Source: an uncultured Verrucomicrobiota bacterium (GTDB lineage: Bacteria; Verrucomicrobiota; Kiritimatiellia; RFP12; UBA1067). Taken from it: a DNA stretch of 64,000 bases. Position numbers and translations under genes: made by a program. The DNA lies in NCBI GenBank assembly GCA_945834475.1, contig CAMAHK010000001.1, forward strand, positions 18,175-82,174, written 5' to 3'. The notes beneath the pieces are model-generated. The model searched no databases and was not told where the DNA came from. It was given only the letters and a program-made list of their open reading frames with translations. This document shows, piece by piece, positions 1 to 64,000 of the stretch. Numbering within the stretch: position 1 is the stretch's first letter; the number at the start of each line of letters is the position of its first letter.

Positions 1-3000
1 AACGCGCTGACGGAAGGCGCGGCCGACACGTCGTTCACGCCGATGCCGCTTGAGATCACGGTTGACAACGTGCCGGCGAAGGTCGCCGAGGCGTATGTCG
101 GCGACAGCTGGGACGAGGCGAAGGACGATCCGGCGTGGAACACCGCGGCGCCGATCGAGATTCCGTGCGGCGTGACGGTGCCGCTCTACCTCGTGCTGGA
201 AGATCCGAGCGCGGAAGACTTCAAGTCGAACGTCGTCACGGTCATCCGCTGGACGACGGACGACGCCAAGAAGCAGTGGACGAAGTCGCCGATCATCACG
301 AACCTGACGGAGCAGGTCGCGGAGCTCCGCTTCACCGAGTCGATGTTCCCGAACCCGAACCGCGAGCACAACGTCCAGATCATCACGGTTGACAAGGACG
401 AGATGGCGGCGCTCGCGTCGCCGATCACCGAGGCCGAGTGGAAGAGCGGCCTCTTCCGCCTCAAGCTCAAGAATCCGCAGACGTTCAACTTCCGTCTGAA
501 GGTCCTGACGAAGCCGCACATCAGCGTCGAGCAGGTGGGCTTCAAGACGGGCAAGTACGGTCCGCTCATGGACGAGACGGGCAACGACGGCCAGACGGGT
601 CTCAAGATCGCGATCGACGAACCGGCCGACCGTGACCTCGTCGTGCGCGTCATGCTGAAGCCGAGCGCCGAGGCGAACCGCGGCGTCCTCGAGTTCGCGA
701 CGCCGACGTTCACGAACGCCGACCACAGCGTCTACACCGACATCATCATCCCGAACGGCACGATGACGCCGGCGGAATCGGCGACCTACAAGTCGACGAC
801 GGGTCTCCTCTTCAACTACAAGACGATCGACGGCACGGACATCAGCTACAACGACGGCTGGGAGATCAGCGCCACGATCACGAACGAGATCCAGAAGGCC
901 GGGCAGGAGGCGGGCAAGCCGTACTTCTCCGACTACTCGGGCCAGTGGGTCTACGTGCAGAACCTGCCGCCGGTCGTCTTCCCCGAAGAGCCGACGGTGC
1001 TGACGACGAACCGCACGCAGTCGATCGGCGTGCCGTTCACCGTCGAATGGTGGGCGACTGACGTCAAGAGCGATCTCGAGTACGTTTGGGCAAACGGCAA
1101 GAAGGGCCTGATCGCCGAGTGGTACATGGGCGAAGACGGCGACATGTCGATGCCGTCGATGGCGACGAACGTGACGAAGTCGGGCGAGCACATCAAGACG
1201 ACGGTCACGCTCGCGAACGAAGGTCTCACGACCCTGCGTCTCGTCGTCCGCGACAAGGACGGCTCGGGCGAAGTCGGCACGGTCGGCGAGCGTCGCTGGC
1301 TCTTCTACATCTCGCCGTCGAAGAAGCTGATCGCCACGCCGGCCGGTCCCGGCAACGCGCGCACGAAGTACAAGACGTATCGCGGCCTCGGCGAAGGCCG
1401 CGTGTGGGCGGACGGCGGCAATGTGTCGGTGACGGGCTTCGCGCAGAAGTGGAGCTACAGCATCAAGACGGCTCAGGGCCGCGTCTATGCGTACGGCTAT
1501 CCGCATGCGTCGGCGCCTTACGCCGATAACGGGTCGCTCCAGCCGCATGACGTCGCGCTCAATGAGAACGGCGACAGCTGGACGTCGGGTGCCTACTATC
1601 ACTACGGCCAGGAGATGTCGGGCTATCTCTACGATAACTACTTCTACTGCTGGGCCTTCGTCATTCCGAGCGACCAAGGCGGGGCGCCGACGGTCGAACT
1701 GGACATCGTCAACCCCGACATGAAGCCGGTTGCGAACGCGAACACGGGGGTTGTCCTCGCCGAGTACGAGGAGAACAAGGAAGACTACCTCGAAAGCGAA
1801 GTCGAAGCGGTCTTCGCGCGCGAACTCTACACGCACGACAACATGGGCGACATCAACGCCGACCGCGTGCCGGACCTCTATCTGCGCACGTATCCGGGTC
1901 TGGGTATCGTCGACGAAGACGGCAACCGCACGGGTGACGAGCGCACGAGCGTGGCGGGCGGCAATCCCGACGGCGACATGCTTCCGGGCGATCTCAGTTC
2001 GCCGATGGGCAATTTCATTCCGGGTCTTTCCAACAACTGGACGCGTGCGTTCCAGACGGTCACCGAAATCCGCGGCGTCGGCGAGGCGTTCAACAATGGT
2101 CCCTCGATCCGCGGGCCGAAGGGCGTTGTCTGCGACATCCGCTACACCGATCCGCAGGTCGACACGAACTCGACGCTGACGGCACTTGAATACATCGCCT
2201 TCACGAACTTCTGCGGCCGCACGGCGGTTGACGAGGACGACTATGTCGCGAAGACGAATGTGGCGGGCTGGGCGGCCTGGTCGCCGGAGAACCCGACGGA
2301 TCCGACGATGGACGACAGCGACGAGGACGGTCTTCCCGACGGCTACGAATACTACTACTGGTACCGCGCACATGTCGGCATGATCAAATACAATGCCGAC
2401 GGCACGCCCGATCCGGCGAGCTACACGCGCCTGACGGGTCGCAAGTATGTTCCGGCGGATCCGTGCAATCCCGAGATCATCACGCCCGAGGCGATCGAGC
2501 AGATCTGCAACCCGAACGTGCCGCTCGCGGGCTTCCGCGTTGATCAGGATACGGATAACGACGGCATTCCCGATCTTGACGAACTTGTCGCGGGCACAAA
2601 TCCGTTCGACTACGATACCGACGGCGACGGACTGCCCGACGGCTACGAACTCGCGATCTCGAAGACGAATCCGCTCGTCGCCGACCGCGGCTCGAACGTT
2701 GACGGCGATCAGATGGCGCTCATCACGCTCGAGAACGTCATTCCGGTCACGTGCGTCTATAAGGAAGACGATAACACGGTCACGAACATGCTGTGGTCGC
2801 TCGAGGGCGTCGATGTCGCGGAGAATGAAGATGACGACACGATCACGAACCTGACGACGAAGACCTCGCTCTTCACGGCCTATACCTACGACATCGACAA
2901 CGAGGGCAAGCCGGTTTGGGTGCTGGGTCGTCTTGTTCTGGACGCGAAGGACGCGAAGTACGACGACAAGATCAAGGAGTACAACGTCATTCATGTCGGC

Positions 3001-6000
3001 GAAGGCCGGTCGATGCGCGCGATCCACTTCCAGGTCTTTGCGATCAAGGGCTTCGATCCGCGCGTGGCGTGGAACACCGAAGCGGCCGTCATGGTGCCGA
3101 TCGCGCACCGCGTCGACACGACTGGGTTCACGGCCTATGACGAGTTCATGACGATGACGTTCTTCCTGAACGTCGGGGCGATCGAAGAGGCCGATGTCAC
3201 GCCGAAGCCGAATCGCACGCTCGTCAACATCTGGACGGACTGCACGCCCAATCCGCTCAACGCCGATACCGACGGCGATGGCGTGCCGGATGGTTGGGAA
3301 CTCTATGTGATGGGTCAGGGCGGTTTCGTGTGCAACAACCCGATGCCGCCGGCGGGCAACAGTCACGACAACCATTCGCCGATGATCAACTGGACGGGTC
3401 ATGACGACGTGATCGGCGGCCTCAACTACGTCGAGGAGTTCTGCGGCATCGAGAGCTGCGCGCGCTACGAAAACTGCGAGACGATCGTCAACGTCCAGCC
3501 CGAGTGGAAGAACAAGTACTGGCCGACGAATCCGTTCAATAAAGATACCGACGGCGACGGTGTCACCGACTCGGGTGAAAAGACGTTCATCTACGGCGAC
3601 GCGCCGGCCTCGACGGTCTACTCGGGTGCGATCCCGGGCGGCGGCCTCAACCCGAATTCCTGGGATACCGATCTTGACGGCCTGCCCGACGGCTGGGAAC
3701 TTCAGTTCGCCTGCTCGATCCTAGTGAGCTCGACGACGACGACCGTCGAGACGCACTCCGACACGAACGGCACGTCGACGGTCACGAATACGGTGACGAC
3801 GGCGGGCGGTCCGCAGGCGGACGGCATGGACGGCACGGTCAAGGACCAGATGAAGGACTACGACCACGACGGCCTCAACAACTGGCAGGAATACATGGTC
3901 GGCGCGATGCGCTGCTGGCGTTACGACGACGTGACGACGCCGTGGACGTCGACGATGCTGACGGTCGCGGATCTTGAGGCGATGTCGGGCGAAGACTTCT
4001 ACCAGATGCTCATCGACCCGTGGGTCGATCTCGACGATCCGGAGGCGACGCCGCTCACGTACGCGAAGTACAATCCGTTCCTCGGCACGGGCGTCGTGAG
4101 CCCCTACGTCTACTTCAGCTGCTGCAACAACGCGTTCGATCTCGCGGCGGGTCGTCTCTACATGTTCAAGGACGGCATCTACCACGACCTCACGAACGAC
4201 AAGCGCGACGGCGAGAACCGCTGGTCGGCGAAGATCATGAAGTTCCGTCCGACGGGCATGGGCTTCATGACACACGACACGCTGGGCCGTCCGGCGGCGC
4301 CGCGCAAGTACATCTCGTGCGACCCGACGAACGCGGATACCGACGGCGACGGCATGGACGACTACTACGAGCTCTACCACGGCATCAACCCGCTGCTGGG
4401 CCGTGCCAACGGCAAGGGCGACTCGGGGCTCGTGGACGTGGTCGCGCGCGCCTACTACGACAAGGACGAGCTGCCGTTCCCGGTGAACGCGACGGACAAC
4501 TTCTGGTTCAACGCGGTCGCGGTCAACACCGGCACGACGTCCGCCGAGGCCCAGCTCAAGGACGAGGACCAGTCGATGTACGACTTCGTCCAGTTCCCGT
4601 GGCTGAACGGCCTGCCCGAGGCCGATCCCGACGGCGACAACATCCGCAACGCGCAGGAGTCGATCCTGCCGATCGCGCAGGCGGCCGCGACGTATCAGCA
4701 CATCGACCCGTCGCCGCTGTGGATGACCGACACGAGCTACACGAACTCGCTCGTCTCGCGGTTCTACTATCCGACGCTGGCCATCTCGAGCTTCAATCAC
4801 AGCGGCTCGTTCATGCACACGGATGCCGACGGCAACACGACGACATACAACTTCAGCGAGATCCCGGGCTTCAAGTTCGAGGAAGGCCTGGTCACGGTCA
4901 CGGCGAGCCGGAATCCGTTCAAGACGTTCGGTACGGCGTTTGCCTACGAGGAGAACGAAGGTTACGATACCGACCACGACTACCTGAGCGATTTCGAGGA
5001 ATCGCAGGGTAAGACGAAGAGTGCGTCGGATCCGCAGATGAGCGACGATCCAATCCGCCATCAGGCGATGTACTTCAACGGCGAGGACGCCTTCCTCCAG
5101 ACGCAGCTTCCGGAGGAGTGGATCCTGCCGAACGAAGAATCGGTTGCGGAGTTCCGTCAGAACTTCCTCTACTTCACGGTCGAAGCGTGGGTGAAGGCGG
5201 ATGCGTCGCTCGTTGGCGAGGCTGCCAAGCCCGGCCTCTTCACGGTCATCGAGCGTCCGATCTGGACGGGCGCGTCGAACGCGGGTGACGAAAGCTTCCT
5301 GCGCAAGAACTTCCTCATCGGCATCAAGAACGGCCGTTGGTACGCGAAGTTCGACTCGACGGGCACGGATCTCAACCAGCCGATCGAGATCAAGGAAGGT
5401 CCCGAGGCCACGGCGGCGTGGACGCATGTCGCGGCGACATTCGGTCCTGCGGACGAAGCCGACACGGAAGGCACGGGTCCGATGGCCCTCAAGCTTTACG
5501 TCGACGGCATTCTGCGCAAGTCGCTCCGTAGCGGCGTTCAGCCCGAACATGGCGTGCAGGCGTTCAACCTGACGCCGAAGTCGAAGATCGTGACGGTCTA
5601 CGAGTGGGAGGAGAACCCGCTCGCGCGTCCGATGGTCTCCATGATCGTCGGTGCGTCGGCGAAGACCATGCGCGGCATCGTGTTCGACCAGAACTGGGGT
5701 TCGGTCGACACGCCCGACATGACGACGGTCGCCGACTACGCGAACTTCTTCAAGGGCCACGTCGACGAAGTCCGCATCTGGGACGGTGCGCGCAGCGCGG
5801 CGGCGATCAAGGCCGACGTCGAGCAGAAGACGCGCTATACGACGGCGCTTGCGCTTGAGAATCGTCGGGCGGTTTACGCGAAGTGGAGCCAGGACATTAC
5901 GCGCATGCCGAATGCTAGCGGCGAGATGCTCCCGCCAGAGCTGATGTATCACTTCTCGTTCGATCATATCCCGGGCGCGGTCGAGGCCAAGGACGTCCTC

Positions 6001-9000
6001 AAGACGCCGGCGGGCTTCACGACGACGAAGGGTGCGGTCGATGCGAAGGCCAAGTGGTCGCGTCCTGACGGCTGGGTCTGCCCGTGGTGGGACAGCGTGA
6101 CGAACACGCTCCGCTCCTCGGTCTACACCGACACGGCGTGGGTGCCGTGGATCGGCAACACGGTCGGCCACCTGCCGATGTTCGACGGCGAGACGCTCGA
6201 TTCGGTGCTCTGGCACAAGGAATTCTACGGCTTCACACCGGGCAGCTTCGTGTTCCCGCTTTCGTCCGAGCCGATCAGCCGTATGATCCAGCAGCACTAT
6301 CTCGTCGAGAACAAGGGTGACCCGGAGACGCAGACGACGAGCTATGACCGTATCGCCGAAAGCGAGGACGAGGTCGAGCGCTTCCGCTTCACCTACCGCA
6401 ACCGTGTGACGGCGGGTTCCGACCTCCTGCCGTTCGGTGGCGCGTTCCCGAAGCGTCTTTCGTCCGCCGAGGGCCTGTGGGATGCTCCGGGCGTCGCCTC
6501 CGACGCGTGGGCCGAGACGGGCGTTGACGCCGACAATAACGGCCTGCCTGAGTGGTGGGAAGAGTACGCGCTCGTCGAATACGCCGACACGACGTCCGTC
6601 GACTGGGATACGATCGTGGAACGCAACGGCCAGCAGATGCCGGCGTGGCAGGCCTACCTGCGCGACCTCGCGGCGGGTATGCTCCCTGATGGCGTCATCC
6701 ATCCGGAATACGCTGACACGCGCGACATGGACAAGGACGGTCTCCCCGACTGGTGGGAGGACATGTACGGCATCAACACGCATTCGGCATCCGACGCCGA
6801 CGCCGACCCAGATCATGACGGCCTTTCGAACTACCAGGAGTACGTCCTGAGCGAGCTCTATCCGAAGAAGTACGATCTGGCCTCGTATGGCATCGCGCCG
6901 ATCCTCCTCGATCCGACGCGCGACCGTTCGGGACTCTACCAGCAGGTGACGGACTACTACCTCTCGTACACGAATACGCCGGTCGTTGTAAAGAACGCGG
7001 CGGGTGCGACGGTCTTCGAAGGCAATAACTACTTCGGCGAAATCGTCACCGACCATGACTTCATGGAAGACTGGTGGGAAATCGCCATGGGTTCGTCGTA
7101 TGCGAACGCGAAGAAGTACGATCCGCTCGCCGACCGCGACGAGGACGGTTGGTCGAACTGGGCCGAGTGCCGTGCGGCACTCTGGGGCGGTTACTTCAGC
7201 GCGAATCTCATCGACAAGTGGACGGGTTCGCAGAGCGATCAGCACGTGACGTGCTATCCCGAGCCGATCATCGGCGTGCGTGTGACGTATCATGGCGTCC
7301 GCGACATTAGCGGTCAGACGCTGATCGTCAAGACGACATCGGGTCAGACGGCCCGGACGGATGCGACGTTTATGATCCCGTCCGAGTTGGATGGCCAGGT
7401 TCGCTATATCGGCGGATTCAATGCCGACAACCTTCTCCATGGCCACATGAGCCCGGGCTGCCTTAATGTCAACTCGATCATGTTCGAGTGCGCCCGGACA
7501 AGTTCAGATCATAGCTATACGTGGAACTGCGATTGGTATATCGAGAACGAGGGTGGAGAGCCGAATGGATGGGGGATTGGACGCACCCATAACGGCAGCT
7601 TCGAGACATACCGGAGTGAGTTCGCCCTGTGGCCGAAGATTGAGCTGGAAGGCGGCGACTTGACTTGGGAGACAATGGCGCAGACCGTGCCGAGCACCGA
7701 CTTGAATTCGGCGACACTGATCGCGGACGGAAACACGATTGGTTCTGTCAACACCGTAACCGGCGAATACGAGATCGACTTCTCGAAATTCACGAAGGCG
7801 GGCGGTGCGAAGGAATATGTCTATCGCGTAACGTATACGAGCCGTGTCGGCCACGAGTGGCCGCAGACGGTCTATGTCAGCGACACGCGCGAATTGGCCA
7901 GCGGCAATGGCGAGACGGCGAAGAACAGTTACGGTCGCGTTCGTGAAGGCCGCAACACGATTGAGGCGTTCATGGATCTGAACCAGAACGGTGTTCTTGA
8001 TGCAGGCGAACCCTATGGTTCGATTCGCAATGTGCAGATCGGCTGGCACAAGGTGCCGACCGTGATCATCGAACTCAAGGACGCGTCCCCGATCATGGGT
8101 CAGGTTCAGCTGGCCGCCGCTACCGGAGAGGGGCTCACCGAGCTCACGAAGACCGTGCGGATCGTGCGTGAGTTGATCAACGACCAGCCGGCACCGCGCA
8201 CGCTCGTCACGAAGACGCTCGTGATGGACGACCGTCCGTATCTGACGGAAGTCGATGCCTGCACGGTGACGCGTCCGGATCTCGACTGGGTGTGGCTCAC
8301 GAAGGATGCGGAACGCGATGGCATCCAGACCATTAATCGCGCGACGTATGCGGTCTACGAATACGACCAGAATATGGCGACGAACGGTGCGTTGCTCGCG
8401 ACGTTCATCAAGGAGTTCCCAGAGGTGCGTCCCATGGCGACGGCCGTAGCGCCGAAGGATGTGGCGCCGGTCTACAGTTGCTCGCCGACGTTCGCGTTCA
8501 CGACGAGCGACGAGAAGGCGACGGCTTATCGTCTGCAGGTGCGTTTGGACGGCGCAACAGCCCCGATCTACGATTCGGGCATTCAGCTGCTGCCAGGACG
8601 CCTCGGCCAGACGGTTGGCGTCGCGGCCTATGAGGTTACGCCGGCAATCTACGCCGATGCGCCGGTTTACGCCGGCACGACGACCGATCACGCGATCTTC
8701 GCGGACGGCACGAACTACCAGTGGCGCGTCGCCCTTTACGATGCGAAGTACAAGTCGACGAAGGACGATAGCGACGTCTCGGGCGAATGGAGTACCTGGG
8801 CGACGTTCCAAATGGATCTTGTGAACAAGAATCGCTACCCCGGCATCCCGACGGGTTACGGTGCGACATCCGTGGCCGTCCGCTACTTTGGCTCTGCGGA
8901 CTGCGATTCCAAGCGGATTGTGGTCGAGGCGTACGAGAATGCGGACTTCCGCGGCCAGGCGCTCGCGCAGATTCGCCTTTCCGACGCGACGACGCTTCGT

Positions 9001-12000
9001 GATGCGAACGATCTGACGACCTACAATGCGGTTCTGCGTGGCATCAAGCCCGGCACGGTCTATTTCCGCGCGTTCTACGACCAGAACAACAATGGCGTGC
9101 GCGACAACTGGGAAAGCTGGGGTTACGCCAATAACGTCGGCAAGAATGTCACGGCCATCTACAATCCGGTGGGTCGCGAGATTACGACCTCGACGGCCGA
9201 CTGGGTGACGCAGAAGTCGGCGGCCGTGACAATCTTCATGGAAGACTGTGACGTCAACCAGAACGAGATTCCGGATTGCGCCGAGGAGGCGCTCTTCCTG
9301 GCCGAGGTGTCGGCTGAGACCGATCCTGTCGATTGGTGGGACTGGGCTGAGGCGAATCCGACTGACGTCAACGGCGACGAGGCGATGGCTTATGCTGAAG
9401 TGACGATGTGGAAGGTGAAGCTCGTCGACGAGAACGGCGTCGAGAACACCTATTTGACCGATGGCCAAGGCAAGCTTGTTGAAGGCGTGTCGGCGGCGGG
9501 TCTCAACTTCTGGTCGTACTACGATTACTCGCTCACGTTGCTGGGTCTCGGCACGAATGTGACGACGAATGTGACGGCGAAGTGCACGATCGCGGGTCGT
9601 CCCGAGGAGAAGAAGGTCGCGCTGGTCCACGCCCAGGTGCTGGAGAAGTACGGGTTCTGTCCCGACACGGCGATTCCGGGCGGTCAGACGAACACCAAGC
9701 CGTTCACGGCAATGGATAAGTACCTCGTCCTCCGCTACCTCGAGCGCACGGGTCGCATTACGCTGCCCGCGTCGACGCAGGCCGAGCTCGCGAAGAAGGG
9801 CTTGACGTTCGAAGAGTATGTCTACCGTTCGGGTGACGAGTCGCTCTACAAGATGTACACGCTCAATCCGGCGGAGACCGACAATGACCACGACGGCATT
9901 GACGATGGCTGGGAGCTTTACATCGACGGCAATCCGCTGAGCGACGCGAACCGCGATGAGGATGAGGATGGCGACGGACTCCCGCTCTGGCAGGAATACG
10001 ATCACGACCCTGTGAAGGGCACGTATCGTCCGACCAATCCTTCGGCCATCGACACGGATGCCGACGGTGTGACGGACAAGTACGCCTACATGTATCACCT
10101 CAAGGCGGATGACGCCGGCAAGGACTTCGACGGCGACGGGCTTTCCAACTATGCGGAATACCTGATCACCGAGGTCTTCAAGTACGCGGTATGCAATCCG
10201 GATGTCTACGCGACGAACGACGGCGTCTGCGACTACTTCCGCAAGGTCGGCGATGTCTACCTCGGCGAGATCTTCACGGATCACGACCAGGTGGACGATG
10301 TCTGGGAGTCGCAGTACAAGGTCGACTACGCCAATCGTTACGTCTACGATCCGACAAAGGATGCGGATAACGACGGCTGGTCGAACTGGGCCGAGTACAA
10401 GGCGGGTACGGATCCGGAGCGCGTCAACACGCTGTCAATCGGCACGTACACGCTGCCGGAGTATCCGGTCCCGGCGATCGAGGCGAACGTGATCTACAAT
10501 GGCGCGTCCGTTGGTCTCCATCCGATTGTGTTCAAGGCCTGGAACGAGTCGACCGACTTCGACATGGTGAAGGCCCCTGACGCGATCTGGACGCTCGGTA
10601 CGGCCGTGTCGTCCACGGACGGGGATTCGTCTAGTGATTCGGCGGCCTCGTCGCTGACGCTCACGCAGCGTGAGAAGTTCCTTGGCCGCAAGCCGACGGG
10701 CACACGCACGTACCACCTGCCGGGTGGCGCGATTAGCGAGGGTTCCATCAAGCTCCTGTTCATGGACAAGGGCTACGGCGTCGTCCGCTGGGATCCGCTG
10801 ACGCAGATGCTGTACGCGGTCGCCAACGGTGAACCGGACAAGGCGAAGTGGTATTACGGTATCTACGACAAGGACGGCAAGCTTGTGCGTATCGGTAATG
10901 CCTTCGATGAAAAGGAGACGACAGTTGGTACGGTCGACTATGCGACGGGCGAGATCACGATCGACTTCGACCACGAGGAGAACTCGGGCAAGTGGGCGTG
11001 CAATCCCGGCGATGCCGTCAGTGGTGGCGATAATAACAATAACAACACCGACAACGAGACACAGGCGAACATCTACGAGTATGTCGACTTCGACAATGCC
11101 TATGTCCGCATCACGTGGGCGTCGGCGAAGGTCAACGAGTCGATCTCGGGTGCGTACTACCTGACGGATTCCGATCCGATCAGCGAGACGGCGAAGAGCT
11201 ACGGCCATATCCGCGAAGGCAAGAACACCTTCATCTGCTTCGTCGATGACGATGAGAACGGTGAGTACACGCCGGGCGAGCTCTTCGGCGTCGTCCGCGG
11301 CGTCAACGTCGGCTGGGCGGGCGTCAAGTTCGATGTTGAGCTGACGGAGACGCATCCGATCTTCGGCCGCGTCGATCTCTCGGGCCAGAACGATCGCCAG
11401 ATCTGGTATGGTTCTGACAGCGGCAACTTCACGAATCTTGTCTACGGCGTTCCCGGAACAGAGGATTCGTTGCCCGTTGATTCGTCGCTCAGCGGCGGTC
11501 GCAAGCAGCGAGTCCGTGTCGATCGCTATGCCGTGAATGGCATGACCTTGGGCACCACGATCACGCAGGTGAATGTTCCCAATCGCGTGATTGTCGACAA
11601 GTGGTTCGACGTTGACGCGCGCCGTTATCTCCATGAGGGCGACTTTATGGAGGCAGGTGAATTCGACATTGACTGGACGCATTTCGAGGAAGACATCCTC
11701 AACAGTCGCGTCATTGATCAGAAGTTTGGCGGCGAAGTCATTTCGATGACGTACCGCATTGTCGTCGACAATGCCGACTTCGTCCACCCCGTGGTGTCGA
11801 ACCGTGTCCTGAACGTGGCCTTCACCCGTCACTTCGACAGCACCGACTCGCGGACCAAGCCGAGCGACCTCCAGCCTATCCTCGCCCATGGCGCGCGTCC
11901 GGTGTTCAAGTGGTCGATGAACGGGCACAATTCGTACACCGCGTTCAAGTTGCGGATCCTCTCGGGCAGCCAGGTTGTCTATGAGAGCCCGATGACGACG

Positions 12001-13158
12001 GTGCCGTTCGTGGATCCTGACGGATACTACGTGTACGAGTCGCCTGTTTCCGTCGGCGATCAGACGGCGCTTGGTCGTGTGCTCGAGCGTGCGGGCAATT
12101 ATACGTGGACGGTCTCGATGTACAATTCGAAGTTCAAGTCCGACTACTATGCGACGCCTGTGTCGTTCACGACCGAGGTGAACACCCAGCAGGATGTTGA
12201 CGACCATGGTTACGGCACGATCGATGTGGCGGTCAAATACGCAGGCCCCGAGGCTGTCCTTGCGACACTTGATGACCTGACGAAGGTGGCCGGCAAGATC
12301 CGCGTTCAGGCGTTTGAAACGCCGGACTTCGGCGGCCAGCCTGTTGCCGAGACGTTCGTCACGAACAAGACGAGCGTCACGGCGTTCACGGAAACCCGAG
12401 CAAACGTGCGTCTCCGTGGTGTCAAGCCAGGTACCTACTACATTCGTGCGTACATCGATTCGGATGGTGACTTCAAGAAGTCGGACTGGGAGTCGTGGGG
12501 CTGTGCCAAGGGTTCGGTCACGGTGGCGGCCAATGCGCCGGTTCCGACGGCTGCGGTCTGGATCGAAGACGCCGACACGGACGGTGACTGGCTGCCGGAT
12601 GCCTGGGAGTATGTGACGCCCGGCAAGACCGTCGGCGCGAAGGACATCGTGGTGGACAACGCGGGCGAGATCGTTCTCAAGGAAACGACGTTCGTCGGCG
12701 TGACAAACGGCACGGCCGGAGTTTCGTCCGGCCTGAGCGGTGCGTCCCTCACGTTCTTCCAAAACCTCGAGGCCGCGAAGGTGATGCTCAACCTCGGTAC
12801 GGACAGCACGACATCGACGATTCAGGCGATCCGCGAGGCCGTCCAGAAGAAGATCGTGCCGAACACGGTCCACGTCAAGGCTCTGGTCGTCGACGCGGCG
12901 AATAAGAAGGTGAAGCTTTCGGTCGGCGGTGAAGTCGTCGATTCGATTGCGGGCCATCTCCTCTCGCCGATCTATACGATTCCGACGACGGCGACGGTGA
13001 CGATCAGCCTTTACACGAAGGCCTCGCTGGTCGATGTGAACTGGATCTGGGTCAAGGATTACACGACTACCGTGTCAACAACGCTTGACACGACGGTCGA
13101 GGTTGACATTGATGAAGACCTGACGAGCGGCTTCTACAAGGTCGAGGTCGTGCAGTAA
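1..13158 (+). CDS. Giant surface/secreted repeat protein, 5'-partial (>4,385 aa): thrombospondin-type-3-like Ca-binding repeats, LamG/ConA-like lectin domain, shared C-terminal module
   Basis: The frame is open from nt 1 (no stop upstream of the first Met at 43) to TAA at 13156-13158. At least 10 D-x-D-x-D-G-x-P-D-x-(W/Y)-E motifs are present (DTDGDGLPDGYE ~nt 2620, DTDGDGVPDGWE ~3270, DTDGDGMDDYYE ~4340). A LamG-like block reads FTVEAWVK..WTHVAATF..LKLYVDG..VDEVRIWDGARS (~nt 5170-5800). Modules EG(R/K)NT..D.N.NG and Y(F/Y)xRA(F/Y)xD..G..D.WESWG are each duplicated. The protein ends ..SGFYKVEVVQ. Confidence 0.85.
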   Translation, partial: NALTEGAADTSFTPMPLEITVDNVPAKVAEAYVGDSWDEAKDDPAWNTAAPIEIPCGVTVPLYLVLEDPSAEDFKSNVVTVIRWTTDDAKKQWTKSPIITNLTEQVAELRFTESMFPNPNREHNVQIITVDKDEMAALASPITEAEWKSGLFRLKLKNPQTFNFRLKVLTKPHISVEQVGFKTGKYGPLMDETGNDGQTGLKIAIDEPADRDLVVRVMLKPSAEANRGVLEFATPTFTNADHSVYTDIIIPNGTMTPAESATYKSTTGLLFNYKTIDGTDISYNDGWEISATITNEIQKAGQEAGKPYFSDYSGQWVYVQNLPPVVFPEEPTVLTTNRTQSIGVPFTVEWWATDVKSDLEYVWANGKKGLIAEWYMGEDGDMSMPSMATNVTKSGEHIKTTVTLANEGLTTLRLVVRDKDGSGEVGTVGERRWLFYISPSKKLIATPAGPGNARTKYKTYRGLGEGRVWADGGNVSVTGFAQKWSYSIKTAQGRVYAYGYPHASAPYADNGSLQPHDVALNENGDSWTSGAYYHYGQEMSGYLYDNYFYCWAFVIPSDQGGAPTVELDIVNPDMKPVANANTGVVLAEYEENKEDYLESEVEAVFARELYTHDNMGDINADRVPDLYLRTYPGLGIVDEDGNRTGDERTSVAGGNPDGDMLPGDLSSPMGNFIPGLSNNWTRAFQTVTEIRGVGEAFNNGPSIRGPKGVVCDIRYTDPQVDTNSTLTALEYIAFTNFCGRTAVDEDDYVAKTNVAGWAAWSPENPTDPTMDDSDEDGLPDGYEYYYWYRAHVGMIKYNADGTPDPASYTRLTGRKYVPADPCNPEIITPEAIEQICNPNVPLAGFRVDQDTDNDGIPDLDELVAGTNPFDYDTDGDGLPDGYELAISKTNPLVADRGSNVDGDQMALITLENVIPVTCVYKEDDNTVTNMLWSLEGVDVAENEDDDTITNLTTKTSLFTAYTYDIDNEGKPVWVLGRLVLDAKDAKYDDKIKEYNVIHVGEGRSMRAIHFQVFAIKGFDPRVAWNTEAAVMVPIAHRVDTTGFTAYDEFMTMTFFLNVGAIEEADVTPKPNRTLVNIWTDCTPNPLNADTDGDGVPDGWELYVMGQGGFVCNNPMPPAGNSHDNHSPMINWTGHDDVIGGLNYVEEFCGIESCARYENCETIVNVQPEWKNKYWPTNPFNKDTDGDGVTDSGEKTFIYGDAPASTVYSGAIPGGGLNPNSWDTDLDGLPDGWELQFACSILVSSTTTTVETHSDTNGTSTVTNTVTTAGGPQADGMDGTVKDQMKDYDHDGLNNWQEYMVGAMRCWRYDDVTTPWTSTMLTVADLEAMSGEDFYQMLIDPWVDLDDPEATPLTYAKYNPFLGTGVVSPYVYFSCCNNAFDLAAGRLYMFKDGIYHDLTNDKRDGENRWSAKIMKFRPTGMGFMTHDTLGRPAAPRKYISCDPTNADTDGDGMDDYYELYHGINPLLGRANGKGDSGLVDVVARAYYDKDELPFPVNATDNFWFNAVAVNTGTTSAEAQLKDEDQSMYDFVQFPWLNGLPEADPDGDNIRNAQESILPIAQAAATYQHIDPSPLWMTDTSYTNSLVSRFYYPTLAISSFNHSGSFMHTDADGNTTTYNFSEIPGFKFEEGLVTVTASRNPFKTFGTAFAYEENEGYDTDHDYLSDFEESQGKTKSASDPQMSDDPIRHQAMYFNGEDAFLQTQLPEEWILPNEESVAEFRQNFLYFTVEAWVKADASLVGEAAKPGLFTVIERPIWTGASNAGDESFLRKNFLIGIKNGRWYAKFDSTGTDLNQPIEIKEGPEATAAWTHVAATFGPADEADTEGTGPMALKLYVDGILRKSLRSGVQPEHGVQAFNLTPKSKIVTVYEWEENPLARPMVSMIVGASAKTMRGIVFDQNWGSVDTPDMTTVADYANFFKGHVDEVRIWDGARSAAAIKADVEQKTRYTTALALENRRAVYAKWSQDITRMPNASGEMLPPELMYHFSFDHIPGAVEAKDVLKTPAGFTTTKGAVDAKAKWSRPDGWVCPWWDSVTNTLRSSVYTDTAWVPWIGNTVGHLPMFDGETLDSVLWHKEFYGFTPGSFVFPLSSEPISRMIQQHYLVENKGDPETQTTSYDRIAESEDEVERFRFTYRNRVTAGSDLLPFGGAFPKRLSSAEGLWDAPGVASDAWAETGVDADNNGLPEWWEEYALVEYADTTSVDWDTIVERNGQQMPAWQAYLRDLAAGMLPDGVIHPEYADTRDMDKDGLPDWWEDMYGINTHSASDADADPDHDGLSNYQEYVLSELYPKKYDLASYGIAPILLDPTRDRSGLYQQVTDYYLSYTNTPVVVKNAAGATVFEGNNYFGEIVTDHDFMEDWWEIAMGSSYANAKKYDPLADRDEDGWSNWAECRAALWGGYFSANLIDKWTGSQSDQHVTCYPEPIIGVRVTYHGVRDISGQTLIVKTTSGQTARTDATFMIPSELDGQVRYIGGFNADNLLHGHMSPGCLNVNSIMFECARTSSDHSYTWNCDWYIENEGGEPNGWGIGRTHNGSFETYRSEFALWPKIELEGGDLTWETMAQTVPSTDLNSATLIADGNTIGSVNTVTGEYEIDFSKFTKAGGAKEYVYRVTYTSRVGHEWPQTVYVSDTRELASGNGETAKNSYGRVREGRNTIEAFMDLNQNGVLDAGEPYGSIRNVQIGWHKVPTVIIELKDASPIMGQVQLAAATGEGLTELTKTVRIVRELINDQPAPRTLVTKTLVMDDRPYLTEVDACTVTRPDLDWVWLTKDAERDGIQTINRATYAVYEYDQNMATNGALLATFIKEFPEVRPMATAVAPKDVAPVYSCSPTFAFTTSDEKATAYRLQVRLDGATAPIYDSGIQLLPGRLGQTVGVAAYEVTPAIYADAPVYAGTTTDHAIFADGTNYQWRVALYDAKYKSTKDDSDVSGEWSTWATFQMDLVNKNRYPGIPTGYGATSVAVRYFGSADCDSKRIVVEAYENADFRGQALAQIRLSDATTLRDANDLTTYNAVLRGIKPGTVYFRAFYDQNNNGVRDNWESWGYANNVGKNVTAIYNPVGREITTSTADWVTQKSAAVTIFMEDCDVNQNEIPDCAEEALFLAEVSAETDPVDWWDWAEANPTDVNGDEAMAYAEVTMWKVKLVDENGVENTYLTDGQGKLVEGVSAAGLNFWSYYDYSLTLLGLGTNVTTNVTAKCTIAGRPEEKKVALVHAQVLEKYGFCPDTAIPGGQTNTKPFTAMDKYLVLRYLERTGRITLPASTQAELAKKGLTFEEYVYRSGDESLYKMYTLNPAETDNDHDGIDDGWELYIDGNPLSDANRDEDEDGDGLPLWQEYDHDPVKGTYRPTNPSAIDTDADGVTDKYAYMYHLKADDAGKDFDGDGLSNYAEYLITEVFKYAVCNPDVYATNDGVCDYFRKVGDVYLGEIFTDHDQVDDVWESQYKVDYANRYVYDPTKDADNDGWSNWAEYKAGTDPERVNTLSIGTYTLPEYPVPAIEANVIYNGASVGLHPIVFKAWNESTDFDMVKAPDAIWTLGTAVSSTDGDSSSDSAASSLTLTQREKFLGRKPTGTRTYHLPGGAISEGSIKLLFMDKGYGVVRWDPLTQMLYAVANGEPDKAKWYYGIYDKDGKLVRIGNAFDEKETTVGTVDYATGEITIDFDHEENSGKWACNPGDAVSGGDNNNNNTDNETQANIYEYVDFDNAYVRITWASAKVNESISGAYYLTDSDPISETAKSYGHIREGKNTFICFVDDDENGEYTPGELFGVVRGVNVGWAGVKFDVELTETHPIFGRVDLSGQNDRQIWYGSDSGNFTNLVYGVPGTEDSLPVDSSLSGGRKQRVRVDRYAVNGMTLGTTITQVNVPNRVIVDKWFDVDARRYLHEGDFMEAGEFDIDWTHFEEDILNSRVIDQKFGGEVISMTYRIVVDNADFVHPVVSNRVLNVAFTRHFDSTDSRTKPSDLQPILAHGARPVFKWSMNGHNSYTAFKLRILSGSQVVYESPMTTVPFVDPDGYYVYESPVSVGDQTALGRVLERAGNYTWTVSMYNSKFKSDYYATPVSFTTEVNTQQDVDDHGYGTIDVAVKYAGPEAVLATLDDLTKVAGKIRVQAFETPDFGGQPVAETFVTNKTSVTAFTETRANVRLRGVKPGTYYIRAYIDSDGDFKKSDWESWGCAKGSVTVAANAPVPTAAVWIEDADTDGDWLPDAWEYVTPGKTVGAKDIVVDNAGEIVLKETTFVGVTNGTAGVSSGLSGASLTFFQNLEAAKVMLNLGTDSTTSTIQAIREAVQKKIVPNTVHVKALVVDAANKKVKLSVGGEVVDSIAGHLLSPIYTIPTTATVTISLYTKASLVDVNWIWVKDYTTTVSTTLDTTVEVDIDEDLTSGFYKVEVVQ

Positions 13159-13171
13159 GGGGAATGTGTAG

Positions 13172-13822
13172 ATGAAGGTGACGCTTTATCACGGATCCAA
13201 GGAGGGCTTGAACGGGCCGATTAGCCCGTTCATGTCCGATGGGATGTGTGATTTCGGCACCGGCTTCTACATGGGGACGGATCCGCATCAGCCGCAGACG
13301 CTGATCTGCGAGGAGAAGTCCCCGACATTCTACCGTCTTTCGCTTGAACTTGACGGACTCAAGACCTATCGTTTCGAGGTTGGCATCGATTGGGCGCTTT
13401 TCGTGGCGTTCAATCGGGGTCGCCTGGCGAAATACAGCGATACGTCTCTTGTGCGCCGCTATCATGAGATTCGCGCGACACACGACCTGATTTTCGGGAA
13501 GATCGCTGACGATCGAATGTTTGCCGTGATGGGGCGCTTTTTCGAGGGGCTCATCGGTGACGTCGCACTTGTCAAGGCGATCGCGGCTTTGCAGATCGGC
13601 GATCAGTATTGCGCGATCACGGAAGCGGCGTGTCGACAGATTACGATTGAGGAGGAGAAGCGCTTTTCGGCCGTTGAGCTCGAGAATCTTCGGGTCAAAT
13701 GTGGCAATCAGCGTCGGCGTGGGTCGGCTGAGGCCGATCGGATCGTGCGCCAGTATCGCCGCGAGGGTGATTCGTTCGAAGAGATTCTGGCGCGCGAGAG
13801 TCAGAAGGAGGGTGCGTTGTGA
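13172..13822 (+). CDS. DUF3990-like protein with PARP/diphtheria-toxin-like NAD-site motifs (possible ADP-ribosyltransferase-fold, toxin-like component)
   Basis: 216-aa ORF starting 14 nt after the giant gene stop. The N-terminus reads MKVTLYHGSKEG..DFGTGFYMGTD (H-G-S then G-x-G-x-Y, as in LWHGS..GKGIYFA of PARPs). G-K-I-A-D-D and Q-I..ITEAA blocks match what I recall of DUF3990. It overlaps the next ORF by 4 nt (GTGA). Confidence 0.6.
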   Translation: MKVTLYHGSKEGLNGPISPFMSDGMCDFGTGFYMGTDPHQPQTLICEEKSPTFYRLSLELDGLKTYRFEVGIDWALFVAFNRGRLAKYSDTSLVRRYHEIRATHDLIFGKIADDRMFAVMGRFFEGLIGDVALVKAIAALQIGDQYCAITEAACRQITIEEEKRFSAVELENLRVKCGNQRRRGSAEADRIVRQYRREGDSFEEILARESQKEGAL

Positions 13823-14238
13823 CGATACCACCCTACGAGTTCAAGGTGCTGGAGATCGATCTCTGCGAGATGCAGGGACGCTTCTTTGAGCTTGCGGCGG
13901 AGCAGGGCTACCCCATGCGCAAGTTCGTGCCGGCGTTCATGAACTCCGAGGTTGCGCGGCGCCTCGATTCGCCGTACAGCCGCTATCAGTGGATGGGCGA
14001 GGAGTACATGCTCCATCAGGTGGCGAGGGAATGTCACCTGGTGCCGGATCAGGTTCCCGAGAAGGACGAGGTGTATTTCTGGATGGGCTACCTCTATCGC
14101 TTCTGGCATTTCGCGCTCGGCGAGTCGAGCGAGAAGATGTACAAGACGGCCGATTTCGAGAGAATGAAGCGCGTCTACGATGGGTATCATACGCTCAGTT
14201 GTGAAATGGCGATCAGCCGTCTGAAGGCAGCAGGATAA
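13819..14238 (+). CDS. DUF3791-like small protein, putative partner of the DUF3990-like gene
   Basis: 139-aa ORF with a GTG start overlapping the upstream stop. The C-terminal half, VYFWMGYLYRFWHFALGESSEKMYK..MKRVYDGYHTLSCEMAISRL, fits the aromatic-x-I/L-E..A...G.S..E.Y...Y..(L/Y)HT.S.E pattern I recall for DUF3791. Confidence 0.5.
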   Translation: MTIPPYEFKVLEIDLCEMQGRFFELAAEQGYPMRKFVPAFMNSEVARRLDSPYSRYQWMGEEYMLHQVARECHLVPDQVPEKDEVYFWMGYLYRFWHFALGESSEKMYKTADFERMKRVYDGYHTLSCEMAISRLKAAG

Positions 14239-14267
14239 ACCGCACTTTAAACCAAATTATAAATCAA

Positions 14268-15401
14268 ATGAAAAAAGCAATTAAGAAAGTTCTGGTCATC
14301 AACTCGGGTTCGAGCTCGCTGAAGTATCAGCTCTTTGACATGGTCAAGGGCGAGCGGATCGCGAAGGGCCTCGTCGAGCGCATCGGTTGCGGCGGTCCCA
14401 AGGATCACACGGCGGCGCTCGATAAGGTCGTCGCCGATCTCGGCGATCTCGCCAAGGGCATCGACGCGATCGGTCACCGCGTGCTGCATGGCGCGGAAGT
14501 CTTCAAGGATTCCGTGAAGGCGACGCCGGCGAACATGAAGAAGCTCGAGAAGCTCGTCAAGTTCGGTCCGCTGCACATGCCGGCGAACCTTGGCGGCATC
14601 AAGGCCTGCGAGAAGATCTTCAAGGGTGTTCCGAACGTCGCGGTCTTCGACACGGCCTTCCACCAGACGATGCCCGACTGCGCGGCGATGTACGCGATCG
14701 ACCCGAAGTACTACAAGAAGATGGGCATCCGCAAGTACGGCTTCCACGGCACGTCGCACAAGTTCATCGTGCAGGAGGCCGCGAAGTTCCTCAAGAAGCC
14801 GGTCGCGAAGGTGAACCTCGTCACGTGCCACATGGGCAACGGCTCGTCGCTCGCGGCGGTCAAGAACGGCCAGTGCGTCGACACGACGATGGGTCTCACC
14901 CCGCTCGCCGGCATGGTGATGGGCACGCGCTGCGGCGACATCGACGCGGCGGCCGTCCTCTCGATCATGGAAGCCGAGAAGCTCACGCCGGCCCAGGCCG
15001 ACACGCTGCTCAACAAGAAGTCGGGTCTCCTCGCCCTCACGGGTTCGAGCGACTGCCGCGACATCTGCGCGAAGGCGGAGAAGGGCGACAAGGCGGCCGA
15101 GCTCGCGCTCGAGATGCTCGCCTACCGCACGGCCCTCTACATCGGCGGCTACAACACCGTGATCGGCGGCGCGGACGCGATCATCATGACGGGCGGCATC
15201 GGCGAGAACTCGACCGAGGTGCGCGAGCGCATCATCACGCGCCTCGCCGGTCTCGGCATCAAGCTCGACAAGGCCGCGAACAAGAAGAGCCACGGCGTCG
15301 TCGCGACGCTCTCGGCGAAGGGTTCGAAGATCCCGGTCATCGTGATTCCGACGAACGAGGAACTGGCCATCGCGCAGGACACCGTGAGGGTTCTTGGTTA
15401 A
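14268..15401 (+). CDS. ackA: Acetate kinase
   Basis: N-terminal KVLVINSGSSSLKYQLFD, then GHRVLHG, FDTAFHQTMP, YGFHGTSH and IIMTGGIGENS. Length 377 aa. Confidence 0.95.
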   Translation: MKKAIKKVLVINSGSSSLKYQLFDMVKGERIAKGLVERIGCGGPKDHTAALDKVVADLGDLAKGIDAIGHRVLHGAEVFKDSVKATPANMKKLEKLVKFGPLHMPANLGGIKACEKIFKGVPNVAVFDTAFHQTMPDCAAMYAIDPKYYKKMGIRKYGFHGTSHKFIVQEAAKFLKKPVAKVNLVTCHMGNGSSLAAVKNGQCVDTTMGLTPLAGMVMGTRCGDIDAAAVLSIMEAEKLTPAQADTLLNKKSGLLALTGSSDCRDICAKAEKGDKAAELALEMLAYRTALYIGGYNTVIGGADAIIMTGGIGENSTEVRERIITRLAGLGIKLDKAANKKSHGVVATLSAKGSKIPVIVIPTNEELAIAQDTVRVLG

Positions 15402-15406
15402 TAATT

Positions 15407-15615
15407 GAATAATCGAATAATCGGAATAATCGAATAATCGGAATAATCGGAATAATCGAATAATCGAATAATCGGAATAATCGAATTAGTCGGAATATTT
15501 GAATTCGTTGAACAATTTAGAAAGGGTAATCGATGGTTGGATATTGAGAATCGACGAACATGAGTCAATCATTAGGCTCATTCGATTATTCGATTATTCC
15601 GATTATTCGATTATT
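15407..15615. repeat. Intercistronic inverted array: about 12 tandem GAATAATC(G) units (15407-15507) facing 4 inverted CGATTATT(C) units (15583-15615)
   Basis: Read directly. 15408-15440 (AATAATCGAATAATCGGAATAATCGAATAATCG) is the exact reverse complement of 15583-15615 (33 nt). The left arm starts 6 nt after the ackA stop. The right arm ends 7 nt before the pta ATG. Confidence 0.9.
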
Positions 15616-15622
15616 TCAAAAC

Positions 15623-16660
15623 ATGAAAGCGATTCAGAAGATCATTGAAAAGGCCTCTCGCTTGAACGGCACAGTCGTTCTTCCCGAAGGCATGGACCCC
15701 CGTGTCATCACTGCGGCCTGCGCGTGCGTCGCGCGCAAGATCTGCACGCCGATCGTCCTCGGTACGCCCGAGGAGATCGCGACGGCCGAGCAGCTCGCGC
15801 ACATGAAGCTTGCCGACAAGGGCATCAAGACGATCGACTACACTTTAGGAGATGCCGAGCTCGAGGCCGCGTACCTTGAGGCGTGGAACGCGAAGGAGTC
15901 GAAGAAGCCGGTCGAGAAGCAGAAGATCATCGACCTCGCGACGGCGGAGAAGACGCTTCGTACGAAGCGCATCTACTTCGGCGGCATGATGGTGAAGCTC
16001 GGCCGCGTGAACGGCCTCGTCGCCGGCTCGATCGCCTCGACGGGCGATATGCTCCGCGCGGCGTTCCATACGCTCGGCACGCAGAAGGGCGTGAAGACGG
16101 CGAGCTCGTGCTTCATCATGGATCTCAAGGAGCCGACCCCGTCGGGTGATAGCGTGCTCGCGTTCGGCGACTGCGCTGTCATTCCCAACCCGACGAGCGA
16201 GCAGCTCGTCGACATCGGTCTCGCGACGGCGCAGACCTACCGCGAACTCACGGGCAACGAGCCGCGTGTCGCGTACCTTTCCTTCTCCACGAAGGGCTCC
16301 GCCGCGGGAGACCTCGTCGAGAAGGTGCAGAAGGCCGTCGAACTCGCGAAGCCGCGCTTCGCCGAGGCGGGCATCAAGATGGACGGTGAGATGCAGTTCG
16401 ACGCGGCGATCGTGCCGTCGGTCGGCGAGCTCAAGAATCCGCAGGGCTCGATTCAGGGCAACGCGAACGTTTTCATCTTCCCGGACCTCCAGGCGGGCAA
16501 CATCGGCTACAAGATCGCGCAGCGCCTCGGCGGTGCCCAGGCGATCGGTCCCAACCTCCAGGGTCTCGCGAAGGCGATGAACGACCTGTCGCGTGGGTGC
16601 AGCGCCGAGGACATCGTCGGAACGATTTGCGTGACGTTGCTGCAGTCGGCAACAAAGTGA
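15623..16660 (+). CDS. pta: Phosphate acetyltransferase (PTA_PTB family)
   Basis: The start is taken at the internal ATG (MKAIQKIIEKA..) because the upstream 21 codons of the track ORF (15560) translate the repeat arm. Motifs: VVLPEG.DPRV, YFGGMMVKLG..DGLVAG, FGDCAV.PNPT, ANVFIFPDLQAGNIGYKIAQRLGGA.AIGP.LQG. Confidence 0.9.
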   Translation: MKAIQKIIEKASRLNGTVVLPEGMDPRVITAACACVARKICTPIVLGTPEEIATAEQLAHMKLADKGIKTIDYTLGDAELEAAYLEAWNAKESKKPVEKQKIIDLATAEKTLRTKRIYFGGMMVKLGRVNGLVAGSIASTGDMLRAAFHTLGTQKGVKTASSCFIMDLKEPTPSGDSVLAFGDCAVIPNPTSEQLVDIGLATAQTYRELTGNEPRVAYLSFSTKGSAAGDLVEKVQKAVELAKPRFAEAGIKMDGEMQFDAAIVPSVGELKNPQGSIQGNANVFIFPDLQAGNIGYKIAQRLGGAQAIGPNLQGLAKAMNDLSRGCSAEDIVGTICVTLLQSATK

Positions 16661-16672
16661 ATGATAGGATGC

Positions 16673-16779
16673 AAGTGATAAGCGATAAGTGATAAGTGTT
16701 AAGTGATGGTGGGAGATTCTTAAGTACAAAAGAGACAAAACGTCGACCACTTATCGCTTATCACTTAACACTTAACACT
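16673..16779. repeat. Intercistronic inverted array of GTGATAA/GCGATAA/GTGTTAA heptamers
   Basis: The left arm 16673-16709 is AAGTGATAAGCGATAAGTGATAAGTGTTAAGTGATGG. The right arm 16747-16779 is CCACTTATCGCTTATCACTTAACACTTAACACT. A 19-nt exact inverted match (AGTGATAAGCGATAAGTG(G/A)) links them. The left arm starts 13 nt after the pta stop and the right arm ends 8 nt before the kdsD ATG. Confidence 0.85.
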
Positions 16780-16787
16780 AAAGAACC

Positions 16788-17819
16788 ATGACAGCAGAAG
16801 AGCAGATCAAGAGAGCAAAAGAGGTCTTTGATGTCGAAATCAATGGCCTTGAAGCGACCCGTGATTCGATCGGCGAGGCGTTCACCGCAGCGATTGCGAT
16901 GATGCTGGACTGTGTCCAGCGCGACGGCATCGTCGTTGTCTCGGGCGTCGGCAAGAACCTGCACATCGCCGAGAAGATGAGCGCGATTTTCGCCTCGACG
17001 GGAACGCGCTCCATCGTCTTGAATCCCGTGCAGGCGATGCACGGCGACCTCGGCATGGTCAGCTCGCGTGACATCCTGATCGCGCTCTCATTCTCGGGCG
17101 AGTCGGCCGAAGTCAACAATCTCATCCCGGCGATCCGGCGTCACGGACTCAAGGTCATCTCGATGACGGGCAAGCCCGAGTCGACGCTGGCGAAGCTCTC
17201 CGATGTTCATATCGAGATTCCGTGCGGCAAAGAGGCGTGTCCCTTCGGGATGGCGCCGACGAACTCGACGACGGCGACGATGGCGATGGGCGACGCACTC
17301 GCGATGGTGATGATTGACGCGCAGAAGTTCGAGCTCTCGAACTACGCGATGAATCATCCGGCCGGGGCGATCGGTCGTGCGCTCGTGATGAAGGTCTCCG
17401 ACATCATGCGTACCGGCGAGAAGCTGGCGACGGTCGCCCCGACGGCGACGGTGATGGAGACCGTAATGGCGATGACCGCGGCGAAGAGCGGCGCCGCCGT
17501 CGTGGTGGATGAAGCGGGAATGCTCAAGGGCATCTTCACGGACGGGGACTTCAGGCGTGTGATTGCTTCGGGTGCGACGCGACAGGAGTGTCGCGTCCCC
17601 GAGGGTGAGACGCCGCAACGGGGGCGCGACACTCTTGTCGCGCCGATTGAGAGCGTGATGACCACCTCGCCGATGTTCGTGCGCGCGAGTGCCTATGCGG
17701 CGGAGCTCCTCAAGATCTTCGAGAAGAAGCGCATCGACGATCTCCCCGTCTGCGACGCGAACGGCAAGGTGGTCGGTCTCGTCGACATCCAAGATCTTCC
17801 CAAAATGAAAGTCCTCTAA
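16788..17819 (+). CDS. kdsD: Arabinose-5-phosphate isomerase (KdsD/KpsF type: SIS domain + CBS pair)
   Basis: SIS motifs VVSGVGKNLHIAEKMSAIFASTG and LIALSFSGES. CBS pair motifs GIFTDGDFRR .. VGLVDIQDL. The inter-CBS linker is longer than I expect and carries two palindromes (separate feature). Confidence 0.85.
   Translation: MTAEEQIKRAKEVFDVEINGLEATRDSIGEAFTAAIAMMLDCVQRDGIVVVSGVGKNLHIAEKMSAIFASTGTRSIVLNPVQAMHGDLGMVSSRDILIALSFSGESAEVNNLIPAIRRHGLKVISMTGKPESTLAKLSDVHIEIPCGKEACPFGMAPTNSTTATMAMGDALAMVMIDAQKFELSNYAMNHPAGAIGRALVMKVSDIMRTGEKLATVAPTATVMETVMAMTAAKSGAAVVVDEAGMLKGIFTDGDFRRVIASGATRQECRVPEGETPQRGRDTLVAPIESVMTTSPMFVRASAYAAELLKIFEKKRIDDLPVCDANGKVVGLVDIQDLPKMKVL
17576..17644. repeat. Inverted pair of 22-nt GC-rich hairpins (REPIN-like) lying in-frame inside kdsD
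   Basis: 17576-17597 is GACGCGACA-GGAG-TGTCGCGTC. 17623-17644 is GGCGCGACA-CTCT-TGTCGCGCC. Both have perfect 9-bp stems, and the loops are reverse complements of each other. A third copy is at 31691-31712 in rho. Confidence 0.85.
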
Positions 17820-17822
17820 TCC

Positions 17823-17867
17823 GTCTCAGTGGTCTTAGTCGTCTTAGAAAGTCTTAGCAAGTCTCTA
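17823..17867. repeat. Five phased GTCT(T/C)(A/C)(G/A) heptamers at 9-10-nt spacing upstream of the pilus-like cluster
   Basis: GTCTCAG 17823, GTCTTAG 17832, 17841 and 17851, GTCTCTA 17861. The first gene of the cluster starts at 17894. Confidence 0.7.
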
Positions 17868-17893
17868 CAAGCAAATTAGAAAGGAAAACAACC

Positions 17894-18607
17894 ATGAAGA
17901 AGCTGATGATTTCAACGGTTCTCGTGCTCGCTGCGGCGTCCGTGTTTGCGGCACCCAAAATGAAGAAGGCTGCTGCTGTTGCTGCGGTTGATGACGAGGT
18001 CACGACGGGCAGGGGTGCGAAGATTCTCATCTCTCAGGAACCGAAGCTCGGCCAGGCCGCGTGTCTAGGGGCGCCGTCGGTGGCGGGGGCATCGCTGATC
18101 GGCCAGGCCTACAAGAAGCCGCGCCAGTGGATTGTCCTTGAGACGAAGTACGATACCTTCGGCACGGAGAAGTCGAAGTTCCTCGACCAGCTCACGTTCA
18201 CGTGGCACGTCCTCCTCGAGACGAAGAGCGCGAAGGAGAACAAGGGCAACAAGGAAGGGCTTGCGCCGTACAGCTACTTCACGACGGCGACGACGTACTT
18301 CAATATTCCGACTGGCTCGCATGCCGCGTCGGTCGTGTTGTCGCCGAGCTATCTTGAGCGTTACGGTGAGCCGAAGGCCGTCGGTCTTGAAATCACGAAC
18401 CAGAACGGCGAGATGCTCAATGGCGACTGCTGGAGCGAAGTGAAGGGCATCGCCCCGCACAAGAAGTTCTGGGAAGACCCGAAGATCATGAATGCGGACG
18501 GGGCGGACGGCAATCCGATGATCGAGCGTCGCCAGGGTCTTGTCGACCGTTCGAAGACAATTTGGGCTCTCGTCAACCCGAACGACTACGAAGCAACGAT
18601 TCAGTAA
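17894..18607 (+). CDS. Secreted protein, first gene of the pilus/secretin-like cluster (positional equivalent of Akkermansia Amuc_1102)
   Basis: Signal peptide MKKLMISTVLVLAAASVFA-AP. 237 aa. An SD-like GAAAGGA lies upstream. It sits 48 nt upstream of the pilM-like gene. I recognised no catalytic motif. Confidence 0.6.
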   Translation: MKKLMISTVLVLAAASVFAAPKMKKAAAVAAVDDEVTTGRGAKILISQEPKLGQAACLGAPSVAGASLIGQAYKKPRQWIVLETKYDTFGTEKSKFLDQLTFTWHVLLETKSAKENKGNKEGLAPYSYFTTATTYFNIPTGSHAASVVLSPSYLERYGEPKAVGLEITNQNGEMLNGDCWSEVKGIAPHKKFWEDPKIMNADGADGNPMIERRQGLVDRSKTIWALVNPNDYEATIQ

Positions 18608-18655
18608 CTTCCCGTACCGCGGTGCGTCTCGCCCGCGGCGCTGAAACGAAAAACC

Positions 18656-20257
18656 ATGGCAAAGAAATTTCTAACCCTCAATATCGGCGCAGCCAACATC
18701 GAGCTTGCCGAATATGAGCAAAGCGGCAAATCGCTGACGCTCCTCAACTACGGGACGGCGCCGCTGGCGGCTCCGCTCGATGGCGGCAATGCCGAGACGA
18801 TTCTCGCGCCGGCGCTGCTCGAGCTTGTCCGCAGCCGCGGCTTTAAGCCGGGCCCGGTTGCCGTCTCGCTCTCGGGACAGATGGTGTTCCCGAAGTTCGC
18901 GGCGATTCCCGTCGCCGGCGCGACGGGCGACAAGTTCGAGCAGATGGTCCGTTACGAGATCGAGCAGGGCATTCCCTTCCCGATTGACGAGATGGTCTGT
19001 GACCGCCAGGTTCTCGGGGAGACCGAGAACGGCGATACGGGCGTGATGATCGTTGCGGCGAAGGTCGACCAGGTCGAGTCGATCATGGCGGCGGTGCAGT
19101 CCGTCGGCTTCCAGCCCGAGCTCGTGGGTGTCGCGCCGCTCGCGCTCGTGAATGCGATTCGTTTTGCGAGCGACGATCCCGACAGTTGCATGGTGGCACT
19201 CGACATCGGCGCGAAGACGACGTCGCTCGTCATTGCCGAGGGTGACAAGGTCTACACGCGTTCGATTCCCGTCGCGGGCAATGCAGTGACGAAGGAAATC
19301 GCGAACGCGCTCGGTTGCACGAGTGAGGAAGCCGAGCAGTACAAGCTGAACCAGGCGTATGTGTCTCTCGGCGGCGTGACGGAAGACGAGGACGAGGCGA
19401 CGGACCGGATGGCGAAGGCTTGCCGTGCGGTGATGACCCGTCTCAATGCCGAGATCAGCCGCTCGATCAATTTCTATCGCAGCCAGCAGAAGGGCAGCGC
19501 CCCCGTGCGGCTCTACCTGACTGGCGGCACGGCGCTCCTGCCGCAGATCGACCAGTTCTTCGCCGAACAACTCGGTATCGAAGTCGCGTTCTTCAATCCG
19601 TTTGAGCGTGTTAGAATCGGTCGCGGCATCGACCCCGAGTCGGTTGGCGCGGACGGCGCGTTCATCGCGGCGACCGTTGGCTTGGCTTTGCAGGAGATCG
19701 GTTTGGCGTATTTCGCGATCAACCTTCTGCCGCCGTCCATTGTTGAGGCGAAGGCGGAGAAAGCCAAGATCCCATTCCTTGTCATCGGTGGCGCAGGGCT
19801 TGTCCTCTCGCTCGTGCTGGTCGCGCTGGCATTTGGTAATGAGGCTAAGGTCATTGAGGCGCAGCGCGATGCGGTGCAGGCCAAGGTTGACCAGCTTTCG
19901 GGCTTTGACAAGAAGATTACGGCGGCAAAGACGGCGCTGGAGGCGACGACAGCCGATGCCGAGGCGTTGCGCGGGTTGTTGGCGAGTCGTACGGCGGCGG
20001 TGCAGCAACTCAATGCCGTGCGCACGTCGCTTCTGAACGGCATGTGGATTTCCGCCTGGAACGGGTCACGTGTGACCATACGCTATTGGAAGGATCGTGT
20101 GAAGCCGCCGGCGGGCAAGACCTCGGGCGAGGCTGTTGTTGACAAGCTTAAGACGAAGGCGGTTGTCGTACCGGATTCGGTGCGAATCGCCGACATGTCG
20201 CCAGTAGGGACGGACGGATCGATTGAACAGTTCACCGTGGAGGTGAAATTCCAATGA
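18656..20257 (+). CDS. pilM: PilM-like actin-fold protein fused to a PilN/PilO-like TM + coiled-coil segment
   Basis: LTLNIGAANIELAEY.., VALDIGAKTTSLVI, IPVAGNAVTKEIA and LYLTGGTALLPQIDQFF (ASKHA/PilM pattern). A TM segment IPFLVIGGAGLVLSLVLVALAF and a coiled-coil follow. There is a 4-nt overlap with the next gene. Confidence 0.75.
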   Translation: MAKKFLTLNIGAANIELAEYEQSGKSLTLLNYGTAPLAAPLDGGNAETILAPALLELVRSRGFKPGPVAVSLSGQMVFPKFAAIPVAGATGDKFEQMVRYEIEQGIPFPIDEMVCDRQVLGETENGDTGVMIVAAKVDQVESIMAAVQSVGFQPELVGVAPLALVNAIRFASDDPDSCMVALDIGAKTTSLVIAEGDKVYTRSIPVAGNAVTKEIANALGCTSEEAEQYKLNQAYVSLGGVTEDEDEATDRMAKACRAVMTRLNAEISRSINFYRSQQKGSAPVRLYLTGGTALLPQIDQFFAEQLGIEVAFFNPFERVRIGRGIDPESVGADGAFIAATVGLALQEIGLAYFAINLLPPSIVEAKAEKAKIPFLVIGGAGLVLSLVLVALAFGNEAKVIEAQRDAVQAKVDQLSGFDKKITAAKTALEATTADAEALRGLLASRTAAVQQLNAVRTSLLNGMWISAWNGSRVTIRYWKDRVKPPAGKTSGEAVVDKLKTKAVVVPDSVRIADMSPVGTDGSIEQFTVEVKFQ

Positions 20258-21273
20258 ACAAGACCAAGATCATTTTGGCCGCTATCGGCGGCGTCATTGG
20301 CGTTGCAGTGCTCGGTGCGGCTGTCTTCGCCTATTTCTCCTTTGCAGCCAAGACGGCGGCGATGGAAGGCGATGACGAAAACGGCGTCGACGGGCTCGAG
20401 ACCGTGACGGAGAAGGCCGAACAGCTCTCGCGGAAGTCGGTCTTTCCGTGTGCGGACAGTGTGAAGATTCTGACGGAATCGCGCGAGAAGATCGCCGAAT
20501 GGAAAGACGAGGCCTTCAAGCTAGCCGCGCGCGGCGATCGTCCGATCGTTCCGATGACGCCGGCTCAGTTCAAGGAGTTTGTGATCGGCGAGGCGCATCG
20601 CGTGGCCGGAATCAAGTCCGATTCGACGAATACGATCTGCGCCGCCGACTTCGAGTTTGGTCCGTTCAAGCCGTACATCGCCGAGGGCAAGATGCCGGAA
20701 GCGGAGGCGCTCAAGGATCTTCAGCGCAAGTTCGACGATGCAGTGACGATCATCGAGATGCTGGCGGCGGCGGGTGTCTCGACCGTCAGGCAGATCGATG
20801 TGAAGGATGTCGTGCAGAAGGTCGAGGAAGAGGCGAAGCCGAAGAAGGGTGCGAGGAGGCTGGCGAAGAAATTCGCAAAGGACGATGCCCCCGCGTTCAA
20901 GCCCGAAACGCATACCTACGAGATCGTCTGCAAGACGCGTCCCGCAGCTCTTGTGAAGGCACTCAATGCCTTTGCGACGAGCGAACGTTTCATGGTTGTG
21001 GATAATTTCAGGTTTGCCCTTGAACGTGACGCGATTGTCGCGACCTTCAACGGGAACGAGAAGAAGGATGAGCCACAGACGGGACGTCGCCGTCGCCGTC
21101 GCAGTTCGTCCGCCGATGAAAGCGAACAGCCGGCGGCGCAGGCCGAGGCTCCGAAGGTGACGGTCGTCACCGACCCGGCGGTCGACGCGACGTTCGATGC
21201 CGCGCTGACGGTGACGGTTCACGATTTCAAGTCGATGGAAGAGACGAAGGAAGACGGGGAGGAGTCGAAATGA
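20254..21273 (+). CDS. Bitopic membrane protein resembling Akkermansia Amuc_1100 (pilus-associated, PilO-like)
   Basis: N-terminal TM IILAAIGGVIGVAVLGAAVFAYF. The blocks TPAQFKEFV, FEFGPFKPY, IIEMLAAAGVSTVRQI, ALNAFATSERFMVVDNFRF and the C-terminal LTVTVHDFK line up with my recollection of Amuc_1100. The gene sits between the PilM-like and secretin genes, as in that locus. Confidence 0.45.
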   Translation: MNKTKIILAAIGGVIGVAVLGAAVFAYFSFAAKTAAMEGDDENGVDGLETVTEKAEQLSRKSVFPCADSVKILTESREKIAEWKDEAFKLAARGDRPIVPMTPAQFKEFVIGEAHRVAGIKSDSTNTICAADFEFGPFKPYIAEGKMPEAEALKDLQRKFDDAVTIIEMLAAAGVSTVRQIDVKDVVQKVEEEAKPKKGARRLAKKFAKDDAPAFKPETHTYEIVCKTRPAALVKALNAFATSERFMVVDNFRFALERDAIVATFNGNEKKDEPQTGRRRRRRSSSADESEQPAAQAEAPKVTVVTDPAVDATFDAALTVTVHDFKSMEETKEDGEESK

Positions 21274-22349
21274 TGGCACGCGGGGACAAGACGAATTTCT
21301 TCGTCAGCCACTACGAGTGGGTTGTCGCCGGCGTTGGCGCGTTGGCGCTGGCAGCGGGTGTGATGTTCTTTATGATGTCGCTGGGAGCCGATGCGGACGA
21401 AGCGGCGGCCGATGCGGTTCGCGCGGTTGACCGCAAGAAGCCGGCCGCCCTGGGCGTTGAGTCCGTCGACCTGGCGCCCTACGCGGCAGCGGTTCGTCAG
21501 GTGCGCACACCGGCGTTGGTCGCCGAAATCGCCGACCGTCAGGAAAGCTTCTTGGCGAGCGAGAAGCGCGTGAAGTGCGTGTGCGGCAAGATCATGCCCG
21601 GCGGTCTTGAGACGTGTCCGGCGTGCGGCGTGTCGCTGATCGTCGTCAACAAGGTCGACGAAGAGGCGAAGAAGGCCGAGCGGTGGGCGAAGAAGTATGG
21701 CGTGCAGCCGGATGATGCCGACGCGGATGGCGACGGATTCACGAACGCCGAGGAATACGCAATGGGCACCGATCCGACGGACGCGAAGGATCACGGCGAC
21801 TATCTGGATTCGCTGAAGCTTCAGCTGCCGCTTAAGGAAACCTACGTGCCGTTCTACCTCAAGGCGGTCAACAAGATCCCGGCGGGCTACCGTTGCGAGT
21901 TCGTCCAGAAGGGCGCGACGTTTAGCGCGACGGTCGGCGAACCTCTGGTGATCGTAAAGACCAGCGGCATCGGCAAGGAGACCAAGGTCGAGACGGGCTT
22001 CAAGCTGGTGGCTGCGGAAAAGAAAGAGAAGAAGGTCGGGATGAAGGGCGTTGCCGGAACGAAGATGGTGGATGCCTCGACGGTGACGATCGAACGTGCC
22101 AGCGACGGCAAGAAGCTCGAATTGGTCGTTCCGTTCAGGAAGCCGAAGTTGACGCCGGTAGACGTGCAGGCGACGCTGGTGTACACGCGTGGAAGCGTCA
22201 AGAACTTTGAGGTCGTTGCTGGTGAAACGATCGAGTTGAATGGAATGAAGTACAAGATTGTCTCCGTCACGGGAGGTGCCAAGTCCGCTGAAGTGGTTTT
22301 GGAGAATGGTCAGACTGGGAAGAGACAAACTCTGAAAACCCTTGAATGA
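21270..22349 (+). CDS. Membrane-anchored protein with zinc ribbon and one thrombospondin-type-3 motif (cluster component)
   Basis: TM WVVAGVGALALAAGVMFFMM. Zinc ribbon CVCGKIMPGGLETCPACG. TSP3 motif DDADADGDGFTNAEEYAMGTDPTD. ATGA overlap with the upstream gene. Confidence 0.6.
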   Translation: MMARGDKTNFFVSHYEWVVAGVGALALAAGVMFFMMSLGADADEAAADAVRAVDRKKPAALGVESVDLAPYAAAVRQVRTPALVAEIADRQESFLASEKRVKCVCGKIMPGGLETCPACGVSLIVVNKVDEEAKKAERWAKKYGVQPDDADADGDGFTNAEEYAMGTDPTDAKDHGDYLDSLKLQLPLKETYVPFYLKAVNKIPAGYRCEFVQKGATFSATVGEPLVIVKTSGIGKETKVETGFKLVAAEKKEKKVGMKGVAGTKMVDASTVTIERASDGKKLELVVPFRKPKLTPVDVQATLVYTRGSVKNFEVVAGETIELNGMKYKIVSVTGGAKSAEVVLENGQTGKRQTLKTLE

Positions 22350-22401
22350 CGCTTCGATATTTAGTATACTTATTTCAGAAAATAAGGAGTAGACTGTCGA
22401 T

Positions 22402-25400
22402 ATGACACAGATTCGTAAAATTGTCGTCCTCGGTGCGGTCGTGGCGGGCCTTGCCATCTGCCCGTCAGGGTATGCTCAGGATGATCTTGATGATCTTTTG
22501 AAAGATCTTGAGTCCGAGAGCGATCAGGCGGCAACGGTGCCGGCAAAGGCGGTGGAGACGGCTGAAGAGACGGCTGAAGAGCCTGCGGAAGAGCCTACGG
22601 ATACCACGCCTGTCGTCGAGAGCGACGACGGTACGATGAAGGCGGAGGAGTCGGCTGACGAAGAGAAGACCGAGGAACCTGCGGCTGACGAAGAGAAGAC
22701 CGAGGAACCTGCGGCCGAAGAGGAGAAGACCGAGGAACCTGCGGCTGAAGAACCGGCGAAGGTGACAAACGAGAAGGTCGACGAGGTCTTGAACCTTCTC
22801 GATGAGCTTGCAGAAGAAGCGGGTGAGAAGCCGAAGGCTGAGATGCCCGACGCGGAGAAGTCGGCTGTGGCCCAGAAGGTCGCGAAGCCGAATCCGGAGG
22901 CGGAGCTCCTGATGAACCTGGCGACGACGGAGCGCGTTCGCCGTCAGGCTCTTGACGCGCAGGCCAAGCGTGAGATCGCCGAGGCGCGGGGCTGCATGAA
23001 GAAGGCAGAGTACACAGAAGCCGTCCGTCATTATGGCAATGCCGCAAAATTGCTGAACGATCGTGCGGCTGTGAAGGACTTCCGCAAGGAATGCGAGCAG
23101 GGCATTGCCGAGGGGCTGTATCGTGCCGCATTGCAGGAGAACGACCTTGGGCGTCGCGACCAAGCGACCCAGATGATGGAGAAGGCCGTTGAAATGCGTC
23201 ACCCCCGTGCGCGTCGCATGTTGGAGAAATGGGCGGATGAGGGGAGTGTGGTCGCGGAGACTGAGGATAAGTCCGAGAATCGTCATGCGAAGAGTGACGA
23301 GGCGTATCGTCGTGATCGCGAGCAGATCCGCAAGCACTTGAAGCGGAGTGTGCAGCATTTGGCCAACCGCAATATGACGAAGGCGCTAGAAGAGTGCGAG
23401 GTTGTGCTCAAGAACGACCCGTACAACCAGGAGGCGATTCGCATCCGCAAGGCCATCCAGAAGAAACGGCAGGCGATTCTGAAGCAGGAGCGTGAGGCAG
23501 CCCGAGACGGCATGATTGCTGATGTCGACGAGGCGTGGCGTCCCGTGTATGCGGTTAATGCCTCTCAACTGAATGCCCAGTCGGCCGAGACGGTGAAGGC
23601 GCAGACGGGTGACGATCCCGAGCGCACGATGGAGCAGGATATCGAGCGCCGCATGAAAGAGATGAAGCTTCCCAACATCTCGTTCAAGCCGCCGGCCACG
23701 ATCATTGACGCGGTCGAGTTCTTCCGTCAGGCGTCGAAGGACTATGATCGTCCCGAAATCCCGGCCGAGAAGCGTGGCTTCAACTTCGTCCTGCGTACGC
23801 CGGTCGGCGCGATCAAGCAACAGGCGGAGGAAGAGGAGTCCGACGACTTCTCCGCGAGCGGCGACGAAGACAGCTCCCAGCCGACGAACGGTCTGGAGCC
23901 GATCCAGACGATCACGGCGAGCGACATCACGTTCCATGAGGCGTTGAAGCTTGTCTGCGACTCGGTTGGCTACAAGTTCATTGTTCGCGGTCAGGTCGTG
24001 ATGGTGATGCCGTTTGACATGTCGACGGCCGAACTCATCGCCCGCAAGTACAATGTTCCGGAGGCGTTCGTCGAGCGTGTTAGCAACGCATCAGACGAGA
24101 TTAAGCAGATGGGTGGCTTTGGCGCGAACAACAACTCGCGCAGGCAGGCGAGCGAGGAGGAAGAGGGCGAAGGCCAGGACTGGAAGGCCTTCTTCGAGGA
24201 AATGGGCGTCAAGTGGCCTGAGGGTTCGTCGATCAAGCACATCAAGGCGCTCGGCAAGCTCTATGTCCGCAACACGCGCGAAAACCTCGCGGAGTTCGAG
24301 AAGGTCCTCGACGAACTCGGTGGTCAGCCGCAGCTCATCGAGATCGAGACGCGTTTCGTCGAAGTCTCGCAGGAAGACCTCAACTCGCTCGGCTTCGAGT
24401 GGCTTCTCAACAATGACTACAACTTGGATGTCGGTAGGCGTCTGGGCAGGGCCTTGGGCTTGAGCAAGGCCGCCTATACGAGTGAGATTTCCGGTGGCAC
24501 TGCCGGTTCTGAGACGACGACGTCGTATACCTACAACAAGGACGGCACGATTAGCTCGGTCAGCACGGTGACGACGCCGGCTGGTACGGGTGGCACGACG
24601 TCCAGTGTCTGGAAGAAGGGTGGCGATAAGCGCAATTTGGGCGTTGGTGCCTTTGGCGGCACGGATTCCGAGTATAACAACAACAATCGCTACCTCTCAA
24701 CGGTTGGCAACCACATTTCGGGACAGTCAGCGTCGACGAATGATCAGTTCATGCGTGTGAACGCGTTCCTGGGCAGCGCTGACGTCTCGATGATCCTCCA
24801 TATGCTTGCCCAGCGCAGCGACACGGACCTCCTCTCCGCGCCGAAGATCGTTACCAAGTCGGGCGAGAACGCCGTCATCAAGGTCGTCACCGAATACATC
24901 TACCCGCAGGACTACGACGTGCAGCTCCAGTCGAGCAACTCGAACGGCGGTTCGAACTCGGGCGGTTCGCAGTCGGCCGTTCTCGCGGTCGTCGAGCCGC
25001 AGAACTTCACGATGCGTGAAGTCGGCGTTATCCTCGATGTCACCCCGACCTATTCCGAAGCGAACGGCGGTACGATCGACCTTGAGCTCAAGCCCCAGGT
25101 TGTCGATGAGCCGACGTGGAAGAACTACGGTATGAAGATTCCGTTCACGGGCAATTCGTCGCTGCAGAGCTTCGAAGGCATTGGCGGCATTCTCGACGGT
25201 CTCGCCAACTCGATTAACGCCATTGGTTCTATTCCGGCCGAAACCAAGAAGTGGATCATCAAGACGGAAACTGAAGCCGCCGAAGATGCGCTCCGTGGCT
25301 TGACGAAGTCGTCGAAGGACAACATGACCTACTACGATGCGCCGATGGAACAGCCCTTCTTCCACGTTCGCTCGATCGACTCGAAGGTCTCGATCACCCC

Positions 25401-25647
25401 GGGCGCGACGGTTGTCATGGGCGGTCTCATCACCGAGCAGCGCAAGGCGATGGACGACAAGATTCCGTTCCTCGGCGACCTGCCGTACATCGGTCGTCTC
25501 TTCCGCTCGCATGCCGAGCAGACGAACAAGCGTAACCTCCTCATCTTCGTGACGGGCCGCTTGATCACGCCGTCCGGTCGTGAGCTCAAGATGAACGAAG
25601 AGCAAGCTAACGAGGCCGAGGTCAAGGCAGCCCCGCAGGTCGACTAA
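22402..25647 (+). CDS. Secretin (GspD/PilQ family) with acidic-repeat and TPR-like N-terminal extension
   Basis: The C-terminal secretin signature is present: TPGATVVMGGLITEQ....DKIPFLGDLPYIGRLFRSHAEQTNKRNLLIFVTGRLI. Signal peptide MTQIRKIVVLGAVVAGLAICPSGYA. AGGAG SD upstream. Confidence 0.85.
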   Translation: MTQIRKIVVLGAVVAGLAICPSGYAQDDLDDLLKDLESESDQAATVPAKAVETAEETAEEPAEEPTDTTPVVESDDGTMKAEESADEEKTEEPAADEEKTEEPAAEEEKTEEPAAEEPAKVTNEKVDEVLNLLDELAEEAGEKPKAEMPDAEKSAVAQKVAKPNPEAELLMNLATTERVRRQALDAQAKREIAEARGCMKKAEYTEAVRHYGNAAKLLNDRAAVKDFRKECEQGIAEGLYRAALQENDLGRRDQATQMMEKAVEMRHPRARRMLEKWADEGSVVAETEDKSENRHAKSDEAYRRDREQIRKHLKRSVQHLANRNMTKALEECEVVLKNDPYNQEAIRIRKAIQKKRQAILKQEREAARDGMIADVDEAWRPVYAVNASQLNAQSAETVKAQTGDDPERTMEQDIERRMKEMKLPNISFKPPATIIDAVEFFRQASKDYDRPEIPAEKRGFNFVLRTPVGAIKQQAEEEESDDFSASGDEDSSQPTNGLEPIQTITASDITFHEALKLVCDSVGYKFIVRGQVVMVMPFDMSTAELIARKYNVPEAFVERVSNASDEIKQMGGFGANNNSRRQASEEEEGEGQDWKAFFEEMGVKWPEGSSIKHIKALGKLYVRNTRENLAEFEKVLDELGGQPQLIEIETRFVEVSQEDLNSLGFEWLLNNDYNLDVGRRLGRALGLSKAAYTSEISGGTAGSETTTSYTYNKDGTISSVSTVTTPAGTGGTTSSVWKKGGDKRNLGVGAFGGTDSEYNNNNRYLSTVGNHISGQSASTNDQFMRVNAFLGSADVSMILHMLAQRSDTDLLSAPKIVTKSGENAVIKVVTEYIYPQDYDVQLQSSNSNGGSNSGGSQSAVLAVVEPQNFTMREVGVILDVTPTYSEANGGTIDLELKPQVVDEPTWKNYGMKIPFTGNSSLQSFEGIGGILDGLANSINAIGSIPAETKKWIIKTETEAAEDALRGLTKSSKDNMTYYDAPMEQPFFHVRSIDSKVSITPGATVVMGGLITEQRKAMDDKIPFLGDLPYIGRLFRSHAEQTNKRNLLIFVTGRLITPSGRELKMNEEQANEAEVKAAPQVD
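22651..22752 (+). repeat. 3.4 copies of a 30-nt tandem repeat encoding (A/E)(D/E)EEKTEEPA inside the secretin gene
   Basis: The unit GCGGCTGACGAAGAGAAGACCGAGGAACCT is read at 22651, 22681 and 22711, with a partial copy at 22741. Confidence 0.9.
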
Positions 25648-25658
25648 AAAGGTATGGT

Positions 25659-28600
25659 ATGACCCAAACACAGATCAGATCTGTCATCCGGAGGGGGCTC
25701 TTGAGCTCCCTCTGTTTGATTATGCCCCTTGTTGTGCAAGCAACGGGTATCAATGTTAACCTGAGCGAAACCGAACGGGCCAAGGGCAGCATTTCCCCGG
25801 CTGGCAAAACCTTCGACATCCAGACCGGGACGATGACGTTCACGGCCATTCCGAAGACGGGGTACGAGCTGGTGGGCTGGGGTGTGTCGATCGGGGAGAG
25901 CGCGGTCACAATCAATCCCGCGAATCCAAATGAACTGACGGTGACGGCATCGGCGTCGGTTCTGGTCGTGCAGATGCAGCCGACCTTCAGGGCCTCGACG
26001 TACACGCTCCGCTTCGATGCGAACGGCGGCCAGACGCCGAATGCGTCGCAAAAGGTGACGTACGGCACGGAGCTGGCGGCTTTGCCCGTGCCGACGCGGG
26101 AGGGACACACCTTTAACGGCTGGTTCGTCGGAACGCGGCAGATTCTCGCGGGCGAGACGGTAACATTCACCGCGAATGTCACGGCCACAGCGAACTGGAC
26201 GGTCAACAAGTACGCCTTCAAGCTGACGATTACCAAGGGTATCAAGGGCGTTTACTACAAGCTTGGTGAAGAGACCACGCGCTACAATTCGAGTTCGGTT
26301 TCCGAGTCGGTCGCCTATGGCACAAGTTACAGTTGGTATGCTGAGCCGGCGACGGGCTATACGACGACCTACACGCTTGAGAATCCGAAAACCGGAACGA
26401 TCGGCGCACAGGAAACGGCCTTTACCGTGGGAGCCGTGGCTCAGAAGATGACGGTTTATTTCGATCCTGGAACGGGTGGGACGACACCCGTCGCCTCTAA
26501 GTCGGTGACATACGATCAGCCCTATGGTGAGCTGCCGATTCCCGAAAAGGACGGTTCTCATTTCGAAGGCTGGGAAACGCCGTCGAGAGACCGTATCGAT
26601 GCGACGACGATCGTCCGGCTGACGGCCGATACGACGCTGACGGCGCGGTGGAGCGCGGAAAAGGTTCAGGTCGTGTCCAGCGCGACGAATGGACGCGTCA
26701 GCGTCTCGCCGACGACAGTCGAATTCGGGAAGCCGGTCGAGATCCAATGGTGGCCGAATTCTGAAAGCGGCTACGACTATGCTTTCGCCCAGGCCAAGGT
26801 TTATGCCGGAAGCGACGCGACCGGCATTTGCTTGGAGACATATACGGAAGGCGTTGGCGCACTCTTCACGCTCACCAAGTACTATCCGACAATCGCCGTG
26901 GTGGTCGAGTACACGAAATCGGCGAAGGCGTATAAGGTGACGTTCAACGGCAACGAGGGGACGTCCTCGCAGGAAGATGCGATCGTTCACTACAAGGAAC
27001 CTTTTGGCACACTACCGACGGCCACGCGAACGGGCTATGACTTCGACGGTTGGTCGACTTTGCGTTCGGGCTCGTCGCGCGTCACCGAGACGGATCTCTA
27101 CGAGTGGACGTACGACCGCGAGCTCTATGCACGGTGGATCGCAAAGACGTATGCGATCACGACCGAAACGACGCACTGTCAGCTGGCCGTGACGACGAAC
27201 GGGTTGGAAACGTCCATGGGGGCGTACGACCGTCCGATTCTGATTTCGGCGACCCCCGAGTCGCGCACGGGTTACGACACTCGCCTGACGTCGGTCGTCG
27301 TCTATTCGTCTGCCAGTCCCGGCGCGAGTCCGATCAAGAACATCTCCTCCCCGGAGAACTTCATCATGAGCGGCCTGCAGGCCTATTACGAGGGCATCGT
27401 GATCCGCGCGATTGCGACGCAGACGGCCTGCACATACACACTGTCGTTCGATCTGAACGGCGGAATGGGATCGGCCGAAAATCGCAACGTCACCTACGAC
27501 GGGATGTACGGTGACTTGCCGATAGTGACGCGCACAGGATACGATTTTGTCTCTTGGCAACTGTCGGACGGTACGGTCGTAACGCCCGAGGACACGGTAA
27601 AGATTACGGCGAACGCCAAGCTGACGGCACAGTGGCAGGCGAAGACCTTTAACGTTTCGTTCGATCCGCAAACGAAGGACGTCGAGACACCGTCGGCCAT
27701 CGCGGTCACCTACGATGCGACGTACGGGACATTGCCGACGTTGATCCGTACGGGTTATACGTTCAATGGTTGGTACGATGCGAAGACGGAAATCACCGCA
27801 GAGACGACGGTGAAGATTACGTCCGACCAGACGCTGACGGCAAAATGGACGGCGAACCGCTACACGATCCTCTTTAATGCGAACGGCGGTTCAGGCACGA
27901 TGACGAGCGTGGCTGATTGCGCGTATGATGAGCCGGTCAAACTGCCGCTCTGTGCTTTCCGACACAAGACACATACGTTCATCGGATGGGCGACAGACCC
28001 CCTAGCAGAAACGCCAGACTATGCTGATGGTGCGAGTGTTTATGGATTGACGGACGAAAGTGAAATATCGCTCTATGCTGTTTGGTTGGATACGCGCAAC
28101 GAGTTGTCCAAGGCCGCACATTGCGTTAACTGCACCGTTGAGGGTACGGGTAACATACCTTTTGTTCCGTGGTATGATCCTGTGTCGGGTCAGACGGCTG
28201 CGCAAAGCGGGTATCGGGATCTGCCGTTCGTTTCGCAGGAGGTTAGTAGTAGCTGGATGCGTTTAAATCTTGTTGGCCCTGGAACGTTCTCGTTTAAGTG
28301 GCGTGTTGGTGAGGGTGATCCAATTTGTAAGATATCGCTTTACATAGACACGAAGTACATGGGCACGAAAGAAGAGTATCCGGCAGAGAATTGGGATGAA
28401 AACTTTAATGTTGTTCAGGAAGGACTTTGGTTCCGTGTAACTTGCAAACTTTCAGAGTCTCGTTCCTATGCGGTAGATTTTGAATCTTTTGCGCGTAAAG
28501 AACAGGGCCATGGCTACATCCTCGTCGACGAGTTGACCTGGACGCCGAACGGAACGAACCCCGCGCCGACGGAGGCGGATCGGCCGGTGATTGGGGCGGG

Positions 28601-28817
28601 GTTTTCGTTTATGACGGATGCGCGGTTTGACTATGTCATTTGGACGACGGAATCGCTGGTGTCGCCGATCGAGTGGAAGCCTGGCGAGCCGATTCATGGA
28701 ACAGGCGAGGCGGTGAAGCTGCCGGGGTTGCTGGGAGTCGCCGCAGGCGGGGACGCACTGCGGTACGGGGATGTGCCGCAGCGGTTCTACAAGGTCGAAG
28801 TCCGTCAGCGGAAATGA
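25659..28817 (+). CDS. Listeria-Bacteroides repeat (Flg_new / InlB B-repeat) surface protein with shared C-terminal module
   Basis: Six repeats of the pattern Y(T/K)(L/V)xF(D/N)xNGG....V.Y....G.LP...R.GY.F.GW......T....I..D..L.A.W. Signal peptide present. Ends ..YVIWTTESLVSPIEW..RFYKVEVRQRK. Starts 11 nt after the secretin stop. Confidence 0.85.
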   Translation: MTQTQIRSVIRRGLLSSLCLIMPLVVQATGINVNLSETERAKGSISPAGKTFDIQTGTMTFTAIPKTGYELVGWGVSIGESAVTINPANPNELTVTASASVLVVQMQPTFRASTYTLRFDANGGQTPNASQKVTYGTELAALPVPTREGHTFNGWFVGTRQILAGETVTFTANVTATANWTVNKYAFKLTITKGIKGVYYKLGEETTRYNSSSVSESVAYGTSYSWYAEPATGYTTTYTLENPKTGTIGAQETAFTVGAVAQKMTVYFDPGTGGTTPVASKSVTYDQPYGELPIPEKDGSHFEGWETPSRDRIDATTIVRLTADTTLTARWSAEKVQVVSSATNGRVSVSPTTVEFGKPVEIQWWPNSESGYDYAFAQAKVYAGSDATGICLETYTEGVGALFTLTKYYPTIAVVVEYTKSAKAYKVTFNGNEGTSSQEDAIVHYKEPFGTLPTATRTGYDFDGWSTLRSGSSRVTETDLYEWTYDRELYARWIAKTYAITTETTHCQLAVTTNGLETSMGAYDRPILISATPESRTGYDTRLTSVVVYSSASPGASPIKNISSPENFIMSGLQAYYEGIVIRAIATQTACTYTLSFDLNGGMGSAENRNVTYDGMYGDLPIVTRTGYDFVSWQLSDGTVVTPEDTVKITANAKLTAQWQAKTFNVSFDPQTKDVETPSAIAVTYDATYGTLPTLIRTGYTFNGWYDAKTEITAETTVKITSDQTLTAKWTANRYTILFNANGGSGTMTSVADCAYDEPVKLPLCAFRHKTHTFIGWATDPLAETPDYADGASVYGLTDESEISLYAVWLDTRNELSKAAHCVNCTVEGTGNIPFVPWYDPVSGQTAAQSGYRDLPFVSQEVSSSWMRLNLVGPGTFSFKWRVGEGDPICKISLYIDTKYMGTKEEYPAENWDENFNVVQEGLWFRVTCKLSESRSYAVDFESFARKEQGHGYILVDELTWTPNGTNPAPTEADRPVIGAGFSFMTDARFDYVIWTTESLVSPIEWKPGEPIHGTGEAVKLPGLLGVAAGGDALRYGDVPQRFYKVEVRQRK

Positions 28818-28864
28818 TCTGGCCTCAAGCCCGATTGTAGGCCATATTAATCTTGTGCGATGTC

Positions 28865-28895
28865 GCGAACTGATGTATCTGATACATTAGTTCGC
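28865..28895. repeat. Hairpin H1 GCGAACTGATGTATC-T-GATACATTAGTTCGC
   Basis: 15-bp stem with one G.T pair, read directly. Lies 48 nt after the stop of the repeat-protein gene. Confidence 0.9.
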
Positions 28896-29195
28896 GCAAC
28901 CTCCCAGCCCCGATTCTTGATTCGACATTGACTTTGTGGGCGCAAGTTTGGTACAATCCAAGCATACCTAATGACAGTCAGGGCCGTTCGAGAGGAGACT
29001 GTGGAAGCGAAACGCCATCATCGGGGCGAGTGCCTCGGGTAATGGTAGCCTGAAAGGGAGCCGTGGCAGGGGTGGGCCTAAAACCGGGGGGTGACTTCTG
29101 GGGTTACTGCCAGCAGGGCGCGATTGATGAGAGCAAGCGCGTTCCCGGTGCGGGAGACCGCATTGAGCGATGAAAACGTCGCTCCAATGACAAGG
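28896..29195 (+). other. Non-coding, stem-loop-rich segment bounded by H1 and H2 (candidate structured RNA or 5' leader of the RAYT-like gene)
   Basis: No + strand ORF of 60 aa or more, and stops occur in all + frames. Local stems read by eye: CAGTC..GACTG (~28978-29004), TGGCAG..CTGCCA (~29059-29110), TGCGG-GAGA-CCGCA (~29150-29163), GAGCGA-TGAAAACG-TCGCTC (~29165-29184). I could not assign it to a known RNA family. Confidence 0.3.
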
Positions 29196-29226
29196 GTGAA
29201 CTAATGTATTTGATACATCAGTTCGG
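29196..29226. repeat. Hairpin H2 (inverted orientation relative to H1)
   Basis: GTGAACTAATGTATTTGATACATCAGTTCGG equals the reverse complement of H1 with 4 mismatches in 31. It ends 15 nt before the RAYT-like ATG. Confidence 0.85.
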
Positions 29227-29241
29227 TAATTGGAGCGCATC

Positions 29242-30336
29242 ATGGCTGACTGCATTCTGTTGGATCCGACGACAAGCCACAACCGTCATCAAGATCACGA
29301 CAACGTCTATCATCTCTACAACCGTATTGCACATTCGGTTCGTTTCCTCAATGACGAAGAGAAGGACGATCTTATGGACCGCGTACGGCGAATCTCCGAG
29401 TTCTGCGGCATCAAGCTCTTGAGCTGGTGCTTGATGACGAATCATTTCCACCTGCTTGTCTATTTGCCTTATCCGCAGAAGCTGACGCGTGAAGAGATTG
29501 GGCGGCGGCTTGGCCTTTTGCGACCCGAGGAGAGGGCGGTCTTCGTCGACGGATTTATTTTGGATCGTGCGCCTCGAGAGGTGACGAAGCGCCTGTACCA
29601 CATAGGCATGTTCATGAAGATTGTCAAAGAGAACTTCACGATCGCCTATAATGCGCGAACCGGGCATAGCGGCACCATGTGGGCGGGGCCGTACTGCTTC
29701 AAGAAGGTTGCGATGTCCGTAGGGAACCTCAGCCGCTCGGCCGCGTATCAGAATCTCAATCCGGTGCGCGCGTGCATGACCGCAGATTACGAGAGCTATC
29801 CCTGGACATCTTTTGCGGCCGCGACGAAAGGGGATCGGGTGGCATTGGACGGCATAAACTTCGTCTTCGGAGGCTACGAAACGCGAACTGATGTATCTGA
29901 TACAATAGTTCGCCCGCCAAACGAGGAACTAATTTCTTGGATGCGAAAGAAGATGGATGTCGAGCTTGAGGAATGTCAGCGAGAACGAGCGGAGGCGGTG
30001 TGGCGGAAGCGCTTGGCGGGTGAGCAGGGCGCAGAGATCGATCCGCTGACGTCTGAGGCAATGGTCGCGCAGGTTGAAGCGCGGATGGCAAAACTGCGGA
30101 CAGAGGACTTCCATGTTGAACTAGCGAAGATTCTCGGGCGAGCAGCGGAAGAAGACGAGGTGAAGATCATTCGCGCGATGGCGGCGGAGCCGGAGGCAAA
30201 TACCGATGAGCTGGCGAAGATCTCGGGTGCCTCGGTGAGTCGTGTCAAGCGTATCAGCGTGATCTTACAGAAGTTCGGTGTTATCAGAAGGGAAGGAACC
30301 AAACGTCGAAGTTTCTGGAAGATCGACCTGTTTTGA
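29242..30336 (+). CDS. REP-associated tyrosine transposase (RAYT) / IS200-like Y1 HUH protein with C-terminal coiled-coil + winged-HTH
   Basis: HUH motif LSWCLMTNHFHLLVY. Catalytic Tyr region SAAYQNLNPVRACM. C-terminal HTH TDELAKISGASVSRVKRISVILQKFGVIRREGTKRRSFWKI. I prefer the ATG at 29242 over the TTG at 29230. Hairpin H3 lies inside the reading frame. Confidence 0.75.
   Translation: MADCILLDPTTSHNRHQDHDNVYHLYNRIAHSVRFLNDEEKDDLMDRVRRISEFCGIKLLSWCLMTNHFHLLVYLPYPQKLTREEIGRRLGLLRPEERAVFVDGFILDRAPREVTKRLYHIGMFMKIVKENFTIAYNARTGHSGTMWAGPYCFKKVAMSVGNLSRSAAYQNLNPVRACMTADYESYPWTSFAAATKGDRVALDGINFVFGGYETRTDVSDTIVRPPNEELISWMRKKMDVELEECQRERAEAVWRKRLAGEQGAEIDPLTSEAMVAQVEARMAKLRTEDFHVELAKILGRAAEEDEVKIIRAMAAEPEANTDELAKISGASVSRVKRISVILQKFGVIRREGTKRRSFWKIDLF
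29883..29913. repeat. Hairpin H3 (same orientation as H1), inside the RAYT-like ORF
   Basis: GCGAACTGATGTATCTGATACAATAGTTCGC, with 30/31 identity to H1. It is translated as TRTDVSDTIVRP, at the junction between the Y1 domain and the C-terminal region. Confidence 0.9.
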
Positions 30337-30362
30337 AAGACCTGCAGTGCAGCATGTGCAAT

Positions 30363-30392
30363 GCGAACTGATGTATCAAATACATTAGTTCG
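30363..30392. repeat. Hairpin H4 (same orientation as H1)
   Basis: GCGAACTGATGTATCAAATACATTAGTTCG. Lies 27 nt after the RAYT-like stop and 10 nt before the duplicated gene 3' end. Confidence 0.9.
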
Positions 30393-30402
30393 TCTCTGAA
30401 GC

Positions 30403-30669
30403 GAGGCGGATCGGCCGGTGATCGGAGCAGGGTTCTCGTTCATGACGGCTGCGTATGTCATCTGGACGGCCGAGTCGCTGGAGAATGGGGGCGTGTGGAC
30501 GCCGGGTGAGACGATTCGGGGGACTGGCGAGGCGGTGAAATTGCCGGGGTGGCTGGGAATCGCCGCAGGTGGGGACGCACGGCCTTCGGCTGCGTCGGCC
30601 TGACGGCCTCGGCTCGGGCGGTACGGGGATGCGCCGCAGCGGTTCTACAAGGTCGAAGTCCGTCAGCGG
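30403..30669 (+). pseudogene. Decayed second copy of the C-terminal module of the Listeria-Bacteroides-repeat gene
   Basis: 30403-30669 aligns by eye with 28572-28811 (GAGGCGGATCGGCCGGTGAT.. to ..TTCTACAAGGTCGAAGTCCGTCAGCGG). A 38-nt insertion at 30581-30618 replaces 2 nt and introduces an in-frame TGA. There is no upstream gene body. Confidence 0.75.
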
Positions 30670-30693
30670 CAGAACTGAAGTTAGATGAGTTGC

Positions 30694-30799
30694 GATTTTG
30701 ACCAAATCCAAGTTATTTGGTTAGATTTGGTCAAAATCATAATTTCAAGATCACGATATTGACCAAATCTCATAATTTTGGTATCATTTGGTCAATATC
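30694..30799 (+). promoter_or_regulatory. Tandem pair of promoter-like modules, each embedded in a 14-15-nt inverted repeat (TTGACCAAAT / ATTTGGTCAA)
   Basis: IR1: GATTTTGACCAAATC 30694-30708 against GATTTGGTCAAAATC 30724-30738. IR2: GATATTGACCAAAT 30755-30768 against ATTTGGTCAATATC 30786-30799. Candidate promoters: TTGACC(30698)-17 nt-TGgTTAGAT and TTGACC(30759)-17 nt-TGgTATCAT(30782-30787). Confidence 0.45.
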
Positions 30800-31048
30800 G
30801 TGAATGGAGAATCGCATGGTTGGCCGTATTGTCGAGAGAAATCGCCTTCTCCACGACCGCTTACGAAATCAATGCCGAGGAAGACCTTCGCGCACGTGAG
30901 CGGCGAGAGCTATTCAAGCGATTGACGGGAACGCGAAAAGCCGTTCATCTGACGTATGTCACGACCTATGGCCTCAAAGCGAATAGCCATGCGGGTCTCG
31001 TTCAATCTCAGGTAGTTCTCGAAGACCTGTTCAATGTTATCAAGTGAA

Positions 31049-31597
31049 ATGAAACGAATTGCTCTAACCGGAGGCATCGCGTGCGGCAAGTCGCTTGTCG
31101 CGCGATACCTGAACGAACTCGGCGTCGAGACGATTGACGCCGATGACATCGTCCACGAGATCATTCCCGATCCCGCCGAGCGCAAGCGCATCGCCGCCGA
31201 GGTCTTCGTCGATCCCGAAAAGCGCAAAGAGCTGGAAGCGCGACTCCATCCGATTGTGAGGGAGCGGATCGCGAATTGGTTGGGCGGGGAGCTAGGAGAC
31301 GCCGCGCCCGAGGACGGGCCGCGGTACGGTGTGGCCATCATTCCGCTCTTATTCGAGACACACTGGGACGCGGATTATGATATAATATGTGCCGTTGTCT
31401 CGGCGCGGGAAACACAGATCGCGCGGATGATGACGACGCGCGGGTACTCCCGCGAAGAGGCCGAAGCCCGACTCGCCGCTCAAATGCCCGTCTCGGAGAA
31501 GGCTGAAAAATCCCACTACGTGATCACGAACGACGGAACCGCCGAAGAGCTCAAGCTCAAGGTCGCCGCGTTTGTCGATTGGCTGAAGACCCACTAA
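31049..31597 (+). CDS. coaE: Dephospho-CoA kinase
   Basis: MKRIALTGGIACGKS P-loop at the N-terminus. Also IDADDIVHE, IPLLFE, YVITNDG. Alternative ATG at 31034. Confidence 0.85.
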   Translation: MKRIALTGGIACGKSLVARYLNELGVETIDADDIVHEIIPDPAERKRIAAEVFVDPEKRKELEARLHPIVRERIANWLGGELGDAAPEDGPRYGVAIIPLLFETHWDADYDIICAVVSARETQIARMMTTRGYSREEAEARLAAQMPVSEKAEKSHYVITNDGTAEELKLKVAAFVDWLKTH

Positions 31598-31602
31598 TAC
31601 TT

Positions 31603-33180
31603 ATGTCAGATCAATTCGATGTCTTTGCCGGCGCGATTCCGCCGCCGCCCAAACCCGCACCTTCACAGGGGAATTTCGAACCCAAGCGGGGACGCGACAC
31701 TCTTGTCGCGTCGGCCCAGAAAAAGCAATTCCACAAACAGCCCTTCAAGAAGTTCAATCGTGGCAACGGCGGGAACGGCCCGAAGAACAACGCCTCGCCC
31801 CTGCGTGGCGCGAACGGCACGGAGTCGGTGAATCCGCTTCTTAATGCGCCGCTCCCGACGGAGCCCGCGCCGCAGGCCGACGCTCAGGCGAATCCGAACC
31901 GCAATCCTGACTTGCCGGAGTATCGTCTCGCCGACATCCAGACGTGGCCGTCGCCCGTCATTGTCGAGCGCATGATGCCCGGCGCCGATCCCGAGGAGCT
32001 CGGCTCGTACCGCAAGCACGAGCTCATCTTCGCGGCGATCCGCCGCTATCTTGCGAACGGCGGCGCCGTGCTCGCGTCCGGCTGCCTTGAGATCGTCCGC
32101 GAGGGCCACGGCTTTCTCCGCTCGGCGAAGAACAACTTCCTCGCGTGTCCTGAAGACGTCTTCGTCACGCAGCAGCAGATCCGCCGCCACGCGCTCCGTA
32201 CGGGCGACCTCATCGAAGGCCCTGTGCGCGACCCGCGCGACAAGGACCGCTTCTTCGTCCTCGGCAACGTGCAGACGGTGAACGGCAAGGAGCCGTCTGT
32301 CGCCGCGCGCGTCATTCACTTCGAGAACTTGACGGCGACGTTCCCGACGCGGCGCATTGTGCTCGAGACGGATCCCAAGGAATTCTCAACGCGCGTCATC
32401 GACCTCTTCACGCCGATTGGCTTCGGCCAGCGCGGACTCATCATCGCGCCGCCGCGCGTCGGCAAGACGGTTCTCCTCCAGAAGATGGCGAACGCGATTT
32501 CAAAGAACCATCCCGAGGCGATCCTCATCATCCTCCTCATCGACGAACGTCCCGAGGAAGTGACGGACATGCAGCGCAACACGAAGGCGATGGTCCTCTC
32601 GTCGACCTTCGACGAAGAGCCGCAGCATCACGTCGGCGTCACCGAGATGGTGCTCGAGTTCTCGAAGCGCCAGGTCGAGAACGGGAAGGATGTCATCATC
32701 CTCATGGATTCCATCACGCGCATGGCCCGCGCCTACAACACGGTGCAGCCCCACTCAGGCAAGATCCTGACGGGCGGCGTGGACGCGCTTGCGATGCACC
32801 GTCCGAAGCGCTTCTTCGGCGCGGCGCGCAACATCGAGGGCGGCGGTTCGCTGACGATCATCGCAACCGGTCTCATCGACACGGGTTCGCGGATGGACGA
32901 GGTCATCTTCGAGGAGTTCAAGGGCACGGGCAACATGGAAATCGTGCTCGACCGCTCCCTCGCCGACAAGCGCATCTTCCCGGCGATCGACATCGAGAAG
33001 TCGGGGACGCGCAAGGAGGACCTCCTCCTCGATCCGATGGAGCTCGAGAAGACGTGGGGGCTGCGGCGTATCCTGTCGGCGGCGGGCCCCGAAAGCGCGA
33101 TGAAGAGCGTTCTCAACTCGCTTCGCAAGACCCAGTCGAATCCCGAGTTCCTGCTCGCGCTGGATCTCAATAAGATGTGA
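31603..33180 (+). CDS. rho: Transcription termination factor Rho with ~110-aa low-complexity N-terminal extension
   Basis: Walker A GQRGLIIAPPRVGKTVLLQ. Also LLIDERPEEVTDM, ILMDSITRMARAYN, SLTIIATGLIDTGSRMDEVIFEEFKGTGNMEIVLDR..FPAIDIEKSGTRKE. Start taken at the ATG at 31603. Confidence 0.95.
   Translation: MSDQFDVFAGAIPPPPKPAPSQGNFEPKRGRDTLVASAQKKQFHKQPFKKFNRGNGGNGPKNNASPLRGANGTESVNPLLNAPLPTEPAPQADAQANPNRNPDLPEYRLADIQTWPSPVIVERMMPGADPEELGSYRKHELIFAAIRRYLANGGAVLASGCLEIVREGHGFLRSAKNNFLACPEDVFVTQQQIRRHALRTGDLIEGPVRDPRDKDRFFVLGNVQTVNGKEPSVAARVIHFENLTATFPTRRIVLETDPKEFSTRVIDLFTPIGFGQRGLIIAPPRVGKTVLLQKMANAISKNHPEAILIILLIDERPEEVTDMQRNTKAMVLSSTFDEEPQHHVGVTEMVLEFSKRQVENGKDVIILMDSITRMARAYNTVQPHSGKILTGGVDALAMHRPKRFFGAARNIEGGGSLTIIATGLIDTGSRMDEVIFEEFKGTGNMEIVLDRSLADKRIFPAIDIEKSGTRKEDLLLDPMELEKTWGLRRILSAAGPESAMKSVLNSLRKTQSNPEFLLALDLNKM
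31691..31712. repeat. Third copy of the 22-nt GC-rich hairpin, in-frame in the rho N-terminal extension
   Basis: GACGCGACA-CTCT-TGTCGCGTC. Together with its CGGGG 5' flank it is translated RGRDTLVA, the same peptide as copy 2 in kdsD. Confidence 0.9.
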
Positions 33181-33632
33181 GGTTGAGGTTGAAGGTTGAG
33201 GTTGAGGGGCGGTTGCCCAAAGTCCTCGCGCTGACGAAGGCCGAGCTGAAGGCCGCGGCGGCAGAATTCGCCGCGCGGTCGTCGGCGCGCATCGGCGTTC
33301 CGTTTCGCGAGGTGACGGTCGTGCTGCAGGATGACGCGGCGAGCGACGAGGCGCATCGCGCGATCATGAACGTCTGCGGCGCGACAGATGTCATCACCCA
33401 AGGCTACGAGGCAATTCCACCCGAACCCGAGGGCATCTACGGCGAGCTGTACGTCAACTGCGATCAGGCGATCCGCGTTGCCCCGAAGCGCAAGGGCTGG
33501 AGCGCGGCGAAGGAACTCCTTCTCTACGTCGCCCATGGCATGGATCATTTGAGCGGAGCCGACGATCATAGTCCGCGTGACTACGCGCGCATGCGTCGCC
33601 GTGAGCTAGGATGGCTGAAAAATGTGGTATAA
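33177..33632 (+). CDS. ybeY: rRNA maturation endoribonuclease YbeY
   Basis: Zinc motif AHGMDHLSGADDH. About 150 aa. Non-ATG start (GTG at 33177, or one of several TTG codons) inside a GAGGTT hexamer array at 33179-33209. Overlaps the rho stop. Confidence 0.8.
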   Translation: MRLRLKVEVEGRLPKVLALTKAELKAAAAEFAARSSARIGVPFREVTVVLQDDAASDEAHRAIMNVCGATDVITQGYEAIPPEPEGIYGELYVNCDQAIRVAPKRKGWSAAKELLLYVAHGMDHLSGADDHSPRDYARMRRRELGWLKNVV

Positions 33633-34500
33633 TCTACGAAGTTTGAAAATCATCTTCCTATTCATCGACGGCGTCGGGCTTGCAGCTCCTTCGGCGGAGA
33701 ATCCGCTGAACAAGGAGGTGTGTCCGACGTTGTTCCGATTGATCGAGAAGCATGCGAAGCCGATTGACGCGAACCTCGGCGTCGAGGGGCTGCCGCAGTC
33801 CGCGACGGGACAGGCGACGATGTTCACGGGCGTGAACTGTCCCGCGGCGATGGGCCGCCACTGCGAGGGCTTTCCGCCGGCCGAGCTGCGGGAGATCATC
33901 AAGAAGAACAACCTCTTTCTCGAACTCAAGAAGCGCGGCAAGAAGGTGCGCTTCGCCGACGCGTATCTCGTCGACTCGGCGGAGGACCTCGTGAACCGCC
34001 GCTTCAAGTCGGTGACGACGGTGATGGCGCTCACGATGCCCGAGACAGTGTCGACGGTCGGCGACCTCCTCAAGGGCGAGGCGGTGATGCAGGACCTCAC
34101 GCGCGAGACGATCCAAGATCGCTATCCCGACGTGCCGGTCGTGACGCCGCCGCGCGCTGCGGAACATCTCTTTGCAGTCGCGCGGGAAAACGACTTCACG
34201 CTCTATGAGTTCTTCCAGACCGATGTCGCGGGACATTCTATGGACTATCCGCGCGCCTGCGCGGTACTGCGCGTCTACGACCAGTTCCTCGCGGCACTGG
34301 TGCGCTATGCGGAAGCCGCGCGCATCACGCTTGTCATGACGGCCGACCACGGCAACATCGAGGCGATCGGCGAGCGGGGACACACGCGCAATCCGGTGCC
34401 GTTCATCGCGTGCGGACCGAAGGCGAAGTTTCTGCGCGAGCGCGTGAATTCGCTCGCCGACGTGACGCCCGCGATCCTTGCGGCATTCGATTCGATTTGA
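33622..34500 (+). CDS. Alkaline-phosphatase-superfamily metalloenzyme (cofactor-independent phosphoglycerate mutase / phosphopentomutase-like)
   Basis: N-terminal IIFLFIDGVGL (metal-binding Asp). TADHGNIE near the C-terminus. The start is uncertain (ATG 33622 or TTG 33643), and a TGgTATAAT box lies at 33625-33633. Confidence 0.5.
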   Translation: MWYNLRSLKIIFLFIDGVGLAAPSAENPLNKEVCPTLFRLIEKHAKPIDANLGVEGLPQSATGQATMFTGVNCPAAMGRHCEGFPPAELREIIKKNNLFLELKKRGKKVRFADAYLVDSAEDLVNRRFKSVTTVMALTMPETVSTVGDLLKGEAVMQDLTRETIQDRYPDVPVVTPPRAAEHLFAVARENDFTLYEFFQTDVAGHSMDYPRACAVLRVYDQFLAALVRYAEAARITLVMTADHGNIEAIGERGHTRNPVPFIACGPKAKFLRERVNSLADVTPAILAAFDSI

Positions 34501-34511
34501 TAAAATCTAGG

Positions 34512-34546
34512 GGAAGCGCCGCGGCCGAGGGCGGCTCGCGGTACGG
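34512..34546. repeat. 35-nt GC-rich repeat (intergenic copy), hairpin-capable
   Basis: GGAAGCGCCGCGGCCGAGGGCGGCTCGCGGTACGG. Internal stem CCGCGGCCG-AGGG-CGGC(T)CGCGG. Its reverse complement matches 55004-55038 at 32 of 35 positions. Confidence 0.8.
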
Positions 34547-34614
34547 GGAAGACGACTGGGACGATCGGACAATCTGGAATTTAACCAAACAGACAACAAA
34601 AGGGAGTAACGACT

Positions 34615-36051
34615 ATGGCCTGTTCCTGTGGTAAGAAGGGCTGCTCGTGCAGCAACACCGAATTCATTGCGCCGATGAGCGCGCTGTGGCAGATCTACGA
34701 CGGCATCGCGTGCAAGGAAGACGCGAATCTCGTCGCGATTGCGTGGGAGCGTGAGAACGGCAAGGTTTACCGCTACGATCTCCCGATTCCGAAGCGCCTT
34801 GATCCGCAGGCGACGAAGACGGTCTCGTATGTCGTCGAGCGCATTGCGAAGTTTATCGTCTGGTCCGCCGGCGGCTGGAAGCTCTATCTCGCGGGACCTG
34901 ACAAGGTGGTGAAGCCGGTCGCGCAGGCCTACACGAAGAAGGGTGCGCGTGCGTTCGACTACGATTTCTTCAGCTCGATCTACGGCCGTCCCGTCGAGAC
35001 GTGCGTCGTCCCGATGGAGAAGATGCCGGAGATGAACGAGAAGCCGGCGATCGTCAAGACGGTGGCGGACGGCTGCCGCATCGGCTTCGACCTTGGCGCC
35101 TCCGACTTCAAGATCTCCGCGCTCAACAAGGGCAAGGTTGTCTTCTCGAAGGAGTTCCCGTGGGATCCCGTGCCGCAGACCGACCCCGAGTACCACTACC
35201 AGAAGCTCACCGCCGGTCTTAAGGAAGCGGCGGCCGCGCTGCCGCGCGTGGACGCGATCGGCGGCTCGACGGCCGGTACGCTCGTCGGACAGAAGATGGG
35301 CATCGCCTCGCTCTTCCGTGGTGTGAAGACGCACAGCCCGGAGAAGTTTGAGACCGCGCAGAACATGTTCTTCCGCATTGAGAAGGACTGGGGCGTTCCG
35401 TTTGCGATCTACAACGACGGCGACGTCACTGCGCTCGCCGGCATGATCACGATGAACAAGAAGGGCATCCTCGGCGTCGCGATGGGCTCCTCCGAGGCCG
35501 TCGGCTATGTTGATATGAAGGGCCGCATGACGGGCCGCATCTCGGAGCTCGCGTTCGCGCCGGTCGACTTCAACCCCTGCGCGCCGAAGTGCGAGTGGTC
35601 GGGTGACGCAGGCGTGGGCGCGATGGCGTTCTCGCAGCAGGCCGTCAACTGGCTCGCGCAGAAGTACGGCTTCAAGTTCCCGAAGGAGATGAAGCTCCCC
35701 GAGCGCCTCAAGGTCGTCCAGGCCGCGATGGAGAAGGGCGATGAGAAGGCGCTCAAGGTCTACATCCAGATCGGCCGCTTCCTTGCGCACGCGATTCCGT
35801 GGTACAACGAGTTCTACGATTACGAGAACATGATGATCCTCGGCCGCGTCACGTCCGGTCTCGGCGGTGAGATCATCCTCGAGACCGCGAAGGCGATGCT
35901 CAAGGACGTCTATCCCGAGTGGGCCGAGAAGATCGACATCTTCATGCCTGACGAGAAGGCCCGTCGCCTCGGCCAGTCCGTTGCCGCGGCGCAGATTCCG
36001 GTCATCAAGGCCGCGAAGAAGCCCTGCGCGAAGAAGAGCTGTAAGAAGTAA
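34615..36051 (+). CDS. ROK/glucokinase-like sugar kinase (ASKHA fold) with Cys/Lys-rich termini
   Basis: CRIGFDLGASDFKISAL, IYNDGDVTALAG, ILGVAMGSSEAVGYV, ILGRVTSGLGGEII. N-terminus MACSCGKKGCSCS, C-terminus KKPCAKKSCKK. AGGGAG SD upstream. Confidence 0.55.
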   Translation: MACSCGKKGCSCSNTEFIAPMSALWQIYDGIACKEDANLVAIAWERENGKVYRYDLPIPKRLDPQATKTVSYVVERIAKFIVWSAGGWKLYLAGPDKVVKPVAQAYTKKGARAFDYDFFSSIYGRPVETCVVPMEKMPEMNEKPAIVKTVADGCRIGFDLGASDFKISALNKGKVVFSKEFPWDPVPQTDPEYHYQKLTAGLKEAAAALPRVDAIGGSTAGTLVGQKMGIASLFRGVKTHSPEKFETAQNMFFRIEKDWGVPFAIYNDGDVTALAGMITMNKKGILGVAMGSSEAVGYVDMKGRMTGRISELAFAPVDFNPCAPKCEWSGDAGVGAMAFSQQAVNWLAQKYGFKFPKEMKLPERLKVVQAAMEKGDEKALKVYIQIGRFLAHAIPWYNEFYDYENMMILGRVTSGLGGEIILETAKAMLKDVYPEWAEKIDIFMPDEKARRLGQSVAAAQIPVIKAAKKPCAKKSCKK

Positions 36052-36072
36052 GGCGACGGCGGTTTCGTCCGT

Positions 36073-37065
36073 ATGTCGCGACGCAACAAGAAGCTCCGGA
36101 AAGCCCTGCTGGTGCCGATCGAGTGGATCGGCATCAGCTTGGCGTTGGCCATCATCACGCCGCTCCCGCGGCGGGCGTTGTTCGGCTTCTGCGATTTTCT
36201 CTCGCGGGTGATGTATCGCTTTGACGGACGCGGCAAGCGGCGGGCGCTTGAGAACTTGCACATCATCCGTGGGACGTGCACGGGTGACGAGGGGACGGTC
36301 AAGTTCGATCCGGACAGCGGTCCGTATCGTCCGACGCGGGCCGAGGAGCTGATCATCCGTCGCTCGTACCGCAATATGGCGCGGTCGGTCGGGTATGCGT
36401 TCTGGACACTCGTCAATGCGAAGGCGCGGTGTCGCCAGACCGGCGAGATGTCGCCCGAAGGCAAGACCTGGCTTGCTGCGAACAAGCCGGCGGTCACGGT
36501 CTCCGGCCACATCGGCTGCTGGGAGATCCTTTCGCAACTCGCGTATCTCGAGGGACACGAGATGATGTCTGTCGCGAAGAACATCGGCACAAGCGGTATG
36601 ACGAAGCTTCTCATGGCCGCGCGTCGGTCGATCGGCCAGGAAATCGTCTCGGCCGACGGCGCGTTCAAGCCGCTCATGGCCGGCATCAAGGCGGGCAAGT
36701 CGCTCGGACTTCTCGTCGACCAGAAAGTCTCGCCCGACAAGGGCGGCATCTGGATCCGCTTCCTCGGCAAGCCCATTCCCGTCTCCGCGGCGCCCGCGTT
36801 CTTCGCGGCAAAGGCGAAGGCCTCGACCATCGTCGCCTGGTCGCATCCGCTCAAGGACGGCCGCTATCGCTGCGAGGAGATCACGACGTATCCGCCGGAG
36901 GCGGCGCGCGACATCTGGCGTTTCACGCAGAATTGCGCACTTGCGCTTGAACGCGTCATTCGTCGTCATCCCTCGTGCTGGGTGCTGAACTACAACTACT
37001 TTCGTCAGAAGCCGACGGAAAAAGACCTGGCGCAGCTCGCCGAACGGGAGGCGGCCAAGGGATGA
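36073..37065 (+). CDS. Lipid A biosynthesis (LpxL/HtrB-type) lysophospholipid acyltransferase family protein
   Basis: H-x4-E acyltransferase motif VSGHIGCWEI. N-terminal TM. GLLVDQ and PVSAAPAFFA blocks typical of the family. Confidence 0.65.
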   Translation: MSRRNKKLRKALLVPIEWIGISLALAIITPLPRRALFGFCDFLSRVMYRFDGRGKRRALENLHIIRGTCTGDEGTVKFDPDSGPYRPTRAEELIIRRSYRNMARSVGYAFWTLVNAKARCRQTGEMSPEGKTWLAANKPAVTVSGHIGCWEILSQLAYLEGHEMMSVAKNIGTSGMTKLLMAARRSIGQEIVSADGAFKPLMAGIKAGKSLGLLVDQKVSPDKGGIWIRFLGKPIPVSAAPAFFAAKAKASTIVAWSHPLKDGRYRCEEITTYPPEAARDIWRFTQNCALALERVIRRHPSCWVLNYNYFRQKPTEKDLAQLAEREAAKG

Positions 37066-38837
37066 AGCCGATTGTCACAGACACGTACGATTTCCCCACA
37101 CTCATCGAGTACGGGTATGTGTACGTTGACAAGACGGCCCTGTTGCGACGGATGGTTTCCGGCGTGGACGGGCGATTCTTCTTCATGTCGCGTCCGCGTC
37201 GCTTCGGCAAGTCGCTGATGATTTCGACGCTTGAGCAGATCTTCGGGGGAAACCGCAAGCTGTTCAAGGGACTCGACATCGCCAAGTCGGATTATGCCTG
37301 GGAAGAGCGACCCGTCTTGCGTCTGGACATGTCGCGATATGACAATACGCGAGGCGTCGGAGACTTTCAGCGGCAGTTCAGTGCGCACATGGGTTCTCGT
37401 GGAAGCGCTGCCAGGGCTTTGGAGGATAGAATCGCAGCCCTGGCGACGACGTCGAGAGACGGGAAGATCGTTGTCCTTGTCGATGAGTATGACAGTCCGA
37501 TTTCGGGGTTGCTGGACCGGCCCGACGAACTTGAGGAGATGCGCAGTTGCCTTCAGACAATCTACCGCGTCCTCAAAAGCAATGCGCATCGACTGCATTT
37601 CCTGATGATGACGGGCGTGAGCAAGTTCACGAAGCTTTCCGTCTTCTCGGGGATGAACAACCTGACAGACATTTCGATGTCGCCGATTTACGCGTCGTTG
37701 CTGGGTTACACGCGGGCTGAGCTTGAGCGTGTCTTCAAGCCGCATGTCCGGGCGTTTGCCGAGAAACAGGGGAAGACGCCGTCGGCAATCGTGGAGGATA
37801 TCCTCGCGTGGTACGACAGCTACCGCTTCTCGCCAGAGAGCGAGGTGCGCGTCTGCAACCCGGTCTCGGTCGGACGAGCCCTTCAGGAACGTCGCTTCTA
37901 CGGGTTCTGGGACGCGACGGGCAGCGCGACGCTGATCGTCGAGAGATTGCGCAAGCTCGGGAAACTGCCGGACGAGATTGAGGGGATCAAGGTCTTTCCG
38001 AAGAAGCTGGATGTTTGTGACGCGAGGACACTGCCGTTTGCGACGCTCATGTATCAGGGCGGATACCTGACGATTAAGGATGTCGATCCAAGCGGCGAGC
38101 TGGTCCTGGGCATTCCGAACCGTGAAGTGCGTCTGGCAATCTATGACGGGCTGGTGGACAGCCTGCTTCAGGACAACGCCAACACATTCACCTCGCAGGC
38201 CGTGGGACTCAAGCGCCAGCTGGAGGCAGAAAACCCCAAAGATGTTCTCACGCGCGTGATGACGTCCGTCTTTGCGATGGTGCCGCATGAGTGGAAGCTC
38301 AAAAACGAGGCCGAGGCTAAACGTTACTTCCTGCTCTTCATGAAGATGGCTGGAGCCGACATCACGCCCGAACTCGAGTCGTCGGAAGGGCGCGCCGATG
38401 CGGTCGTCGAGACCGAACGGACGGTTTGCATCTTCGAATTCAAGTACGGCAAGACCGCGAAGCTTGCGCTTCGGCAGATTACAGCGAAGCGTTACGCCGA
38501 CGCCTTTGCTTCGGATACGCGCCGGATCGTGACGGTCGGCGTTAATTACAATCCCAAGAACGGTCAGGTCGAGATCGAGTGTGGCGAAGTAAATGGCGAA
38601 GTAAATTCCAGAAGTGGCGAAGTAAATGGCAAAGTAAATTCGACGCGTGGCGAAGTAAACGCCTATGTCGCCGCGCATCCCGGCTGCCGGCGGAAAGCGA
38701 TGGCGGAGGCCTTGTCGATTGCGGCCCGAACACTGGACCGCAACCTGGCGGCGCTCATCGCCGAGGGGCGTCTGGAGTTTCGCGGAGCCCCGAAGAACGG
38801 CGGCTATTACGTCAAGGAGGCGGCTCGCGATGCGTAA
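37062..38837 (+). CDS. AAA-ATPase_like + PD-(D/E)XK (PDDEXK_9/DUF1703-type) protein, copy 1, with repeat linker + winged-HTH tail
   Basis: N-terminus DFPTLIEYGYVYVDKT, P-loop-like FFMSRPRRFGKSL, VVLVDEYD. Nuclease motif GRADAVVET..CIFEFKYGK. C-terminal (GEVN)n linker and HTH ..RTLDRNLAALIAEGRLEFRGAPKNGGYYV. ATGA overlap with the lpxL-like stop. Confidence 0.8.
   Translation: MKPIVTDTYDFPTLIEYGYVYVDKTALLRRMVSGVDGRFFFMSRPRRFGKSLMISTLEQIFGGNRKLFKGLDIAKSDYAWEERPVLRLDMSRYDNTRGVGDFQRQFSAHMGSRGSAARALEDRIAALATTSRDGKIVVLVDEYDSPISGLLDRPDELEEMRSCLQTIYRVLKSNAHRLHFLMMTGVSKFTKLSVFSGMNNLTDISMSPIYASLLGYTRAELERVFKPHVRAFAEKQGKTPSAIVEDILAWYDSYRFSPESEVRVCNPVSVGRALQERRFYGFWDATGSATLIVERLRKLGKLPDEIEGIKVFPKKLDVCDARTLPFATLMYQGGYLTIKDVDPSGELVLGIPNREVRLAIYDGLVDSLLQDNANTFTSQAVGLKRQLEAENPKDVLTRVMTSVFAMVPHEWKLKNEAEAKRYFLLFMKMAGADITPELESSEGRADAVVETERTVCIFEFKYGKTAKLALRQITAKRYADAFASDTRRIVTVGVNYNPKNGQVEIECGEVNGEVNSRSGEVNGKVNSTRGEVNAYVAAHPGCRRKAMAEALSIAARTLDRNLAALIAEGRLEFRGAPKNGGYYVKEAARDA
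38583..38660 (+). repeat. Five copies of 12-nt unit GGCGAAGTAAAT (coding GEVN) with two 9-nt interruptions
   Basis: Units at 38583, 38595, 38616, 38628 (GGCAAAGTAAAT) and 38649 (..AAC), read directly. Confidence 0.9.
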
Positions 38838-39312
38838 GGTCTATCTCTTCATCGTCTGGGCGAAGGGACGGAAGTTCGAGGAAAAGATCCGCGCCGACCT
38901 GGCGTCGAAGTTCACGATCCTCAAGGAATACGAGATCCGCTGGCCGTGGTATCACGCGATCCACAACTTCACCTTCTTCTATCGCCACATCGCGTTCTTC
39001 TCGTGGCTGCGGAAATGCTGGATCTGTGGAACGGGACCCTTTCGCGTGATTATGATTGAGGACCAGGATCCGACGCCGCTCAAGCCGGCGCAGGAGAATA
39101 AGAAAATGGTCGAGACGAAGCACATGTACCGCCGCTGGGCCGGCAAGCGCTGGCGTGTGCACAGTTCAACAACATTGCCCGAGACGCGCTATCAGCTTTG
39201 GCTTCTCACGGGTAAGACGCTTGAACAATTCCTCGCGGAGAAGCTCGACGGCTCGTGTGAGACAATCGTTCTGAAGAAGCCGCTCAAATTCGATTTGGGG
39301 TTATTGGCATGA
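38830..39312 (+). CDS. Small NDK-like (nucleoside-diphosphate-kinase-fold-like) protein, paralog 1
   Basis: 160 aa. The ATG overlaps the upstream stop by 8 nt. Paralogous to 41672-42349 (shared blocks (V/I)(Y/F)LF(I/V)VW, (S/E)(K/R)FTILK, FY, G(T/S)GPFRVI, (V/L)H(S/A)S...PETR, TG(K/E)TLE(Q/E)FLA). These blocks align with the Ndk blocks FSIIKP / FKIV / FYAEH / SGPIVVSVLEG / THGSDS recalled from E. coli Ndk. Confidence 0.5.
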   Translation: MRKVYLFIVWAKGRKFEEKIRADLASKFTILKEYEIRWPWYHAIHNFTFFYRHIAFFSWLRKCWICGTGPFRVIMIEDQDPTPLKPAQENKKMVETKHMYRRWAGKRWRVHSSTTLPETRYQLWLLTGKTLEQFLAEKLDGSCETIVLKKPLKFDLGLLA

Positions 39313-39378
39313 AGGCGTTTCCTGAACTTAAGGAACTGCTGCAGGAAATCTCGTGGATCATGGGATGGGTATGAAATG

Positions 39379-39387
39379 TGATATAAT
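39379..39387 (+). promoter_or_regulatory. Extended -10 box TGaTATAAT, 6 nt upstream of the ATG at 39394
   Basis: Read directly. It is part of the 21-nt block ATGAAATGTGATATAATACAC, which recurs (20/21) at 59904-59924. Confidence 0.45.
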
Positions 39388-39393
39388 ACACAT

Positions 39394-40965
39394 ATGAAGA
39401 CGATAGCCGAGAATGCCAATGATTTTGCCGACCTTCGCACGATGGGGAAGGGCGATTGTATTTACGTTGACAAGACGGACTATTTTCATCGCCTTGTGAC
39501 GGACGCAGGGCGGAAGCTCTTCTTCATTGCGCGCCCGCGACGCTTCGGTAAGTCGCTGATGATTACGACTTTCAAGGCGATCTTCCAGGGGAAGCGCGAG
39601 CTCTTTAAGGGGCTCAAGATCGACGCGACCGACTATGATTGGAAGGTGCATCCGGTCATTCATCTTGATTTCTCGCTATGCGCACGATCCTCCCATTCGG
39701 AGTTCATGGCTGAGATGCCGGCCGTTCTGAAGACGGCCATCAACAAGTCGGGGTACGCCTATGATAAGAACGAAACACCATCTGTTAATTTCCTGAACGC
39801 CATTGAATGGCATTACGCGCAGGGAACACCCTGTGTGGTGCTGATCGACGAGTATGACGATCCTGTGGCGCGGGCGTTGGCAAATCCTGCGGAGGCGGAT
39901 GCTATTCGCAATGAGCTTTCGGGGTTCTACGGGAAGATTAAAGGCAAGACGGATATGATCCGCTTTCTGATGATCACGGGCGTCTCCAAGTTCACGAAGA
40001 TGTCCGTCTTCTCGGCGCTCTCGAACCTGACGGATCTTTCGCCCAAACCCGAATACGCGGCGATGCTCGGCTATACCGAGGAGGAGCTCGATCTTTATTT
40101 CGGCGAGCACATGGCGGCGCATGCGAAGGTGATGGGACTTTCCGATGCCGACTACCGCGCCGAGCTGAAACGCTGGTACAACGGGTATCGGTTTTCAATC
40201 GATAATGCCATTACGGTGTACAATCCCGTTTCAACGGGTCTTACGTTTGCGGAGCGGAGTTCGGAGTTTCGCGGCACGTGGACGCAGACGGGCCGCGCCT
40301 CGACGCTGATGAACTACATCAAGCGCGAAGGGGCGCTGCAGGTCGACCTTGACGGTGTCGTCTCGGCAGGCGAGTCCGATTTCGACGTGAGCGACCTTGA
40401 TAACTTGAGCCCGATCGGCATGCTTTATCAAACGGGTTATCTGACGATTGCGGACTATTCGCAGGGGCTCTACCAGCTCCGCGTTCCTGACGAGGAGGTG
40501 AAGCGCGACATGGCCGCGCTTCTCGCGGGCGCGTGGGCGGGGCGCGACGCACAGTGGTCGGCGTCTCTCGGCGTCAAGCTCCGCGCCGGAAAGTGGGGCG
40601 ACTTCTTTGACGGACTGAAGGCCCTCTACGCGAAGCTTCCGTACGGCCCGCACGAGTCGGACGAGCGCAAGAACGAGTTCTCGTATCAGCGTCCGCTCTG
40701 TGCGCTTCTGGCGGCGCAGGGCTTTCGCTATGATCCGGAGGTCACGCAGACCGTCGGACGGAGCGATCTCATCGCCGAACATCCTTCGGGAATTTGGATC
40801 TTCGAGCTGAAGGTTGATGAGTCGGCCGACGCGGCACTCGCCCAGATTCACGAGAAGGACTACGCCGCGCCCTATCGCGCCCGTAACATCCCCATCTGGG
40901 CGATCGGCCTCAACTTCGATTCCAAGACGCGCCATCTGAAAGATGCCATGTACGAACGGCTGTAG
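39394..40965 (+). CDS. AAA-ATPase_like + PD-(D/E)XK (PDDEXK_9-type) protein, copy 2
   Basis: DFADLRTMGKGDCIYVDKT, FFIARPRRFGKSL, VVLIDEYD. Nuclease motif GRSDLIAEH..IWIFELKVDES. Ends IWAIGLNFDSKTR. Confidence 0.8.
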   Translation: MKTIAENANDFADLRTMGKGDCIYVDKTDYFHRLVTDAGRKLFFIARPRRFGKSLMITTFKAIFQGKRELFKGLKIDATDYDWKVHPVIHLDFSLCARSSHSEFMAEMPAVLKTAINKSGYAYDKNETPSVNFLNAIEWHYAQGTPCVVLIDEYDDPVARALANPAEADAIRNELSGFYGKIKGKTDMIRFLMITGVSKFTKMSVFSALSNLTDLSPKPEYAAMLGYTEEELDLYFGEHMAAHAKVMGLSDADYRAELKRWYNGYRFSIDNAITVYNPVSTGLTFAERSSEFRGTWTQTGRASTLMNYIKREGALQVDLDGVVSAGESDFDVSDLDNLSPIGMLYQTGYLTIADYSQGLYQLRVPDEEVKRDMAALLAGAWAGRDAQWSASLGVKLRAGKWGDFFDGLKALYAKLPYGPHESDERKNEFSYQRPLCALLAAQGFRYDPEVTQTVGRSDLIAEHPSGIWIFELKVDESADAALAQIHEKDYAAPYRARNIPIWAIGLNFDSKTRHLKDAMYERL

Positions 40966-41004
40966 ATAGACTCGCACACGCGGATTCGATATGGAGTTGC
41001 TCAC

Positions 41005-41682
41005 ATGAAGGCGTTCCACGAGTGCAAGGACTTCTCGGAAGTCCGTGCGAAGTATCCTCTCGAGAAAGTCGGCTGGGGCGGGACGCGTCGCATTTGCCTG
41101 AAGATCGGCGAAACGGGCTACTGTGTGAAATTCTACTGGCCGCGCGAATATTACGACAGCGAGCGCATCCCTGCGAAGATACGCAAGGAGATCGAGCGGA
41201 ACCGTTTTGACATTGTGCGCAACTCGTCGGCGCAAGAGGTTCGCCGTTACGAGTCGTTCTGGGTGAAACAATCGCCGTTGATTCGCTCCCATCTGTTGCC
41301 TGTCGTCGAGTTGGTCCATGATGCCGAATGGGGCTATGGCATTCTTGAGACCTACTTCACGAATCCGGACGGAATGGCGATCATCCCGTACGAGTTTGAG
41401 ATCAAACGTCAGACTTCCAAGGAAACGCAACGCGAGATTTTGCGTCAGGCGGAAGAACTTTTGGAGGTGTTGGCAAGGGTCTCGGCGCCGTTCTACGAAC
41501 CGGGCAACTTCCATACGTGGCTGCTTCCGGGCGGACGGGTTGAGACGAAGATCGTCGATTTCGAGCCGACACCGAAGACGGCGATTCCCATCGAGAAGTA
41601 CTGCGCGTTCTGGCGTCGGCTGAAACTCCGTCGCAAGGCGCGGCGATATTTGAAGCACATACGGGAGACGTATGGACTCTAA
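41005..41682 (+). CDS. YrbL-like atypical kinase-fold protein (PhoP-regulatory-network YrbL family)
   Basis: GWGGTRRICLKIGETGYCVKF resembles GTGRHRKCYAHP..CIKI. EPGNFHTWLL..KIVDFEP..IPIEKYCAFWRRLKLRRKARRY resembles PQNIL..VVCDNIG..IPLATWSKWCCLRKQERLWKRF of E. coli YrbL (recalled from memory). Confidence 0.55.
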   Translation: MKAFHECKDFSEVRAKYPLEKVGWGGTRRICLKIGETGYCVKFYWPREYYDSERIPAKIRKEIERNRFDIVRNSSAQEVRRYESFWVKQSPLIRSHLLPVVELVHDAEWGYGILETYFTNPDGMAIIPYEFEIKRQTSKETQREILRQAEELLEVLARVSAPFYEPGNFHTWLLPGGRVETKIVDFEPTPKTAIPIEKYCAFWRRLKLRRKARRYLKHIRETYGL

Positions 41683-42349
41683 GTCGATTTTCCTTTTCGT
41701 CGTCTGGTCCAGGGGGATGGACGAAGTCGAGATGCTGACGAGCAAGATCGCGGAACGCTTCACGATCCTCAAGCAGTTCGACGTCTCCTGGCGCAAGAAG
41801 GACTTCGTTCGGAACTTTGCCGCGTTCTACGGCTGGAAGTCGTGGGGCATGTGGGTCGGCAAGAAGCGTCGTTCGGGCTCGGGTCCGTTCCGCGTGATCG
41901 TCGTGCGTGACGCGCAACCGGTCTTCGAGGATCGCGAGAAGCTGGGCATTCCCGAAGCGTTTGAGAACATGAACGTCTACAATTTCAAGGTCGCGTGCCG
42001 GGCGCTGACGAAGCACTCGAACGTGCTGCATGCGTCCGTCAACGAGCCGGAGACGCGGCAGAACCTGCGCGCGATCACGGGCGAGACGCTCGAGGAGTTC
42101 CTGGCCCGCGGCGATCTCGACGGTTCGATTGATACGATCAAGGTCGACAGGCCGCTCGCGTTCGTTCCCTATCCTTATGCGGAGGAAAACGGAAAGGGCC
42201 CGAGCTTCTTCGCGGGTAAGTTCAAGCTCAACCGCGTCGAGATCTATCTCTTGCCGCGCTGCGGCGTCTCGACGGTCTTTAGCTTCAGCATTCGCCTGGG
42301 CGGACTCTTCAGCTTCGCCTTCTGTATCGGCAAGGTTAAAGTGGGGTGA
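41672..42349 (+). CDS. Small NDK-like protein, paralog 2 (longer hydrophobic C-terminal tail)
   Basis: The ATG overlaps the YrbL-like gene by 11 nt. Blocks SIFLFVVW, ERFTILKQF, NFAAFYG, SGSGPFRVIVVRD, NVLHASVNEPETRQNLRAITGETLEEFLA. The stop overlaps the GT8 ORF. Confidence 0.5.
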   Translation: MDSKSIFLFVVWSRGMDEVEMLTSKIAERFTILKQFDVSWRKKDFVRNFAAFYGWKSWGMWVGKKRRSGSGPFRVIVVRDAQPVFEDREKLGIPEAFENMNVYNFKVACRALTKHSNVLHASVNEPETRQNLRAITGETLEEFLARGDLDGSIDTIKVDRPLAFVPYPYAEENGKGPSFFAGKFKLNRVEIYLLPRCGVSTVFSFSIRLGGLFSFAFCIGKVKVG

Positions 42350-42354
42350 CAATC

Positions 42355-43341
42355 ATGGCCAACAAACGGCAGGTCTTCTTCAATTCCGACGAGCGCGGCA
42401 TCACGCTGCTTTCCGTCGCCGTCTACACGTTGCTCAAGACGAACGATCCGACGAAACCCATCGCCATTTATGTCGCGCACAATCAGGCCTTTGCCGAGAC
42501 GGGTTGCAAGGCGCGCATCCAGTCGATTGTCGACCGCTTCCCGTATGCGAGCGTTTGCTTTATAGACGTGACGGATGTCTTTGCGCGATATCGCGACACG
42601 TTTTCCATGAATGGTGCGCCCGTTCCCCTGCTTTGGGCGTTTCCCGTGTGCGACAAGTTGTTGCCGGCGGATGTGACGGGACAGATCGTCTACATCGACA
42701 TCGACATGCTGATCCGTCGCGATCTGGGCGAACTGTTCGACATGGATCTCGCGGCAGAAGGATATGTGGCGGCGGCCGTGAACGAGAGCCGCCGCGAGCA
42801 TCGTCAGTATCTCATAGACGCGGGATGGCCGGAGGAGGCGGGCTATTCGTTTAACAACGCCTGCACGGTCCTGGATCTTGATGCCTTTCGTCGCGAGAAG
42901 ATGTCCGATCAGATGATTGCTTGGTACGGGGCTCACAAGGACATCGCTATCAATACAGATCAGGATTCGCAGAACAGGGTCTATGGTGCCCGCACGAAGC
43001 GCATTCCGCCGAAGTACAACTACACGGATGGCTGGCTTGAGCGCCTCACCAAACTCAATCCCTTTGTGAAGGAATGGCGCGTGTTCCCGCCTAAAGAGAT
43101 GCTCGAGGCCATGTTGGATCCGGTCATCGTGCATTATGTCGGCAATCGCAAGCCGACGCGATGGACACACCGACCCGAGCGCAACGTCTTCCGTCGGGCG
43201 ATGAAGGAGCTGGGGCTCCTCGAGAATGGTCGGCTTCCGGAAGAGACGAATCTGAAAATCGCGATCGGCTGGTTCTTTGACGCCTATCATGCGGTGCTCA
43301 AGGCGTACGCGCGAGTGCTCTTTGTGATACGAGCTGTCTAA
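42355..43341 (+). CDS. Glycosyltransferase family 8-like
   Basis: VFFNSDERGITLLSVAVYTLL, DxD region IVYIDIDMLIRRDLGELF, NNACTVLDLDAFRRE, HYVGNRKP. Alternative GTG start at 42346. Confidence 0.7.
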   Translation: MANKRQVFFNSDERGITLLSVAVYTLLKTNDPTKPIAIYVAHNQAFAETGCKARIQSIVDRFPYASVCFIDVTDVFARYRDTFSMNGAPVPLLWAFPVCDKLLPADVTGQIVYIDIDMLIRRDLGELFDMDLAAEGYVAAAVNESRREHRQYLIDAGWPEEAGYSFNNACTVLDLDAFRREKMSDQMIAWYGAHKDIAINTDQDSQNRVYGARTKRIPPKYNYTDGWLERLTKLNPFVKEWRVFPPKEMLEAMLDPVIVHYVGNRKPTRWTHRPERNVFRRAMKELGLLENGRLPEETNLKIAIGWFFDAYHAVLKAYARVLFVIRAV

Positions 43342-43369
43342 TATTATTCAATAAGAAATCGAGGAAAAT

Positions 43370-44485
43370 ATGATTAAGTTTCTGGACCTTAAGGCGATCA
43401 ACGAACGTCAGCGCGCCGAGCTGGACGCCGCGGCCAAGCGTGTGCTGGATTCCGGCTGGTATTTGCTTGGTCAGGAAGATGCGGCCTTCGAGCGCGAGTT
43501 CGCGGCTTATTGCGGCGTGAAGCATGCGATTGCCTGCGCGAACGGCCTTGACGCGCTCAAGCTTGTCATTCAGGCGTATGGCTTCGGACCGGGCGACGAG
43601 ATTATCGCGCCGGCGAACACGTACATCGCCTCGCTGATCGCCATCAGCGCGAACGGGGCGACGCCGGTTCTCGTCGAGCCGCGCCTCGACACGTATCTCA
43701 TCGATCCCCAGCGGATTGAGGCGGCGATCACGCCGCGTACGAAGGCTATCATGGTCGTCCATCTCTACGGACGGACGTGCGACATGGCGGCGATCGCGGC
43801 GATTGCGCGACAGCACGGGCTCAAGGTCATCGAAGACTGTGCGCAGTCACATGGCGCGTACTGCGGTGAGACGCGCTGCGGCGCGCTAGGTGATGCGGCG
43901 GGCTTCTCGTTTTACCCCGGCAAGAATCTCGGCTGTCTTGGCGACGGCGGCGCGATGACGACGAACGACGATGCGCTCGCCGAGAAGCTTCGGGCGCTTC
44001 GGAACTACGGCAGCGACGTGAAGTACCACTTCCCCTATCGTGGCACGAACTCGCGACTGGACGAAATCCAGGCGGCCTATCTGCGTGTGAAGCTGCCGCT
44101 TCTGGATGCCGACAACGCCCGGCGCGTCGAGATTGCCGCGCGCTATTGCCGCGAGATTGCCAACCCGCGCATCACGCTCCCCGAAGCGCCGACTGGCAAA
44201 AAGGACAACGTCTATCATGTCTTCCCCGTGAGGACGGCGAATCGTGACGCGTTTCAGTCGTATCTGACGGAGAAGGGTGTTCAGACGGTCATTCACTACC
44301 CGATCCCGCCGCATCGGCAGCCGGCCTACACGGAATGGCACGGGCTTTCGCTGCCGATTACGGAAGAAATTCATGACACCATCATCTCTTTGCCGATCTC
44401 GCCAGTCATGACCGATGACGAGGTAGCCGCAGTGATCGCCGCTGTCAACGCCTATGAAGATCGCACTCCTGATACCAGTCTATAA
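43370..44485 (+). CDS. DegT/DnrJ/EryC1/StrS-family PLP sugar aminotransferase (FdtB/QdtB-like)
   Basis: [55 protein letters not shown] (PLP-binding Lys), HVFPV, ISLPISP. Confidence 0.85.
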
Positions 44486-45419
44486 CGCGGAGTCGTTCCT
44501 TCGCGACTGCCTCGATTCGGCGCTAGCCGCTGGAGCGCGGGTTGCCGCTGGGGGCGACGGTTTCGAGATTCATTGCCGTGACGACGGCTCGTCGGACGGT
44601 TCGTTGGCGATTCTGCGGGATTACGCGGCCGTACATCCCGAAGTCACGTTTGTCTCTCAGGCGAATGCGGGCGTCTCGGTGACGCGCAATCGGCTGATGG
44701 ACGATCTGGCGGACGACATCGATGCCCTTGCCTTCCTCGATTCGGACGACACGGTCAAGCCCGAGATGTATGCGAAGCTCGTCGAGGCGATGAAGCGGAC
44801 GGGGGCGGACATTGCCGAATGCGAGTGGGACGGCGAGGAGACGCTGGTGACGGACAAGTCGCTCTATGTTCTCAAGCGAACATCGCCGGGGCGCTGGATC
44901 AATGTCATCAACAAGCTCTACACACGTAATGTTGTTGGCTCGATTCGCTTTCGCGCGGGACTCGCGTTCGAAGAAGATCTTTTCTTCAACTTCGAGGTCC
45001 ATCAAAGGATGGAACGTAAGGTGATTGTCCCGGGGCGCTTTTATTATTATCGACCGAATCCAAACTCGGCGACGAGCACACTCAATCAGCGCAAGTACTT
45101 CGCCTCGACGACGCTGCGCATTCGTCTTTCGTGTAAAGAGTATTTGCTGACGGGGCGCATCCCCGAGAACCTCGAGGCCGAGTATCGTGCGGAGCTGGCG
45201 AAAGATGCTTACCGCATGTGTATCCGCAAGAACCTGAAGAAAAACAGGGATGCAGCATTGCGAAAGGAACTCTTTGTTGCGGCAGGTCGCTTTTTCGCTG
45301 AACTCGGGCGCGATTTCGATTTCAAACCGGTTGGACTCAATTCGATTCAACGGGCAATCTATATGGCTTGTCTTTCGGGTCGTTATCATCTAGCGACGAT
45401 GCTTGCGGTGCTGACATGA
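44454..45419 (+). CDS. Glycosyltransferase family 2
   Basis: [38 protein letters not shown]. Confidence 0.8.
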
Positions 45420-45435
45420 GTTCTGGCTGATGTGT

Positions 45436-45464
45436 TTGACACCTTGGGATTGATCTGATAGAAT
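45436..45464 (+). promoter_or_regulatory. Near-consensus sigma70-type promoter TTGACA - 17 nt - TGaTAGAAT
   Basis: TTGACA at 45436-45441, TG at 45456-45457, TAGAAT at 45459-45464, all read directly. The predicted TSS near 45471 is 2 nt from the TTG at 45473 and 17 nt from the ATG at 45488. Confidence 0.5.
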
Positions 45465-45487
45465 AAAACGCGTTGAGGCGTTTGAGG

Positions 45488-46486
45488 ATGCAGATGACGA
45501 AGATACGAGTAATGGTGGGGCAGTTTGCATCGGTGGGAGATGTGATTTATGAACACCGCGCGGGATATCAGTTCACGTACGACTGTGCGTGTACGGATTA
45601 TGATTGGTTTGTGTCTTATGAAGATGTCTCCGATAAGCGTGTAGGAACATTGATCAACGGTTACGAACCGCTTCGTTGTCCGAAGGAACGAACGATCTTC
45701 TGTACGTGGGAGCCAACATCGGTCAAGAGTTATTCAAAGTCTTTTACGCGGCAGTTTGGCCATCTGCTGACGAATCGTCCGCCGGAGGCCGAGCGGCATC
45801 CGCATTACCATCTCGGACGTGGGTATTTCTTCTGGTTTAATGATCGGTCCTATCCGGAGAATGCAACCGTCGTCTTGCCTCCGAAGACGAAGTTAATCTC
45901 AGCCGTGTGCTCGAACAAGCAGATGAAGCACACGAAGCATGCGGCGCGATTTGCCTTGATGGAGACCCTTCGTCGCGAAGTTGATGGGTTCGAATGGTAT
46001 GGTCGTGGTGTACGTGCATTCGGCAAGAAGTTTGAGGTCATGGATCCGTACAAGTATCATGTTGCGATCGAGAATCACATCGGTCCGCATCATTGGACGG
46101 AAAAACTGGCCGACGCGCTTCTCTGTGAATGTCTGCCGTTCTATGCCGGCGATCCGCTGATTGGGGAGTGCCTGCCGCCGGAGTGCGTGATACCGATTCC
46201 CATTGACGATCCTGTTGAAGCCGTAAAGATCATCAAAAGTTCAATCGCCGCTGGCGAGTACGAGAAGCGGCGAGATGCGATTCTGGAAGCGAAGCGGTTG
46301 ATTCTGGAGAAGTATAATTTCTGGGATCAGATCATCGCCGTGATTGAAGCGTCGAAGGACCAGCCGGTTACGCCCGTGGATCCTGCGCATCCCATTCGGA
46401 TCTATGGGCACCATGGGCTACGAAGGCATTCGCCCCTTGCGGCGCTTGAGGATGTTTACTTGCATGCGAAACGTGGGTTTAAGTAA
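45488..46486 (+). CDS. Glycosyltransferase family 10 (fucosyltransferase)-like
   Basis: SAVCSNK....R......YGRG.....K.....YKYHVAIENHIGPHHWTEKLADALLCECLPFYAGDP resembles the GT10 C-terminal pattern (YKF.L.FENS....Y.TEK). The start is ambiguous: TTG 45473, ATG 45488, or ATG 45494 with GAGG 7 nt upstream. Confidence 0.5.
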   Translation: MQMTKIRVMVGQFASVGDVIYEHRAGYQFTYDCACTDYDWFVSYEDVSDKRVGTLINGYEPLRCPKERTIFCTWEPTSVKSYSKSFTRQFGHLLTNRPPEAERHPHYHLGRGYFFWFNDRSYPENATVVLPPKTKLISAVCSNKQMKHTKHAARFALMETLRREVDGFEWYGRGVRAFGKKFEVMDPYKYHVAIENHIGPHHWTEKLADALLCECLPFYAGDPLIGECLPPECVIPIPIDDPVEAVKIIKSSIAAGEYEKRRDAILEAKRLILEKYNFWDQIIAVIEASKDQPVTPVDPAHPIRIYGHHGLRRHSPLAALEDVYLHAKRGFK

Positions 46487-46494
46487 GGTTGTAT

Positions 46495-47346
46495 ATGCCG
46501 AAAGTATCTGTTCTAATGCCGGTTTACCGCACCCCCGAGACTTTTCTTCGGGAGGCGATAGATTCAATTCTCTCGCAGACCTATACCGACTTCGAGTTCT
46601 TGATCCTAGATGACTGTCCGGAAGATTCGCGGGAGACGATTGTCAGAAGTTATGCCGATCCTCGGATCGTCTATTTGAAGAATGAACGCAATCTGGGTAT
46701 CACGCCCTCGCGCAATCGGCTTATTGAAAGGGCTCGGGGTGACTATCTTGCCGTCTTTGACCATGACGATCTGTCACTTCCGACGCGTTTCGAAAAGCAA
46801 GTTGCGTTTCTGGACGCGCATCCGGATTATGGCGTGGTTGGTTCGTGGACGGGCTCGGTTGGACGTTCGAAGGTTTCGCGGTATCTTGAGCGCGATGAGG
46901 ATATTCGTATTACATTGATGTGGGATTGCGCCGTGGCCCACTCGGCCTCGATGATCCGGAGGTCTGTTCTCATGGACAATAATATTCGCTATGAGGACTA
47001 TTTCTCGCCAGCCGAAGATTACGGCCTTTGGTGTCGGCTTGTCGCAGTAACCAAGTTCAGCAATCTTCAGGAAGTCTTGTTCCTTCGGCGGAGTCATGGT
47101 AGCAACACGTCTAATACGCAAGCGGATCGCATGCTGGTGGGCGGTCATCGCGTGCGTGCATTGAACAAGACGGTCAATGCGGTCTTGTGGAATGAGTTTG
47201 AGATGCGGGCGGTTCGAACCTGGCGCATTCGACTCTTCGGGATCCTACCATTATTGGACATCCGTCTGGAGAATCGCAAGACCCAGATCAAATGTCTGGG
47301 ATTGCCGATCTTGAAGATCAGGTCTTGGGTGAGGATGTGGCGCTAA
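46495..47346 (+). CDS. Glycosyltransferase family 2
   Basis: VSVLMPVYRTPETFLREAIDSILSQTY, FLILDDCPEDS, FDHDD. Confidence 0.8.
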   Translation: MPKVSVLMPVYRTPETFLREAIDSILSQTYTDFEFLILDDCPEDSRETIVRSYADPRIVYLKNERNLGITPSRNRLIERARGDYLAVFDHDDLSLPTRFEKQVAFLDAHPDYGVVGSWTGSVGRSKVSRYLERDEDIRITLMWDCAVAHSASMIRRSVLMDNNIRYEDYFSPAEDYGLWCRLVAVTKFSNLQEVLFLRRSHGSNTSNTQADRMLVGGHRVRALNKTVNAVLWNEFEMRAVRTWRIRLFGILPLLDIRLENRKTQIKCLGLPILKIRSWVRMWR

Positions 47347-48164
47347 TGAAGAAGGAAACGCTAATGTTGAGAAAGAAATATGATTTTGCGTTTAGCCTAG
47401 GATCGGCCTGTTCGGCAACTCAGGCATTGCGGCAGGCCGGCCTACAGTATGCGTCGTTTCCGTTTGACTGGCTTTACGGCTCAACGCTTGTTGGACGGGC
47501 GCAGCTTATCGCCGAAGACTTTAAGGATTGGATTCGGAAAGATGCCTTGGTGGCGATAAAGCCGCCAGACGATCATAAGACAGACATCTGGGAAAATGTG
47601 GAGACGGGTATCGTTTTCAATCATGATTTTCCGAGGAATGTCCCCCTGTCGGAATCGTTTGCCGGCGTGGAAGAAAAATATCGGCGTCGGATCAGTCGAT
47701 TTCTCAACCAGATTGAGCGATCCAAGCGCATACTTGTGTTCTTCCTTGCGACACCGATTGACACGTTGACGGAAGATGCTGATTTGCTGAAGACGGTTGA
47801 GATCCTGAAACATAGGTTCCCTGGCAAGGAATTCCATTTGTTGTATGGGCACCATTTGCCCGGTGTGTCATATGCGCAGCGTCAGACAAGGGAACTGTCG
47901 CCTGAAGTCACGTCTGTTGGGTACGACTATAAGAAGAGAGGTAAGCTTTTGTATCCGTATGCGGTGGAAGCGGATGAATCGTGCAAGATTCTTGCGTCAA
48001 TATCGGTTAAAGACTATCGTTCCGCAAAAGAGAGAAGGACGTTTCGGGTGCTGAAGCGCCAACGGCGTTATGCCAAGTATGGTGCCACTTGTTTTCTGGG
48101 ATATGTTGTCGCGCGGATAGCCTCGCACATGAGGAAGCACCTCTTAAGGACAGAAAGATCATGA
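47346..48164 (+). CDS. DUF1796-like (putative papain-like cysteine peptidase family) protein, copy 1
   Basis: AFSLGSACSATQALRQAGLQYASFPFDWLYG fits the S-L-G-x-x-C ... P-F-D-W N-terminal signature. TAATG overlap with the upstream stop. Confidence 0.6.
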   Translation: MKKETLMLRKKYDFAFSLGSACSATQALRQAGLQYASFPFDWLYGSTLVGRAQLIAEDFKDWIRKDALVAIKPPDDHKTDIWENVETGIVFNHDFPRNVPLSESFAGVEEKYRRRISRFLNQIERSKRILVFFLATPIDTLTEDADLLKTVEILKHRFPGKEFHLLYGHHLPGVSYAQRQTRELSPEVTSVGYDYKKRGKLLYPYAVEADESCKILASISVKDYRSAKERRTFRVLKRQRRYAKYGATCFLGYVVARIASHMRKHLLRTERS

Positions 48165-48892
48165 CGCACACATTGGTCGTCTCGTTGGGTGGAAATTGCG
48201 CAGTTGCGCACAATCTTCGCTTTCGGGAGAAGCGCCCCTATTCTTTGCCGTTTGATTGGGTCTATCTCGTAGATGATCGGCCGATACGATTCTGGATTGA
48301 TGAAGTAGGCCGTGGGTTTCCAGATCTCTTAAGAAGAGAAAACCTGATTGAGATGCATCCTGGCGACAAGGAGTATGCGCCAGCGCATGCGGATGTAAAG
48401 CAGTATATTGACACGGCATCCGGCTATCGGTTCGTAAATCATTTTAAAGAATCGGTAGAAGTTCCTGGTGCCTATGAAACAGTCTCTGCGTCCGTGCGAA
48501 AGCGTGTCGAGCGGCTTCTTTCGGCCTTCTCGCAAGGTGGAGATTTTCTCCTTGTCCTGGCAACTCAAGTCGATGTCTCGGTTGATTTGCTGAAAAGACT
48601 TGTCGCGGTGCTTTCCGCCCGGTTTCCCAAAGCTCGTTTTACATTGCGCTATATGCACTTCGGGCAACAATCCGACGAGATTCAGACCGAGGATCAGGGT
48701 GTGGTTGTTCAGCAGGTCAGGCGCATGATGAATGACTACGACTGCCGCAAGACGAATTGGGAGTGGCGTTTTCTTGACGACATTAAAGTGAGCGAGTGCC
48801 AAAAGCGTCGCAGATGCAAGGTGTCGTTTGATGTATGGCCAAAGGTCCGGTGTGTTATTTCCTTTAAGCGTAAAGATCGGGAGGAAATATGA
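48161..48892 (+). CDS. DUF1796-like protein, copy 2
   Basis: VVSLGGNCAVAHNLRFREKRPYSLPFDWVY. ATGA overlaps at both ends. Confidence 0.6.
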   Translation: MTHTLVVSLGGNCAVAHNLRFREKRPYSLPFDWVYLVDDRPIRFWIDEVGRGFPDLLRRENLIEMHPGDKEYAPAHADVKQYIDTASGYRFVNHFKESVEVPGAYETVSASVRKRVERLLSAFSQGGDFLLVLATQVDVSVDLLKRLVAVLSARFPKARFTLRYMHFGQQSDEIQTEDQGVVVQQVRRMMNDYDCRKTNWEWRFLDDIKVSECQKRRRCKVSFDVWPKVRCVISFKRKDREEI

Positions 48893-49866
48893 TGACACCT
48901 CTTGTTTCCATACTTGTGCCGGCATATAATCACGAGCGATACATTGAACAGGCCATTCGCTCGGTCATTGAGCAGGATTGGCCGCGGCTAGAGCTTGTTC
49001 TCATCGATGATGGTTCAAAGGATGGAACATGGGATATCGCTCAACGCCTAAGGGACGAGTGCGAGCAGAGTATTGAACGCGTCGTGATGGTCCGGCGCGA
49101 GAACAAAGGCATGGTCCTGACGCTCAACGAGTTATTTGAGATGTCCCGAGGTGAGTTCGTCGCTGTTCTGGCATCCGACGACATGTATCTTCCTCGGGCG
49201 ATCTCGTCCATGATGCGTGCAATGTCGGACCCAGAAGTTGGCCTGGTGGTTGGTCAGAATGAGATTATGGATGGCGATGGCCGTCACTGCTATTGGAATA
49301 ACAATCGTGATTGTGTGTATCAAGAATCGGAGGCCAAGTATAAGACCTTCAATGAATATCTGACGGTAAAGACGGGCATTGCCGAGAATAGCCCCGGCTA
49401 CGGGAGTTACCATCAGTTCATCCGAACGAATCACATCCCCAATGGACAGCTGCTGCGCCGCACGGCTTATCAGACCGCGCTCCCTTATTCTCAGGAAACG
49501 CCGTTAGATGATGTCTGGATGCATCTGCAAGTCTCGAAGGTCGCGAAGTATCGAGCTGTGCCCGAACACACTTTTCGGTATCGGTGGCATGCGGCGAACA
49601 GCATCAAGCAGCGAGCGAGAATGGGCGAGTTTAATCGCAGGACAATGCGGCATGAGCATGAGCAGCTGGTGCGGAAGGGTGATCTGGCGCACTTGGCGGT
49701 TTTTGAAGATGGCATTAACAAAGTGCGGTGGTCATTTTCCTTGGGATGGGGGTGTGCTATAAGACGGGTTAAGAACACAATTTATCCACTGGATTATATC
49801 GAGATTGTCATAAAGAACAAACACTTCCGATTCGGCAGCAGTCACATGCAGGTTGTCGATCGCTAG
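48889..49866 (+). CDS. Glycosyltransferase family 2
   Basis: VSILVPAYNHERYIEQAIRSVIEQ, LVLIDDGSKDGT, LASDD. Confidence 0.8.
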   Translation: MMTPLVSILVPAYNHERYIEQAIRSVIEQDWPRLELVLIDDGSKDGTWDIAQRLRDECEQSIERVVMVRRENKGMVLTLNELFEMSRGEFVAVLASDDMYLPRAISSMMRAMSDPEVGLVVGQNEIMDGDGRHCYWNNNRDCVYQESEAKYKTFNEYLTVKTGIAENSPGYGSYHQFIRTNHIPNGQLLRRTAYQTALPYSQETPLDDVWMHLQVSKVAKYRAVPEHTFRYRWHAANSIKQRARMGEFNRRTMRHEHEQLVRKGDLAHLAVFEDGINKVRWSFSLGWGCAIRRVKNTIYPLDYIEIVIKNKHFRFGSSHMQVVDR

Positions 49867-49900
49867 GCGTATGGCAGATAAATAGTGTATAATACGAATC

Positions 49901-50329
49901 ATGTTGGCTAATGTTAAAGATGTTACTTTCCCTGTTAGGGGTGATGAGCGCGGTCGCCTGATCATTCAGGAGGGTGTGTCGGAACTGGTGCCGTTTGAGA
50001 TCAAGCGGACGTTTTTTATTTTTGATACGACGCCTGGGACGGTGCGTGGCAATCATGCGCATCATAGGAATCGGCAAATGCTGATTTGCACATCTGGCGC
50101 GTGTACGATTGACTGTGAGATGCCGGATGGCACCAAGAGTTCACATCGCCTTGATTGGCCGGACAAGGGTTTGCTGGTCGAAGGCATGGTCTGGCATCAG
50201 ATGAAGGAGTTCTCGAAGGACGCCGTACTTCTGGTTCTTGCGAGCGAGCACTACGATGAGTCCGATTATGTCCGCAGCTACGAGGAGTTTAGAAGAATCT
50301 GCTCTGGACGAGAGGAGGTTGGCAAATGA
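49901..50329 (+). CDS. WxcM/FdtA/QdtA-like cupin: dTDP-4-keto-6-deoxyhexose 3,4-ketoisomerase
   Basis: GDERGRLIIQE..VPFEIKRTFFIFD....VRGNHAHH....LICTSG, VLLVLASEHYDESDYVRSYEEF. A TGTATAAT box lies 7 nt upstream of the ATG. Confidence 0.75.
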   Translation: MLANVKDVTFPVRGDERGRLIIQEGVSELVPFEIKRTFFIFDTTPGTVRGNHAHHRNRQMLICTSGACTIDCEMPDGTKSSHRLDWPDKGLLVEGMVWHQMKEFSKDAVLLVLASEHYDESDYVRSYEEFRRICSGREEVGK

Positions 50330-50549
50330 AAGTCGAGTTGTTTACAGTCTGTGACGGCGCATTCAATTCCCACGGACACTTGACAATCGGCGAGTAGTCC
50401 ACTTGCAGAAGCGTGTTAGGATCGGCGATTACGTGGATCATCTTGTCCTTTATAAAGGCCATGTGTATCTTGCAGATCATGGGCGTGAGGTCGCGCTGCG
50501 TCCTGACGGAAATGTTGAGGTAATTTAGCACTTGTGAAAGGCTTTGCGC

Positions 50550-51002
50550 ATGCGTGTATTCATACATCCTCTATCAGACGTCCACTCGTCAAACATTGGT
50601 GATGACACGAAGATTTGGCAGTTCTCCGTTGTGTTGGCGGGGGCACGCATTGGCAAAAATTGCAATATTTGCGCCAATACATTTATAGAGAACGACGTGA
50701 CCGTCGGCGATAACGTGACAATTAAGTGCGGGGTTCAGTTGTGGGATGGTGTGACAATTGAGGATAATGTTTTTCTGGGGCCAAACGTGACCTTTGCGAA
50801 TGATAAGCATCCGCGCTCGAAAGTCTATCCAGATGCTTTCATGCGGACAACGGTAAAGAAAGGCGCAAGTATTGGTGCGAATGCGACGATCTTGCCGGGG
50901 GTTACAATCGGCGAAGGTGCGATGGTGGGGGCGGGATCTGTTGTGACAAAGGATGTGATCCCGAATTCAATAGTTGTTGGCAATCCTGCTAAAACCATAT
51001 AA
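50550..51002 (+). CDS. Left-handed beta-helix (hexapeptide) N-acetyltransferase, FdtC/QdtC/WxcM-like
   Basis: [81 protein letters not shown]. Start taken at the ATG at 50550. Confidence 0.75.
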
Positions 51003-51107
51003 CACCCCTCACGAAGGCGATCGCCGGATCACACAGGGTCACACCTGACTATCACAGTAGACTACCACAGTAGCCGCTTATCAATCGCCCCGCCAGCCGA
51101 CAGGATT

Positions 51108-51146
51108 TCGGGCGACTAAATCGCAAAATTCAAAATAGTCGCCCGA
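51108..51146. repeat. Perfect 11-bp inverted repeat TCGGGCGACTA - 17 nt - TAGTCGCCCGA (possible terminator or operator)
   Basis: Read directly. It lies 106 nt after the acetyltransferase stop and just upstream of TTGACT(51153)-16 nt-TAATAC(51175). No T-tract follows. Confidence 0.6.
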
Positions 51147-51187
51147 AGTTGATTGACTTTATCGGTTGAATATGTAATACTACGCGT

Positions 51188-52621
51188 ATGAAATTTATCG
51201 GTAGAGGGGAAGAGCTAGCGAAATTACAGGCGTTATGGCGTAAGTCCACGTCGTCAATGGTTGTCGTCGCCGGCCGGCGTCGTATCGGGAAATCGACGTT
51301 GGTCGAAGAATTTGCGCGACGTTCATCGTGCAAGTTTATTGAGATTGTCGGGTTGCCTCCGGACGAAAAGATGACCAATGCGCGGCAAATCGAGAACTTT
51401 TGCGAACGGTTGTCCCATGCGACGGGACGAGTCCAGGCCAAGGCCGACGGATGGGCGCAGGCCTTTGACGCATTGGCGGAGGCAATTTCCGGACGAGAGA
51501 AGACAATTGTCTTTTTGGATGAAATTTCGTGGATGGGTAGATACGATTCCGCTTTTGCCGGCTTCTTGAAGACGGCATGGGATACACAGTTGTCCAAGAA
51601 ATCCAAGCTCATTCTTGTTGTTGCCGGAAGTGTCTCGGCGTGGATTCAACAGAATATCCAAAAGTCCAAAGCTTATGTCGGACGACTCTCGCTGGATATC
51701 ACGTTGGAAGAACTCCCCATTGATGACTGTCTCGCTTTTTGGGGGGCGCGATTGAAGCGCACCGCGCTTCGTGAAATACTCGACGCGCTATCGGTTACCG
51801 GTGGTGTTCCCAAATATTTGTCGGAACTTGATCCGTCGCTTTCGGCCGATGATAATATCCGGAGACTTTGCTTCGACGCGAACGGGTATCTCTTTAAAGA
51901 CTTCAATCGAATTTTTGACGATGTTTTCGATTCGACTGTCGCTTCCAAAAAGCGAATTGTCACCGCCCTGTCCGAAGGTCCTGCCAGTGTGTCCGAGTTG
52001 GCGGTGAAGCTCGGCAGTGATCCCAATGGACATCTCTCGAAGGATCTCGCCGAGTTGGTTGAGGCCGGTTTTGTCGCGCCGGGTGAGGGAATCAATCCCG
52101 AAACGGGCAAACGGGTGCGGGAGGTCCGTTATCGCCTGAAAGACAACTATACGCGCTTTTATCTCACGTACATCGAGCCGAAGACGGCTGCGATACGGGC
52201 AGGTGTTTTCAAGTATACGACACTTGAGTCATTGCCCGGCTGGGATGCGATTATGGGCTTGCAGTTCGAGAATCTGGTGCTGAATAACTTTCGCGCCATA
52301 GCCCGTGAGATCGGGCTGATCGGCAAGAATGTTGAGTCCGTCGCGCCGTACTTCCGTCGAGGTGGTAAACGTGGAGAAGGTGTGCAGATCGACTTGCTCG
52401 TCCAACTGCCGAAATGTGTGTATGTGATTGAGGTGAAACGACAGAAGCATCTGACGCAGGCAATCGAAGAAGAGGTCTCTCGAAAGATCGATCGGTTGAC
52501 GCTCCCGAAGGGTAAGTCGGTGAAAACCGTATTGATCTACGAAGGAGATCTTAACCGCAGTCTTGAAGAGGACGGATTCTTTGATTTCGTTCTACCCATA
52601 GATCGGCTTCTGTCAATTTGA
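51188..52621 (+). CDS. ATPase (archaeal-type ATPase_2 domain + DUF234-like C-terminal region)
   Basis: FIGRGEELAKLQALW, Walker A VVAGRRRIGKSTLV, Walker B IVFLDEISW. The C-terminal half carries a wHTH-like segment and a QIDLLV..VYVIEVK block. Confidence 0.7.
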   Translation: MKFIGRGEELAKLQALWRKSTSSMVVVAGRRRIGKSTLVEEFARRSSCKFIEIVGLPPDEKMTNARQIENFCERLSHATGRVQAKADGWAQAFDALAEAISGREKTIVFLDEISWMGRYDSAFAGFLKTAWDTQLSKKSKLILVVAGSVSAWIQQNIQKSKAYVGRLSLDITLEELPIDDCLAFWGARLKRTALREILDALSVTGGVPKYLSELDPSLSADDNIRRLCFDANGYLFKDFNRIFDDVFDSTVASKKRIVTALSEGPASVSELAVKLGSDPNGHLSKDLAELVEAGFVAPGEGINPETGKRVREVRYRLKDNYTRFYLTYIEPKTAAIRAGVFKYTTLESLPGWDAIMGLQFENLVLNNFRAIAREIGLIGKNVESVAPYFRRGGKRGEGVQIDLLVQLPKCVYVIEVKRQKHLTQAIEEEVSRKIDRLTLPKGKSVKTVLIYEGDLNRSLEEDGFFDFVLPIDRLLSI

Positions 52622-52637
52622 GCAATATTACAGATAT

Positions 52638-53318
52638 ATGAAAAAAATCTGGTTTGTTGCATTTGCCTACTGGGTGACGGTCAGTCTCCTCACTTGTTGG
52701 CTTTATCCGTGCATGCTCAGCGACGTTATTTCGCGGTATGCGCCGATGGCGGATGCGTTCGCACGGGGCGATTGGGCGTATGCCTTTCATCCGCGCTTCG
52801 GGGTGCTGTTCCAGTGCATCGCCGGGTCGCTCGCCTGGCTGGGACTCAAGGGAGACTGCGCCTGTCAGGTGACGGCGATTCTGTTCTTGTCCCTCGCGGC
52901 CGTGCCGCTCTGGTGTCTGGCGCGGAAGCTGTTCGACGAGGAAATCGCCTGGTGGTCGGTGGCGATGCTGCTCGTCTGCGAGAATTTCTTCGCCAATGCG
53001 ATGGACGGTCTGCGTGATGACGGCAAGTGTCTGGCGTTTGCCTTGATCGCCTGGGGCGCAGTCTCGGCACGGACACGCTGGATCGGATTCGGGCTGTTCG
53101 TCCTCACCTCGCTTGTCTCCTATGGATTCGCCCTCGGGACCGCGATTCTTTTCGTCTGGTGGGTCTTGCAGCTCAAGGCCCGCGAGCCGCGCAGGCTCGT
53201 GCTGCCGACGCTCGGCTGGGGCCTGGGAACGGCGGCGGTGACGGTCATGGTTCATGCGTTTACAGGGCACTGGGTTCCGGCGCCGCATTTCATCAAGTAC
53301 GTGGGGGATTGGCTGTGA
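52638..53318 (+). CDS. Polytopic membrane protein, possibly the N-terminal half of a GT-C (ArnT/PMT_2-like) glycosyltransferase
   Basis: Several hydrophobic segments. The first loop SDVISRYAPMADAFARGDW loosely resembles the D-E-x-R-Y-A loop of ArnT-type enzymes. The stop overlaps the GTG start of the next ORF. Confidence 0.4.
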   Translation: MKKIWFVAFAYWVTVSLLTCWLYPCMLSDVISRYAPMADAFARGDWAYAFHPRFGVLFQCIAGSLAWLGLKGDCACQVTAILFLSLAAVPLWCLARKLFDEEIAWWSVAMLLVCENFFANAMDGLRDDGKCLAFALIAWGAVSARTRWIGFGLFVLTSLVSYGFALGTAILFVWWVLQLKAREPRRLVLPTLGWGLGTAAVTVMVHAFTGHWVPAPHFIKYVGDWL

Positions 53319-53968
53319 CGTTCATATCGGTATTCGGCCTTCTCGCGCTCGCCTGGCGTTGGCGGAAGGGGCAGGTGACGCGGGGCGAGGTCCTCGTCCT
53401 GGGCATCGTCGGTCTGGCCGTGTTGATGGTCTGGGCGCAGATCTTCGTTTGCGATCACAAGCTTTTCCCCGAGCGGCGCTATTATTCGCAGGCGTTGCTG
53501 TTGCTTTTCCCGTGGCTGGTCTGGGGGATGCGCGAACTCTGTCGCCGATGGCGCTGGCCGTTTGCGCGTCTGACAGGGGCGGTCGTCGTCGGATTTGCGC
53601 TCTACGACGGTGTCATGCTCGTTAAGGCCAGGTTGCCCGTGGGCCGACGCGCGGCGTATGTGGCGGCCTGTAATTGGGCGGCCCGGGAGATCGCGGCGGA
53701 CTGGAAAGGCCCCACGCGCGATGAAAGCGTTGCGTTTACACCCAACCAATACATTTCACCTGCGCGGCCGATTGTTGCCGCGTTTGCGCGGCGGATTCCG
53801 TATCTGGTCGGCGGTCGTCGGCTGTCGCGGTGGCGCCGTCAGATCGACACGGCTGATTATTGGGTAGGCGATTTGCGGCGCGATGTTCCGCCAGCAACGG
53901 GGTATGAGAAGATGGGCGAGTTCACTCACGGCAAGTATGTGTTCGCACTTTATCGCAGGACGAAATAG
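53315..53968 (+). CDS. Membrane protein, possibly the C-terminal half of the same GT-C-like unit
   Basis: GTG at 53315 overlaps the TGA at 53316-53318. TM segments VTFISVFGLLALAW, VLVLGIVGLAVLMVWAQIF, ALLLLFPWLVWG, GAVVVGFALYDGVML. A soluble tail follows. Confidence 0.4.
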   Translation: MTFISVFGLLALAWRWRKGQVTRGEVLVLGIVGLAVLMVWAQIFVCDHKLFPERRYYSQALLLLFPWLVWGMRELCRRWRWPFARLTGAVVVGFALYDGVMLVKARLPVGRRAAYVAACNWAAREIAADWKGPTRDESVAFTPNQYISPARPIVAAFARRIPYLVGGRRLSRWRRQIDTADYWVGDLRRDVPPATGYEKMGEFTHGKYVFALYRRTK

Positions 53969-54017
53969 TCCGAGCGTTGCTTTGTGTTTTTGACCGAAAT
54001 TCGCTATACTATCGTTT

Positions 54018-54803
54018 ATGGAACCTGTTAACATTCTGACCCTCAAGTGGGGTACGCTCTATTCGGCGGAGTATGTCAACCGCGTCTACCGCGGGGTCAA
54101 GGCGCATTTGAAGCGTCCGTTCCGGTTTGTCTGCGTGACGGACGATCCGACGGGGCTGGCCGAAGGAATCGACGCGGAGCCGATTCCGCCGCGTCCGCCG
54201 GAGATGAAGAACCTCTACACCTACGAGAAGAACGGCTGGCCGAACATCTACATCAAGCTCTGCATCTTCAAGCCGGGCTTTTCGCACCTCAAGGGCCCGA
54301 CGCTCTTCCTCGACATCGACCAGATCATCATCGGCGACCTCGACCGCTTCTTCGATTACGAGCCCGGCAAGTTCTGCATCATCCGCAACTGGGTCGAGCT
54401 CAGGAAGCGGCTCTTCCGCAAGGTGCCGTTTTGCGGGAACTCGTCCTGCTTCCGTTTCGAGGCGGGCGAGAAGTATGCCTACGTCTACGACACGTTCATC
54501 CGCGAGATCGACGCGGCGCTCGACGACCGCGTCTATGCGACGGAACAGCTGTACATGACGCACGCGGTGAAGCCTGAGAACATCTGCTTCTGGCCCGAGA
54601 ACTTTGTCAGGTCCTTCAAGCGCTCCTGCACCTGGCCCTGGCCGCTCAACCATTTCCTCGCGCCGCGCTTCAATCCCGACACGGGCATTCTCTGCTTCCA
54701 CGGCAAGCCCTCGCCCGAACAGGCGATCGCCGGCTATCGCGGCCGTCACCTCAATACGTGGACGAAGCCCTGCGCCTGGGTGAAGGAGCTGTGGGAGAAG
54801 TGA
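54018..54803 (+). CDS. Putative GT-A-fold glycosyltransferase (family not recognised)
   Basis: VNILTLKWGTLYSAEYVNRVYRGV...FRFVCVTDD, with a DxD-like TLFLDIDQIIIGDLDRFFDY. A TATACT box lies 7 nt upstream of the ATG. Confidence 0.45.
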   Translation: MEPVNILTLKWGTLYSAEYVNRVYRGVKAHLKRPFRFVCVTDDPTGLAEGIDAEPIPPRPPEMKNLYTYEKNGWPNIYIKLCIFKPGFSHLKGPTLFLDIDQIIIGDLDRFFDYEPGKFCIIRNWVELRKRLFRKVPFCGNSSCFRFEAGEKYAYVYDTFIREIDAALDDRVYATEQLYMTHAVKPENICFWPENFVRSFKRSCTWPWPLNHFLAPRFNPDTGILCFHGKPSPEQAIAGYRGRHLNTWTKPCAWVKELWEK

Positions 54804-55729
54804 CGGGATCTGTCGATATCGCCAAGCTTGCCGCGCGCGTTGCCGAGGCGCTTGGCCGGTTCTATGTGTTGACGCCGCTCGGCGTGAAGTGTACCTTTCC
54901 CGTCTTCAAGGGCACAGCCGACGGCACTCCCTCGATTTTTGTCAAGATCGGTCTCGAAGAGGAATGGCACCGTACTGCCCGTGTGGTGAACGCAGCGTCT
55001 GATCCGTACCGCGAGCCGTCCTCGGCCGCGGCGTTGCCAAGTCTCTTCCCCGCGCTCCTCACCCCCTCCCCAATCCCCTACGGCGAAGACCGTGTCGTCT
55101 TCATCTCCGAATGGCGCGAGGCGAAGATGGTGTTCCCCGAGGACATGACACCGGCCCAGCAGCAAGGGTTCGTCGACGGTTGCGTGCGCCTGTCTGATGC
55201 CTTGCAGGCGGTTGAGACTTTCACGCCGATCGCCAAATCGCCGCTGGCTCCCGAACAGCTCTTTGCGACACTGGCCGACTATGCGGCGCGCCATCCGGTT
55301 GCGAGTCGGCTTTTGAAGTCGATCCTATCGATCCCCGAAGCCGAGCGGACGTTTGGGTCGCGTCCGCTTGCCATCATCCACGGTGACTTTCATGCGAAGA
55401 ACTTCGGCTTTGCGGGCGAGGCGCTTTCGGTTGTCTATGACTTTGACAAGCTGACGCAGGGTCTTGCCTGCGGCGACCTTGGCAATGCGCTGATGGAGCG
55501 CTTCTCGTGTCTCGGCCTGTCGCGCGACGCGCGTCGTCGTCTTCGGGCCGCGACACGGGCAATCGTCACGGCGGCGCCCTGGTCGCGCGAGGACTTTGTC
55601 ATCACCTGCAACCACATTCGCCTCGCGTTTGCCTCCCGACGCATCGTCAAGCATCCGCATTCGGCTTGGGTTGCCTTTGACATTGCGCGCCGCGACCGCC
55701 GTCTTCGGGAGTTTCTCGGCTGTCTCTAG
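54800..55729 (+). CDS. Aminoglycoside/choline-kinase-like (APH family) phosphotransferase
   Basis: IIHGDFHAKNFGF ... VVYDFDKL (Brenner H-x-D-x4-N and D-F-D motifs). GTG start overlapping the upstream TGA. Contains the 35-nt GC-rich repeat in-frame. Confidence 0.6.
   Translation: MTGSVDIAKLAARVAEALGRFYVLTPLGVKCTFPVFKGTADGTPSIFVKIGLEEEWHRTARVVNAASDPYREPSSAAALPSLFPALLTPSPIPYGEDRVVFISEWREAKMVFPEDMTPAQQQGFVDGCVRLSDALQAVETFTPIAKSPLAPEQLFATLADYAARHPVASRLLKSILSIPEAERTFGSRPLAIIHGDFHAKNFGFAGEALSVVYDFDKLTQGLACGDLGNALMERFSCLGLSRDARRRLRAATRAIVTAAPWSREDFVITCNHIRLAFASRRIVKHPHSAWVAFDIARRDRRLREFLGCL
55004..55038. repeat. 35-nt GC-rich repeat (coding copy, reverse orientation) inside the APH-like gene
   Basis: CCGTACCGCGAGCCGTCCTCGGCCGCGGCGTTGCC matches the reverse complement of 34512-34546 at 32 of 35 positions. 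It is translated PYREPSSAAALP within a Pro/Ser-rich segment. Confidence 0.8.
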
Positions 55730-55748
55730 ATTTGGTATAATTCAAACT

Positions 55749-56492
55749 ATGAAAAAAGACTTTCTTATCGCACCGATCATTTGGATTTCCCTTTTGGTCG
55801 TTCTTTTTGTTGTTTGGGCGTTGCTCGATCCCGAGACGCTGATTCATAATTTTGACCGGAGCGGCTATTCGCCGTTCGAGCTCGCGACACTGCCGTTCTT
55901 TGCGGCGATCCTACCGTTTGTCTGGTGGAAGTGTCCGTTCGACGGCTCGCCGCGCCGACGGGCAGTTCTGTGTCTTATGGTCAGTGTCGTCGCGTTTATG
56001 GCCATCGTGAAGGAAACGGACCTTCACCTCTGGGCCCTGCACAAGCTCTACCCCGACTTCGTCTCCGAGGGCGGCAGTCTCTTGCCGGGGCTCTACAAGC
56101 CCAACGGCGACGCGCTTGGCGGGACGCCGTTCAAGATGCGCGTCCTCACCAACGGCGGCGTGCCGGTTGGTATGAAGCTCTGGATCCTTGCGTACTTCGG
56201 CGCCTTTTTCGGTACCTTCGCGGCGGGTTTCGCGTATCTCCTCAAGAACTGGGTCGTCGGCGTCTTCAAGCTCGTTCCCTCGGCCTGGGCTGTCGGGTGC
56301 TTCGGGGCGTCCGGCGTGATGGTTCAGATTTTCGATCGTCTGCCAGCGTGGCTCGAGCACAGCTTTGAAAAGACGTCGTGCGCCCAGTCGCTGTGCACGG
56401 TGCTCGAGGAAGGCGGCGAGATGATGATTGCGATTTTTGCGCTCCTGGCGATTTATCTCGGCTGGCGTGAGAGGATGAAACAGCAGGCATAA
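55749..56492 (+). CDS. Polytopic membrane protein of unknown function
   Basis: MKKDFLIAPIIWISLLVVLFVVWALL plus at least 5 further hydrophobic segments. A TGgTATAAT box at 55733-55741 lies 7 nt upstream of the ATG. Confidence 0.55.
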   Translation: MKKDFLIAPIIWISLLVVLFVVWALLDPETLIHNFDRSGYSPFELATLPFFAAILPFVWWKCPFDGSPRRRAVLCLMVSVVAFMAIVKETDLHLWALHKLYPDFVSEGGSLLPGLYKPNGDALGGTPFKMRVLTNGGVPVGMKLWILAYFGAFFGTFAAGFAYLLKNWVVGVFKLVPSAWAVGCFGASGVMVQIFDRLPAWLEHSFEKTSCAQSLCTVLEEGGEMMIAIFALLAIYLGWRERMKQQA

Positions 56493-56497
56493 AAGAC

Positions 56498-58459
56498 ATG
56501 GCGAAGCATAAGGATTATCAGAAGGAGTTCTTCGACCGCGACTATACGGCGCGGGAGGCGTATGCGCGCGTCTGGCAGTATGCGCGTAAGTACAAGTGCC
56601 GTCTGGCGATGGGCGTTCTCTGCGGCATGCTGACGGCCGGTACGCTCGTGCCGATGTTCAGTCTGATGCAGCCGGCGCTCGCCCGCGTCGAACAGCGGCA
56701 GTTGGCGCAGACGGTGCCTGCGGCACAGGTGGAGAAAATAGGTGGAGGTGGAGAGCGTGGCGTCGAAAAGCCGGCGAATGACGTGGACAAGAAGGCGAAG
56801 GGAATGCTGAAGGAGTATTCCAAGATCAAGGCTTTCGCCGAGAAGGTTGGCATCGAGATGCAGGATGATGACGATGCGCTGGGGCTTCCGCTCTTGTTTG
56901 CGATCATCGTGTTCCTGCCGTGTGTAGCGCTCTTGCGCATGGGGCTCGTTTTCTTGAACCACTATTGCCTTGCGTGGGCCGGCATGAAGACGGTGCGGGA
57001 CATTCGCTGTCATCTGCTGGAGCGCATCAACGCGCAGTCGATGCAGTTCCATGGGCGAATTGACGTCGGGCAGCTGATGTCCCGCGCGACGTCCGATCCC
57101 CAGCAGATCCAGACGATCATCCAGACCGTGCTCGGCGAAGTCGCGCAGGCGCCGTTCGAGATCGCGATCTCCATCGGCTTTATCGTCTGGACGGCGATTC
57201 AGAACGAGATGCTGACGACGCTCGCGTTGCTCGCTGTCGGATTCCCGCTCTTCATGTTGCCGGTTGTCTTTCTGTCGAAGGTGATCCGCAAGTGGTCGCG
57301 CCGGGCGCTCGAGCGCTTCTCCCTCGTCGGCAGCCGCATCCATGAGATCCTGACCTGTGTGCGTGCGGTGAAGGCCTATCATACGGAGGCCTATGAGGAG
57401 GAGCGCTACCGCGAGGCGAACGACGCGACGCTGAAGGCGACGCTGAAGGCGCTGCGCTGGGGGCTTCTCGTCGGCCCGGCGGTCGAGACGGTCGGCATCC
57501 TCATGATCTGCGCGTTTCTCGTCTGGTGCTTTGCAACGGGCGTCAAGCTTTCGGCGATCGTGCCGATGGTGGCACCGTTGCTTATCGCTTACAAGCCGAT
57601 CAAGCAGCTTTCGAAGCTGCAGGTTCAGATCGAGCAGGGACGCGCCGCGCTGGGACGTCTCTGGAGTCTCATCGACGTCGATATGGCGCTCCCCGAGCGT
57701 CCGGATGCTGTGCACAAGTCAACATTCGAAGACAAGATTGTCTTCGATGCTGTCACGTTCCGCTATGAGACGGCAGATCGCGACGCGGTGAGCCATGCGT
57801 CGTTCGAGATTCCGCGCGGCCAGATGGTCGCCGTCGTCGGCGGCACGGGCAGCGGCAAGACGACGATGTCGGGGCTTCTCTCACGGTTCTTCGATCCGCA
57901 GAAGGGACGCGTCTTGCTCGACGGCCATGATCTCCGCGACCTCGCGATTCCCGACCTCCGCAAGCTCATCGGGTCCGTCCAGCAGGAGACGCTGCTCTTC
58001 AACGATACGATTGAGGAGAACATCAAGTACGGTTCTCCCGCTGCGACGCACGAAGAAGTCATTGCGGCCGCGAAGATGGCGAACGCGCACGACTTCATCA
58101 TGTCCCAGCCCGAGGGCTATGCGCGTCTCTGCGGCGAGAAGGGCTTTGCTCTTTCGGGAGGCGAACGCCAGCGCATCGCGATCGCCCGGGCGATCCTCCG
58201 CAATCCGCCGATCCTCATTCTCGATGAGGCGACGAGCGCACTCGACACGGTGACGGAGCGCCTTGTGCAGGATGCGCTCACGAACCTCATGAAGAATCGC
58301 ACGGTCTTCGCGATCGCCCATCGCCTTTCGACCATTCGCAAGGCCGACCTCATTCTCGTGATGGATCACGGCGTCATCGTCGAGCGCGGTACGCACGACG
58401 AGCTTTATGCCGCGAATGGCGTCTATCGGAAGCTCTGCGACATGCAGAAGATGCAGTAG
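56498..58459 (+). CDS. msbA: ABC transporter, fused permease/ATPase, MsbA-like lipid/glycolipid exporter
   Basis: Six-TM N-terminal domain. Walker A GGTGSGKTT, signature LSGGERQRIAIARA, Walker B ILILDEATSALD, H-loop FAIAHRLST. Confidence 0.75.
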   Translation: MAKHKDYQKEFFDRDYTAREAYARVWQYARKYKCRLAMGVLCGMLTAGTLVPMFSLMQPALARVEQRQLAQTVPAAQVEKIGGGGERGVEKPANDVDKKAKGMLKEYSKIKAFAEKVGIEMQDDDDALGLPLLFAIIVFLPCVALLRMGLVFLNHYCLAWAGMKTVRDIRCHLLERINAQSMQFHGRIDVGQLMSRATSDPQQIQTIIQTVLGEVAQAPFEIAISIGFIVWTAIQNEMLTTLALLAVGFPLFMLPVVFLSKVIRKWSRRALERFSLVGSRIHEILTCVRAVKAYHTEAYEEERYREANDATLKATLKALRWGLLVGPAVETVGILMICAFLVWCFATGVKLSAIVPMVAPLLIAYKPIKQLSKLQVQIEQGRAALGRLWSLIDVDMALPERPDAVHKSTFEDKIVFDAVTFRYETADRDAVSHASFEIPRGQMVAVVGGTGSGKTTMSGLLSRFFDPQKGRVLLDGHDLRDLAIPDLRKLIGSVQQETLLFNDTIEENIKYGSPAATHEEVIAAAKMANAHDFIMSQPEGYARLCGEKGFALSGGERQRIAIARAILRNPPILILDEATSALDTVTERLVQDALTNLMKNRTVFAIAHRLSTIRKADLILVMDHGVIVERGTHDELYAANGVYRKLCDMQKMQ

Positions 58460-58465
58460 GGCAAG

Positions 58466-59824
58466 ATGACCCAAGGGCGAATCCGAGTTCTGGCTCTGAT
58501 GATCTCCGACATGCTGTGCATGTCGATTGTCTGGGTTGTAGTGGTGAATGTCTACAAGTGGTTCGGATTCGGTCACTATCACGCCTCTGCCTATTGGAAT
58601 GCCTGGCCGGCGGTTCTTGTCTTCGTGCTGATCAACAGCCTCTTCCGCCTGTATCATGGCCATCCGTTTTATCCCTCGGTTGCGCTCTCGCCGGTGGAAG
58701 AGTTTCGCCGTCTTGTGGGCAGCGCCCTTGGCGTACATGTGCTGGTGATGGCGGTCCTCGGCTTTCGTCAGGAAAGTGAGGCGATTTCACGATTCGTTCT
58801 CGTAACGTCTGCGATTGGCGTTTGCGTGTTTGCGCAGTTCTTCCGCAATGGGGTTCGCTATCTTCTCTTTCGCATAAGAGTCGGACAGATCCCTGTCTTG
58901 ATCGTTGGTTCGGGGAGAATCACCAAGGCGCTGGTCGCCGATTTACAAGCGAATCCGCACCAGGGCCTGCGGCCGATCCTGTTCACGGGTGATAATCATG
59001 AGATTGTCGCAGCAGCGCGACGGAAGGACATCAAGATCCTGATCTCGACGCAAGACATCCGACTTTTGCGCGAAGAGATGGGCACGCTTGTGCAATGGTT
59101 TCAGCAGATCGCCTACTTGCCCGAGCGAGAGGCGTTCCCGATCCTGGGCTCGCGGCCGATTCATCTCGGTGATCATGGTGGCCTTGAAATGGTCAATCAG
59201 CGCCGCTTGCGCGGCCTGCAGATTGAAAAGCGATTGGTTGATACCATGTTGGCGATGGTCATTGGTTTCGTCACCTTGCCGTTCTTTGTCGTGGTGCCAA
59301 TCCTGATCAAATTGACGAGCCGAGGGCCGGTCATCTACAAGGCGAAGCGCCTGGGGAAAACCGGGCGGACGATTTATGTGTGGAAGTTCCGCTCGATGTA
59401 TGTCGACGCTGACAAGCGGCTACAGGCGTTGTTAGATTCAGATTCCGCGCTCAAGGCTGAATTCGAGGAGGCCTTCAAGCTGAAGAATGATCCGCGCGTG
59501 ACGCCCCTCGGGAAATTTCTCCGCAAAACCTCGATTGACGAGTTGCCGCAGCTCTGGAACGTGATTTGCGGTGAGATGGCGCTTGTGGGGCCGCGTCCGA
59601 TTGTGAAGAAGGAAGTTGCCTATTACGGAGCCGATTATGAAATCTTCTCCCTCATGAAACCGGGCATCACGGGCCTCTGGCAGTGCTCTGGTCGCAGCAA
59701 TGCCGACTACGCGCAGCGCGTCGCCCTCGACAAGTTCTATGTTCTCAACTGGAGCCCCTGGATGGATCTCTGGATCGTCCTTCGAACTATCGTTGCCGTC
59801 GTCGGCATGAGGGGAAGCTGTTGA
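58466..59824 (+). CDS. Polyprenyl-phosphate hexose-1-phosphate transferase (WbaP/bacterial sugar transferase family), initiating enzyme
   Basis: N-terminal TM bundle. C-terminal KRLGKTGRTIYVWKFRSM, DELPQLWNVICGEMALVGPRP, PGITGLWQCSGRS. Confidence 0.85.
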   Translation: MTQGRIRVLALMISDMLCMSIVWVVVVNVYKWFGFGHYHASAYWNAWPAVLVFVLINSLFRLYHGHPFYPSVALSPVEEFRRLVGSALGVHVLVMAVLGFRQESEAISRFVLVTSAIGVCVFAQFFRNGVRYLLFRIRVGQIPVLIVGSGRITKALVADLQANPHQGLRPILFTGDNHEIVAAARRKDIKILISTQDIRLLREEMGTLVQWFQQIAYLPEREAFPILGSRPIHLGDHGGLEMVNQRRLRGLQIEKRLVDTMLAMVIGFVTLPFFVVVPILIKLTSRGPVIYKAKRLGKTGRTIYVWKFRSMYVDADKRLQALLDSDSALKAEFEEAFKLKNDPRVTPLGKFLRKTSIDELPQLWNVICGEMALVGPRPIVKKEVAYYGADYEIFSLMKPGITGLWQCSGRSNADYAQRVALDKFYVLNWSPWMDLWIVLRTIVAVVGMRGSC

Positions 59825-59911
59825 GATGCGCTGGCTTGCGGTCTGGTTCGGTTGTGTTCTGTCCGAGCTTGATGTGGGGGCTGTCCCTCGATTCACTACG
59901 CGGATGAAATA

Positions 59912-59920
59912 TGATATAAT
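59912..59920 (+). promoter_or_regulatory. Extended -10 box TGaTATAAT, 8 nt upstream of the GTG at 59929
   Basis: Part of the conserved block ATGAAATATGATATAATACAC (59904-59924), which is shared with 39371-39391. Confidence 0.4.
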
Positions 59921-59928
59921 ACACCTAT

Positions 59929-60359
59929 GTGAAGCCGATTGCGACAGATACATATAATTTCAAAGGGTTGATAACTCGAGGGTACACATATGTCGATAAG
60001 ACAGAAGTGTTGTACCCTCTTATCAATGATTCTATCGGTTTTTATCAGTTTGGAGCATTGCGCAAATACGATCTCGGCTTCCCGAATCTGGAGTGCAGAA
60101 TTCCTTTATCACGAAATTGGCGCCTGCTTATACGGGACTCGAACCGTCTACCGCAGAATCGGCGCAGATTGCGGCCGCAGAGGCGATGGAGCAGATTAAG
60201 GGCAAGGATTACGCGGGCAAATACGCGCTTTCAGGTAAGCGTATGACACTCATTGGCATCTCTTTCTCGTCCGAAAAGCGCACGATTGTCGAAGAGATTG
60301 TGGATGAGATGGAGGGAGAAGATACGAGGGACGAGGGAGAAGGTAAGAAGGTAAAATGA
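59929..60359 (+). pseudogene. Internally deleted, frameshifted remnant of an AAA-ATPase_like/PDDEXK_9 gene (copy 3)
   Basis: The family N-terminus MKPIATDTYNFKGLITRGYTYVDKTEVLYPLI is present (compare MKPIVTDTYDFPTLIEYGYVYVDKT). The P-loop and nuclease core are absent. The C-terminal tail is in another frame (60093-60359: ..AMEQIKGKDYAGKY..RMTLIGISFSSEKRTI). Confidence 0.75.
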
Positions 60360-61750
60360 TTCTGAAGCATCGAGATAAAGAGCTGTTGCGGTTTGAGTGG
60401 ATCGAACCGCAAGGGGTTCGCATTGTCTCGGCGAATGAACAGAATGCCCGTTTCCTGCCGCTTGATTTTAAGGGCGAGGTTTCTGACGAAAATCTGTGGA
60501 AGTGGTTGTCGCGCCGCGTAGTGCCGCGTAACAGGCGTAATATTGATGTGCTGATGGCGGCGACAGGCCTTGATTCGCGAAATGTTCGCGGTATTATTGA
60601 GATTTGCCGTGGCTTGTCGTTAAATGATGTGTATTGGGTTGTGCCGAACGACTTTAAAGGGAAGTGGAAAGATTTCAACCTTTACGATAATGAATTTTCT
60701 CAAGCGATTGCGCTTACGGCTTTTAATGGAATGGGGTCTTCTGTTGAGCGTCTTGATTGGATTTCCTCGCCTGAATTTTCAACAAATGGGATGCTCGCAA
60801 AATGCTGGCGGAGAATAGCTGGAAAGGTTTGCCTTTTTAAATCAGGAACGGAAGGTGCAGCCAATACGGGATTTGAGCCGTATTCCGAATATTACGCCTC
60901 TCAGATTGCTGCCGCGATGGGGCTAAATCACGTCGAATATTCACTCAATAAGTTTAAAGGCTATTTGTGCTCCAATTGCAATATATTTACGAGCGATAAG
61001 TTTGGATATCTGCCGGCTGGTAGAGTTTTGAGCGTGGAAGAGGCGCTATGTAATGAGCGTTTTGCTGATATTTTCTTTTTTGACGCGATCATATTTAATA
61101 CAGACCGACATCTCGGCAATTTCGGGTATTTGATCGATAATGATAAAAACGAAATAATCGGCGCCGCGCCAATATTTGATAACGGTTACGGACTATTTTC
61201 GCTTGCACTCAATCGTCCAGGCGACAAGCTTGATGAATTTTCTGATTTAACGAAATATGTTTCGCGGGTAAAGCCTGCGCTTTATTCCAAGTGGCTTGGA
61301 TTCCCGGGTGGCATTACAAAAACGATGCTTAAGCGGATGAAAGCATTGAAGGGCTTTCGCTTTAAGCGGCATAAATATTACAATTTGCCGCAGGATAGGC
61401 TCATTGCGATAGAGAAGTTCCTTCAGAAGCGTATCTTGCAGATTGAAGAATTTGGCGAAAAGGCTGATGATGTATTCAACGTGTCGGCAAAAAGTGGCAC
61501 TGTAAATTCTGTAAATGGCGAATCGTTGGCATTGCAAATAATTACTAATCTTAAAGCCGATCCGTTTGTCAGCTATGATGAATTGTCGGAACTGTTGGGT
61601 ATGCCTCGCAGGACGGTAGCAAGGCGGATGAAAGAGTTGGCCGATGCTGACAGAATCCGTCGCGTTGGAGCCGCGAAGAACGGCTATTGGGAAGTTTTGT
61701 GTGGAGAAGAAGGGACGATGGAAGATGATAATGCTGATGCAGATTTTTAA
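60356..61750 (+). CDS. HipA-like Ser/Thr kinase-fold protein with C-terminal winged-HTH
   Basis: HipA_C-type catalytic motif IIFNTDRHLGNFGYL...APIFDNGYGLF. C-terminal LSELLGMPRRTVARRMKELADADRIRRVGAAKNGYWEV. ATGA overlap with the end of the remnant's C-terminal frame. Confidence 0.7.
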   Translation: MILKHRDKELLRFEWIEPQGVRIVSANEQNARFLPLDFKGEVSDENLWKWLSRRVVPRNRRNIDVLMAATGLDSRNVRGIIEICRGLSLNDVYWVVPNDFKGKWKDFNLYDNEFSQAIALTAFNGMGSSVERLDWISSPEFSTNGMLAKCWRRIAGKVCLFKSGTEGAANTGFEPYSEYYASQIAAAMGLNHVEYSLNKFKGYLCSNCNIFTSDKFGYLPAGRVLSVEEALCNERFADIFFFDAIIFNTDRHLGNFGYLIDNDKNEIIGAAPIFDNGYGLFSLALNRPGDKLDEFSDLTKYVSRVKPALYSKWLGFPGGITKTMLKRMKALKGFRFKRHKYYNLPQDRLIAIEKFLQKRILQIEEFGEKADDVFNVSAKSGTVNSVNGESLALQIITNLKADPFVSYDELSELLGMPRRTVARRMKELADADRIRRVGAAKNGYWEVLCGEEGTMEDDNADADF

Positions 61751-62552
61751 TATTTTATCTTTGCCTATTATTGCCTTGCGGCATCGCGATCTTTTGATTC
61801 AGATGACGCGACGCAATATGGAACAGCGCTATCGCGGTTCGGTGTTGGGCATTGTCTGGAGCTTCGTACAGCCGCTTATGATGTTGTGTGTTTACACATT
61901 TGTCTTCAGCGTTGTTTTTAAGGCACGTTGGGGTGTTGGCACTGGCGACGGTAAGGGGGCTTTTGCCGTGATTATGTTCTGCGGCATGGCGATGTACAAC
62001 CTTTTCTCTGAGGCTGTTAACGGTTCGTGTGGCGTCATTGTCGGAAACCAGAATTTGGTTAAGAAGGTGATTTTCCCGTTGGAGATCTTGCCGCTTGCTC
62101 AAACGCTTTCGACATTCATTCTCGGGTTGCCGTGGTTTGTTTTGTTGTTTGGTGGAGCCTATTTCATCCTTGGAGCGATCGGTTGGACGATGCTCCTTCT
62201 GCCGTTTGTTCTGATTCCACTTGTGATGTTTTCCTTGGGCGTGTCATACATCGTCGCATCGTTGGGTGTGTACGTACGCGATACACAGTACGCAATCGGA
62301 GTCATCTTGCAGATTCTTTTTTTTGCAACACCGATCTTTTATCCGATTAGTGCCGTTCCCGAGCGATTTCGCATCTACCTTGAGGCGAATCCGTTGACGG
62401 TGATGATTGAGCAGGCTCGCAATGTCTTTCTCTACGGGAAGCTCCCCGACTGGACGTATCTCGGCATTGCCTTTGCGATTTCGTTGATTGTTCTTCAATT
62501 CGGCTATTTCTTCTTTGCCCGCACCAAGAGGGGTTTTGCCGACGTACTTTGA
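61725..62552 (+). CDS. wzm: ABC-2 type polysaccharide export permease (Wzm/KpsM/TagG-like)
   Basis: LIQMTRRNMEQRYRGSVLGIVWSFVQPLMML, NLVKKVIFPLEILP, and six hydrophobic segments. One of three clustered ATGs (61725, 61731 or 61737) is the start. Overlaps the HipA-like 3' end. Confidence 0.75.
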   Translation: MIMLMQIFNILSLPIIALRHRDLLIQMTRRNMEQRYRGSVLGIVWSFVQPLMMLCVYTFVFSVVFKARWGVGTGDGKGAFAVIMFCGMAMYNLFSEAVNGSCGVIVGNQNLVKKVIFPLEILPLAQTLSTFILGLPWFVLLFGGAYFILGAIGWTMLLLPFVLIPLVMFSLGVSYIVASLGVYVRDTQYAIGVILQILFFATPIFYPISAVPERFRIYLEANPLTVMIEQARNVFLYGKLPDWTYLGIAFAISLIVLQFGYFFFARTKRGFADVL

Positions 62553-62556
62553 TGCG

Positions 62557-64000
62557 ATGAGCCAGTTTAGAATCTTTATTTCGAGTGTCCAGAGCGAATT
62601 TTCCGAAGAGCGAATTCGTTTGAAGGCCTACATTGAGAACAGTCCGTTCCTCAGACGATTCTTTTCCGTGTTTGTCTTTGAGTCGGACATACCGCCTCAA
62701 GACAAGCGAGCAGATGAGGTCTATCTGGAAGTGTTGTCGGAGTGCAATGTTTATCTTGCTTTGGTTGGCGACTTCTATGCTGGTTCCGATACGGTTTCGA
62801 TCTCGCCCACTGAACGAGAATATGACGAGGCGACGCGTCTTGGTCTGCGGCGAATAGTCTTGGTCAAAAGCGATTCGTCACAACGTGACGATCGTGAGCG
62901 GAAGTTTCTGGACAAGATTTCCGGCGCTTTGACGTGGCATGAATTCTCAGATTCGCAGGCGTTGCTAAACTGGACTCTCGCGGCCCTGGACAAGGTTATG
63001 TGCGAAGAAGGCCTTTATCGAATGCTGCCGTTCGACAGGACGGAGTGTAGGGGGGCAACGCAGAAGGACCTCGATGAAGAACGGATTCGCTGGTTTGTTG
63101 ATAAGGCGCGAAAAGAGCGCAATTTCGCACTGCCTTTGAATGCACCGATCGATGATATTCTGACGCATCTTAATCTTAAGAGTGACACGGGCGGGTTGAC
63201 GAATGCTTCAGTGTTGCTATTTGGCAAGGAACCGCAGCGGTGGCATCTGACCAGTGAGGTCAAATGCGTTCACTGGCACGGTGTGGCGCGGGTCAAGCCG
63301 ATTCGCAGTTACAAGGTCTTCAAGGGTACGCTTTTCCAGTTGGCAGATCAGGCCATTGAGTTTGTGATGGCTAAGCTTGACTATTCGGTCGGTGTGCGCA
63401 GTCATGGACCGCAGGTTGACCGCAGTTATGACATCCCTGAAGAGGTTGTTGCCGAGGCAATTATCAATGCCATTGCCCACCGCGATTATCTGAATACAGG
63501 CAGCGTGCAGATTGAACTATTTCCCGATCGGTTGGAGGTTTATAATCCCGGTACGCTTAATCCCGCGCTGACAAAAGAGAAGCTGATGGTACGCCACGGT
63601 TCCTTCCCGAATAATCCCTTGATGGCCGAGTCGCTTTATCTGACGCGATACATAGAACGGTTAGGGAGCGGTCTTACGGATCTGATTAGTCGTTGCCGCG
63701 AGGCTGGACTTCCGGATCCTGAGCTCCACATCGATCCTTTTGAGTTTGGCATTGTTATTAAGCGTAGGATCGTGGATGCCGTAAATCCGCCTGTAAATCC
63801 GCCTGTAAATCCGCCTGTAAATCCGCCTGTAATGACGATTGATCAGTTGCCGGCGAAATATTCGGATCTAGTAGACTATTTGGCGAAGAATCCGCATGCG
63901 ACTTATGACGACATGTCCCGCTACATTAAAAAGAATCGGGATACAGTGAGAAAATATCTTAGGGTGCTTCGAGATTCGTATACTGTCATCAGGCGAGTCG
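62557..64000 (+). CDS. DUF4062-like N-domain + AlbA_2/HATPase_c_4 ('RecG-like' ATPase/transcription-regulator family) protein, 3'-partial
   Basis: This ORF is not in the supplied track because it has no stop inside the window. I translated it by hand from the ATG at 62557 and found no in-frame stop to nt 64000. N-terminus FRIFISSVQSEFSEERIRLKAYI. Also AIINAIAHRDYLNTGSVQIELFPDRLEVYNPGTL, a (VNPP)4 linker, and a wHTH-like tail. Confidence 0.7.
   Translation, partial: MSQFRIFISSVQSEFSEERIRLKAYIENSPFLRRFFSVFVFESDIPPQDKRADEVYLEVLSECNVYLALVGDFYAGSDTVSISPTEREYDEATRLGLRRIVLVKSDSSQRDDRERKFLDKISGALTWHEFSDSQALLNWTLAALDKVMCEEGLYRMLPFDRTECRGATQKDLDEERIRWFVDKARKERNFALPLNAPIDDILTHLNLKSDTGGLTNASVLLFGKEPQRWHLTSEVKCVHWHGVARVKPIRSYKVFKGTLFQLADQAIEFVMAKLDYSVGVRSHGPQVDRSYDIPEEVVAEAIINAIAHRDYLNTGSVQIELFPDRLEVYNPGTLNPALTKEKLMVRHGSFPNNPLMAESLYLTRYIERLGSGLTDLISRCREAGLPDPELHIDPFEFGIVIKRRIVDAVNPPVNPPVNPPVNPPVMTIDQLPAKYSDLVDYLAKNPHATYDDMSRYIKKNRDTVRKYLRVLRDSYTVIRRV
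63781..63831 (+). repeat. Four exact copies of 12-nt unit GTAAATCCGCCT (coding VNPP)
   Basis: Read directly, in-frame with the CDS starting at 62557. Confidence 0.95.

Follow-up and report, generated by a model that had tools for sequence, protein, structure and literature searches.

An in-frame inverted pair of GGGG-tagged hairpins in kdsD of an uncultured Kiritimatiellae bacterium, probably a dimer of a dispersed REP-type repeat

Short repeats that settle in bacterial genes are known in several kinds. MITEs, such as the Correia elements of Neisseria and the cyanobacterial Nezha, are non-autonomous repeats of small size; their ends are inverted, they are sometimes found inside ORFs, and they have IS-derived terminal inverted repeats and target-site duplications. 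The palindromic elements of Rickettsia (RPEs) include RPE-1, with a length of roughly 100 to 150 bp. Repetitive extragenic palindromes and their inverted dimers go by the names REP, BIME, and REPIN (Bertels & Rainey 2011; Nunvar et al. 2010, both via PMC3733652). The study of Di Nocera, De Gregorio & Rocco 2013 (BMC Genomics 14:522, PMC3733652), in the portion of it that we draw on throughout, has about 70 intragenic REP entries for Opitutus terrae and describes intragenic REP dimers, including in a verrucomicrobium, that are arranged head-to-head and code for 20 to 30 aa. Their occurrence in unrelated proteins is taken in the same portion to argue against a peptide function. RPEs are treated there as translated elements tolerated owing to their location on protein surfaces, and RPE-4 and RPE-6 as CGTC-tagged REPs. 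The first-pass annotation of the locus reported here held that in-frame palindromes had not been described for a PVC-type genome, and the O. terrae entries contradict it. Intragenic hairpin repeats are thus already known as a phenomenon, and what is new here is the sequence family of the repeat and its Kiritimatiellae host.

The window, by which we mean the whole stretch of 64,000 nucleotides that was analyzed, encodes on its plus strand at 16788..17819 a kdsD-like gene of the arabinose-5-phosphate isomerase type. Its 343-aa ORF has a SIS domain and a CBS pair (Pfam SIS 1.5e-24; CBS 1.4e-20 in 2 stretches) and matches arabinose 5-phosphate isomerases in the PDB. Inside it are 2 hairpins of 22 nt each, separated by 25 nt, the left one at 17576-17597 reading GACGCGACA-GGAG-TGTCGCGTC and the right one at 17623-17644 reading GGCGCGACA-CTCT-TGTCGCGCC, both with a perfect 9-bp stem and a 4-nt loop. 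The pair is real, and its coordinates and sequence are as first annotated, except that the loops had been called mutual reverse complements, which would require CTCC opposite GGAG where the right loop has CTCT. That the copies are inverted is borne out by longer arms extending beyond the hairpins, 27 nt each and 89% complementary. The left unit occupies 17575..17601 and reads CGGGGACGCGACACTCCTGTCGCGTCG on the minus strand, the right unit occupies 17619..17645 on the plus strand as CGGGGGCGCGACACTCTTGTCGCGCCG, and a 17-nt spacer, AGGGTGAGACGCCGCAA, with no conservation between lineages, fills 17602..17618. Together they form a head-to-head dimer of 71 nt (17575..17645) with the GGGG/CCCC tags pointing inward, which is read as KdsD residues A263-P286, ATRQECRVPEGETPQRGRDTLVAP; the left hairpin codes for (A)TRQECRVP and the right one for RGRDTLVAP.

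Folded as DNA, the left hairpin scores -11 kcal/mol (z -3.9) and the right hairpin -12.6 kcal/mol (z -5.7), and as RNA the two together form one hairpin of 24 bp (-59.8 kcal/mol, z -6.7). A promoter and terminator scan gave no feature at the hairpins, and no terminator-like site with a GC hairpin and T-tract is found in 16700-18000, nor in 31300-32100 around the solitary unit described below. The arrangement differs from a MITE in that the element is a single 22-nt hairpin having neither IS-type terminal inverted repeats nor a target-site duplication; no direct repeat stands beside 17575-17645 or beside 31687-31713.

The pair is in frame in the loop that joins the 2 CBS domains of KdsD, and the ORF is intact. 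The nearest orthologue lacking the pair has 330 aa and a plain linker, so that the present protein is 13 aa longer; measured against the 129 residues of the solved CBS pair 4o9k, residues 196-342 (147 aa) are in excess by 18 aa. The first-pass estimate of a linker about 16 aa longer than elsewhere is fair. Many other KdsD homologues have 320-329 aa, and the overall range is 320-372 aa with a highly variable linker. In the alignment of KdsD orthologues the insert is absent from close relatives, among them L005, P0002, and P0003, which supports treating the pair as an insertion relative to them. The AlphaFold model has a mean pLDDT of 82 with well-predicted CBS domains, and at residues 264-277 the pLDDT drops below 50, supporting a predicted surface loop of low confidence as the place of the insert, as had been proposed. 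Across close lineages this linker site is either empty or holds this dimer, other palindromes, or a 7-nt microsatellite. The KdsD linker gathers different repeats in different lineages; a search of L072 for the palindrome of its own KdsD at other places yielded no useful result.

A third unit is found in rho (31603..33180 on the plus strand, with a probable ATG at 31603), whose product has homologues with Rho_RNA_bind and ATP-synt_ab domains, one of them named Rho of a Kiritimatiellae bacterium. This solitary unit, CGGGGACGCGACACTCTTGTCGCGTCG, spans 31687..31713 on the plus strand, with its hairpin at 31691-31712, and is read as residues 29-37 of Rho, RGRDTLVAS, in the frame of the right KdsD unit. 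These residues belong to an N-terminal extension that is disordered and hypervariable. Of the other lineages, one (P0122-P0125, L075) has a unit at the same Rho site; the unit is absent from all remaining listed Rho orthologues. The Rho core, at 93-96% for many homologues, is too conserved to rank the closest lineages.

From these and the matches in relatives the family consensus is 5'-CGGG-G(N)CGCGACA-YTCY-TGTCGCG(N')C-3', and the repeat is best explained as a 27-nt unit in which a 3' G follows beyond the stem (as a search pattern, GGGGNCGCGACAYTCYTGTCGCG). All units share the unpaired 5' tag, (C)GGG/GGGG. The hairpin is not unique to KdsD, since besides Rho in the window it recurs in relatives, in an ABC-F gene and in intergenic spacers. 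In the L003/L075 lineage, units are found at the same KdsD and Rho sites, and L003 has in addition an intergenic copy at 5807-5829, 16 nt past the kdsD stop, that is kept in L072. The ABC-F/Uup-like genes of 5 related contigs contain the unit with a diverged partner hairpin, GCGGCA-AGAG-TGCCGC, which makes a dimer there as well. Two intergenic copies are found in L068. Among the matches listed, inverted pairs are seen in the verrucomicrobial MAGs L020 and L016 and arrays of units in one Zipacnadia MAG, and the GGGG tag with the YTCY loop recurs in Kiritimatiellae, Verrucomicrobiae, Phycisphaerae, and an Armatimonadota-class MAG. In the 71.75 kb covered of the present genome, 3 units were found, all intragenic and at 2 loci; the 7.75 kb beyond the window end holds no further unit.

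Few copies were found, and that is the one thing that could be said for a chance match or an assembly artefact, a reading to which we give practically no credence. The window has 3 matches to the hairpin pattern of the first-pass annotation where 0.06 are expected, and none of 100 shuffles reaches 3, so the hairpins are not there by chance. An identical KdsD protein is present in the independent assemblies ERZ11448883 and ERZ27292453, and the pair and the Rho unit recur in another lineage, in numerous independent contigs from metagenomes. Chance does dominate at looser settings: scanning genome contigs with the permissive pattern GGGGNCGCGACANNNNTGTCGCG yields at least 61 stretches, which are mostly chance matches in GC-rich genomes. 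The stretches in L008, L040, L025, and L022 were rejected as copies; there the palindrome is incidental, within a WGRDTFVAL motif that belongs to glycogen-debranching enzymes. A viral-contig scan for the unit gave 0 matches, and Rfam at gathering thresholds has no family at any hairpin of the window and 19 further loci. The core sequence was not found in a relevant context in the literature searched.

The glycogen-debranching enzymes bear on whether RGRDTLVA might be a short linear peptide motif under protein-level selection with an incidental DNA palindrome, as they are unrelated proteins in which a similar peptide is coded by that same palindrome. The Rho unit and the right KdsD unit also share a frame, giving RGRDTLVA(S/P). 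We consider such a motif very improbable, in that translation of the left KdsD unit and of the ABC-F unit uses other frames, intergenic copies exist, synonymous positions are conserved, and both protein sites are disordered. Altogether 3 reading frames are in use, giving RGRDTLVA, TRQECRV, and GTRHSCRV, the ABC-F frame being different from that of the right KdsD unit, and none of the unit's 6 frames contains a stop codon. With 3 frames and intergenic copies, what is conserved is DNA or RNA and not a peptide. A six-frame peptide query of a database of 5.8 billion proteins returned nothing at E<=10, a threshold that nine-residue matches cannot reach.

Conservation within the unit is concentrated in the stems. 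Between the window and the L003/L075 lineage only 1 of 54 stem positions has changed, versus 5 of 12 loop positions, and identity is 44% in the KdsD spacer and 49% in the flanks of the unit in the disordered Rho region. In a codon alignment with L003, the 6 inter-arm codons (18 nt) match at 8 positions and the arms at 46 of 51. Third codon positions are about 88% conserved inside the units compared with 65-73% gene-wide. Stem position 2, in an unbiased scan of genomes, is complementary in 8/8 matches with a YTCY loop and uses all 4 Watson-Crick pairs, against 23/55 for the other scan matches (in both cases among the matches listed). The loop base is specific to the lineage, being C in 3/3 units of the window and T in 4/4 units of L003/L075, and on the sense strand the GGGG end is 5' in every solitary unit that lies within a gene or just after one.

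These observations raise the question of whether the hairpin is a selected functional signal in nucleic acid, either a protein site or an mRNA or ssDNA structure for stability, pausing, or topology, that is useful inside ORFs. The intact stems and conserved third positions, the recurrence of tag and loop across classes among the matches listed, and the uniform sense-strand orientation are all in its favor. Even so, it seems unlikely to us: population variants in the P0004 group have uncompensated stem-breaking changes (for example RGRDILGAP, CRAP, and CRVL), the closest relative has an intact gene with no pair, there is neither an Rfam family nor a terminator-like T-tract, and a cognate factor is not known. 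The same conservation would result from gene conversion among the repeats of a genome, and selection or such conversion would also explain the lineage-specific loop base. In a wider form, the GGGG-tagged GCGACA-YTCY-TGTCGC hairpin might be a conserved signal, PVC-wide and beyond, that a conserved trans-acting protein recognizes and that selection or gene conversion keeps intact in essential genes, with the KdsD linker as a recurrent landing pad, filled by different repeats in different lineages and subject to gain, loss, or exchange between non-sister species; we see a similarly limited chance of that.

How the pair came to its present distribution is not simple. It is present in 2 non-sister lineages, and because its presence does not track phylogeny, a single simple insertion does not explain it. 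An ancestral insertion with L003 as the sister species was entertained and dropped, as a multi-gene comparison puts L005, with an empty site, closer; L005 is 96% identical in PTA and 93% in the KdsD core and has a plain linker. Residues 256-298 of KdsD are the sole stretch where the window is nearer to L003 than to L005. This would fit a recombined patch, and it is one of the points favoring a local origin of the palindromes without transposition, through template-switch replication errors or interspecies recombination of a short kdsD tract. Identity to L003 in that tract does not exceed the average of the gene, and a recent transfer from the L003 lineage is accordingly not evident. The unit ends also overlap native-looking sequence. 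In the right hairpin, the half on the 3' side (CTT GTC GCG CCG, LVAP) aligns with a native L-x-A-P-I present in several homologues lacking the pair, and in Rho the 5' GGGGNCGC of the unit matches up with RGR codons that are native in L076; RGR is also found in the Rho of P0180. With one end of each unit overlapping in this way, the exact inserted DNA cannot be delimited. We nevertheless judge a local origin improbable, for it cannot explain the recurrence of the same 25-27 nt in 3 unrelated genes, with 3 frames in use, and between genes in several genomes.

We are left with a REP-type repeat as the probable identity of the unit. It resembles REP, BIME, and REPIN elements as a GC-rich hairpin of 20-40 nt with a conserved unpaired tetranucleotide at one stem end, in its inverted dimer with inward tags and a short spacer that can form one long hairpin, in the placement of relatives' copies just 3' of stop codons, and in a stem preserved by family-level covariation. 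It departs from the REP superfamilies in having GGGG as the tag where they have GTAG or CGTC, and whereas REPs are mostly extragenic and 3' of ORFs, 3/3 units of the window are inside ORFs. REPs come in tens to hundreds of dispersed copies per genome; the 71.75 kb covered here hold the 3 units, and dispersed copies are seen in relatives and other genomes. A REPIN would also be expected to have its RAYT. The Y1_Tnp gene at 29230-30336 of the window is the only one in 620 kb of sequence examined, and it is flanked by a different, AT-richer palindrome, GAACTRATGTAT-NNN-ATACATYAGTTC; neither a Y1 transposase nor a RAYT flanked by the GC hairpin was found in those 620 kb. The description of the pair as REPIN-like therefore stands for the head-to-head geometry, which is that of a REPIN or BIME, and does not carry over to the tag or, in the sequence examined, to a RAYT with this hairpin.

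The intragenic REPs of O. terrae offer the nearest comparison in a PVC bacterium. In the portion of PMC3733652 used here they are likewise singles and dimers wholly inside ORFs of known proteins, with several ORFs having more than one insert. The families GTAG-17 to -20 there code for peptides such as VGPALAAG, GTGVPPV, and HGRDARAT, the host class differs from the Kiritimatiellae host here, and that portion does not note KdsD, Rho, or ABC-F among the hosts; the peptides coded by the present unit are absent from Additional file 3. Rickettsia RPE-1 to RPE-8, as presented in the same portion, are similar as selfish-looking palindromic DNA in frame in essential genes. There is no sequence similarity to RPEs, whose hosts are obligate intracellular alphaproteobacteria. 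The repeat has in common with RPEs and intragenic REPs that it is in frame, missing from close orthologues, and positioned in a disordered segment.

In our preferred reading, which we hold with reasonable though incomplete confidence, the KdsD stretch 17575-17645 consists of two REP-type units joined head-to-head as a dimer, tolerated in a permissive loop, and the unit belongs to a hairpin family that is dispersed among PVC-type genomes, those of Kiritimatiellae included. The dimer would have landed in, or recombined into, the loop between the CBS domains, and a single unit would have settled in the disordered N-terminal extension of Rho. As the unit has no stop in 6 frames and the sites are structurally permissive, ribosomes would read through, and KdsD would gain a disordered stretch with 24 residues from the dimer and a net 13-18 aa over relatives. 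The units may spread as single-stranded hairpins handled in trans by an HUH/Y1 (RAYT-like) transposase. We infer that the stems are kept by constraint at the nucleic acid level, either hairpin selection or gene conversion among copies, and not by a role of the peptide.

With this finding, Kiritimatiellae, here an uncultured pig-gut lineage, join the few cases of translated hairpin repeats, and the hosts are 3 housekeeping genes (kdsD, rho, and one of ABC-F type). The KdsD site is a compact natural experiment in which gain and loss of a repeat in coding DNA can be compared across close lineages, and the same comparison can probe why the stems stay intact. For annotation it is also a warning that differences in the linker length of KdsD and Rho in this clade are derived from repeats and are not functional domains.

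The open reading frame at 16788-17819 (+), of 343 aa, in which a SIS domain and two stretches of CBS are recognized, is identified from its sequence as encoding a KdsD/KpsF-type arabinose-5-phosphate isomerase. Between the CBS domains are two hairpins with perfect 9-bp stems, GACGCGACA-GGAG-TGTCGCGTC at 17576-17597 and GGCGCGACA-CTCT-TGTCGCGCC at 17623-17644, separated by 25 nt. Observation of this pair is confirmed, with coordinates, stems and gap as the first-pass annotation had them on re-reading of the sequence; its description of the loops as mutual reverse complements is off by one base, since GGAG reverse-complements to CTCC and the loop is CTCT. The inverted repeat is longer than the hairpins, with 27-nt arms at 17575-17601 and 17619-17645 that are 89% complementary around a 17-nt spacer. 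Folded as RNA, the pair forms a single 24-bp hairpin (-59.8 kcal/mol, z -6.7); the individual hairpins, folded as DNA, have energies of -11 to -12.6 kcal/mol.

Next to kdsD is a pilus cluster of the Amuc_1102/Amuc_1100 type, which includes PilM and a secretin. The span 43-13158 (+), lying upstream of DUF3990, acetate kinase, PTA and kdsD, is part of a giant gene that is called at 5098 aa in the source contig; its TSP3_bac matches are weak. The kdsD-Amuc_1102 spacer has a short direct repeat at 17827-17865 (GGTCTTAGTCGTCTTAGAAAGTCTTAGCAAGTCT), and a GC hairpin is found at the corresponding place in L003 and L072, two contigs of relatives. The window has a GC content of 58%. A Rho homolog at 83% identity carries the NCBI name Kiritimatiellae bacterium, and an identical gene of the same genome is present on a pig-gut metagenome contig. 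Together with the pilus cluster, these features mark the genome as PVC-type, probably that of a gut Kiritimatiellae.

The hairpin pattern occurs three times in the window, where 0.06 occurrences are expected, and none of 100 shuffled sequences has as many, on which chance is rejected as the explanation; an assembly artifact and a terminator role for the hairpins were both rejected as well. A relaxed core, CGACA-N4-TGTCG, finds the same three sites and no others. The third, 31691-31712, is 88 nt into the rho gene, within an N-terminal extension. Alignment of the three copies gives a 27-nt asymmetric unit, 5'-CGGG-G(A/G)CGCGACA-CTC(T/C)-TGTCGCG(T/C)C-G-3' (31687-31713 in rho), that is free of stop codons in all six frames. 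In KdsD, the right unit shares its reading frame with the unit in Rho (RGRDTLVA), and the left unit is translated in another (TRQECRVP). The two KdsD units are head to head, with their GGGG/CCCC tags facing the spacer. The copy count is 3 units at 2 loci within 71.75 kb, which is the window plus a 7.75-kb contig extension past its end.

The KdsD segment from FRRV to xMT is hypervariable across 120 homologs of 72-99% identity, with protein lengths of 320-372 aa. Alignment with homologs supports an insertion, as had been proposed, the linker having 19 plain residues in homologs P0002 and P0003 versus 32 in the window, and the palindrome being absent from the linker DNA of P0003 (contig L005). 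From the solved CBS pair 4o9k, 129 residues align to 147 of the window KdsD. The AlphaFold model (57 homologs) has a mean pLDDT of 82, with values below 50 at residues 264-277, after a helix whose last residue is 264 and before CBS2 begins. Because of the hypervariability, the shorter P0002, P0003 and 4o9k alignments and the low pLDDT, the insert is modeled as a disordered surface loop, which bears out the earlier proposal. Both the KdsD dimer, in a disordered linker, and the single Rho unit, in a disordered N-terminal extension, are in frame within essential genes, and the units are missing at these sites from the nearest orthologs.

Over the syntenic PTA-KdsD-pilus block, the closest relative of the window is L005, and L003 groups with L072. 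Identity to the window is 96% for L005 versus 88% for L003 in PTA, 93% versus 85% in the KdsD core, and 75% versus 52% in the TSP3-like protein. The linker states of the four lineages do not track this grouping: the window and L003 have the GC-hairpin pair, L005 is plain, and L072 has a different, 58-nt imperfect palindrome (about 10770-10830; GACAGACGACAAAGGACATCAGACA...TGTCGGCTGTCCGTTGTCCTCTGTC). A neighbor-joining tree of 121 KdsD sequences without the linker puts the window within a pair-less clade and the P0004 group in another. The distribution therefore implies that the site gained the pair twice, that the pair was gained once and lost several times, or that a short tract was transferred by recombination. 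The window is nearer to L003 than to L005 in KdsD residues 256-298 only, and the similarity of that tract to L003 is no higher than the gene average, so recent transfer from the L003 lineage is unsupported. On these comparisons, the history of the pair appears more dynamic than a single old insertion.

Other lineages have other repeats in this linker, at approximate coordinates set by the residue range of the linker: L074 (about 1230-1300) has a heptamer microsatellite, (GGTCAGA)n, in frame (RSEVRGQ repeats), and L073 (about 1680-1800) has a decayed GC pair with extra hairpins. P0073, P0092 and P0097 give protein-level hints of more.

The hairpin was expected to recur beyond kdsD, and it does so in rho of the window, in ABC-F/Uup-like genes of relatives and at intergenic sites. 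In L003/L004 and L075, the KdsD pair and the Rho unit occupy the same sites as in the window; these contigs, whose link we infer, probably belong to a single abundant lineage (KdsD group P0004 and Rho group P0122-P0125). That lineage has an extra intergenic unit 16 nt past the kdsD stop, a copy kept in L072, and L068 has two intergenic units on either side of a small cassette. An exact-pattern scan of JGI metagenomes gives five contigs, of which four, along with L043 (rumen MAG RUG572), have the unit within an ABC-F/Uup-like gene, in its linker, where a third frame is used (SGTRHSCRVS). Located 15 nt before that unit is a diverged partner hairpin, GCGGCA-AGAG-TGCCGC-TTCCCC, and the two form a head-to-head dimer too, in which a stem change from A-T to G-C is compensated. 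In the ABC-F ortholog of L069 (about 1750-1891), the left partner hairpin and spacer (42 nt, SGKSAASPTGDNSR) are present as three in-frame tandem copies, upstream of the GC unit. As for location, the family uses three frames and has intergenic copies in L003, L072 and L068, although all three units in the 71.75 kb are inside genes, kdsD and rho.

A looser genome scan gave, among the matches listed, mostly chance ones. Those listed with a YTCY loop are only from PVC genomes (Akkermansiaceae L020, Verrucomicrobiaceae L042, Phycisphaerae L029 and 'Lentisphaerae' RUG572 L043) or one Armatimonadota-class 'Zipacnadia' MAG, where the hairpin is in tandem arrays. Stem position 2, which the search pattern left unconstrained, is complementary in 8/8 listed YTCY-loop matches, with A-T, G-C, T-A and C-G pairs all used, and in 23/55 of the other listed matches. 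A peptide motif as the explanation for the unit is rejected, since the use of three frames, the existence of intergenic copies and the covariation of the stem, taken together, show that a nucleic-acid hairpin is what is conserved; the KdsD and Rho units belong to a family that is also found at intergenic sites.

The 'Candidatus Zipacnadia' MAG, JALGVE01, is a very repeat-rich genome from a different phylum, with arrays of GGGGGCGCGACA-TTCY-TGTCGCGC (L019, L024, L027, L033, L034, L038, L045, L063) at periods of 41, 50, 92 and 127 nt, frequently accompanied by another hairpin, GCCGCCGACA-GGAA-TGTCGGCGCC. The matches in L008, L040, L025 and L022 were rejected as a protein-driven look-alike, the glycogen-debranching-enzyme motif WGRDTFVAL encoded by GGGGCCGCGACAC(C/T)TTTGTCGCGCT, which is a source of false positives in hairpin pattern searches.

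Between the window and L003/L075, the stems have 1 change in 54 positions and the loops 5 in 12, all transitions. The KdsD arms are identical to L003 at 46/51 positions and the spacer at 8/18; the Rho unit is identical to L075 at 23/27, and its disordered flanks are 49% identical. Third codon positions are about 88% identical within units versus 65-73% gene-wide. The first loop base is C in 3/3 window units and T in 4/4 units of the L003/L075 lineage. These patterns suggest either that the hairpin is under selection or that copies within a genome homogenize each other. Constraint on the stems is not absolute, since uncompensated stem-breaking variants are present in the P0004 population.

In anatomy the family matches REP, BIME and REPIN elements, with a hairpin that is short and GC-rich, a conserved tetranucleotide left unpaired at one stem foot, head-to-head dimers able to fold into a long hairpin, and copies just 3' of stop codons, but its tag is GGGG in place of the GTAG or CGTC of REPs. 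The Rickettsia palindromic elements (RPEs) are characterized by copies that are in frame and translated in permissive regions of proteins. The first-pass analogy to RPEs and its inverted-pair structure were largely right, given the REP-like anatomy and the in-frame copies in permissive regions. In-frame translated copies are also seen for ordinary REPs in several bacteria, according to Di Nocera et al. 2013 (PMC3733652), where 'O.terrae' appears 70 times in Additional file 3. The claim that such elements were undescribed in PVC genomes falls because this source already has cases from Opitutus terrae, of the Verrucomicrobia. Intragenic hairpin repeats in PVC genomes are hence known, but the O. 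terrae peptides and tags do not match the window unit, which is of a different family.

The name REPIN, in the strict sense of RAYT-mobilized, is unproven here. RAYT/TIRYT queries, reconstructed from Additional file 5 of PMC3733652, were run against six-frame ORFs of 620 kb, and the only match is the window ORF 29230-30336 (+), a RAYT/TIRYT-like Y1/HUH tyrosine transposase of 368 aa that bears the motifs NHFH (HUH) and Y-x3-NPVRA, and at its C-terminus a tail that is HTH-like. It passes Pfam Y1_Tnp (26.6 bits, gathering score 23) and is below the NCBIfam REP_Tyr_transpos cut-off (35.6 versus 80), so the right kind of enzyme is in the genome. Its link to the GC hairpin is contradicted within the window, where the palindrome that precisely flanks the ORF is AT-richer, 27 nt long and unlike the GC hairpin, GAACTRATGTAT-NNN-ATACATYAGTTC, with flanking arms 100% complementary. 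Four copies, at 28867-28893, 29198-29224, 29885-29911 and 30365-30391, are all within 1.5 kb, one of them in frame within the transposase ORF itself (TRTDVSDTIVRP), and this palindrome was not found in the rest of the window or in the 76 loci searched. The upstream Flg_new-repeat gene (25659-28817) has its 3' end duplicated beyond the transposase (28701-28811 and 30523-30669, 89-98% identity), so a transposase cassette of ~1.8 kb lies between direct duplicates of ~110-150 bp. Upstream of coaE, 30693-30803 has AT-rich palindromes, GATTTTGACCAAAT..ATTTGGTCAAAATC and TCACGATATTGACCAAAT..ATTTGGTCAATATCGTGA, the latter with 18-nt arms that are 100% complementary.

The units may spread as single-stranded DNA hairpins moved in trans by an HUH/Y1 enzyme, and would persist through permissive sites and a stop-free unit, with the stems perhaps maintained by a process at the nucleic-acid level. 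What makes the family worth pursuing is its patchy phylogenetic spread, its unusually well-kept stems, and the repeated colonization of the KdsD linker.

Follow-up and report, generated by a model that had tools for sequence, protein, structure and literature searches.

A Kiritimatiellae orthologue of the Akkermansia MUL2 cluster and the large secreted proteins that flank it

Analysis of a 64-kb stretch of DNA from an uncultured Verrucomicrobiota bacterium (hereafter referred to as the window) revealed five co-oriented genes, spanning positions 17894-25647, that are the Kiritimatiellae orthologue of the already known PVC-specific MUL2, or Amuc_1098-1102, cluster. They do not constitute a new kind of system; MUL2 is a divergent type IV pilus PilM-N/O/(P)/Q module. 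We moderately favor a reading in which the cluster specifies a divergent type IVa-pilus-style alignment subcomplex together with a secretin, while its neighbors are accessory genes or are retained through synteny. All features described below are located on the plus strand.

Composition of the cluster and comparison with MUL2

The cluster encodes an Amuc_1102-family secreted protein (MUL2A-like; 17894..18607, 237 aa), a PilM-PilN fusion of the Amuc_1101 family (MUL2B-like; 18656..20257, 533 aa), an Amuc_1100-family bitopic protein at the PilO position (20254..21273, 339 aa), an Amuc_1099-family bitopic protein at the PilP position (21270..22349, 359 aa) and a PilQ/GspD-type secretin of the Amuc_1098 family (22402..25647, 1081 aa). 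The ORF coordinates confirm the five-gene arrangement and the two 4-nt overlaps reported in the first-pass annotation. NCBIfam profiles matched along the cluster in the same order as the genes: Amuc_1102_rel, Amuc_1101_fam, Amuc_1100_fam, Amuc_1099_fam and Amuc_1098_fam (E-values of 7e-8, 2e-116, 2e-12, 3e-16 and 4e-128, respectively). Amuc_1099_fam alone exceeded its equivalog cut-off (60 vs 50 bits); scores below the cut-off were obtained for Amuc_1102 (32 vs 55 bits), Amuc_1101 (390 vs 650), Amuc_1100 (47 vs 180) and Amuc_1098 (429 vs 750). Since these cut-offs are designed for close relatives, the four proteins lie outside the equivalog range and still within their families.

The cluster is kept in at least 396 reference genome contigs. 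The first-pass annotation had likened its gene order to that of Akkermansia Amuc_1102 to Amuc_1098, correctly, as judged from the NCBIfam matches and from fetched Akkermansia loci. The genes for CoaE and Rho (31034..33180; Pfam) are deeply conserved downstream neighbors of the secretin gene, their order being kept in Kiritimatiellae, Akkermansia and other Verrucomicrobia. The complete 1102-1101-1100-1099-1098-CoaE-Rho order was found in Akkermansia and other Verrucomicrobia loci (L099, L137, L140, L151, L161 and L163), and synteny of the cluster with CoaE and Rho has been published (PMC13174399). The likeness to MUL2 thus covers the five families in their order and orientation, the PilM-PilN fusion, the bitopic Amuc_1100 and Amuc_1099 proteins, the large secretin and the two downstream genes. 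The differences are that identity to the Akkermansia proteins is 25-34% (tblastn); that the secretin carries an extra acidic-repeat N-terminus; that kpsF, pta, ackA and a gene for a 5098-aa module-bearing protein lie upstream, none of which occurs in the Akkermansia loci; that a Flg_new gene, likewise not found in the Akkermansia loci, and a transposase gene are inserted before CoaE; and that the host belongs to the Kiritimatiellae, a lineage outside the 2026 survey (PMC13174399).

Components of the machine and their relation to known systems

With one cytoplasmic protein, three bitopic proteins and an outer-membrane secretin, the topology of the cluster mirrors PilM/N/O/P/Q. The fusion protein consists of a cytoplasmic actin-like PilM part, one TM helix at residues ~370-390 and a periplasmic coiled-coil/beta region. 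It matches Pfam PilM_2 (1e-40), Amuc_1101_fam (390 bits) and TIGR01175 pilM (165 bits, above the cut-off of 133), and its PilM part matches PilM of the Myxococcus type IVa pilus (PDB 3jc8) at 2e-44. Residues 354-475 align colinearly, if weakly (E 0.013), with PilN (3jc8_Na). The Amuc_1100-family protein has a TM helix at residues 3-30 and matches Amuc_1100_fam across residues 13-301 (E 1.8e-12); its orthologue on locus L084 is assigned to Pfam PF28028 Amuc_1100. The profile of this family gave no match to PDB sequences, and neither sequence nor fold comparison linked the protein significantly to PilO. Amuc_1100 is described in the literature as structurally PilO/PilN-like.

The Amuc_1099-family protein combines an N-terminal TM helix, a four-Cys zinc ribbon, a TSP3 Ca-binding motif (Pfam TSP3_bac, 27 bits) and a C-terminal all-beta domain. 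Residues C103, C105, C116 and C119 and the DxDxDG motif are invariant in 31 orthologues. An AF2 model (pLDDT 77) places beta strands at residues 182-358; a Foldseek search with this model returned nothing significant (PilP 2lc4, E 0.33). Position and topology fit PilN, PilO and PilP, and together with weak matches (E 0.013 for PilN; Foldseek E 0.33 for PilP) and the literature they make these candidate assignments. The secretin matches Pfam Secretin (1e-32) and, over residues 166-1063, Amuc_1098_fam (429 bits); residues 985-1056 match GspD/PilQ in PDB. Its N-terminus (...GLAIC) contains a possible lipobox, and its N-terminal extension is an acidic 10-aa repeat, with a 30-nt x 3.4 tandem repeat at 22652-22752.

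The type IVa pilus PilMNOPQ set of Myxococcus, Pseudomonas and Thermus resembles the cluster in its actin-like PilM, bitopic inner-membrane proteins and secretin, and in being an operon devoid of ATPase, platform and pilin genes; its PilM and PilQ components are present here, as the TIGR01175, Pfam Secretin and PDB matches demonstrate. Housekeeping genes follow pilQ in that system too, aroK-aroB in Pseudomonas and Neisseria. In contrast to the type IVa pilus, the cluster has PilM fused to PilN and fills the PilO and PilP positions with families that show no significant PilO/PilP sequence or fold match; a Zn ribbon and a TSP3 motif are added, and an Amuc_1102-family secreted protein comes first in the operon. 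The type II secretion system is approached in that the C-domain of the secretin matches GspD and PilQ about equally well, and the candidate substrates are Sec-exported folded proteins; the PilM-type cytoplasmic component, however, is typical of type IVa pili. The secretin is the only component of that system in the window, where no GspC/E/F/G-K/L/M homologues were found.

Neither Pfam searches of every ORF nor a six-frame prepilin regex detected PilB/GspE, PilC/GspF or prepilin genes in the 64 kb. An additional 12 kb upstream on the source contig (76 kb in total) likewise contained no gene for a pilus ATPase, platform protein, prepilin peptidase or prepilin. The description of the cluster as ATPase-less and pilin-less therefore holds for the DNA covered. 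Classical pilMNOPQ operons stand apart from pilB, pilC and pilin genes, so that such a description is a statement about the window. By analogy with these classical systems, this organism most likely has its genes for the motor ATPase, the platform protein, the prepilin peptidase and the pilins elsewhere in the genome. In Akkermansia, type IV/II pilins and pseudopilins are encoded at other loci.

The Amuc_1102-family protein carries a type I signal peptide, MKKLMISTVLVLAAASVFA, and not a class III one. It matches Amuc_1102 itself (PDB 7DSZ) weakly (E 0.038), and the identical product on the source contig has a precomputed assignment to Pfam PF28178 Amuc_1102. Together with the lack of a pilin gene in the window, the type I signal would suit a genuinely motor-less, Sec-dependent fiber, in which this beta-sandwich protein would polymerize through the secretin without type IV pilins, and into which the terminal beta-strand of neighboring proteins (see below) might insert by strand complementation. 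Amuc_1102 is described as archaeal-pilin-like and as a homotrimer in predictions (PMC13174399), yet it is hard to see what a cytoplasmic PilM ring would do in the absence of a cytoplasmic motor or platform, and Akkermansia does encode pilins and pseudopilins. We regard such a fiber as very improbable.

Flanking secreted proteins and their C-terminal module

The gene that follows the secretin gene (25659..28817) encodes a 1052-aa Flg_new (Listeria-Bacteroides repeat) surface protein with a signal peptide, six stretches matching Pfam Flg_new and a match to Flg_new_2; its length and the 11-nt gap that separates it from the secretin gene agree with the first-pass annotation. The protein is probably co-transcribed with the secretin. 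A stable GC-rich hairpin with a U-rich tail (25689..25714) forms a terminator-like site 30 nt inside the Flg_new ORF. The RNA fold of 25640-25730 has an energy of -32.4 kcal/mol (z -3.07; equally stable shuffles, 0/200), and the hairpin is possibly an attenuator after the secretin gene.

In 38 of 57 species the slot between the secretin and CoaE genes is empty, so that the two genes adjoin; in ~13 it holds a Flg_new gene. It also gathers toxin-antitoxin and AAA_14/DUF4143 genes and, in the window, a gene for an IS200-like Y1 transposase fused to a winged-helix domain (29230..30336; Pfam Y1_Tnp, HVO_A0114), for which tblastn found no match in loci L001-L080. The slot thus behaves as a variable hot spot. 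Flg_new proteins with a similar tail are located between the secretin and CoaE in all five informative database contexts, and this placement is non-random. The C-terminal module is present in five of eight complete slot proteins, and two complete slot proteins lack it.

Upstream, a giant TSP3/LamG/DUF2141 protein (43..13158; Pfam TSP3_bac, Laminin_G_3 and DUF2141) ends 4.7 kb before the cluster, as noted earlier, its ORF being open at the 5' end, which lies outside the window. On the source contig (L091) the full-length protein (P0346) comprises 5098 aa, with 17 DxDxDG motifs and a Sec signal peptide (...VSVAFA-ADGG). No T1SS-type features were found in it; being Sec-exported, it needs some outer-membrane route. 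In all loci extending far enough, an orthologue is found upstream of ackA. The giant gene and the cluster are separated by three housekeeping genes whose synteny is conserved to the same degree. A gene for a KpsF/GutQ-like sugar isomerase (16788..17819; SIS and CBS domains by Pfam on the identical product; synteny in L001-L080) adjoins the cluster on its upstream side, a conserved arrangement confined to Kiritimatiellae, with no match in Akkermansia loci. A second giant protein is encoded next door and lacks the C-terminal motif.

The two flanking proteins had been proposed to share a C-terminal module. In the Flg_new protein it corresponds to an HMM domain formed by the last 93 residues (28536..28814; ...ESLVSPIEW...QRFYKVEVRQRK), and in the giant protein to 12874..13155 (...KASLVDVNW...SGFYKVEVVQ). 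The giant protein and its orthologues in ~55 species end in ...(S/T)L..W...GF[YF][KR]VxV; in these orthologues the motif was found at the extreme C-terminus (43 loci by strict regex, ~55 by HMM) and never internally. It was not detected on any of ~1430 minus-strand ORFs, and its retention at the C-termini is thus not due to chance. While the conserved terminal motif in both proteins stands, the relation between the two tails is marginal: pairwise BLASTP aligned 13 residues (D..xFYKVEVxQ, E 0.06), and an HMM of one tail type found the other at E 0.3, or 0.0025 for one member. A profile of the module matched 573 representative clusters, mostly at the extreme C-terminus. Unrelated Verrucomicrobiota proteins encoded in other contexts, away from secretins, carry related domains as well, often in tandem. 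The AF2 model of the Flg_new module has a beta-strand core and a terminal amphipathic beta-strand predicted with high confidence; a fold search returned nothing significant, the top weak matches being FN3 domains.

In combining an N-terminal Sec signal with a small conserved C-terminal beta domain that ends large surface proteins, the flanking proteins resemble T9SS CTD and PEP-CTERM substrates. Their C-termini matched no CTD or CTERM family of Pfam or NCBIfam, the tails ...FYKVEVVQ and ...FYKVEVRQRK have neither a hydrophobic TM helix nor a basic tail, and no T9SS or exosortase genes were found nearby. By analogy, the Flg_new protein also recalls PilY1/PilC-type adhesins: a ~1000-aa Sec-exported protein genetically tied to pilus machinery, it could be displayed via the secretin. 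It has no sequence relation to them, and PilY1 genes adjoin minor pilin genes and are not placed after pilQ.

The first-pass annotation had proposed that the cluster specifies an apparatus dedicated to very large Sec-exported repeat proteins, serving to translocate them or to anchor them at the outer membrane, with the ...W...F[YF][KR]VxV module as the recognition or docking element and no need of a pilus motor. The terminal motif on both flanking proteins, its invariable position in the giant orthologues, the Flg_new placement, the 11-nt gap and the export requirement of the giant protein speak for it. The TSP3 motif that the Zn-ribbon component was said to share with the giant protein is borne out by Pfam matches in both, but TSP3 is a common Ca-binding repeat. 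The mostly empty hot-spot slot, slot proteins and a second giant without the module, the housekeeping genes between giant and cluster, the poor relation of the two tails and the tandem domains on unrelated proteins all weigh against it. Moreover, none of 72 Akkermansia/Verrucomicrobia MUL2 loci (0.95 Mb) contains a module-bearing neighbor, although the core cluster is conserved there, indicating that the link is lineage-specific. We consider a dedicated apparatus unlikely; as a lineage-specific lead, a possible cargo link is partly supported.

Possible function of the machine

In Akkermansia, for which alone a phenotype is known, MUL2 is reported to be important for mucin acquisition (PMC13174399), and the accumulation of mucin products inside the cell depends on mul genes; the proteins of the Amuc_1098-1102 cluster are abundant envelope proteins. 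By analogy with a role suggested for MUL2 of Akkermansia in the case of mucin, the secretin and PilM/N/O could act mainly as an import conduit taking partly degraded glycans into the periplasm, as in PilQ-dependent DNA uptake, with the Flg_new and giant proteins as surface glycan binders feeding the machine. Glycan accumulation in the periplasm of Verrucomicrobiota (PMC13174399), the gut and rumen Kiritimatiellae in which the cluster is hosted and the Laminin_G_3 (concanavalin-like) domain of the giant protein are consistent with such import. However, sequence gives no direction of transport, the published model of MUL2 is mainly one of attachment or pilus biogenesis (PMC13174399), and no glycoside hydrolase or sulfatase genes lie beside the cluster in the window. 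An import conduit seems to us slightly less likely still than a dedicated cargo apparatus.

In the alignment-subcomplex reading that we favor, a cytoplasmic PilM ring would be fused to a PilN-like bitopic segment, which would pair in the inner membrane with the PilO-like Amuc_1100-family protein. The Amuc_1099-family protein, with its Zn ribbon, Ca-binding TSP3 motif and beta domain, would bridge from the PilP position to the periplasmic domains of the secretin, and the PilQ-type secretin would form the outer-membrane channel. The secreted Amuc_1102-family beta-sandwich protein may be a periplasmic or surface partner. The giant protein would be a genomic neighbor conserved through inherited synteny, and the Flg_new protein an accessory surface adhesin that evolves rapidly and occupies a variable slot.

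The strong positional association of tailed Flg_new proteins with the secretin in the five informative contexts, their close spacing in the window and the universal module-bearing giant upstream exceed what this reading needs. The 76 kb free of motor, platform, peptidase and prepilin genes, the four of five NCBIfam scores below equivalog cut-offs and the lack of significant matches to PilN, PilO and PilP also count against it. The module-bearing proteins may be functionally linked to the secretin, but the data can be explained without such a link. The analogy with Akkermansia suggests that the product of the machine is most likely a short fiber or pseudopilus on the cell surface, by which the cell would attach to host or dietary glycans and acquire them.

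Family assignment and anatomy of the five proteins

An ORF scan reproduced every gene coordinate of the first-pass annotation. Five co-oriented genes lie on the forward strand at 17894-18607, 18656-20257, 20254-21273, 21270-22349 and 22402-25647, with 4-nt overlaps at two of the junctions, and the gene of a 1052-aa Listeria-Bacteroides-repeat protein (hereafter the Flg_new protein; 25659-28817) begins 11 nt past the secretin gene. Pfam analysis of these ORFs revealed PilM_2 (1e-40), Secretin (1e-32) and TSP3_bac domains as well as six stretches of Flg_new. NCBIfam models matched in gene order as Amuc_1102_rel, Amuc_1101_fam, Amuc_1100_fam, Amuc_1099_fam and Amuc_1098_fam, and the parallel with Akkermansia drawn in the first-pass annotation is thus correct; among the five matches, only that to Amuc_1099_fam passed the curated equivalog cut-off. 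PF28178 (Amuc_1102) is recorded on the identical product of the first gene in L091, a 93-kb ENA contig that includes the window as an identical stretch and was used for the upstream region, and PF28028 (Amuc_1100) is recorded on an orthologue of the third gene. We conclude that the cluster is a member of the known, curated MUL2/Amuc_1098-1102 family in a new phylum-level lineage.

Previously, the Amuc_1098-1102 products were found to be abundant in the envelope and were termed pili-like (Ottman et al. 2017). A 2026 ISME J paper and a 2025 preprint, which cite Davey et al. 2023 for the importance of the cluster, as MUL2, in mucin acquisition, liken Amuc_1102 (PDB 7DSZ) to an archaeal type IV pilin, identify Amuc_1101 as PilM and describe Amuc_1100 as PilO/PilN-like.

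Inspection of signal peptides and transmembrane segments revealed a topology that fits the PilM/N/O/P/Q logic. The Amuc_1102-related protein carries a type I signal peptide; the 533-aa protein consists of a cytoplasmic PilM part, a single transmembrane helix and a periplasmic tail; the Amuc_1100 and Amuc_1099 homologues (A1100 and A1099) are bitopic and anchored N-terminally; and the secretin has a signal peptide and a possible lipobox. In comparisons with solved structures, the PilM part matched Myxococcus T4aP PilM at 2e-44, residues 354-475 of the same protein were colinear with Myxococcus PilN (E 0.013), and the match of the secretin to PilQ and GspD was confined to the C-terminal gate region. 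Part of the N-terminal extension of the secretin is an acidic 10-aa repeat (AADEEKTEEP-like), encoded by a 30-nt tandem repeat (3.4 copies, 22652-22752, also at 22555-22601); the Amuc_1098_fam match begins only at residue 166 and does not include this region.

Profiles of A1100 and A1099 matched PDB entries only at calcium-binding and zinc-finger motifs. No sequence match in the PDB was obtained with the A1100 profile, and its likeness to PilO/PilN is taken from the Amuc_1100 literature. Orthologues of A1099 retain the four cysteines of a zinc ribbon, a C-terminal beta-rich domain and either one or two TSP3 calcium-binding motifs. Most orthologues have DxDGDGxPDxWE followed by DxDGDGFTNxEE; alignment revealed that the first motif has been lost from the window protein and from the copy in one other locus (L054), both of which also carry a different linker. 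The C-terminal domain is all-beta in an AF2 model (pLDDT 77). Foldseek found no significant PDB match for this model, PilP appearing only at E 0.33, and A1099 is therefore not assigned as PilP. The MUL2/Amuc_1098-1102 family itself is best regarded as a PilM-N/O/(P)/Q module of divergent T4aP type.

Gene order and the motor genes

The nearest PilM homologues were found in annotated Kiritimatiellae MAGs. When one genome was scanned for each GTDB species, 396 matches were confirmed, the best 80 of which came from gut and rumen Kiritimatiellae, with PilM identities of 46-68%. In these 80 loci tblastn revealed a single conserved order: the gene of a giant TSP3/LamG/DUF2141 protein (43-13158 in the window, its 5' end lying outside), ackA, pta, kpsF, the five genes, CoaE and Rho. 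We also fetched 72 Akkermansia/Verrucomicrobia loci (0.95 Mb) with a segment of the 7DSZ sequence as query. Akkermansia and two more remote Verrucomicrobia shared the order 1102, PilM-N (612 aa), 1100, 1099, secretin, CoaE and Rho, with proteins 25-34% identical to those of the window. Thus, the core unit and CoaE-Rho are conserved across two PVC phyla. Synteny that takes in the secretin, dephospho-CoA kinase and rho has been described for Akkermansiaceae (2026 ISME J paper, 2025 preprint).

The other ORFs of the window were scanned with Pfam, which identified ackA, pta, a KpsF-like isomerase, an IS200-like transposase, CoaE, Rho, YbeY, a lipid A acyltransferase, two AAA-ATPase_like/PDDEXK_9 genes and a glycosyltransferase island. 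PilB/GspE ATPase, PilC/GspF platform and prepilin peptidase genes were not among them, and a six-frame regular-expression search of the window for prepilin N-termini of the G-F-T-L-I-E type returned one internal chance match only. The lack of motor, platform and prepilin genes reported earlier therefore holds within the 64 kb. Classical pilMNOPQ operons are likewise not known to contain ATPase, platform or pilin genes, and housekeeping genes (aroK-aroB) lie after them, so an 'ATPase-less, pilin-less' appearance is to be expected from a 64-kb view. In Akkermansia, type IV/II pilins and pseudopilins are encoded at other loci (2026 ISME J paper, 2025 preprint). With moderate confidence, we propose that the cluster, acting with a motor and pilins whose genes lie elsewhere, forms a surface fibre or pseudopilus through which cells attach and acquire glycans. 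The giant protein would then be a neighbour through inherited synteny, and the Flg_new protein a variable surface adhesin, probably co-expressed with the cluster.

Several other features of the neighbourhood were recorded. The giant gene is separated from ackA by a DUF3990 gene and an ORF of 139 aa, which overlap by 4 nt (13172-14238); neither had a tblastn match in any of the 80 GTDB loci, and the pair resembles a strain-specific two-gene insertion, possibly toxin-antitoxin-like. The AAA-ATPase_like/PD-(D/E)XK (PDDEXK_9) genes (36975-38837 and 39394-40965) are paralogous and flank an unannotated 215-aa ORF. A surface-polysaccharide island occupies about 42300-52000 and 58400-64000 and encodes GT2, GT8 and GT10 enzymes, a sugar transferase, a hexapeptide acetyltransferase, a DegT aminotransferase, an FdtA/WxcM-like isomerase, an MsbA-like ABC exporter and an ABC-2 permease. 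Its GC content is 46-52% at 46-52 kb and 60-64 kb, compared to about 60% elsewhere, and the island was probably gained by horizontal transfer.

The interval between secretin and CoaE

CoaE directly follows the secretin in 38 of 57 informative species, while a large signal-peptide protein is encoded between them in about 13. Eight such proteins, including that of the window, are complete; five end in the terminal motif described below and two are clearly without it. Flg_new-like genes were also found after Rho in about a dozen further loci. Elsewhere the interval contains HipA/HTH (L083) or AAA_14/DUF4143 genes and, in the window, an IS200-like transposase gene, as would a recombination hot spot. 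On one contig without informative flanks, PIN/FitA genes adjoin the Flg_new gene.

The transposase in the window interval (29230-30336) is one of two IS200/RAYT-like Y1 enzymes near the locus and is fused to a winged helix; the other (L091 8057-8725, minus strand) lies immediately upstream of the giant gene. The product of 60356-61750 combines a HipA_C-like kinase domain with a winged-helix HTH in one chain, HipA/HTH pairs being present in the L083 interval as well.

A stable, GC-rich hairpin with a U-rich tail (25689-25714) lies just past the secretin stop codon, 30 nt into the Flg_new ORF; the predicted fold of 25640-25730 has an energy of -32.4 kcal/mol (z -3.07). A possible function of the hairpin is attenuation of transcripts that run on from the abundant secretin gene into that of the Flg_new protein. 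A promoter and terminator scan yielded fewer terminators than shuffled controls and was uninformative on operon structure.

The C-terminal module and the question of cargo

The full-length giant protein (5098 aa) begins with a Sec signal peptide and contains 17 DxDxDG motifs. The signal peptide marks it as a Sec-exported envelope protein, and export by a T1SS was rejected on this ground. T9SS and PEP-CTERM sorting were also rejected, since no T9SS-CTD or CTERM model of Pfam or NCBIfam matched the module-bearing proteins and these have no transmembrane tail. The gene of a predicted 135-aa lipoprotein (L091 9585-9992) ends 8 nt ahead of the giant gene.

The giant and Flg_new proteins had been said to share a C-terminal module. 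Their pairwise comparison revealed only D..xFYKVEVxQ at the extreme end (E 0.06). A [FYW][FYW][KR][VIL]x[VIL] terminus was present on 47 large plus-strand ORFs of the loci and window, and on none of about 1430 minus-strand ORFs; 43 of the 47 were giant orthologues from the loci, all with (S/T)L..W about 40 residues before the motif. HMM searches of 4409 ORFs found the module always as one C-terminal copy, on giant orthologues (about 55), post-secretin proteins and two short post-Rho ORFs. In a non-circular test, the Flg_new-type HMM matched the window giant at E 0.3, while the giant-type HMM detected one Flg_new protein at E 0.0025 and missed that of the window. The terminal motif is thus real and conserved, but the two module types are only marginally related. 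A structural model of the module has a confidently predicted beta-strand core; Foldseek found nothing significant in the PDB, the weak top matches being fibronectin type III domains, and the module is therefore not claimed to be one.

A word-indexed homologue search with the module profile returned only 15 short fragments, giving no base rate. Exhaustive HMMER comparison of a profile built from database fragments with 1.84 billion representative proteins gave 573 clusters at E <= 1e-3. Among the best matches, most were Flg_new proteins 800-1650 aa long that end in the module, and all five matches with visible flanks lay between secretin and CoaE (three others were on contigs too short). The positional association of module-bearing Flg_new proteins with the secretin is strong, with the caveat that this very family served to train the profile. 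About one third of the top matches formed a different class ending in ...QRFYRV, often in several tandem copies, on Verrucomicrobiota proprotein-convertase, subtilisin and cadherin-like proteins, one of which adjoins fatty-acid genes.

This recurrent placement after the secretin is the best support for the idea, put forward in the first-pass annotation, that the cluster is a translocation or anchoring apparatus for very large repeat proteins, recognised by their shared C-terminal module. Yet outside the Kiritimatiellae lineage the link disappears: the 72 Akkermansia/Verrucomicrobia loci contained neither a module match nor a large neighbour. Within the lineage, a required link is opposed by the frequently empty interval and by the toxin-antitoxin-type and transposase genes that it also houses. 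Housekeeping genes, equally syntenic, separate the giant gene from the cluster; a second giant (>3591 aa, Pfam Gly_rich_2; L091 1-7728), upstream of the first, lacks the motif; and, besides the poor match between the two module types, the domain appears generic, a related class occurring on unrelated proteins. We therefore consider such export unlikely. A more specific version, to which we give still less credence, is that the module, ...(S/T)L..W...[GR]F[YF][KR]VxV-COOH, serves as a docking or sorting signal by which Sec-exported giant adhesins are passed through the MUL2-type secretin complex or anchored on it; strand complementation with the beta-sandwich protein of the Amuc_1102 family might be the means. 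If so, a first class of substrates would be defined for the MUL2 machinery, in gut Kiritimatiellae at least.

MUL2 is among the most studied Akkermansia loci; mucin foraging depends on it, and one of its products is the immunomodulatory Amuc_1100. The lineage-specific tie to large module-bearing surface proteins offers, as a lead only, a testable idea on its possible cargo. The presence of the machine and its CoaE-Rho neighbours in hundreds of gut and rumen Kiritimatiellae extends its range beyond Verrucomicrobiales to a sister PVC phylum, and this conservation argues for an ancient, general envelope function.

Follow-up and report, generated by a model that had tools for sequence, protein, structure and literature searches.

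A RAYT-type Y1 HUH gene flanked by REP-like hairpins, with one copy in its reading frame

Introduction

REPs are extragenic by definition, and RAYT genes are viewed as clean single-copy host genes amid their repeats. In the 64-kb window analyzed here (the whole stretch of DNA at its full length), copies of a 31-nt palindrome surround a RAYT/IS200-type gene, and one copy lies inside its reading frame. This raises the question of what keeps a palindrome within the coding sequence of the enzyme that presumably handles it. The original prediction offered two answers, a fusion of two genes across a REP-like element or a cis site retained inside the gene. We compared the locus with homologous loci, homologous proteins, and dispersed copies of the hairpin, and weighed these answers against others.

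Results

Four copies of a palindrome partition the locus

The 31-nt palindrome occurs at four positions, where chance predicts none.

28865 to 28895, + strand: H1, REP-like 31-nt palindrome; exact pattern match, 0 expected by chance; arm of 16 with 15 pairs
29196 to 29226, - strand: H2, inverted copy; lies 16-18 nt upstream of the ATG and forms a perfect inverted repeat with H4 over 28 nt
29883 to 29913, + strand: H3, in-frame hairpin; pattern match with 1 mismatch; 1 nt different from H1
30363 to 30393, + strand: H4; pattern match and inverted repeat with H2; 27 nt past the stop codon

In a pattern search allowing at most 3 mismatches, H1, H3, and H4 were matched with 0, 1, and 3 mismatches, respectively, and 0 of 100 shuffles used as the control gave any match. 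The more diverged H2 came up as a 28-nt inverted repeat of H4 with 100% complementarity (29198-29225 and 30364-30391), which confirms its predicted inverted orientation. A palindrome scan of the whole window (arm of at least 12, at most 1 mismatch) returned H1, H2, H4, and one unrelated site at 36108, and nothing else; the arms of H3 hold 2 mismatches. Neither search found a hairpin copy outside the locus in the 64-kb window. The prediction of four copies here and none elsewhere in the window is thus upheld. The unit is about 31 nt long, with GCGAAC/GTTCGC or GCGTAAC/GTTACGC at its termini, and H1 begins 47 nt past the stop of an upstream gene for a 1052-aa surface protein.

The spacer between H1 and H2 holds a candidate structured RNA

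The segment between H1 and H2 is non-coding, as originally described: its alignment with homologous loci contains indels of 2, 5, and 16 nt. Two features are proposed within it.

28928 to 28957, + strand: sigma-70-like promoter, TTGACT-18-TACAAT with a TG extension; 10/12 in a consensus scan, putative function
28958 to 29196, + strand: candidate structured RNA or 5' leader of about 240 nt, filling the spacer; conservation and covariation

The extended -10 element (TGGTAnAnT) is aligned and conserved in the homologous loci L005 and L043. Mean column identity of the spacer to L005 and L006 reaches 87%, compared with 67% for the protein, and the RNA candidate is also found in L043. Its RNAalifold consensus comprises 72 pairs with 98.1% of cells paired, and double-sided changes occur in 10 of these pairs, compared with 0-3 in slid controls. 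On this basis, we regard the spacer as a candidate conserved structured RNA; such an RNA beside a Y1 gene is a separate lead.

A covariance model run over 37 sources recovered only the three known copies, and the upstream region of L045 was rejected as a divergent copy. In an Rfam search of positions 28000-31500, neither the spacer RNA nor the hairpins had a match at E<=1. The sole matches in that range are two chance miRNA-like ones on palindromes at 30694-30801. A hammerhead-like motif in the spacer, 'CUGAUGAG', was dropped: the Rfam hammerhead models do not match it, and the consensus fold places it in a loop.

The enzyme combines a Y1 HUH domain with a C-terminal winged helix

29242 to 30336, + strand: gene for a 364-aa protein, Y1 HUH nuclease, linker, helical region, and winged helix; ORF list, Pfam, 39 homologues, AlphaFold, and Foldseek
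29440 to 29460, + strand: HUH motif N-H-F-H-L-L-V (H68, H70); invariant in a 23-sequence alignment
29746 to 29748, + strand: codon of the putative catalytic Tyr169 (AAYQNLNPVRA); Y169, L172, N173, and P174 invariant in the alignment, W-T-S motif after it

A GGAG lies 8 nt upstream of the ATG. Pfam Y1_Tnp matches the protein with 26.7 bits (cut-off 23), and weak matches to wHTH families cover residues 299-356 at the C-terminus. In the P-W-T-S motif past Y169, W188 is invariant and S190 occurs in at least 90% of the aligned sequences; a serine motif has been described for TnpA_REP-like subclasses (PMC6006769).

The AlphaFold model (pLDDT 82, pTM 0.77) places the Y1 domain at residues 20-211 and a helical/wHTH part at 227-361, of which 304-361 form the wHTH. 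Residues 212-226 between them are modeled as coil, with pLDDT below 50 at 217-221. Foldseek ranks E. coli TnpA_REP in complex with a REP hairpin first (4er8_A; TM 0.76, E 9e-6), ahead of the ISDra2 and IS608 TnpA proteins, and the C-terminus yields MarR/ArsR-like wHTH matches. Together with the Pfam match, this structural match supports the original assignment to the RAYT/IS200-type Y1 HUH genes. The NCBIfam model REP_Tyr_transpos (NF047646) scores 35.6 bits, far under its cut-off of 80, with a match limited to residues 14-78, and transpos_IS200 scores 14.2 bits against a cut-off of 55. The gene looks like a domesticated single-strand-DNA transposase gene.

The in-frame copy is kept as a palindrome

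H3 is translated as R-T-D-V-S-D-T-I-V-R at residues 214-224, within the disordered inter-domain linker of the AlphaFold model. Since the coil at 212-226 separates the Y1 domain from the helical/wHTH part, the hairpin lies at the domain junction, just where it had been predicted. An in-frame hairpin is present in all 11 close lineages (56-80% identity), and the DNA palindrome is kept in each. Counted from the ATG, its core begins at nt +644 in eight lineages and at +668 in L007, an offset explained by a 24-nt N-terminal extension, so that 9 of the 11 share a common alignment position. One homologue, P0002, carries two tandem in-frame hairpins 42 nt apart.

We compared each in-frame copy with the flanking copies of its own locus. 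The difference is 0-1 nt in 7 of 9 loci, and in 6 of those 7 the closest in-frame copy from a different lineage is 3-5 nt away. An in-frame copy is thus usually nearer to its own flanking copies than to the in-frame copies of other lineages, which argues for maintenance at the DNA level. No homologue conserves the H3 peptide without the DNA palindrome. These comparisons indicate that H3 is apparently maintained as a palindrome that tracks the local flanking copies, and they fit the cis-site alternative of the original prediction.

The same architecture occurs where the hairpin is missing. P0018 (47% identity) has Y1, coiled-coil, and wHTH parts and a linker of equal length with no in-frame hairpin, and so does the group at about 37% identity (P0019-P0033) with respect to the architecture and the missing hairpin. 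The full architecture recurs in about 15 representative clusters, and the wider family contains hundreds of hairpin-less Y1 plus winged-helix proteins of about 340 aa. Since hairpin-less homologues have both domains, the two-domain protein predates H3, which arrived in a linker already there; the predicted fusion across a REP-like element is rejected. Three truncated homologues (P0170, P0172, and P0173) were considered as gene splitting at H3 and dropped, as all fall in the distant group that lacks the hairpin.

Cognate palindromes surround the gene in all lineages examined

Palindromes flank the Y1 gene in 12 of 12 metagenomic lineages examined, with copies directly upstream of the ATG and at the stop codon or spanning it, in agreement with the expectation of cognate REP-like hairpins around a RAYT-type gene; homologous genes do carry such palindromes. 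The upstream hairpin occupies the equivalent place in all homologous loci, and the downstream one lies 0-28 nt past the stop or overlaps it. The sequence of the palindrome is lineage-specific: L008 has GTAAC..GTTAC arms in 5/5 copies, L007 a TTTAACA centre in 3/3 copies, and L009 and L011 GGTC-N-GACC centres. The number of flanking hairpins varies between loci, with tandem arrays of 4-5 in L001, L005, and L047.

The upstream and downstream copies are mutually inverted in the window, L008, and L043. One asymmetric position of the hairpin is conserved, a G·T on one strand that reads A·C on its complement, and it is co-oriented with the loop base. Such an asymmetry would matter to a hairpin only in its single-stranded form. 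Counting position by position across 45 oriented copies revealed no conservation of GT[AG]G or any other single-stranded foot outside the palindrome of about 31 nt; classes 2.6 and 3 likewise have no GT[AG]G foot (PMC6006769).

Dispersed copies include in-frame inserts in host genes

Solo hairpins were found on at least 15 other high-GC contigs from the same co-assemblies, in related lineages, with no Y1 gene nearby. Some lie within unrelated coding regions and others at the 3' ends of genes. Three are translated in the frame of H3 in real genes: in the inter-domain linker of a GT4 protein with Pfam domains on both sides, in a 2626-aa C25/LamG protein, and in a loop of a GT2 protein. The GT4 homologues are at most 58% identical, and their linker is hypervariable with a similar length. 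A 91%-identical homologue of the GT2 protein is devoid of the hairpin peptide, its loop being replaced and not simply expanded. No clean empty site was found for an in-frame copy, the GT4 and GT2 peptides sitting in loops that are hypervariable among homologues.

The original prediction proposed looking for inverted doublets of the REPIN type. None was seen: the dispersed copies are singlets, and clustered copies form tandem direct repeats 33-50 nt apart. An exact-pattern scan of 185,579 species genomes (the source genome not among them) did not return the window hairpins and gave mostly chance matches in AT-rich genomes, with one relevant Kiritimatiellia MAG. Viral contigs yielded AT-rich chance matches alone for the hairpin pattern and nothing for the RNA core; a plasmid collection held no match for the protein or the spacer. 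The copy number of the hairpin is clearly far below that of classical REPs. Contigs ending at hairpins were set aside as a sign of multi-copy status, since short palindromes alone can break de Bruijn assemblies.

Neighbouring genes change from lineage to lineage

A segment of about 245 nt is duplicated on both sides of the cassette.

28572 to 28811, + strand: copy A, the surface-protein gene's intact 3' end; supported by direct repeats D1, D4, and D5 and by blastn/tblastn
30403 to 30669, + strand: copy B, pseudogene fragment starting 10 nt past H4

Copy B is 71% identical to copy A in nucleotides and 67% in amino acids, and contains an in-frame stop and a 36-nt insert (blastn, tblastn). An analogous duplication of 148 nt flanks the cassette in L008. 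In L001, a truncated GT1 fragment lies downstream of the cassette; comparison rejected it as a copy of the upstream GT gene, so the pattern of a duplicated 3' end is limited to the window and L008.

The context of the Y1 gene differs in every lineage, and truncated gene fragments often adjoin it. Contigs with an identical Y1 protein share their neighbourhood, with exceptions in L013 (one upstream gene) and L001-L003 (distal upstream genes). Hairpin-bounded, cargo-like modules also adjoin the gene, namely a response regulator, a UvrD helicase, and a DUF3800 protein. The response regulator lies upstream of the Y1 gene in one lineage and downstream in another; that of L001/L154 is absent from the window, which contains a single Y1 gene. 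This context looks more mobile than that of a vertically inherited RAYT gene and argues against strict synteny.

Discussion

A REPtron-like locus is the probable explanation

We consider it probable that the locus is REPtron-like, a RAYT-type enzyme together with REP-like hairpins that can be translated in one frame. The single-copy Y1 HUH enzyme with its C-terminal winged helix would most likely bind the hairpins as single-stranded DNA and cleave or rejoin them. The hairpins cluster about the enzyme's own gene, before its start, at its stop, and round neighbouring modules, and would stay at low copy elsewhere in the genome. In both orientations, the hairpin type is open in exactly one frame, encoding (R/V)-T-(N/D)-(V/L)-S-(D/N)-T-(L/I)-V-(R/T), and the other two frames meet stop codons. 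With one open frame, copies in tolerant loops may survive as a short hydrophilic insert, and copies in the other frames may supply stops at gene ends. H3 would be such a copy in the sole tolerant place of the enzyme's gene, the disordered stretch that joins the nuclease to the DNA-binding part. Its palindrome is presumably kept up either by continuing homogenisation, driven by the enzyme or by recombination, or by use in cis, for example in autoregulation. Several points count against the REPtron-like reading: the missing GT[AG]G foot and REPIN doublets, the NF047646 score of 35.6 against 80 bits, the variable context with its truncated gene fragments, the failure to find a clean empty site for any in-frame copy, and the lack of a copy elsewhere in the 64 kb.

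Alternatively, the palindromes may be double-stranded operators for a dimeric C-terminal winged helix, which would repress its own gene from sites upstream, inside, and downstream of it and use the other copies as a small regulon. The MarR/ArsR-like winged helix at the end of the protein, a near-perfect inverted repeat of 13-16 bp suited to a dimeric wHTH, the constant position of a hairpin between promoter region and ATG, and the co-variation of hairpins with protein lineage all agree with this. We nevertheless think it unlikely. Operators explain neither copies in unrelated coding regions and at gene 3' ends nor tandem arrays of 4-5 copies, the G·T/A·C asymmetry and loop polarity would be meaningless for a symmetric double-stranded site, and the invariant HUH motif and Tyr suggest that nuclease activity is under selection. 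The operator and REPtron-like readings are compatible, as the wHTH could recruit the enzyme to the hairpins.

Could the whole cassette between the hairpins, made up of the Y1 gene and in some cases cargo, be an autonomous IS200-like mobile element whose ends are the hairpins? The changing context, the tight bounding of the ORF (at most 75 nt upstream and 28 nt downstream), the duplicated 3' fragment of the upstream gene past the cassette in the window and L008, the truncated GT1 fragment in L001, and the adjoining hairpin-bounded modules would fit such an element. We judge it improbable all the same: there is one copy in the window, contigs with identical proteins share their neighbourhood apart from the partial exceptions above, the flanks are one palindrome inverted and not distinct left and right hairpins on one strand, loci differ in how many flanking hairpins they have, and transpos_IS200 stays well below its cut-off.

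A more speculative idea, to which we likewise give little credence, is that the hairpins, far from being passive parasites, are joints at which the Y1 enzyme cuts and rejoins DNA to shuffle modules, with H3 as a working cis site and the RNA of about 240 nt as a dedicated cofactor or sensor. The modules would be the nuclease domain, the wHTH domain, the structured RNA, the response regulator, the UvrD helicase, and the 3' ends of surface or glycan genes, and the in-frame copy might serve autoregulation or a programmed splitting and rejoining of the enzyme's own gene. If true, this would account for the DNA-level maintenance of H3, for the switched position of the response regulator between lineages, and, in two lineages, for host-gene 3' ends that flank the cassette as duplicates.

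That a separate Y1 gene and a separate wHTH gene fused across a REP element to give the 364-aa ORF, as the place of H3 exactly at the junction and the stops in the other two frames (by which a frame change could join or split genes) might suggest, is very hard to believe given the full-length hairpin-less homologues, the equally long linker of P0018, and the many clusters and winged-helix relatives with both domains.

An in-frame palindrome that matches local copies makes it possible to test, in a natural setting, if REP copies undergo active homogenisation or serve their enzyme in cis. The system also links a type of HTH-bearing Y1 protein, earlier reported without REPs, to REP-like hairpins. 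In practice its importance is modest, as the general phenomena are known and the family is tiny (39 homologues among 5.8 billion proteins).

Comparison with known systems

REPtrons consist of a RAYT/TnpA_REP gene and REP sequences (Nunvar 2010; Bertels & Rainey 2011, PMC3116915; Ton-Hoang 2012; Messing 2012, PMC3479197, 4er8; Quentin et al. 2018, PMC6006769). The locus shares with them a Y1 HUH fold structurally closest to TnpA_REP, a single gene with several cognate short palindromes around it, among them an inverted pair, and co-variation of enzyme and hairpin by lineage; in related lineages, extra copies lie on other contigs. Unlike REPtrons, its protein ends in a long helical region plus a winged helix, its hairpins have neither a GT[AG]G foot nor REPIN doublets, its copy number is apparently low, with no copy elsewhere in the 64 kb, its genomic context is variable, and one copy is kept in frame within the enzyme's own gene. 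The protein also scores well under the NCBIfam RAYT cut-off.

IS200/IS605 elements have a Y1 HUH transposase fold too, and theirs recognises hairpins near the unit ends. These ends are distinct imperfect hairpins on one strand, which were not seen here; their transposase has about 130-150 aa and no wHTH, compared with 364 aa and a wHTH, and they are multi-copy, compared with one gene copy in the window.

The protein resembles TIRYT/TnpA_Y1 subclass 2.1 in its Y1 core followed by a W-S/T-S motif and a C-terminal HTH (PMC3733652, PMC6006769), and in a widespread, patchy distribution. That subclass, however, is reported without REP-like hairpins and is flanked by GGGG[AT][CG]A[CG] terminal inverted repeats, whereas the hairpins here are unrelated, self-complementary, and 31 nt long. 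Its C-terminus is DnaA_C, HTH_23, or HTH_28, and the one here is a MarR/TrmB-like winged helix.

The original prediction called a copy in the coding frame unusual. The copy itself is real, but the wording was too strong: REPs inside genes, as well as REPs that overlap a tyrosine-transposase gene end, have been reported (Di Nocera et al. 2013, PMC3733652). Since intragenic REPs are already described, the locus is a variant of a known phenomenon and not a new kind; it is a real but moderately new twist on REP/RAYT systems. Rickettsia palindromic elements (RPEs) are likewise in-frame inserts in functional genes (Ogata 2000; review PMC10969869). The palindromes here resemble both in lying in frame in functional genes and adding a short peptide at tolerant positions, a type of insert reported notably from Opitutus terrae of the same PVC superphylum. 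They differ from the Di Nocera classes in carrying neither the GTAG nor the CGTC tag, and from RPEs in a unit of 31 nt (about 10 aa), compared with about 100-150 nt. Unlike intragenic REPs and RPEs, they come with an identifiable cognate Y1 gene, a candidate mobilising enzyme that itself contains a conserved in-frame copy co-evolving with its flanks.

Hairpin copies in and around the Y1 gene

The 31-nt palindrome GCGAACTGATGTATC-T-GATACATTAGTTCGC occurs as four REP-like hairpin copies (H1–H4) around and inside the Y1 gene of the window, a RAYT/IS200-type gene.

28865–28895: H1, exact match to the palindrome pattern
29196–29226: H2, inverted copy, more diverged than H1, H3 and H4
29242–30336: Y1 gene, ORF of 364 aa
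29883–29913: H3, one mismatch to the pattern
30363–30393: H4, three mismatches to the pattern

None of 100 dinucleotide-preserving shuffles matched the pattern. H2 and H4 form an inverted repeat of 28 nt with 100% complementarity, so H2 is an inverted copy, as the original prediction proposed. The same prediction saw no further copy in the window, and a palindrome scan of all 64 kb (arm ≥12, ≤1 mismatch) agrees with it, returning H1, H2, H4 and an unrelated site at 36108, and nothing else; the arms of H3 have two mismatches.

Direct reading of the hairpin, CGA ACT RAT GTA TCW GAT ACA YTA GTT CGN, revealed that one frame is open whichever way the hairpin is oriented, and that the remaining two frames contain TAA/TGA or TAG. 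In-frame copies share a constant frame because only this frame is open, and many copies, including the 3' copy of the Y1 gene, abut or supply gene stop codons because of the stops in the other two. The hairpin type of lineage L009 (L numbers denote metagenomic stretches or lineages compared with the window, P numbers homologous proteins) has stops in all three frames, and this lineage carries no in-frame copy.

Architecture of the Y1 protein

Pfam Y1_Tnp matches residues 22–80 barely over the cut-off, residues ~300–356 give weak winged-helix family matches, and the protein scores far under the cut-offs of both the RAYT and the IS200 models of NCBIfam. The HUH motif (H68, H70) and Tyr169 (AAYQNLNPVRA) are invariant across 23 homologues. 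The AlphaFold model based on the alignment of these homologues (pLDDT 82, pTM 0.77) displays a Y1 domain (20–211), a coil (212–226, with pLDDT <50 at residues 217–221), long helices and a winged helix (304–361). Its closest PDB match is 4er8, E. coli TnpA_REP with bound REP hairpin (TM 0.76 on target), followed by the ISDra2, IS200 and IS608 transposases, and the C-terminus resembles ArsR/MarR-type regulators in the structure matches. Translated H3 (RTDVSDTIVR, residues 214–224) falls inside the coil between the Y1 domain and the helical part, so H3 is predicted to code for a disordered linker at the domain boundary, the in-frame position at the domain junction that had been claimed for it.

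The in-frame copy evolves with its neighbors

We found 39 homologues among 5.8 billion proteins, all of them metagenomic. An in-frame palindrome is present in all 11 lineages of 56–80% identity. Counted from the ATG, eight of these lineages have the start of its core at nt +644. L007 has it at +668, but an N-terminal extension of 24 nt accounts for the offset, so that nine lineages agree in alignment position. The core starts at +659 in L008 and L047, a shift of 3–6 residues inside the linker, and P0002 carries two in-frame copies in tandem at a distance of 42 nt.

The original prediction further proposed that the ORF is a fusion created across a REP-like element. P0018 (47% identity) and a group of ~37% identity keep the full-length architecture and lack the in-frame hairpin; these homologues argue that the two-domain protein is older than H3, and the fusion idea is rejected. 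An exhaustive profile search recovered the full architecture in about 15 representative clusters, together with hundreds of Y1 proteins of ~340 aa whose C-termini are winged helices of other kinds.

Where the DNA palindrome differs between lineages, so does the linker peptide: the window has RTDVSDTIVR, L008 has VTNLSDTLVT and L007 has RTNVFNTLVL. In seven of nine loci the in-frame copy differs by 0–1 nt from a flanking copy of its own locus, and in six of those seven it is 3–5 nt from the closest in-frame copy found in other lineages. Since the in-frame copy is usually closer to its own flanking copies than to the in-frame copies of other lineages, these sequence distances argue for maintenance of the element at the DNA level and for its concerted evolution with the neighboring copies, a behavior not expected of a decaying neutral relic.

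Flanking hairpins of homologous loci

The surrounding DNA was examined for 12 lineages. In all of them a cognate palindrome lies shortly 5' of the ATG, at a distance of up to 75 nt or in overlap with it, and a second one lies 0–28 nt 3' of the stop codon or overlaps it; additional copies are frequent near the Y1 gene. The hairpin sequence differs by lineage and is uniform inside one locus, as seen in the GTAAC…GTTAC arms of L008 (5/5 copies) and the TTTAACA center of L007 (3/3 copies). The arms in L047 are CTAATATATC, and the centers in L009 and L011 are GGTC-N-GACC. Upstream and downstream copies are mutually inverted in the window, L008 and L043.

Comparing oriented copies position by position, we found no conserved foot outside the ~31-nt palindrome. 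One asymmetric position, which reads G·T on one strand and A·C on the opposite one, is conserved and has the same orientation as the loop base; this would make sense for a single-stranded hairpin rather than a symmetric duplex site.

We also notice that another type of palindrome, with GGTC-N-GACC or related centers, occurs three times 3' of the Y1 gene in L047 (1642–1877); these palindromes resemble the hairpins of a distant Y1 group and are enclosed by perfect 55-nt direct repeats (1642–1696 and 1823–1877).

A candidate structured RNA between H1 and H2

The H1–H2 spacer contains a ~240-nt non-coding element, found in three lineages only, and, upstream of this element, a conserved promoter-like site with an extended -10.

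Window 28958–29196: ~240-nt element, between H1 and H2
L005 2697–2956: the same element
L043 759–1024: the same element

Compared with L005/L006, the element has a mean column identity of 87% and is better conserved than the adjacent protein (67% amino-acid identity). Its multi-helix consensus fold has 72 pairs, with 98% of cells paired, and ten pairs show double-sided (compensatory) changes, versus 0–3 in slid controls. An Rfam search gave no match for it. In L156 (150–250), 5' of the Y1 gene encoding P0008, the place of the candidate structured RNA is taken by several short direct repeats that resemble CATGTAATG(T/A)T(C/G).

Hairpins beyond Y1 loci

In the species-genome collection, which does not include the source genome, the sole relevant match was one solo hairpin in a Kiritimatiellia MAG from horse faeces. 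The metagenome scan matched 93 stretches, mostly AT-rich chance palindromes; about 20 high-GC contigs (R11, R14, R19 and R26 co-assemblies) bear genuine family hairpins in an extended form, GCGTAACT…AGTTACGC or (G/C)CGAACT…AGTTCG(C/G). Two of these contigs (L105, L134) carry a Y1 gene. At least 15 have no Y1 gene within the stretch, and their flanks are mainly non-redundant, so the hairpins appear to be dispersed, mostly as singlets and at low copy number.

Three of the solo copies fall in real genes and are read there in the same frame. One belongs to a GT4 glycosyltransferase, where it lies in the inter-domain linker with Pfam domains to either side, another to a 2626-aa C25-peptidase/LamG protein, and the third to a loop of a GT2 glycosyltransferase. 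The GT2 reads LARTNVSNTLVHT where its 91%-identical homologue has VEKIGGGG. A clean empty site was not obtained in comparing the GT4 and GT2 with their homologues, because the hairpin peptide sits in a loop that is hypervariable among them.

A related palindrome family, (G/C)GACTGATCTATCWGATAGATCAGTC, occurs in L083, L087, L110, L118, L137 (metagenome Ga0209676) and L079. Its copies stand singly on several large, high-GC contigs from the same metagenome, except for two that share one 620-kb contig; some fall within long ORFs. Y1 loci and solo hairpins recur in polysaccharide-synthesis clusters (GT1/GT2/GT4, Wzy_C, acyltransferase, epimerase) or beside giant surface proteins, both hypervariable genome parts; this setting was noted for the window and for L001, L005, L007, L008, L045, L037, L052 and L102.

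Duplicated gene ends and hairpin-bounded modules

In the window, a 1052-aa surface-protein gene precedes the cassette, the hairpin-bounded unit holding the Y1 gene, and the final ~245 nt of this gene are present on both sides of the cassette. L008 has a like layout, with a 148-nt repeat of the 3' end of the GT2 gene that precedes its cassette.

Window 28572–28811 and 30403–30669: duplicated surface-protein gene end, 71% nt identity overall, one 52-nt stretch 98%
L008 2756–2903 and 5201–5348: GT2 repeat, 98% identity, either side of a 2.3-kb hairpin-bounded cassette (Y1 gene and DUF3800 gene)

The downstream window copy (copy B) is a pseudogene fragment, and a GC-rich stretch of 36 nt is inserted in it (30584–30617). 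The open hairpin frame of H4 is also the frame of copy B, and a single TGA (30397–30399) separates the two. The duplicated ends in both loci suggest a recurrent mode of insertion or recombination.

An OmpR-type response regulator adjoins the Y1 gene in L001 (2304–2906) and L154 (1316–1942); the two regulators are 56% identical and both are hairpin-bounded, one preceding the Y1 gene and the other following it. The window does not contain it. In L043, a 916-aa UvrD/Rep-type helicase gene (2241–4991) directly 3' of the Y1 gene lies between hairpins at 2185 and 5026/5075. The DUF3800 gene of L008 also has hairpins on either side. Together with the duplicated host-gene ends, these modules hint at module shuffling at hairpins, a reading that we regard as improbable.

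At 30693–30803 in the window, upstream of a CoaE-like ORF (31034–31597), two ~46-nt nested inverted-repeat units built on TTGACCAAAT overlap promoter-like hexamers; the region is probably an operator/promoter. Its miRNA-like Rfam matches were dismissed as chance.

Proposed mechanism and comparison with known systems

We somewhat favor a mechanism in which the Y1 enzyme acts on the hairpins, open-frame copies persist and the own-gene copy stays homogeneous. By analogy with TnpA_REP, for which hairpin-specific cleavage of single-stranded DNA is described (PMC6006769; structure 4er8), the Y1 domain would recognize the hairpin on one strand and cut or rejoin there; the winged helix may assist in finding hairpin sites. 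Copies gather around the Y1 gene and occasionally elsewhere, those in the open frame survive in tolerant loops, and the own-gene copy stays homogeneous with its neighbors. Replacement of copies by the enzyme may account for this homogeneity, as may gene conversion or selection acting on a cis function, for example autoregulation.

REPtrons, in which tnpA_REP is flanked by its own REPs, are well described (PMC6006769). Di Nocera et al. 2013 (PMC3733652) described intragenic GTAG/CGTC REPs, which were most abundant in Opitutus terrae and Rickettsia, and also REPs that overlap tyrosine-transposase genes at their ends; in-frame MITEs and RPEs have been reviewed (PMC10969869). Our literature search found no report of a REP retained in frame in its own RAYT-type gene. 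Y1 proteins with a C-terminal HTH (subclass 2.1/TIRYT) were reported without REPs (PMC6006769), whereas the HTH-bearing Y1 protein of the window comes with REP-like hairpins, and these, unlike GTAG/CGTC REPs, are without the usual tags. What is new in this locus is the combination of an HTH-bearing Y1 protein, tag-less REP-like hairpins and one copy maintained in the protein's own linker.
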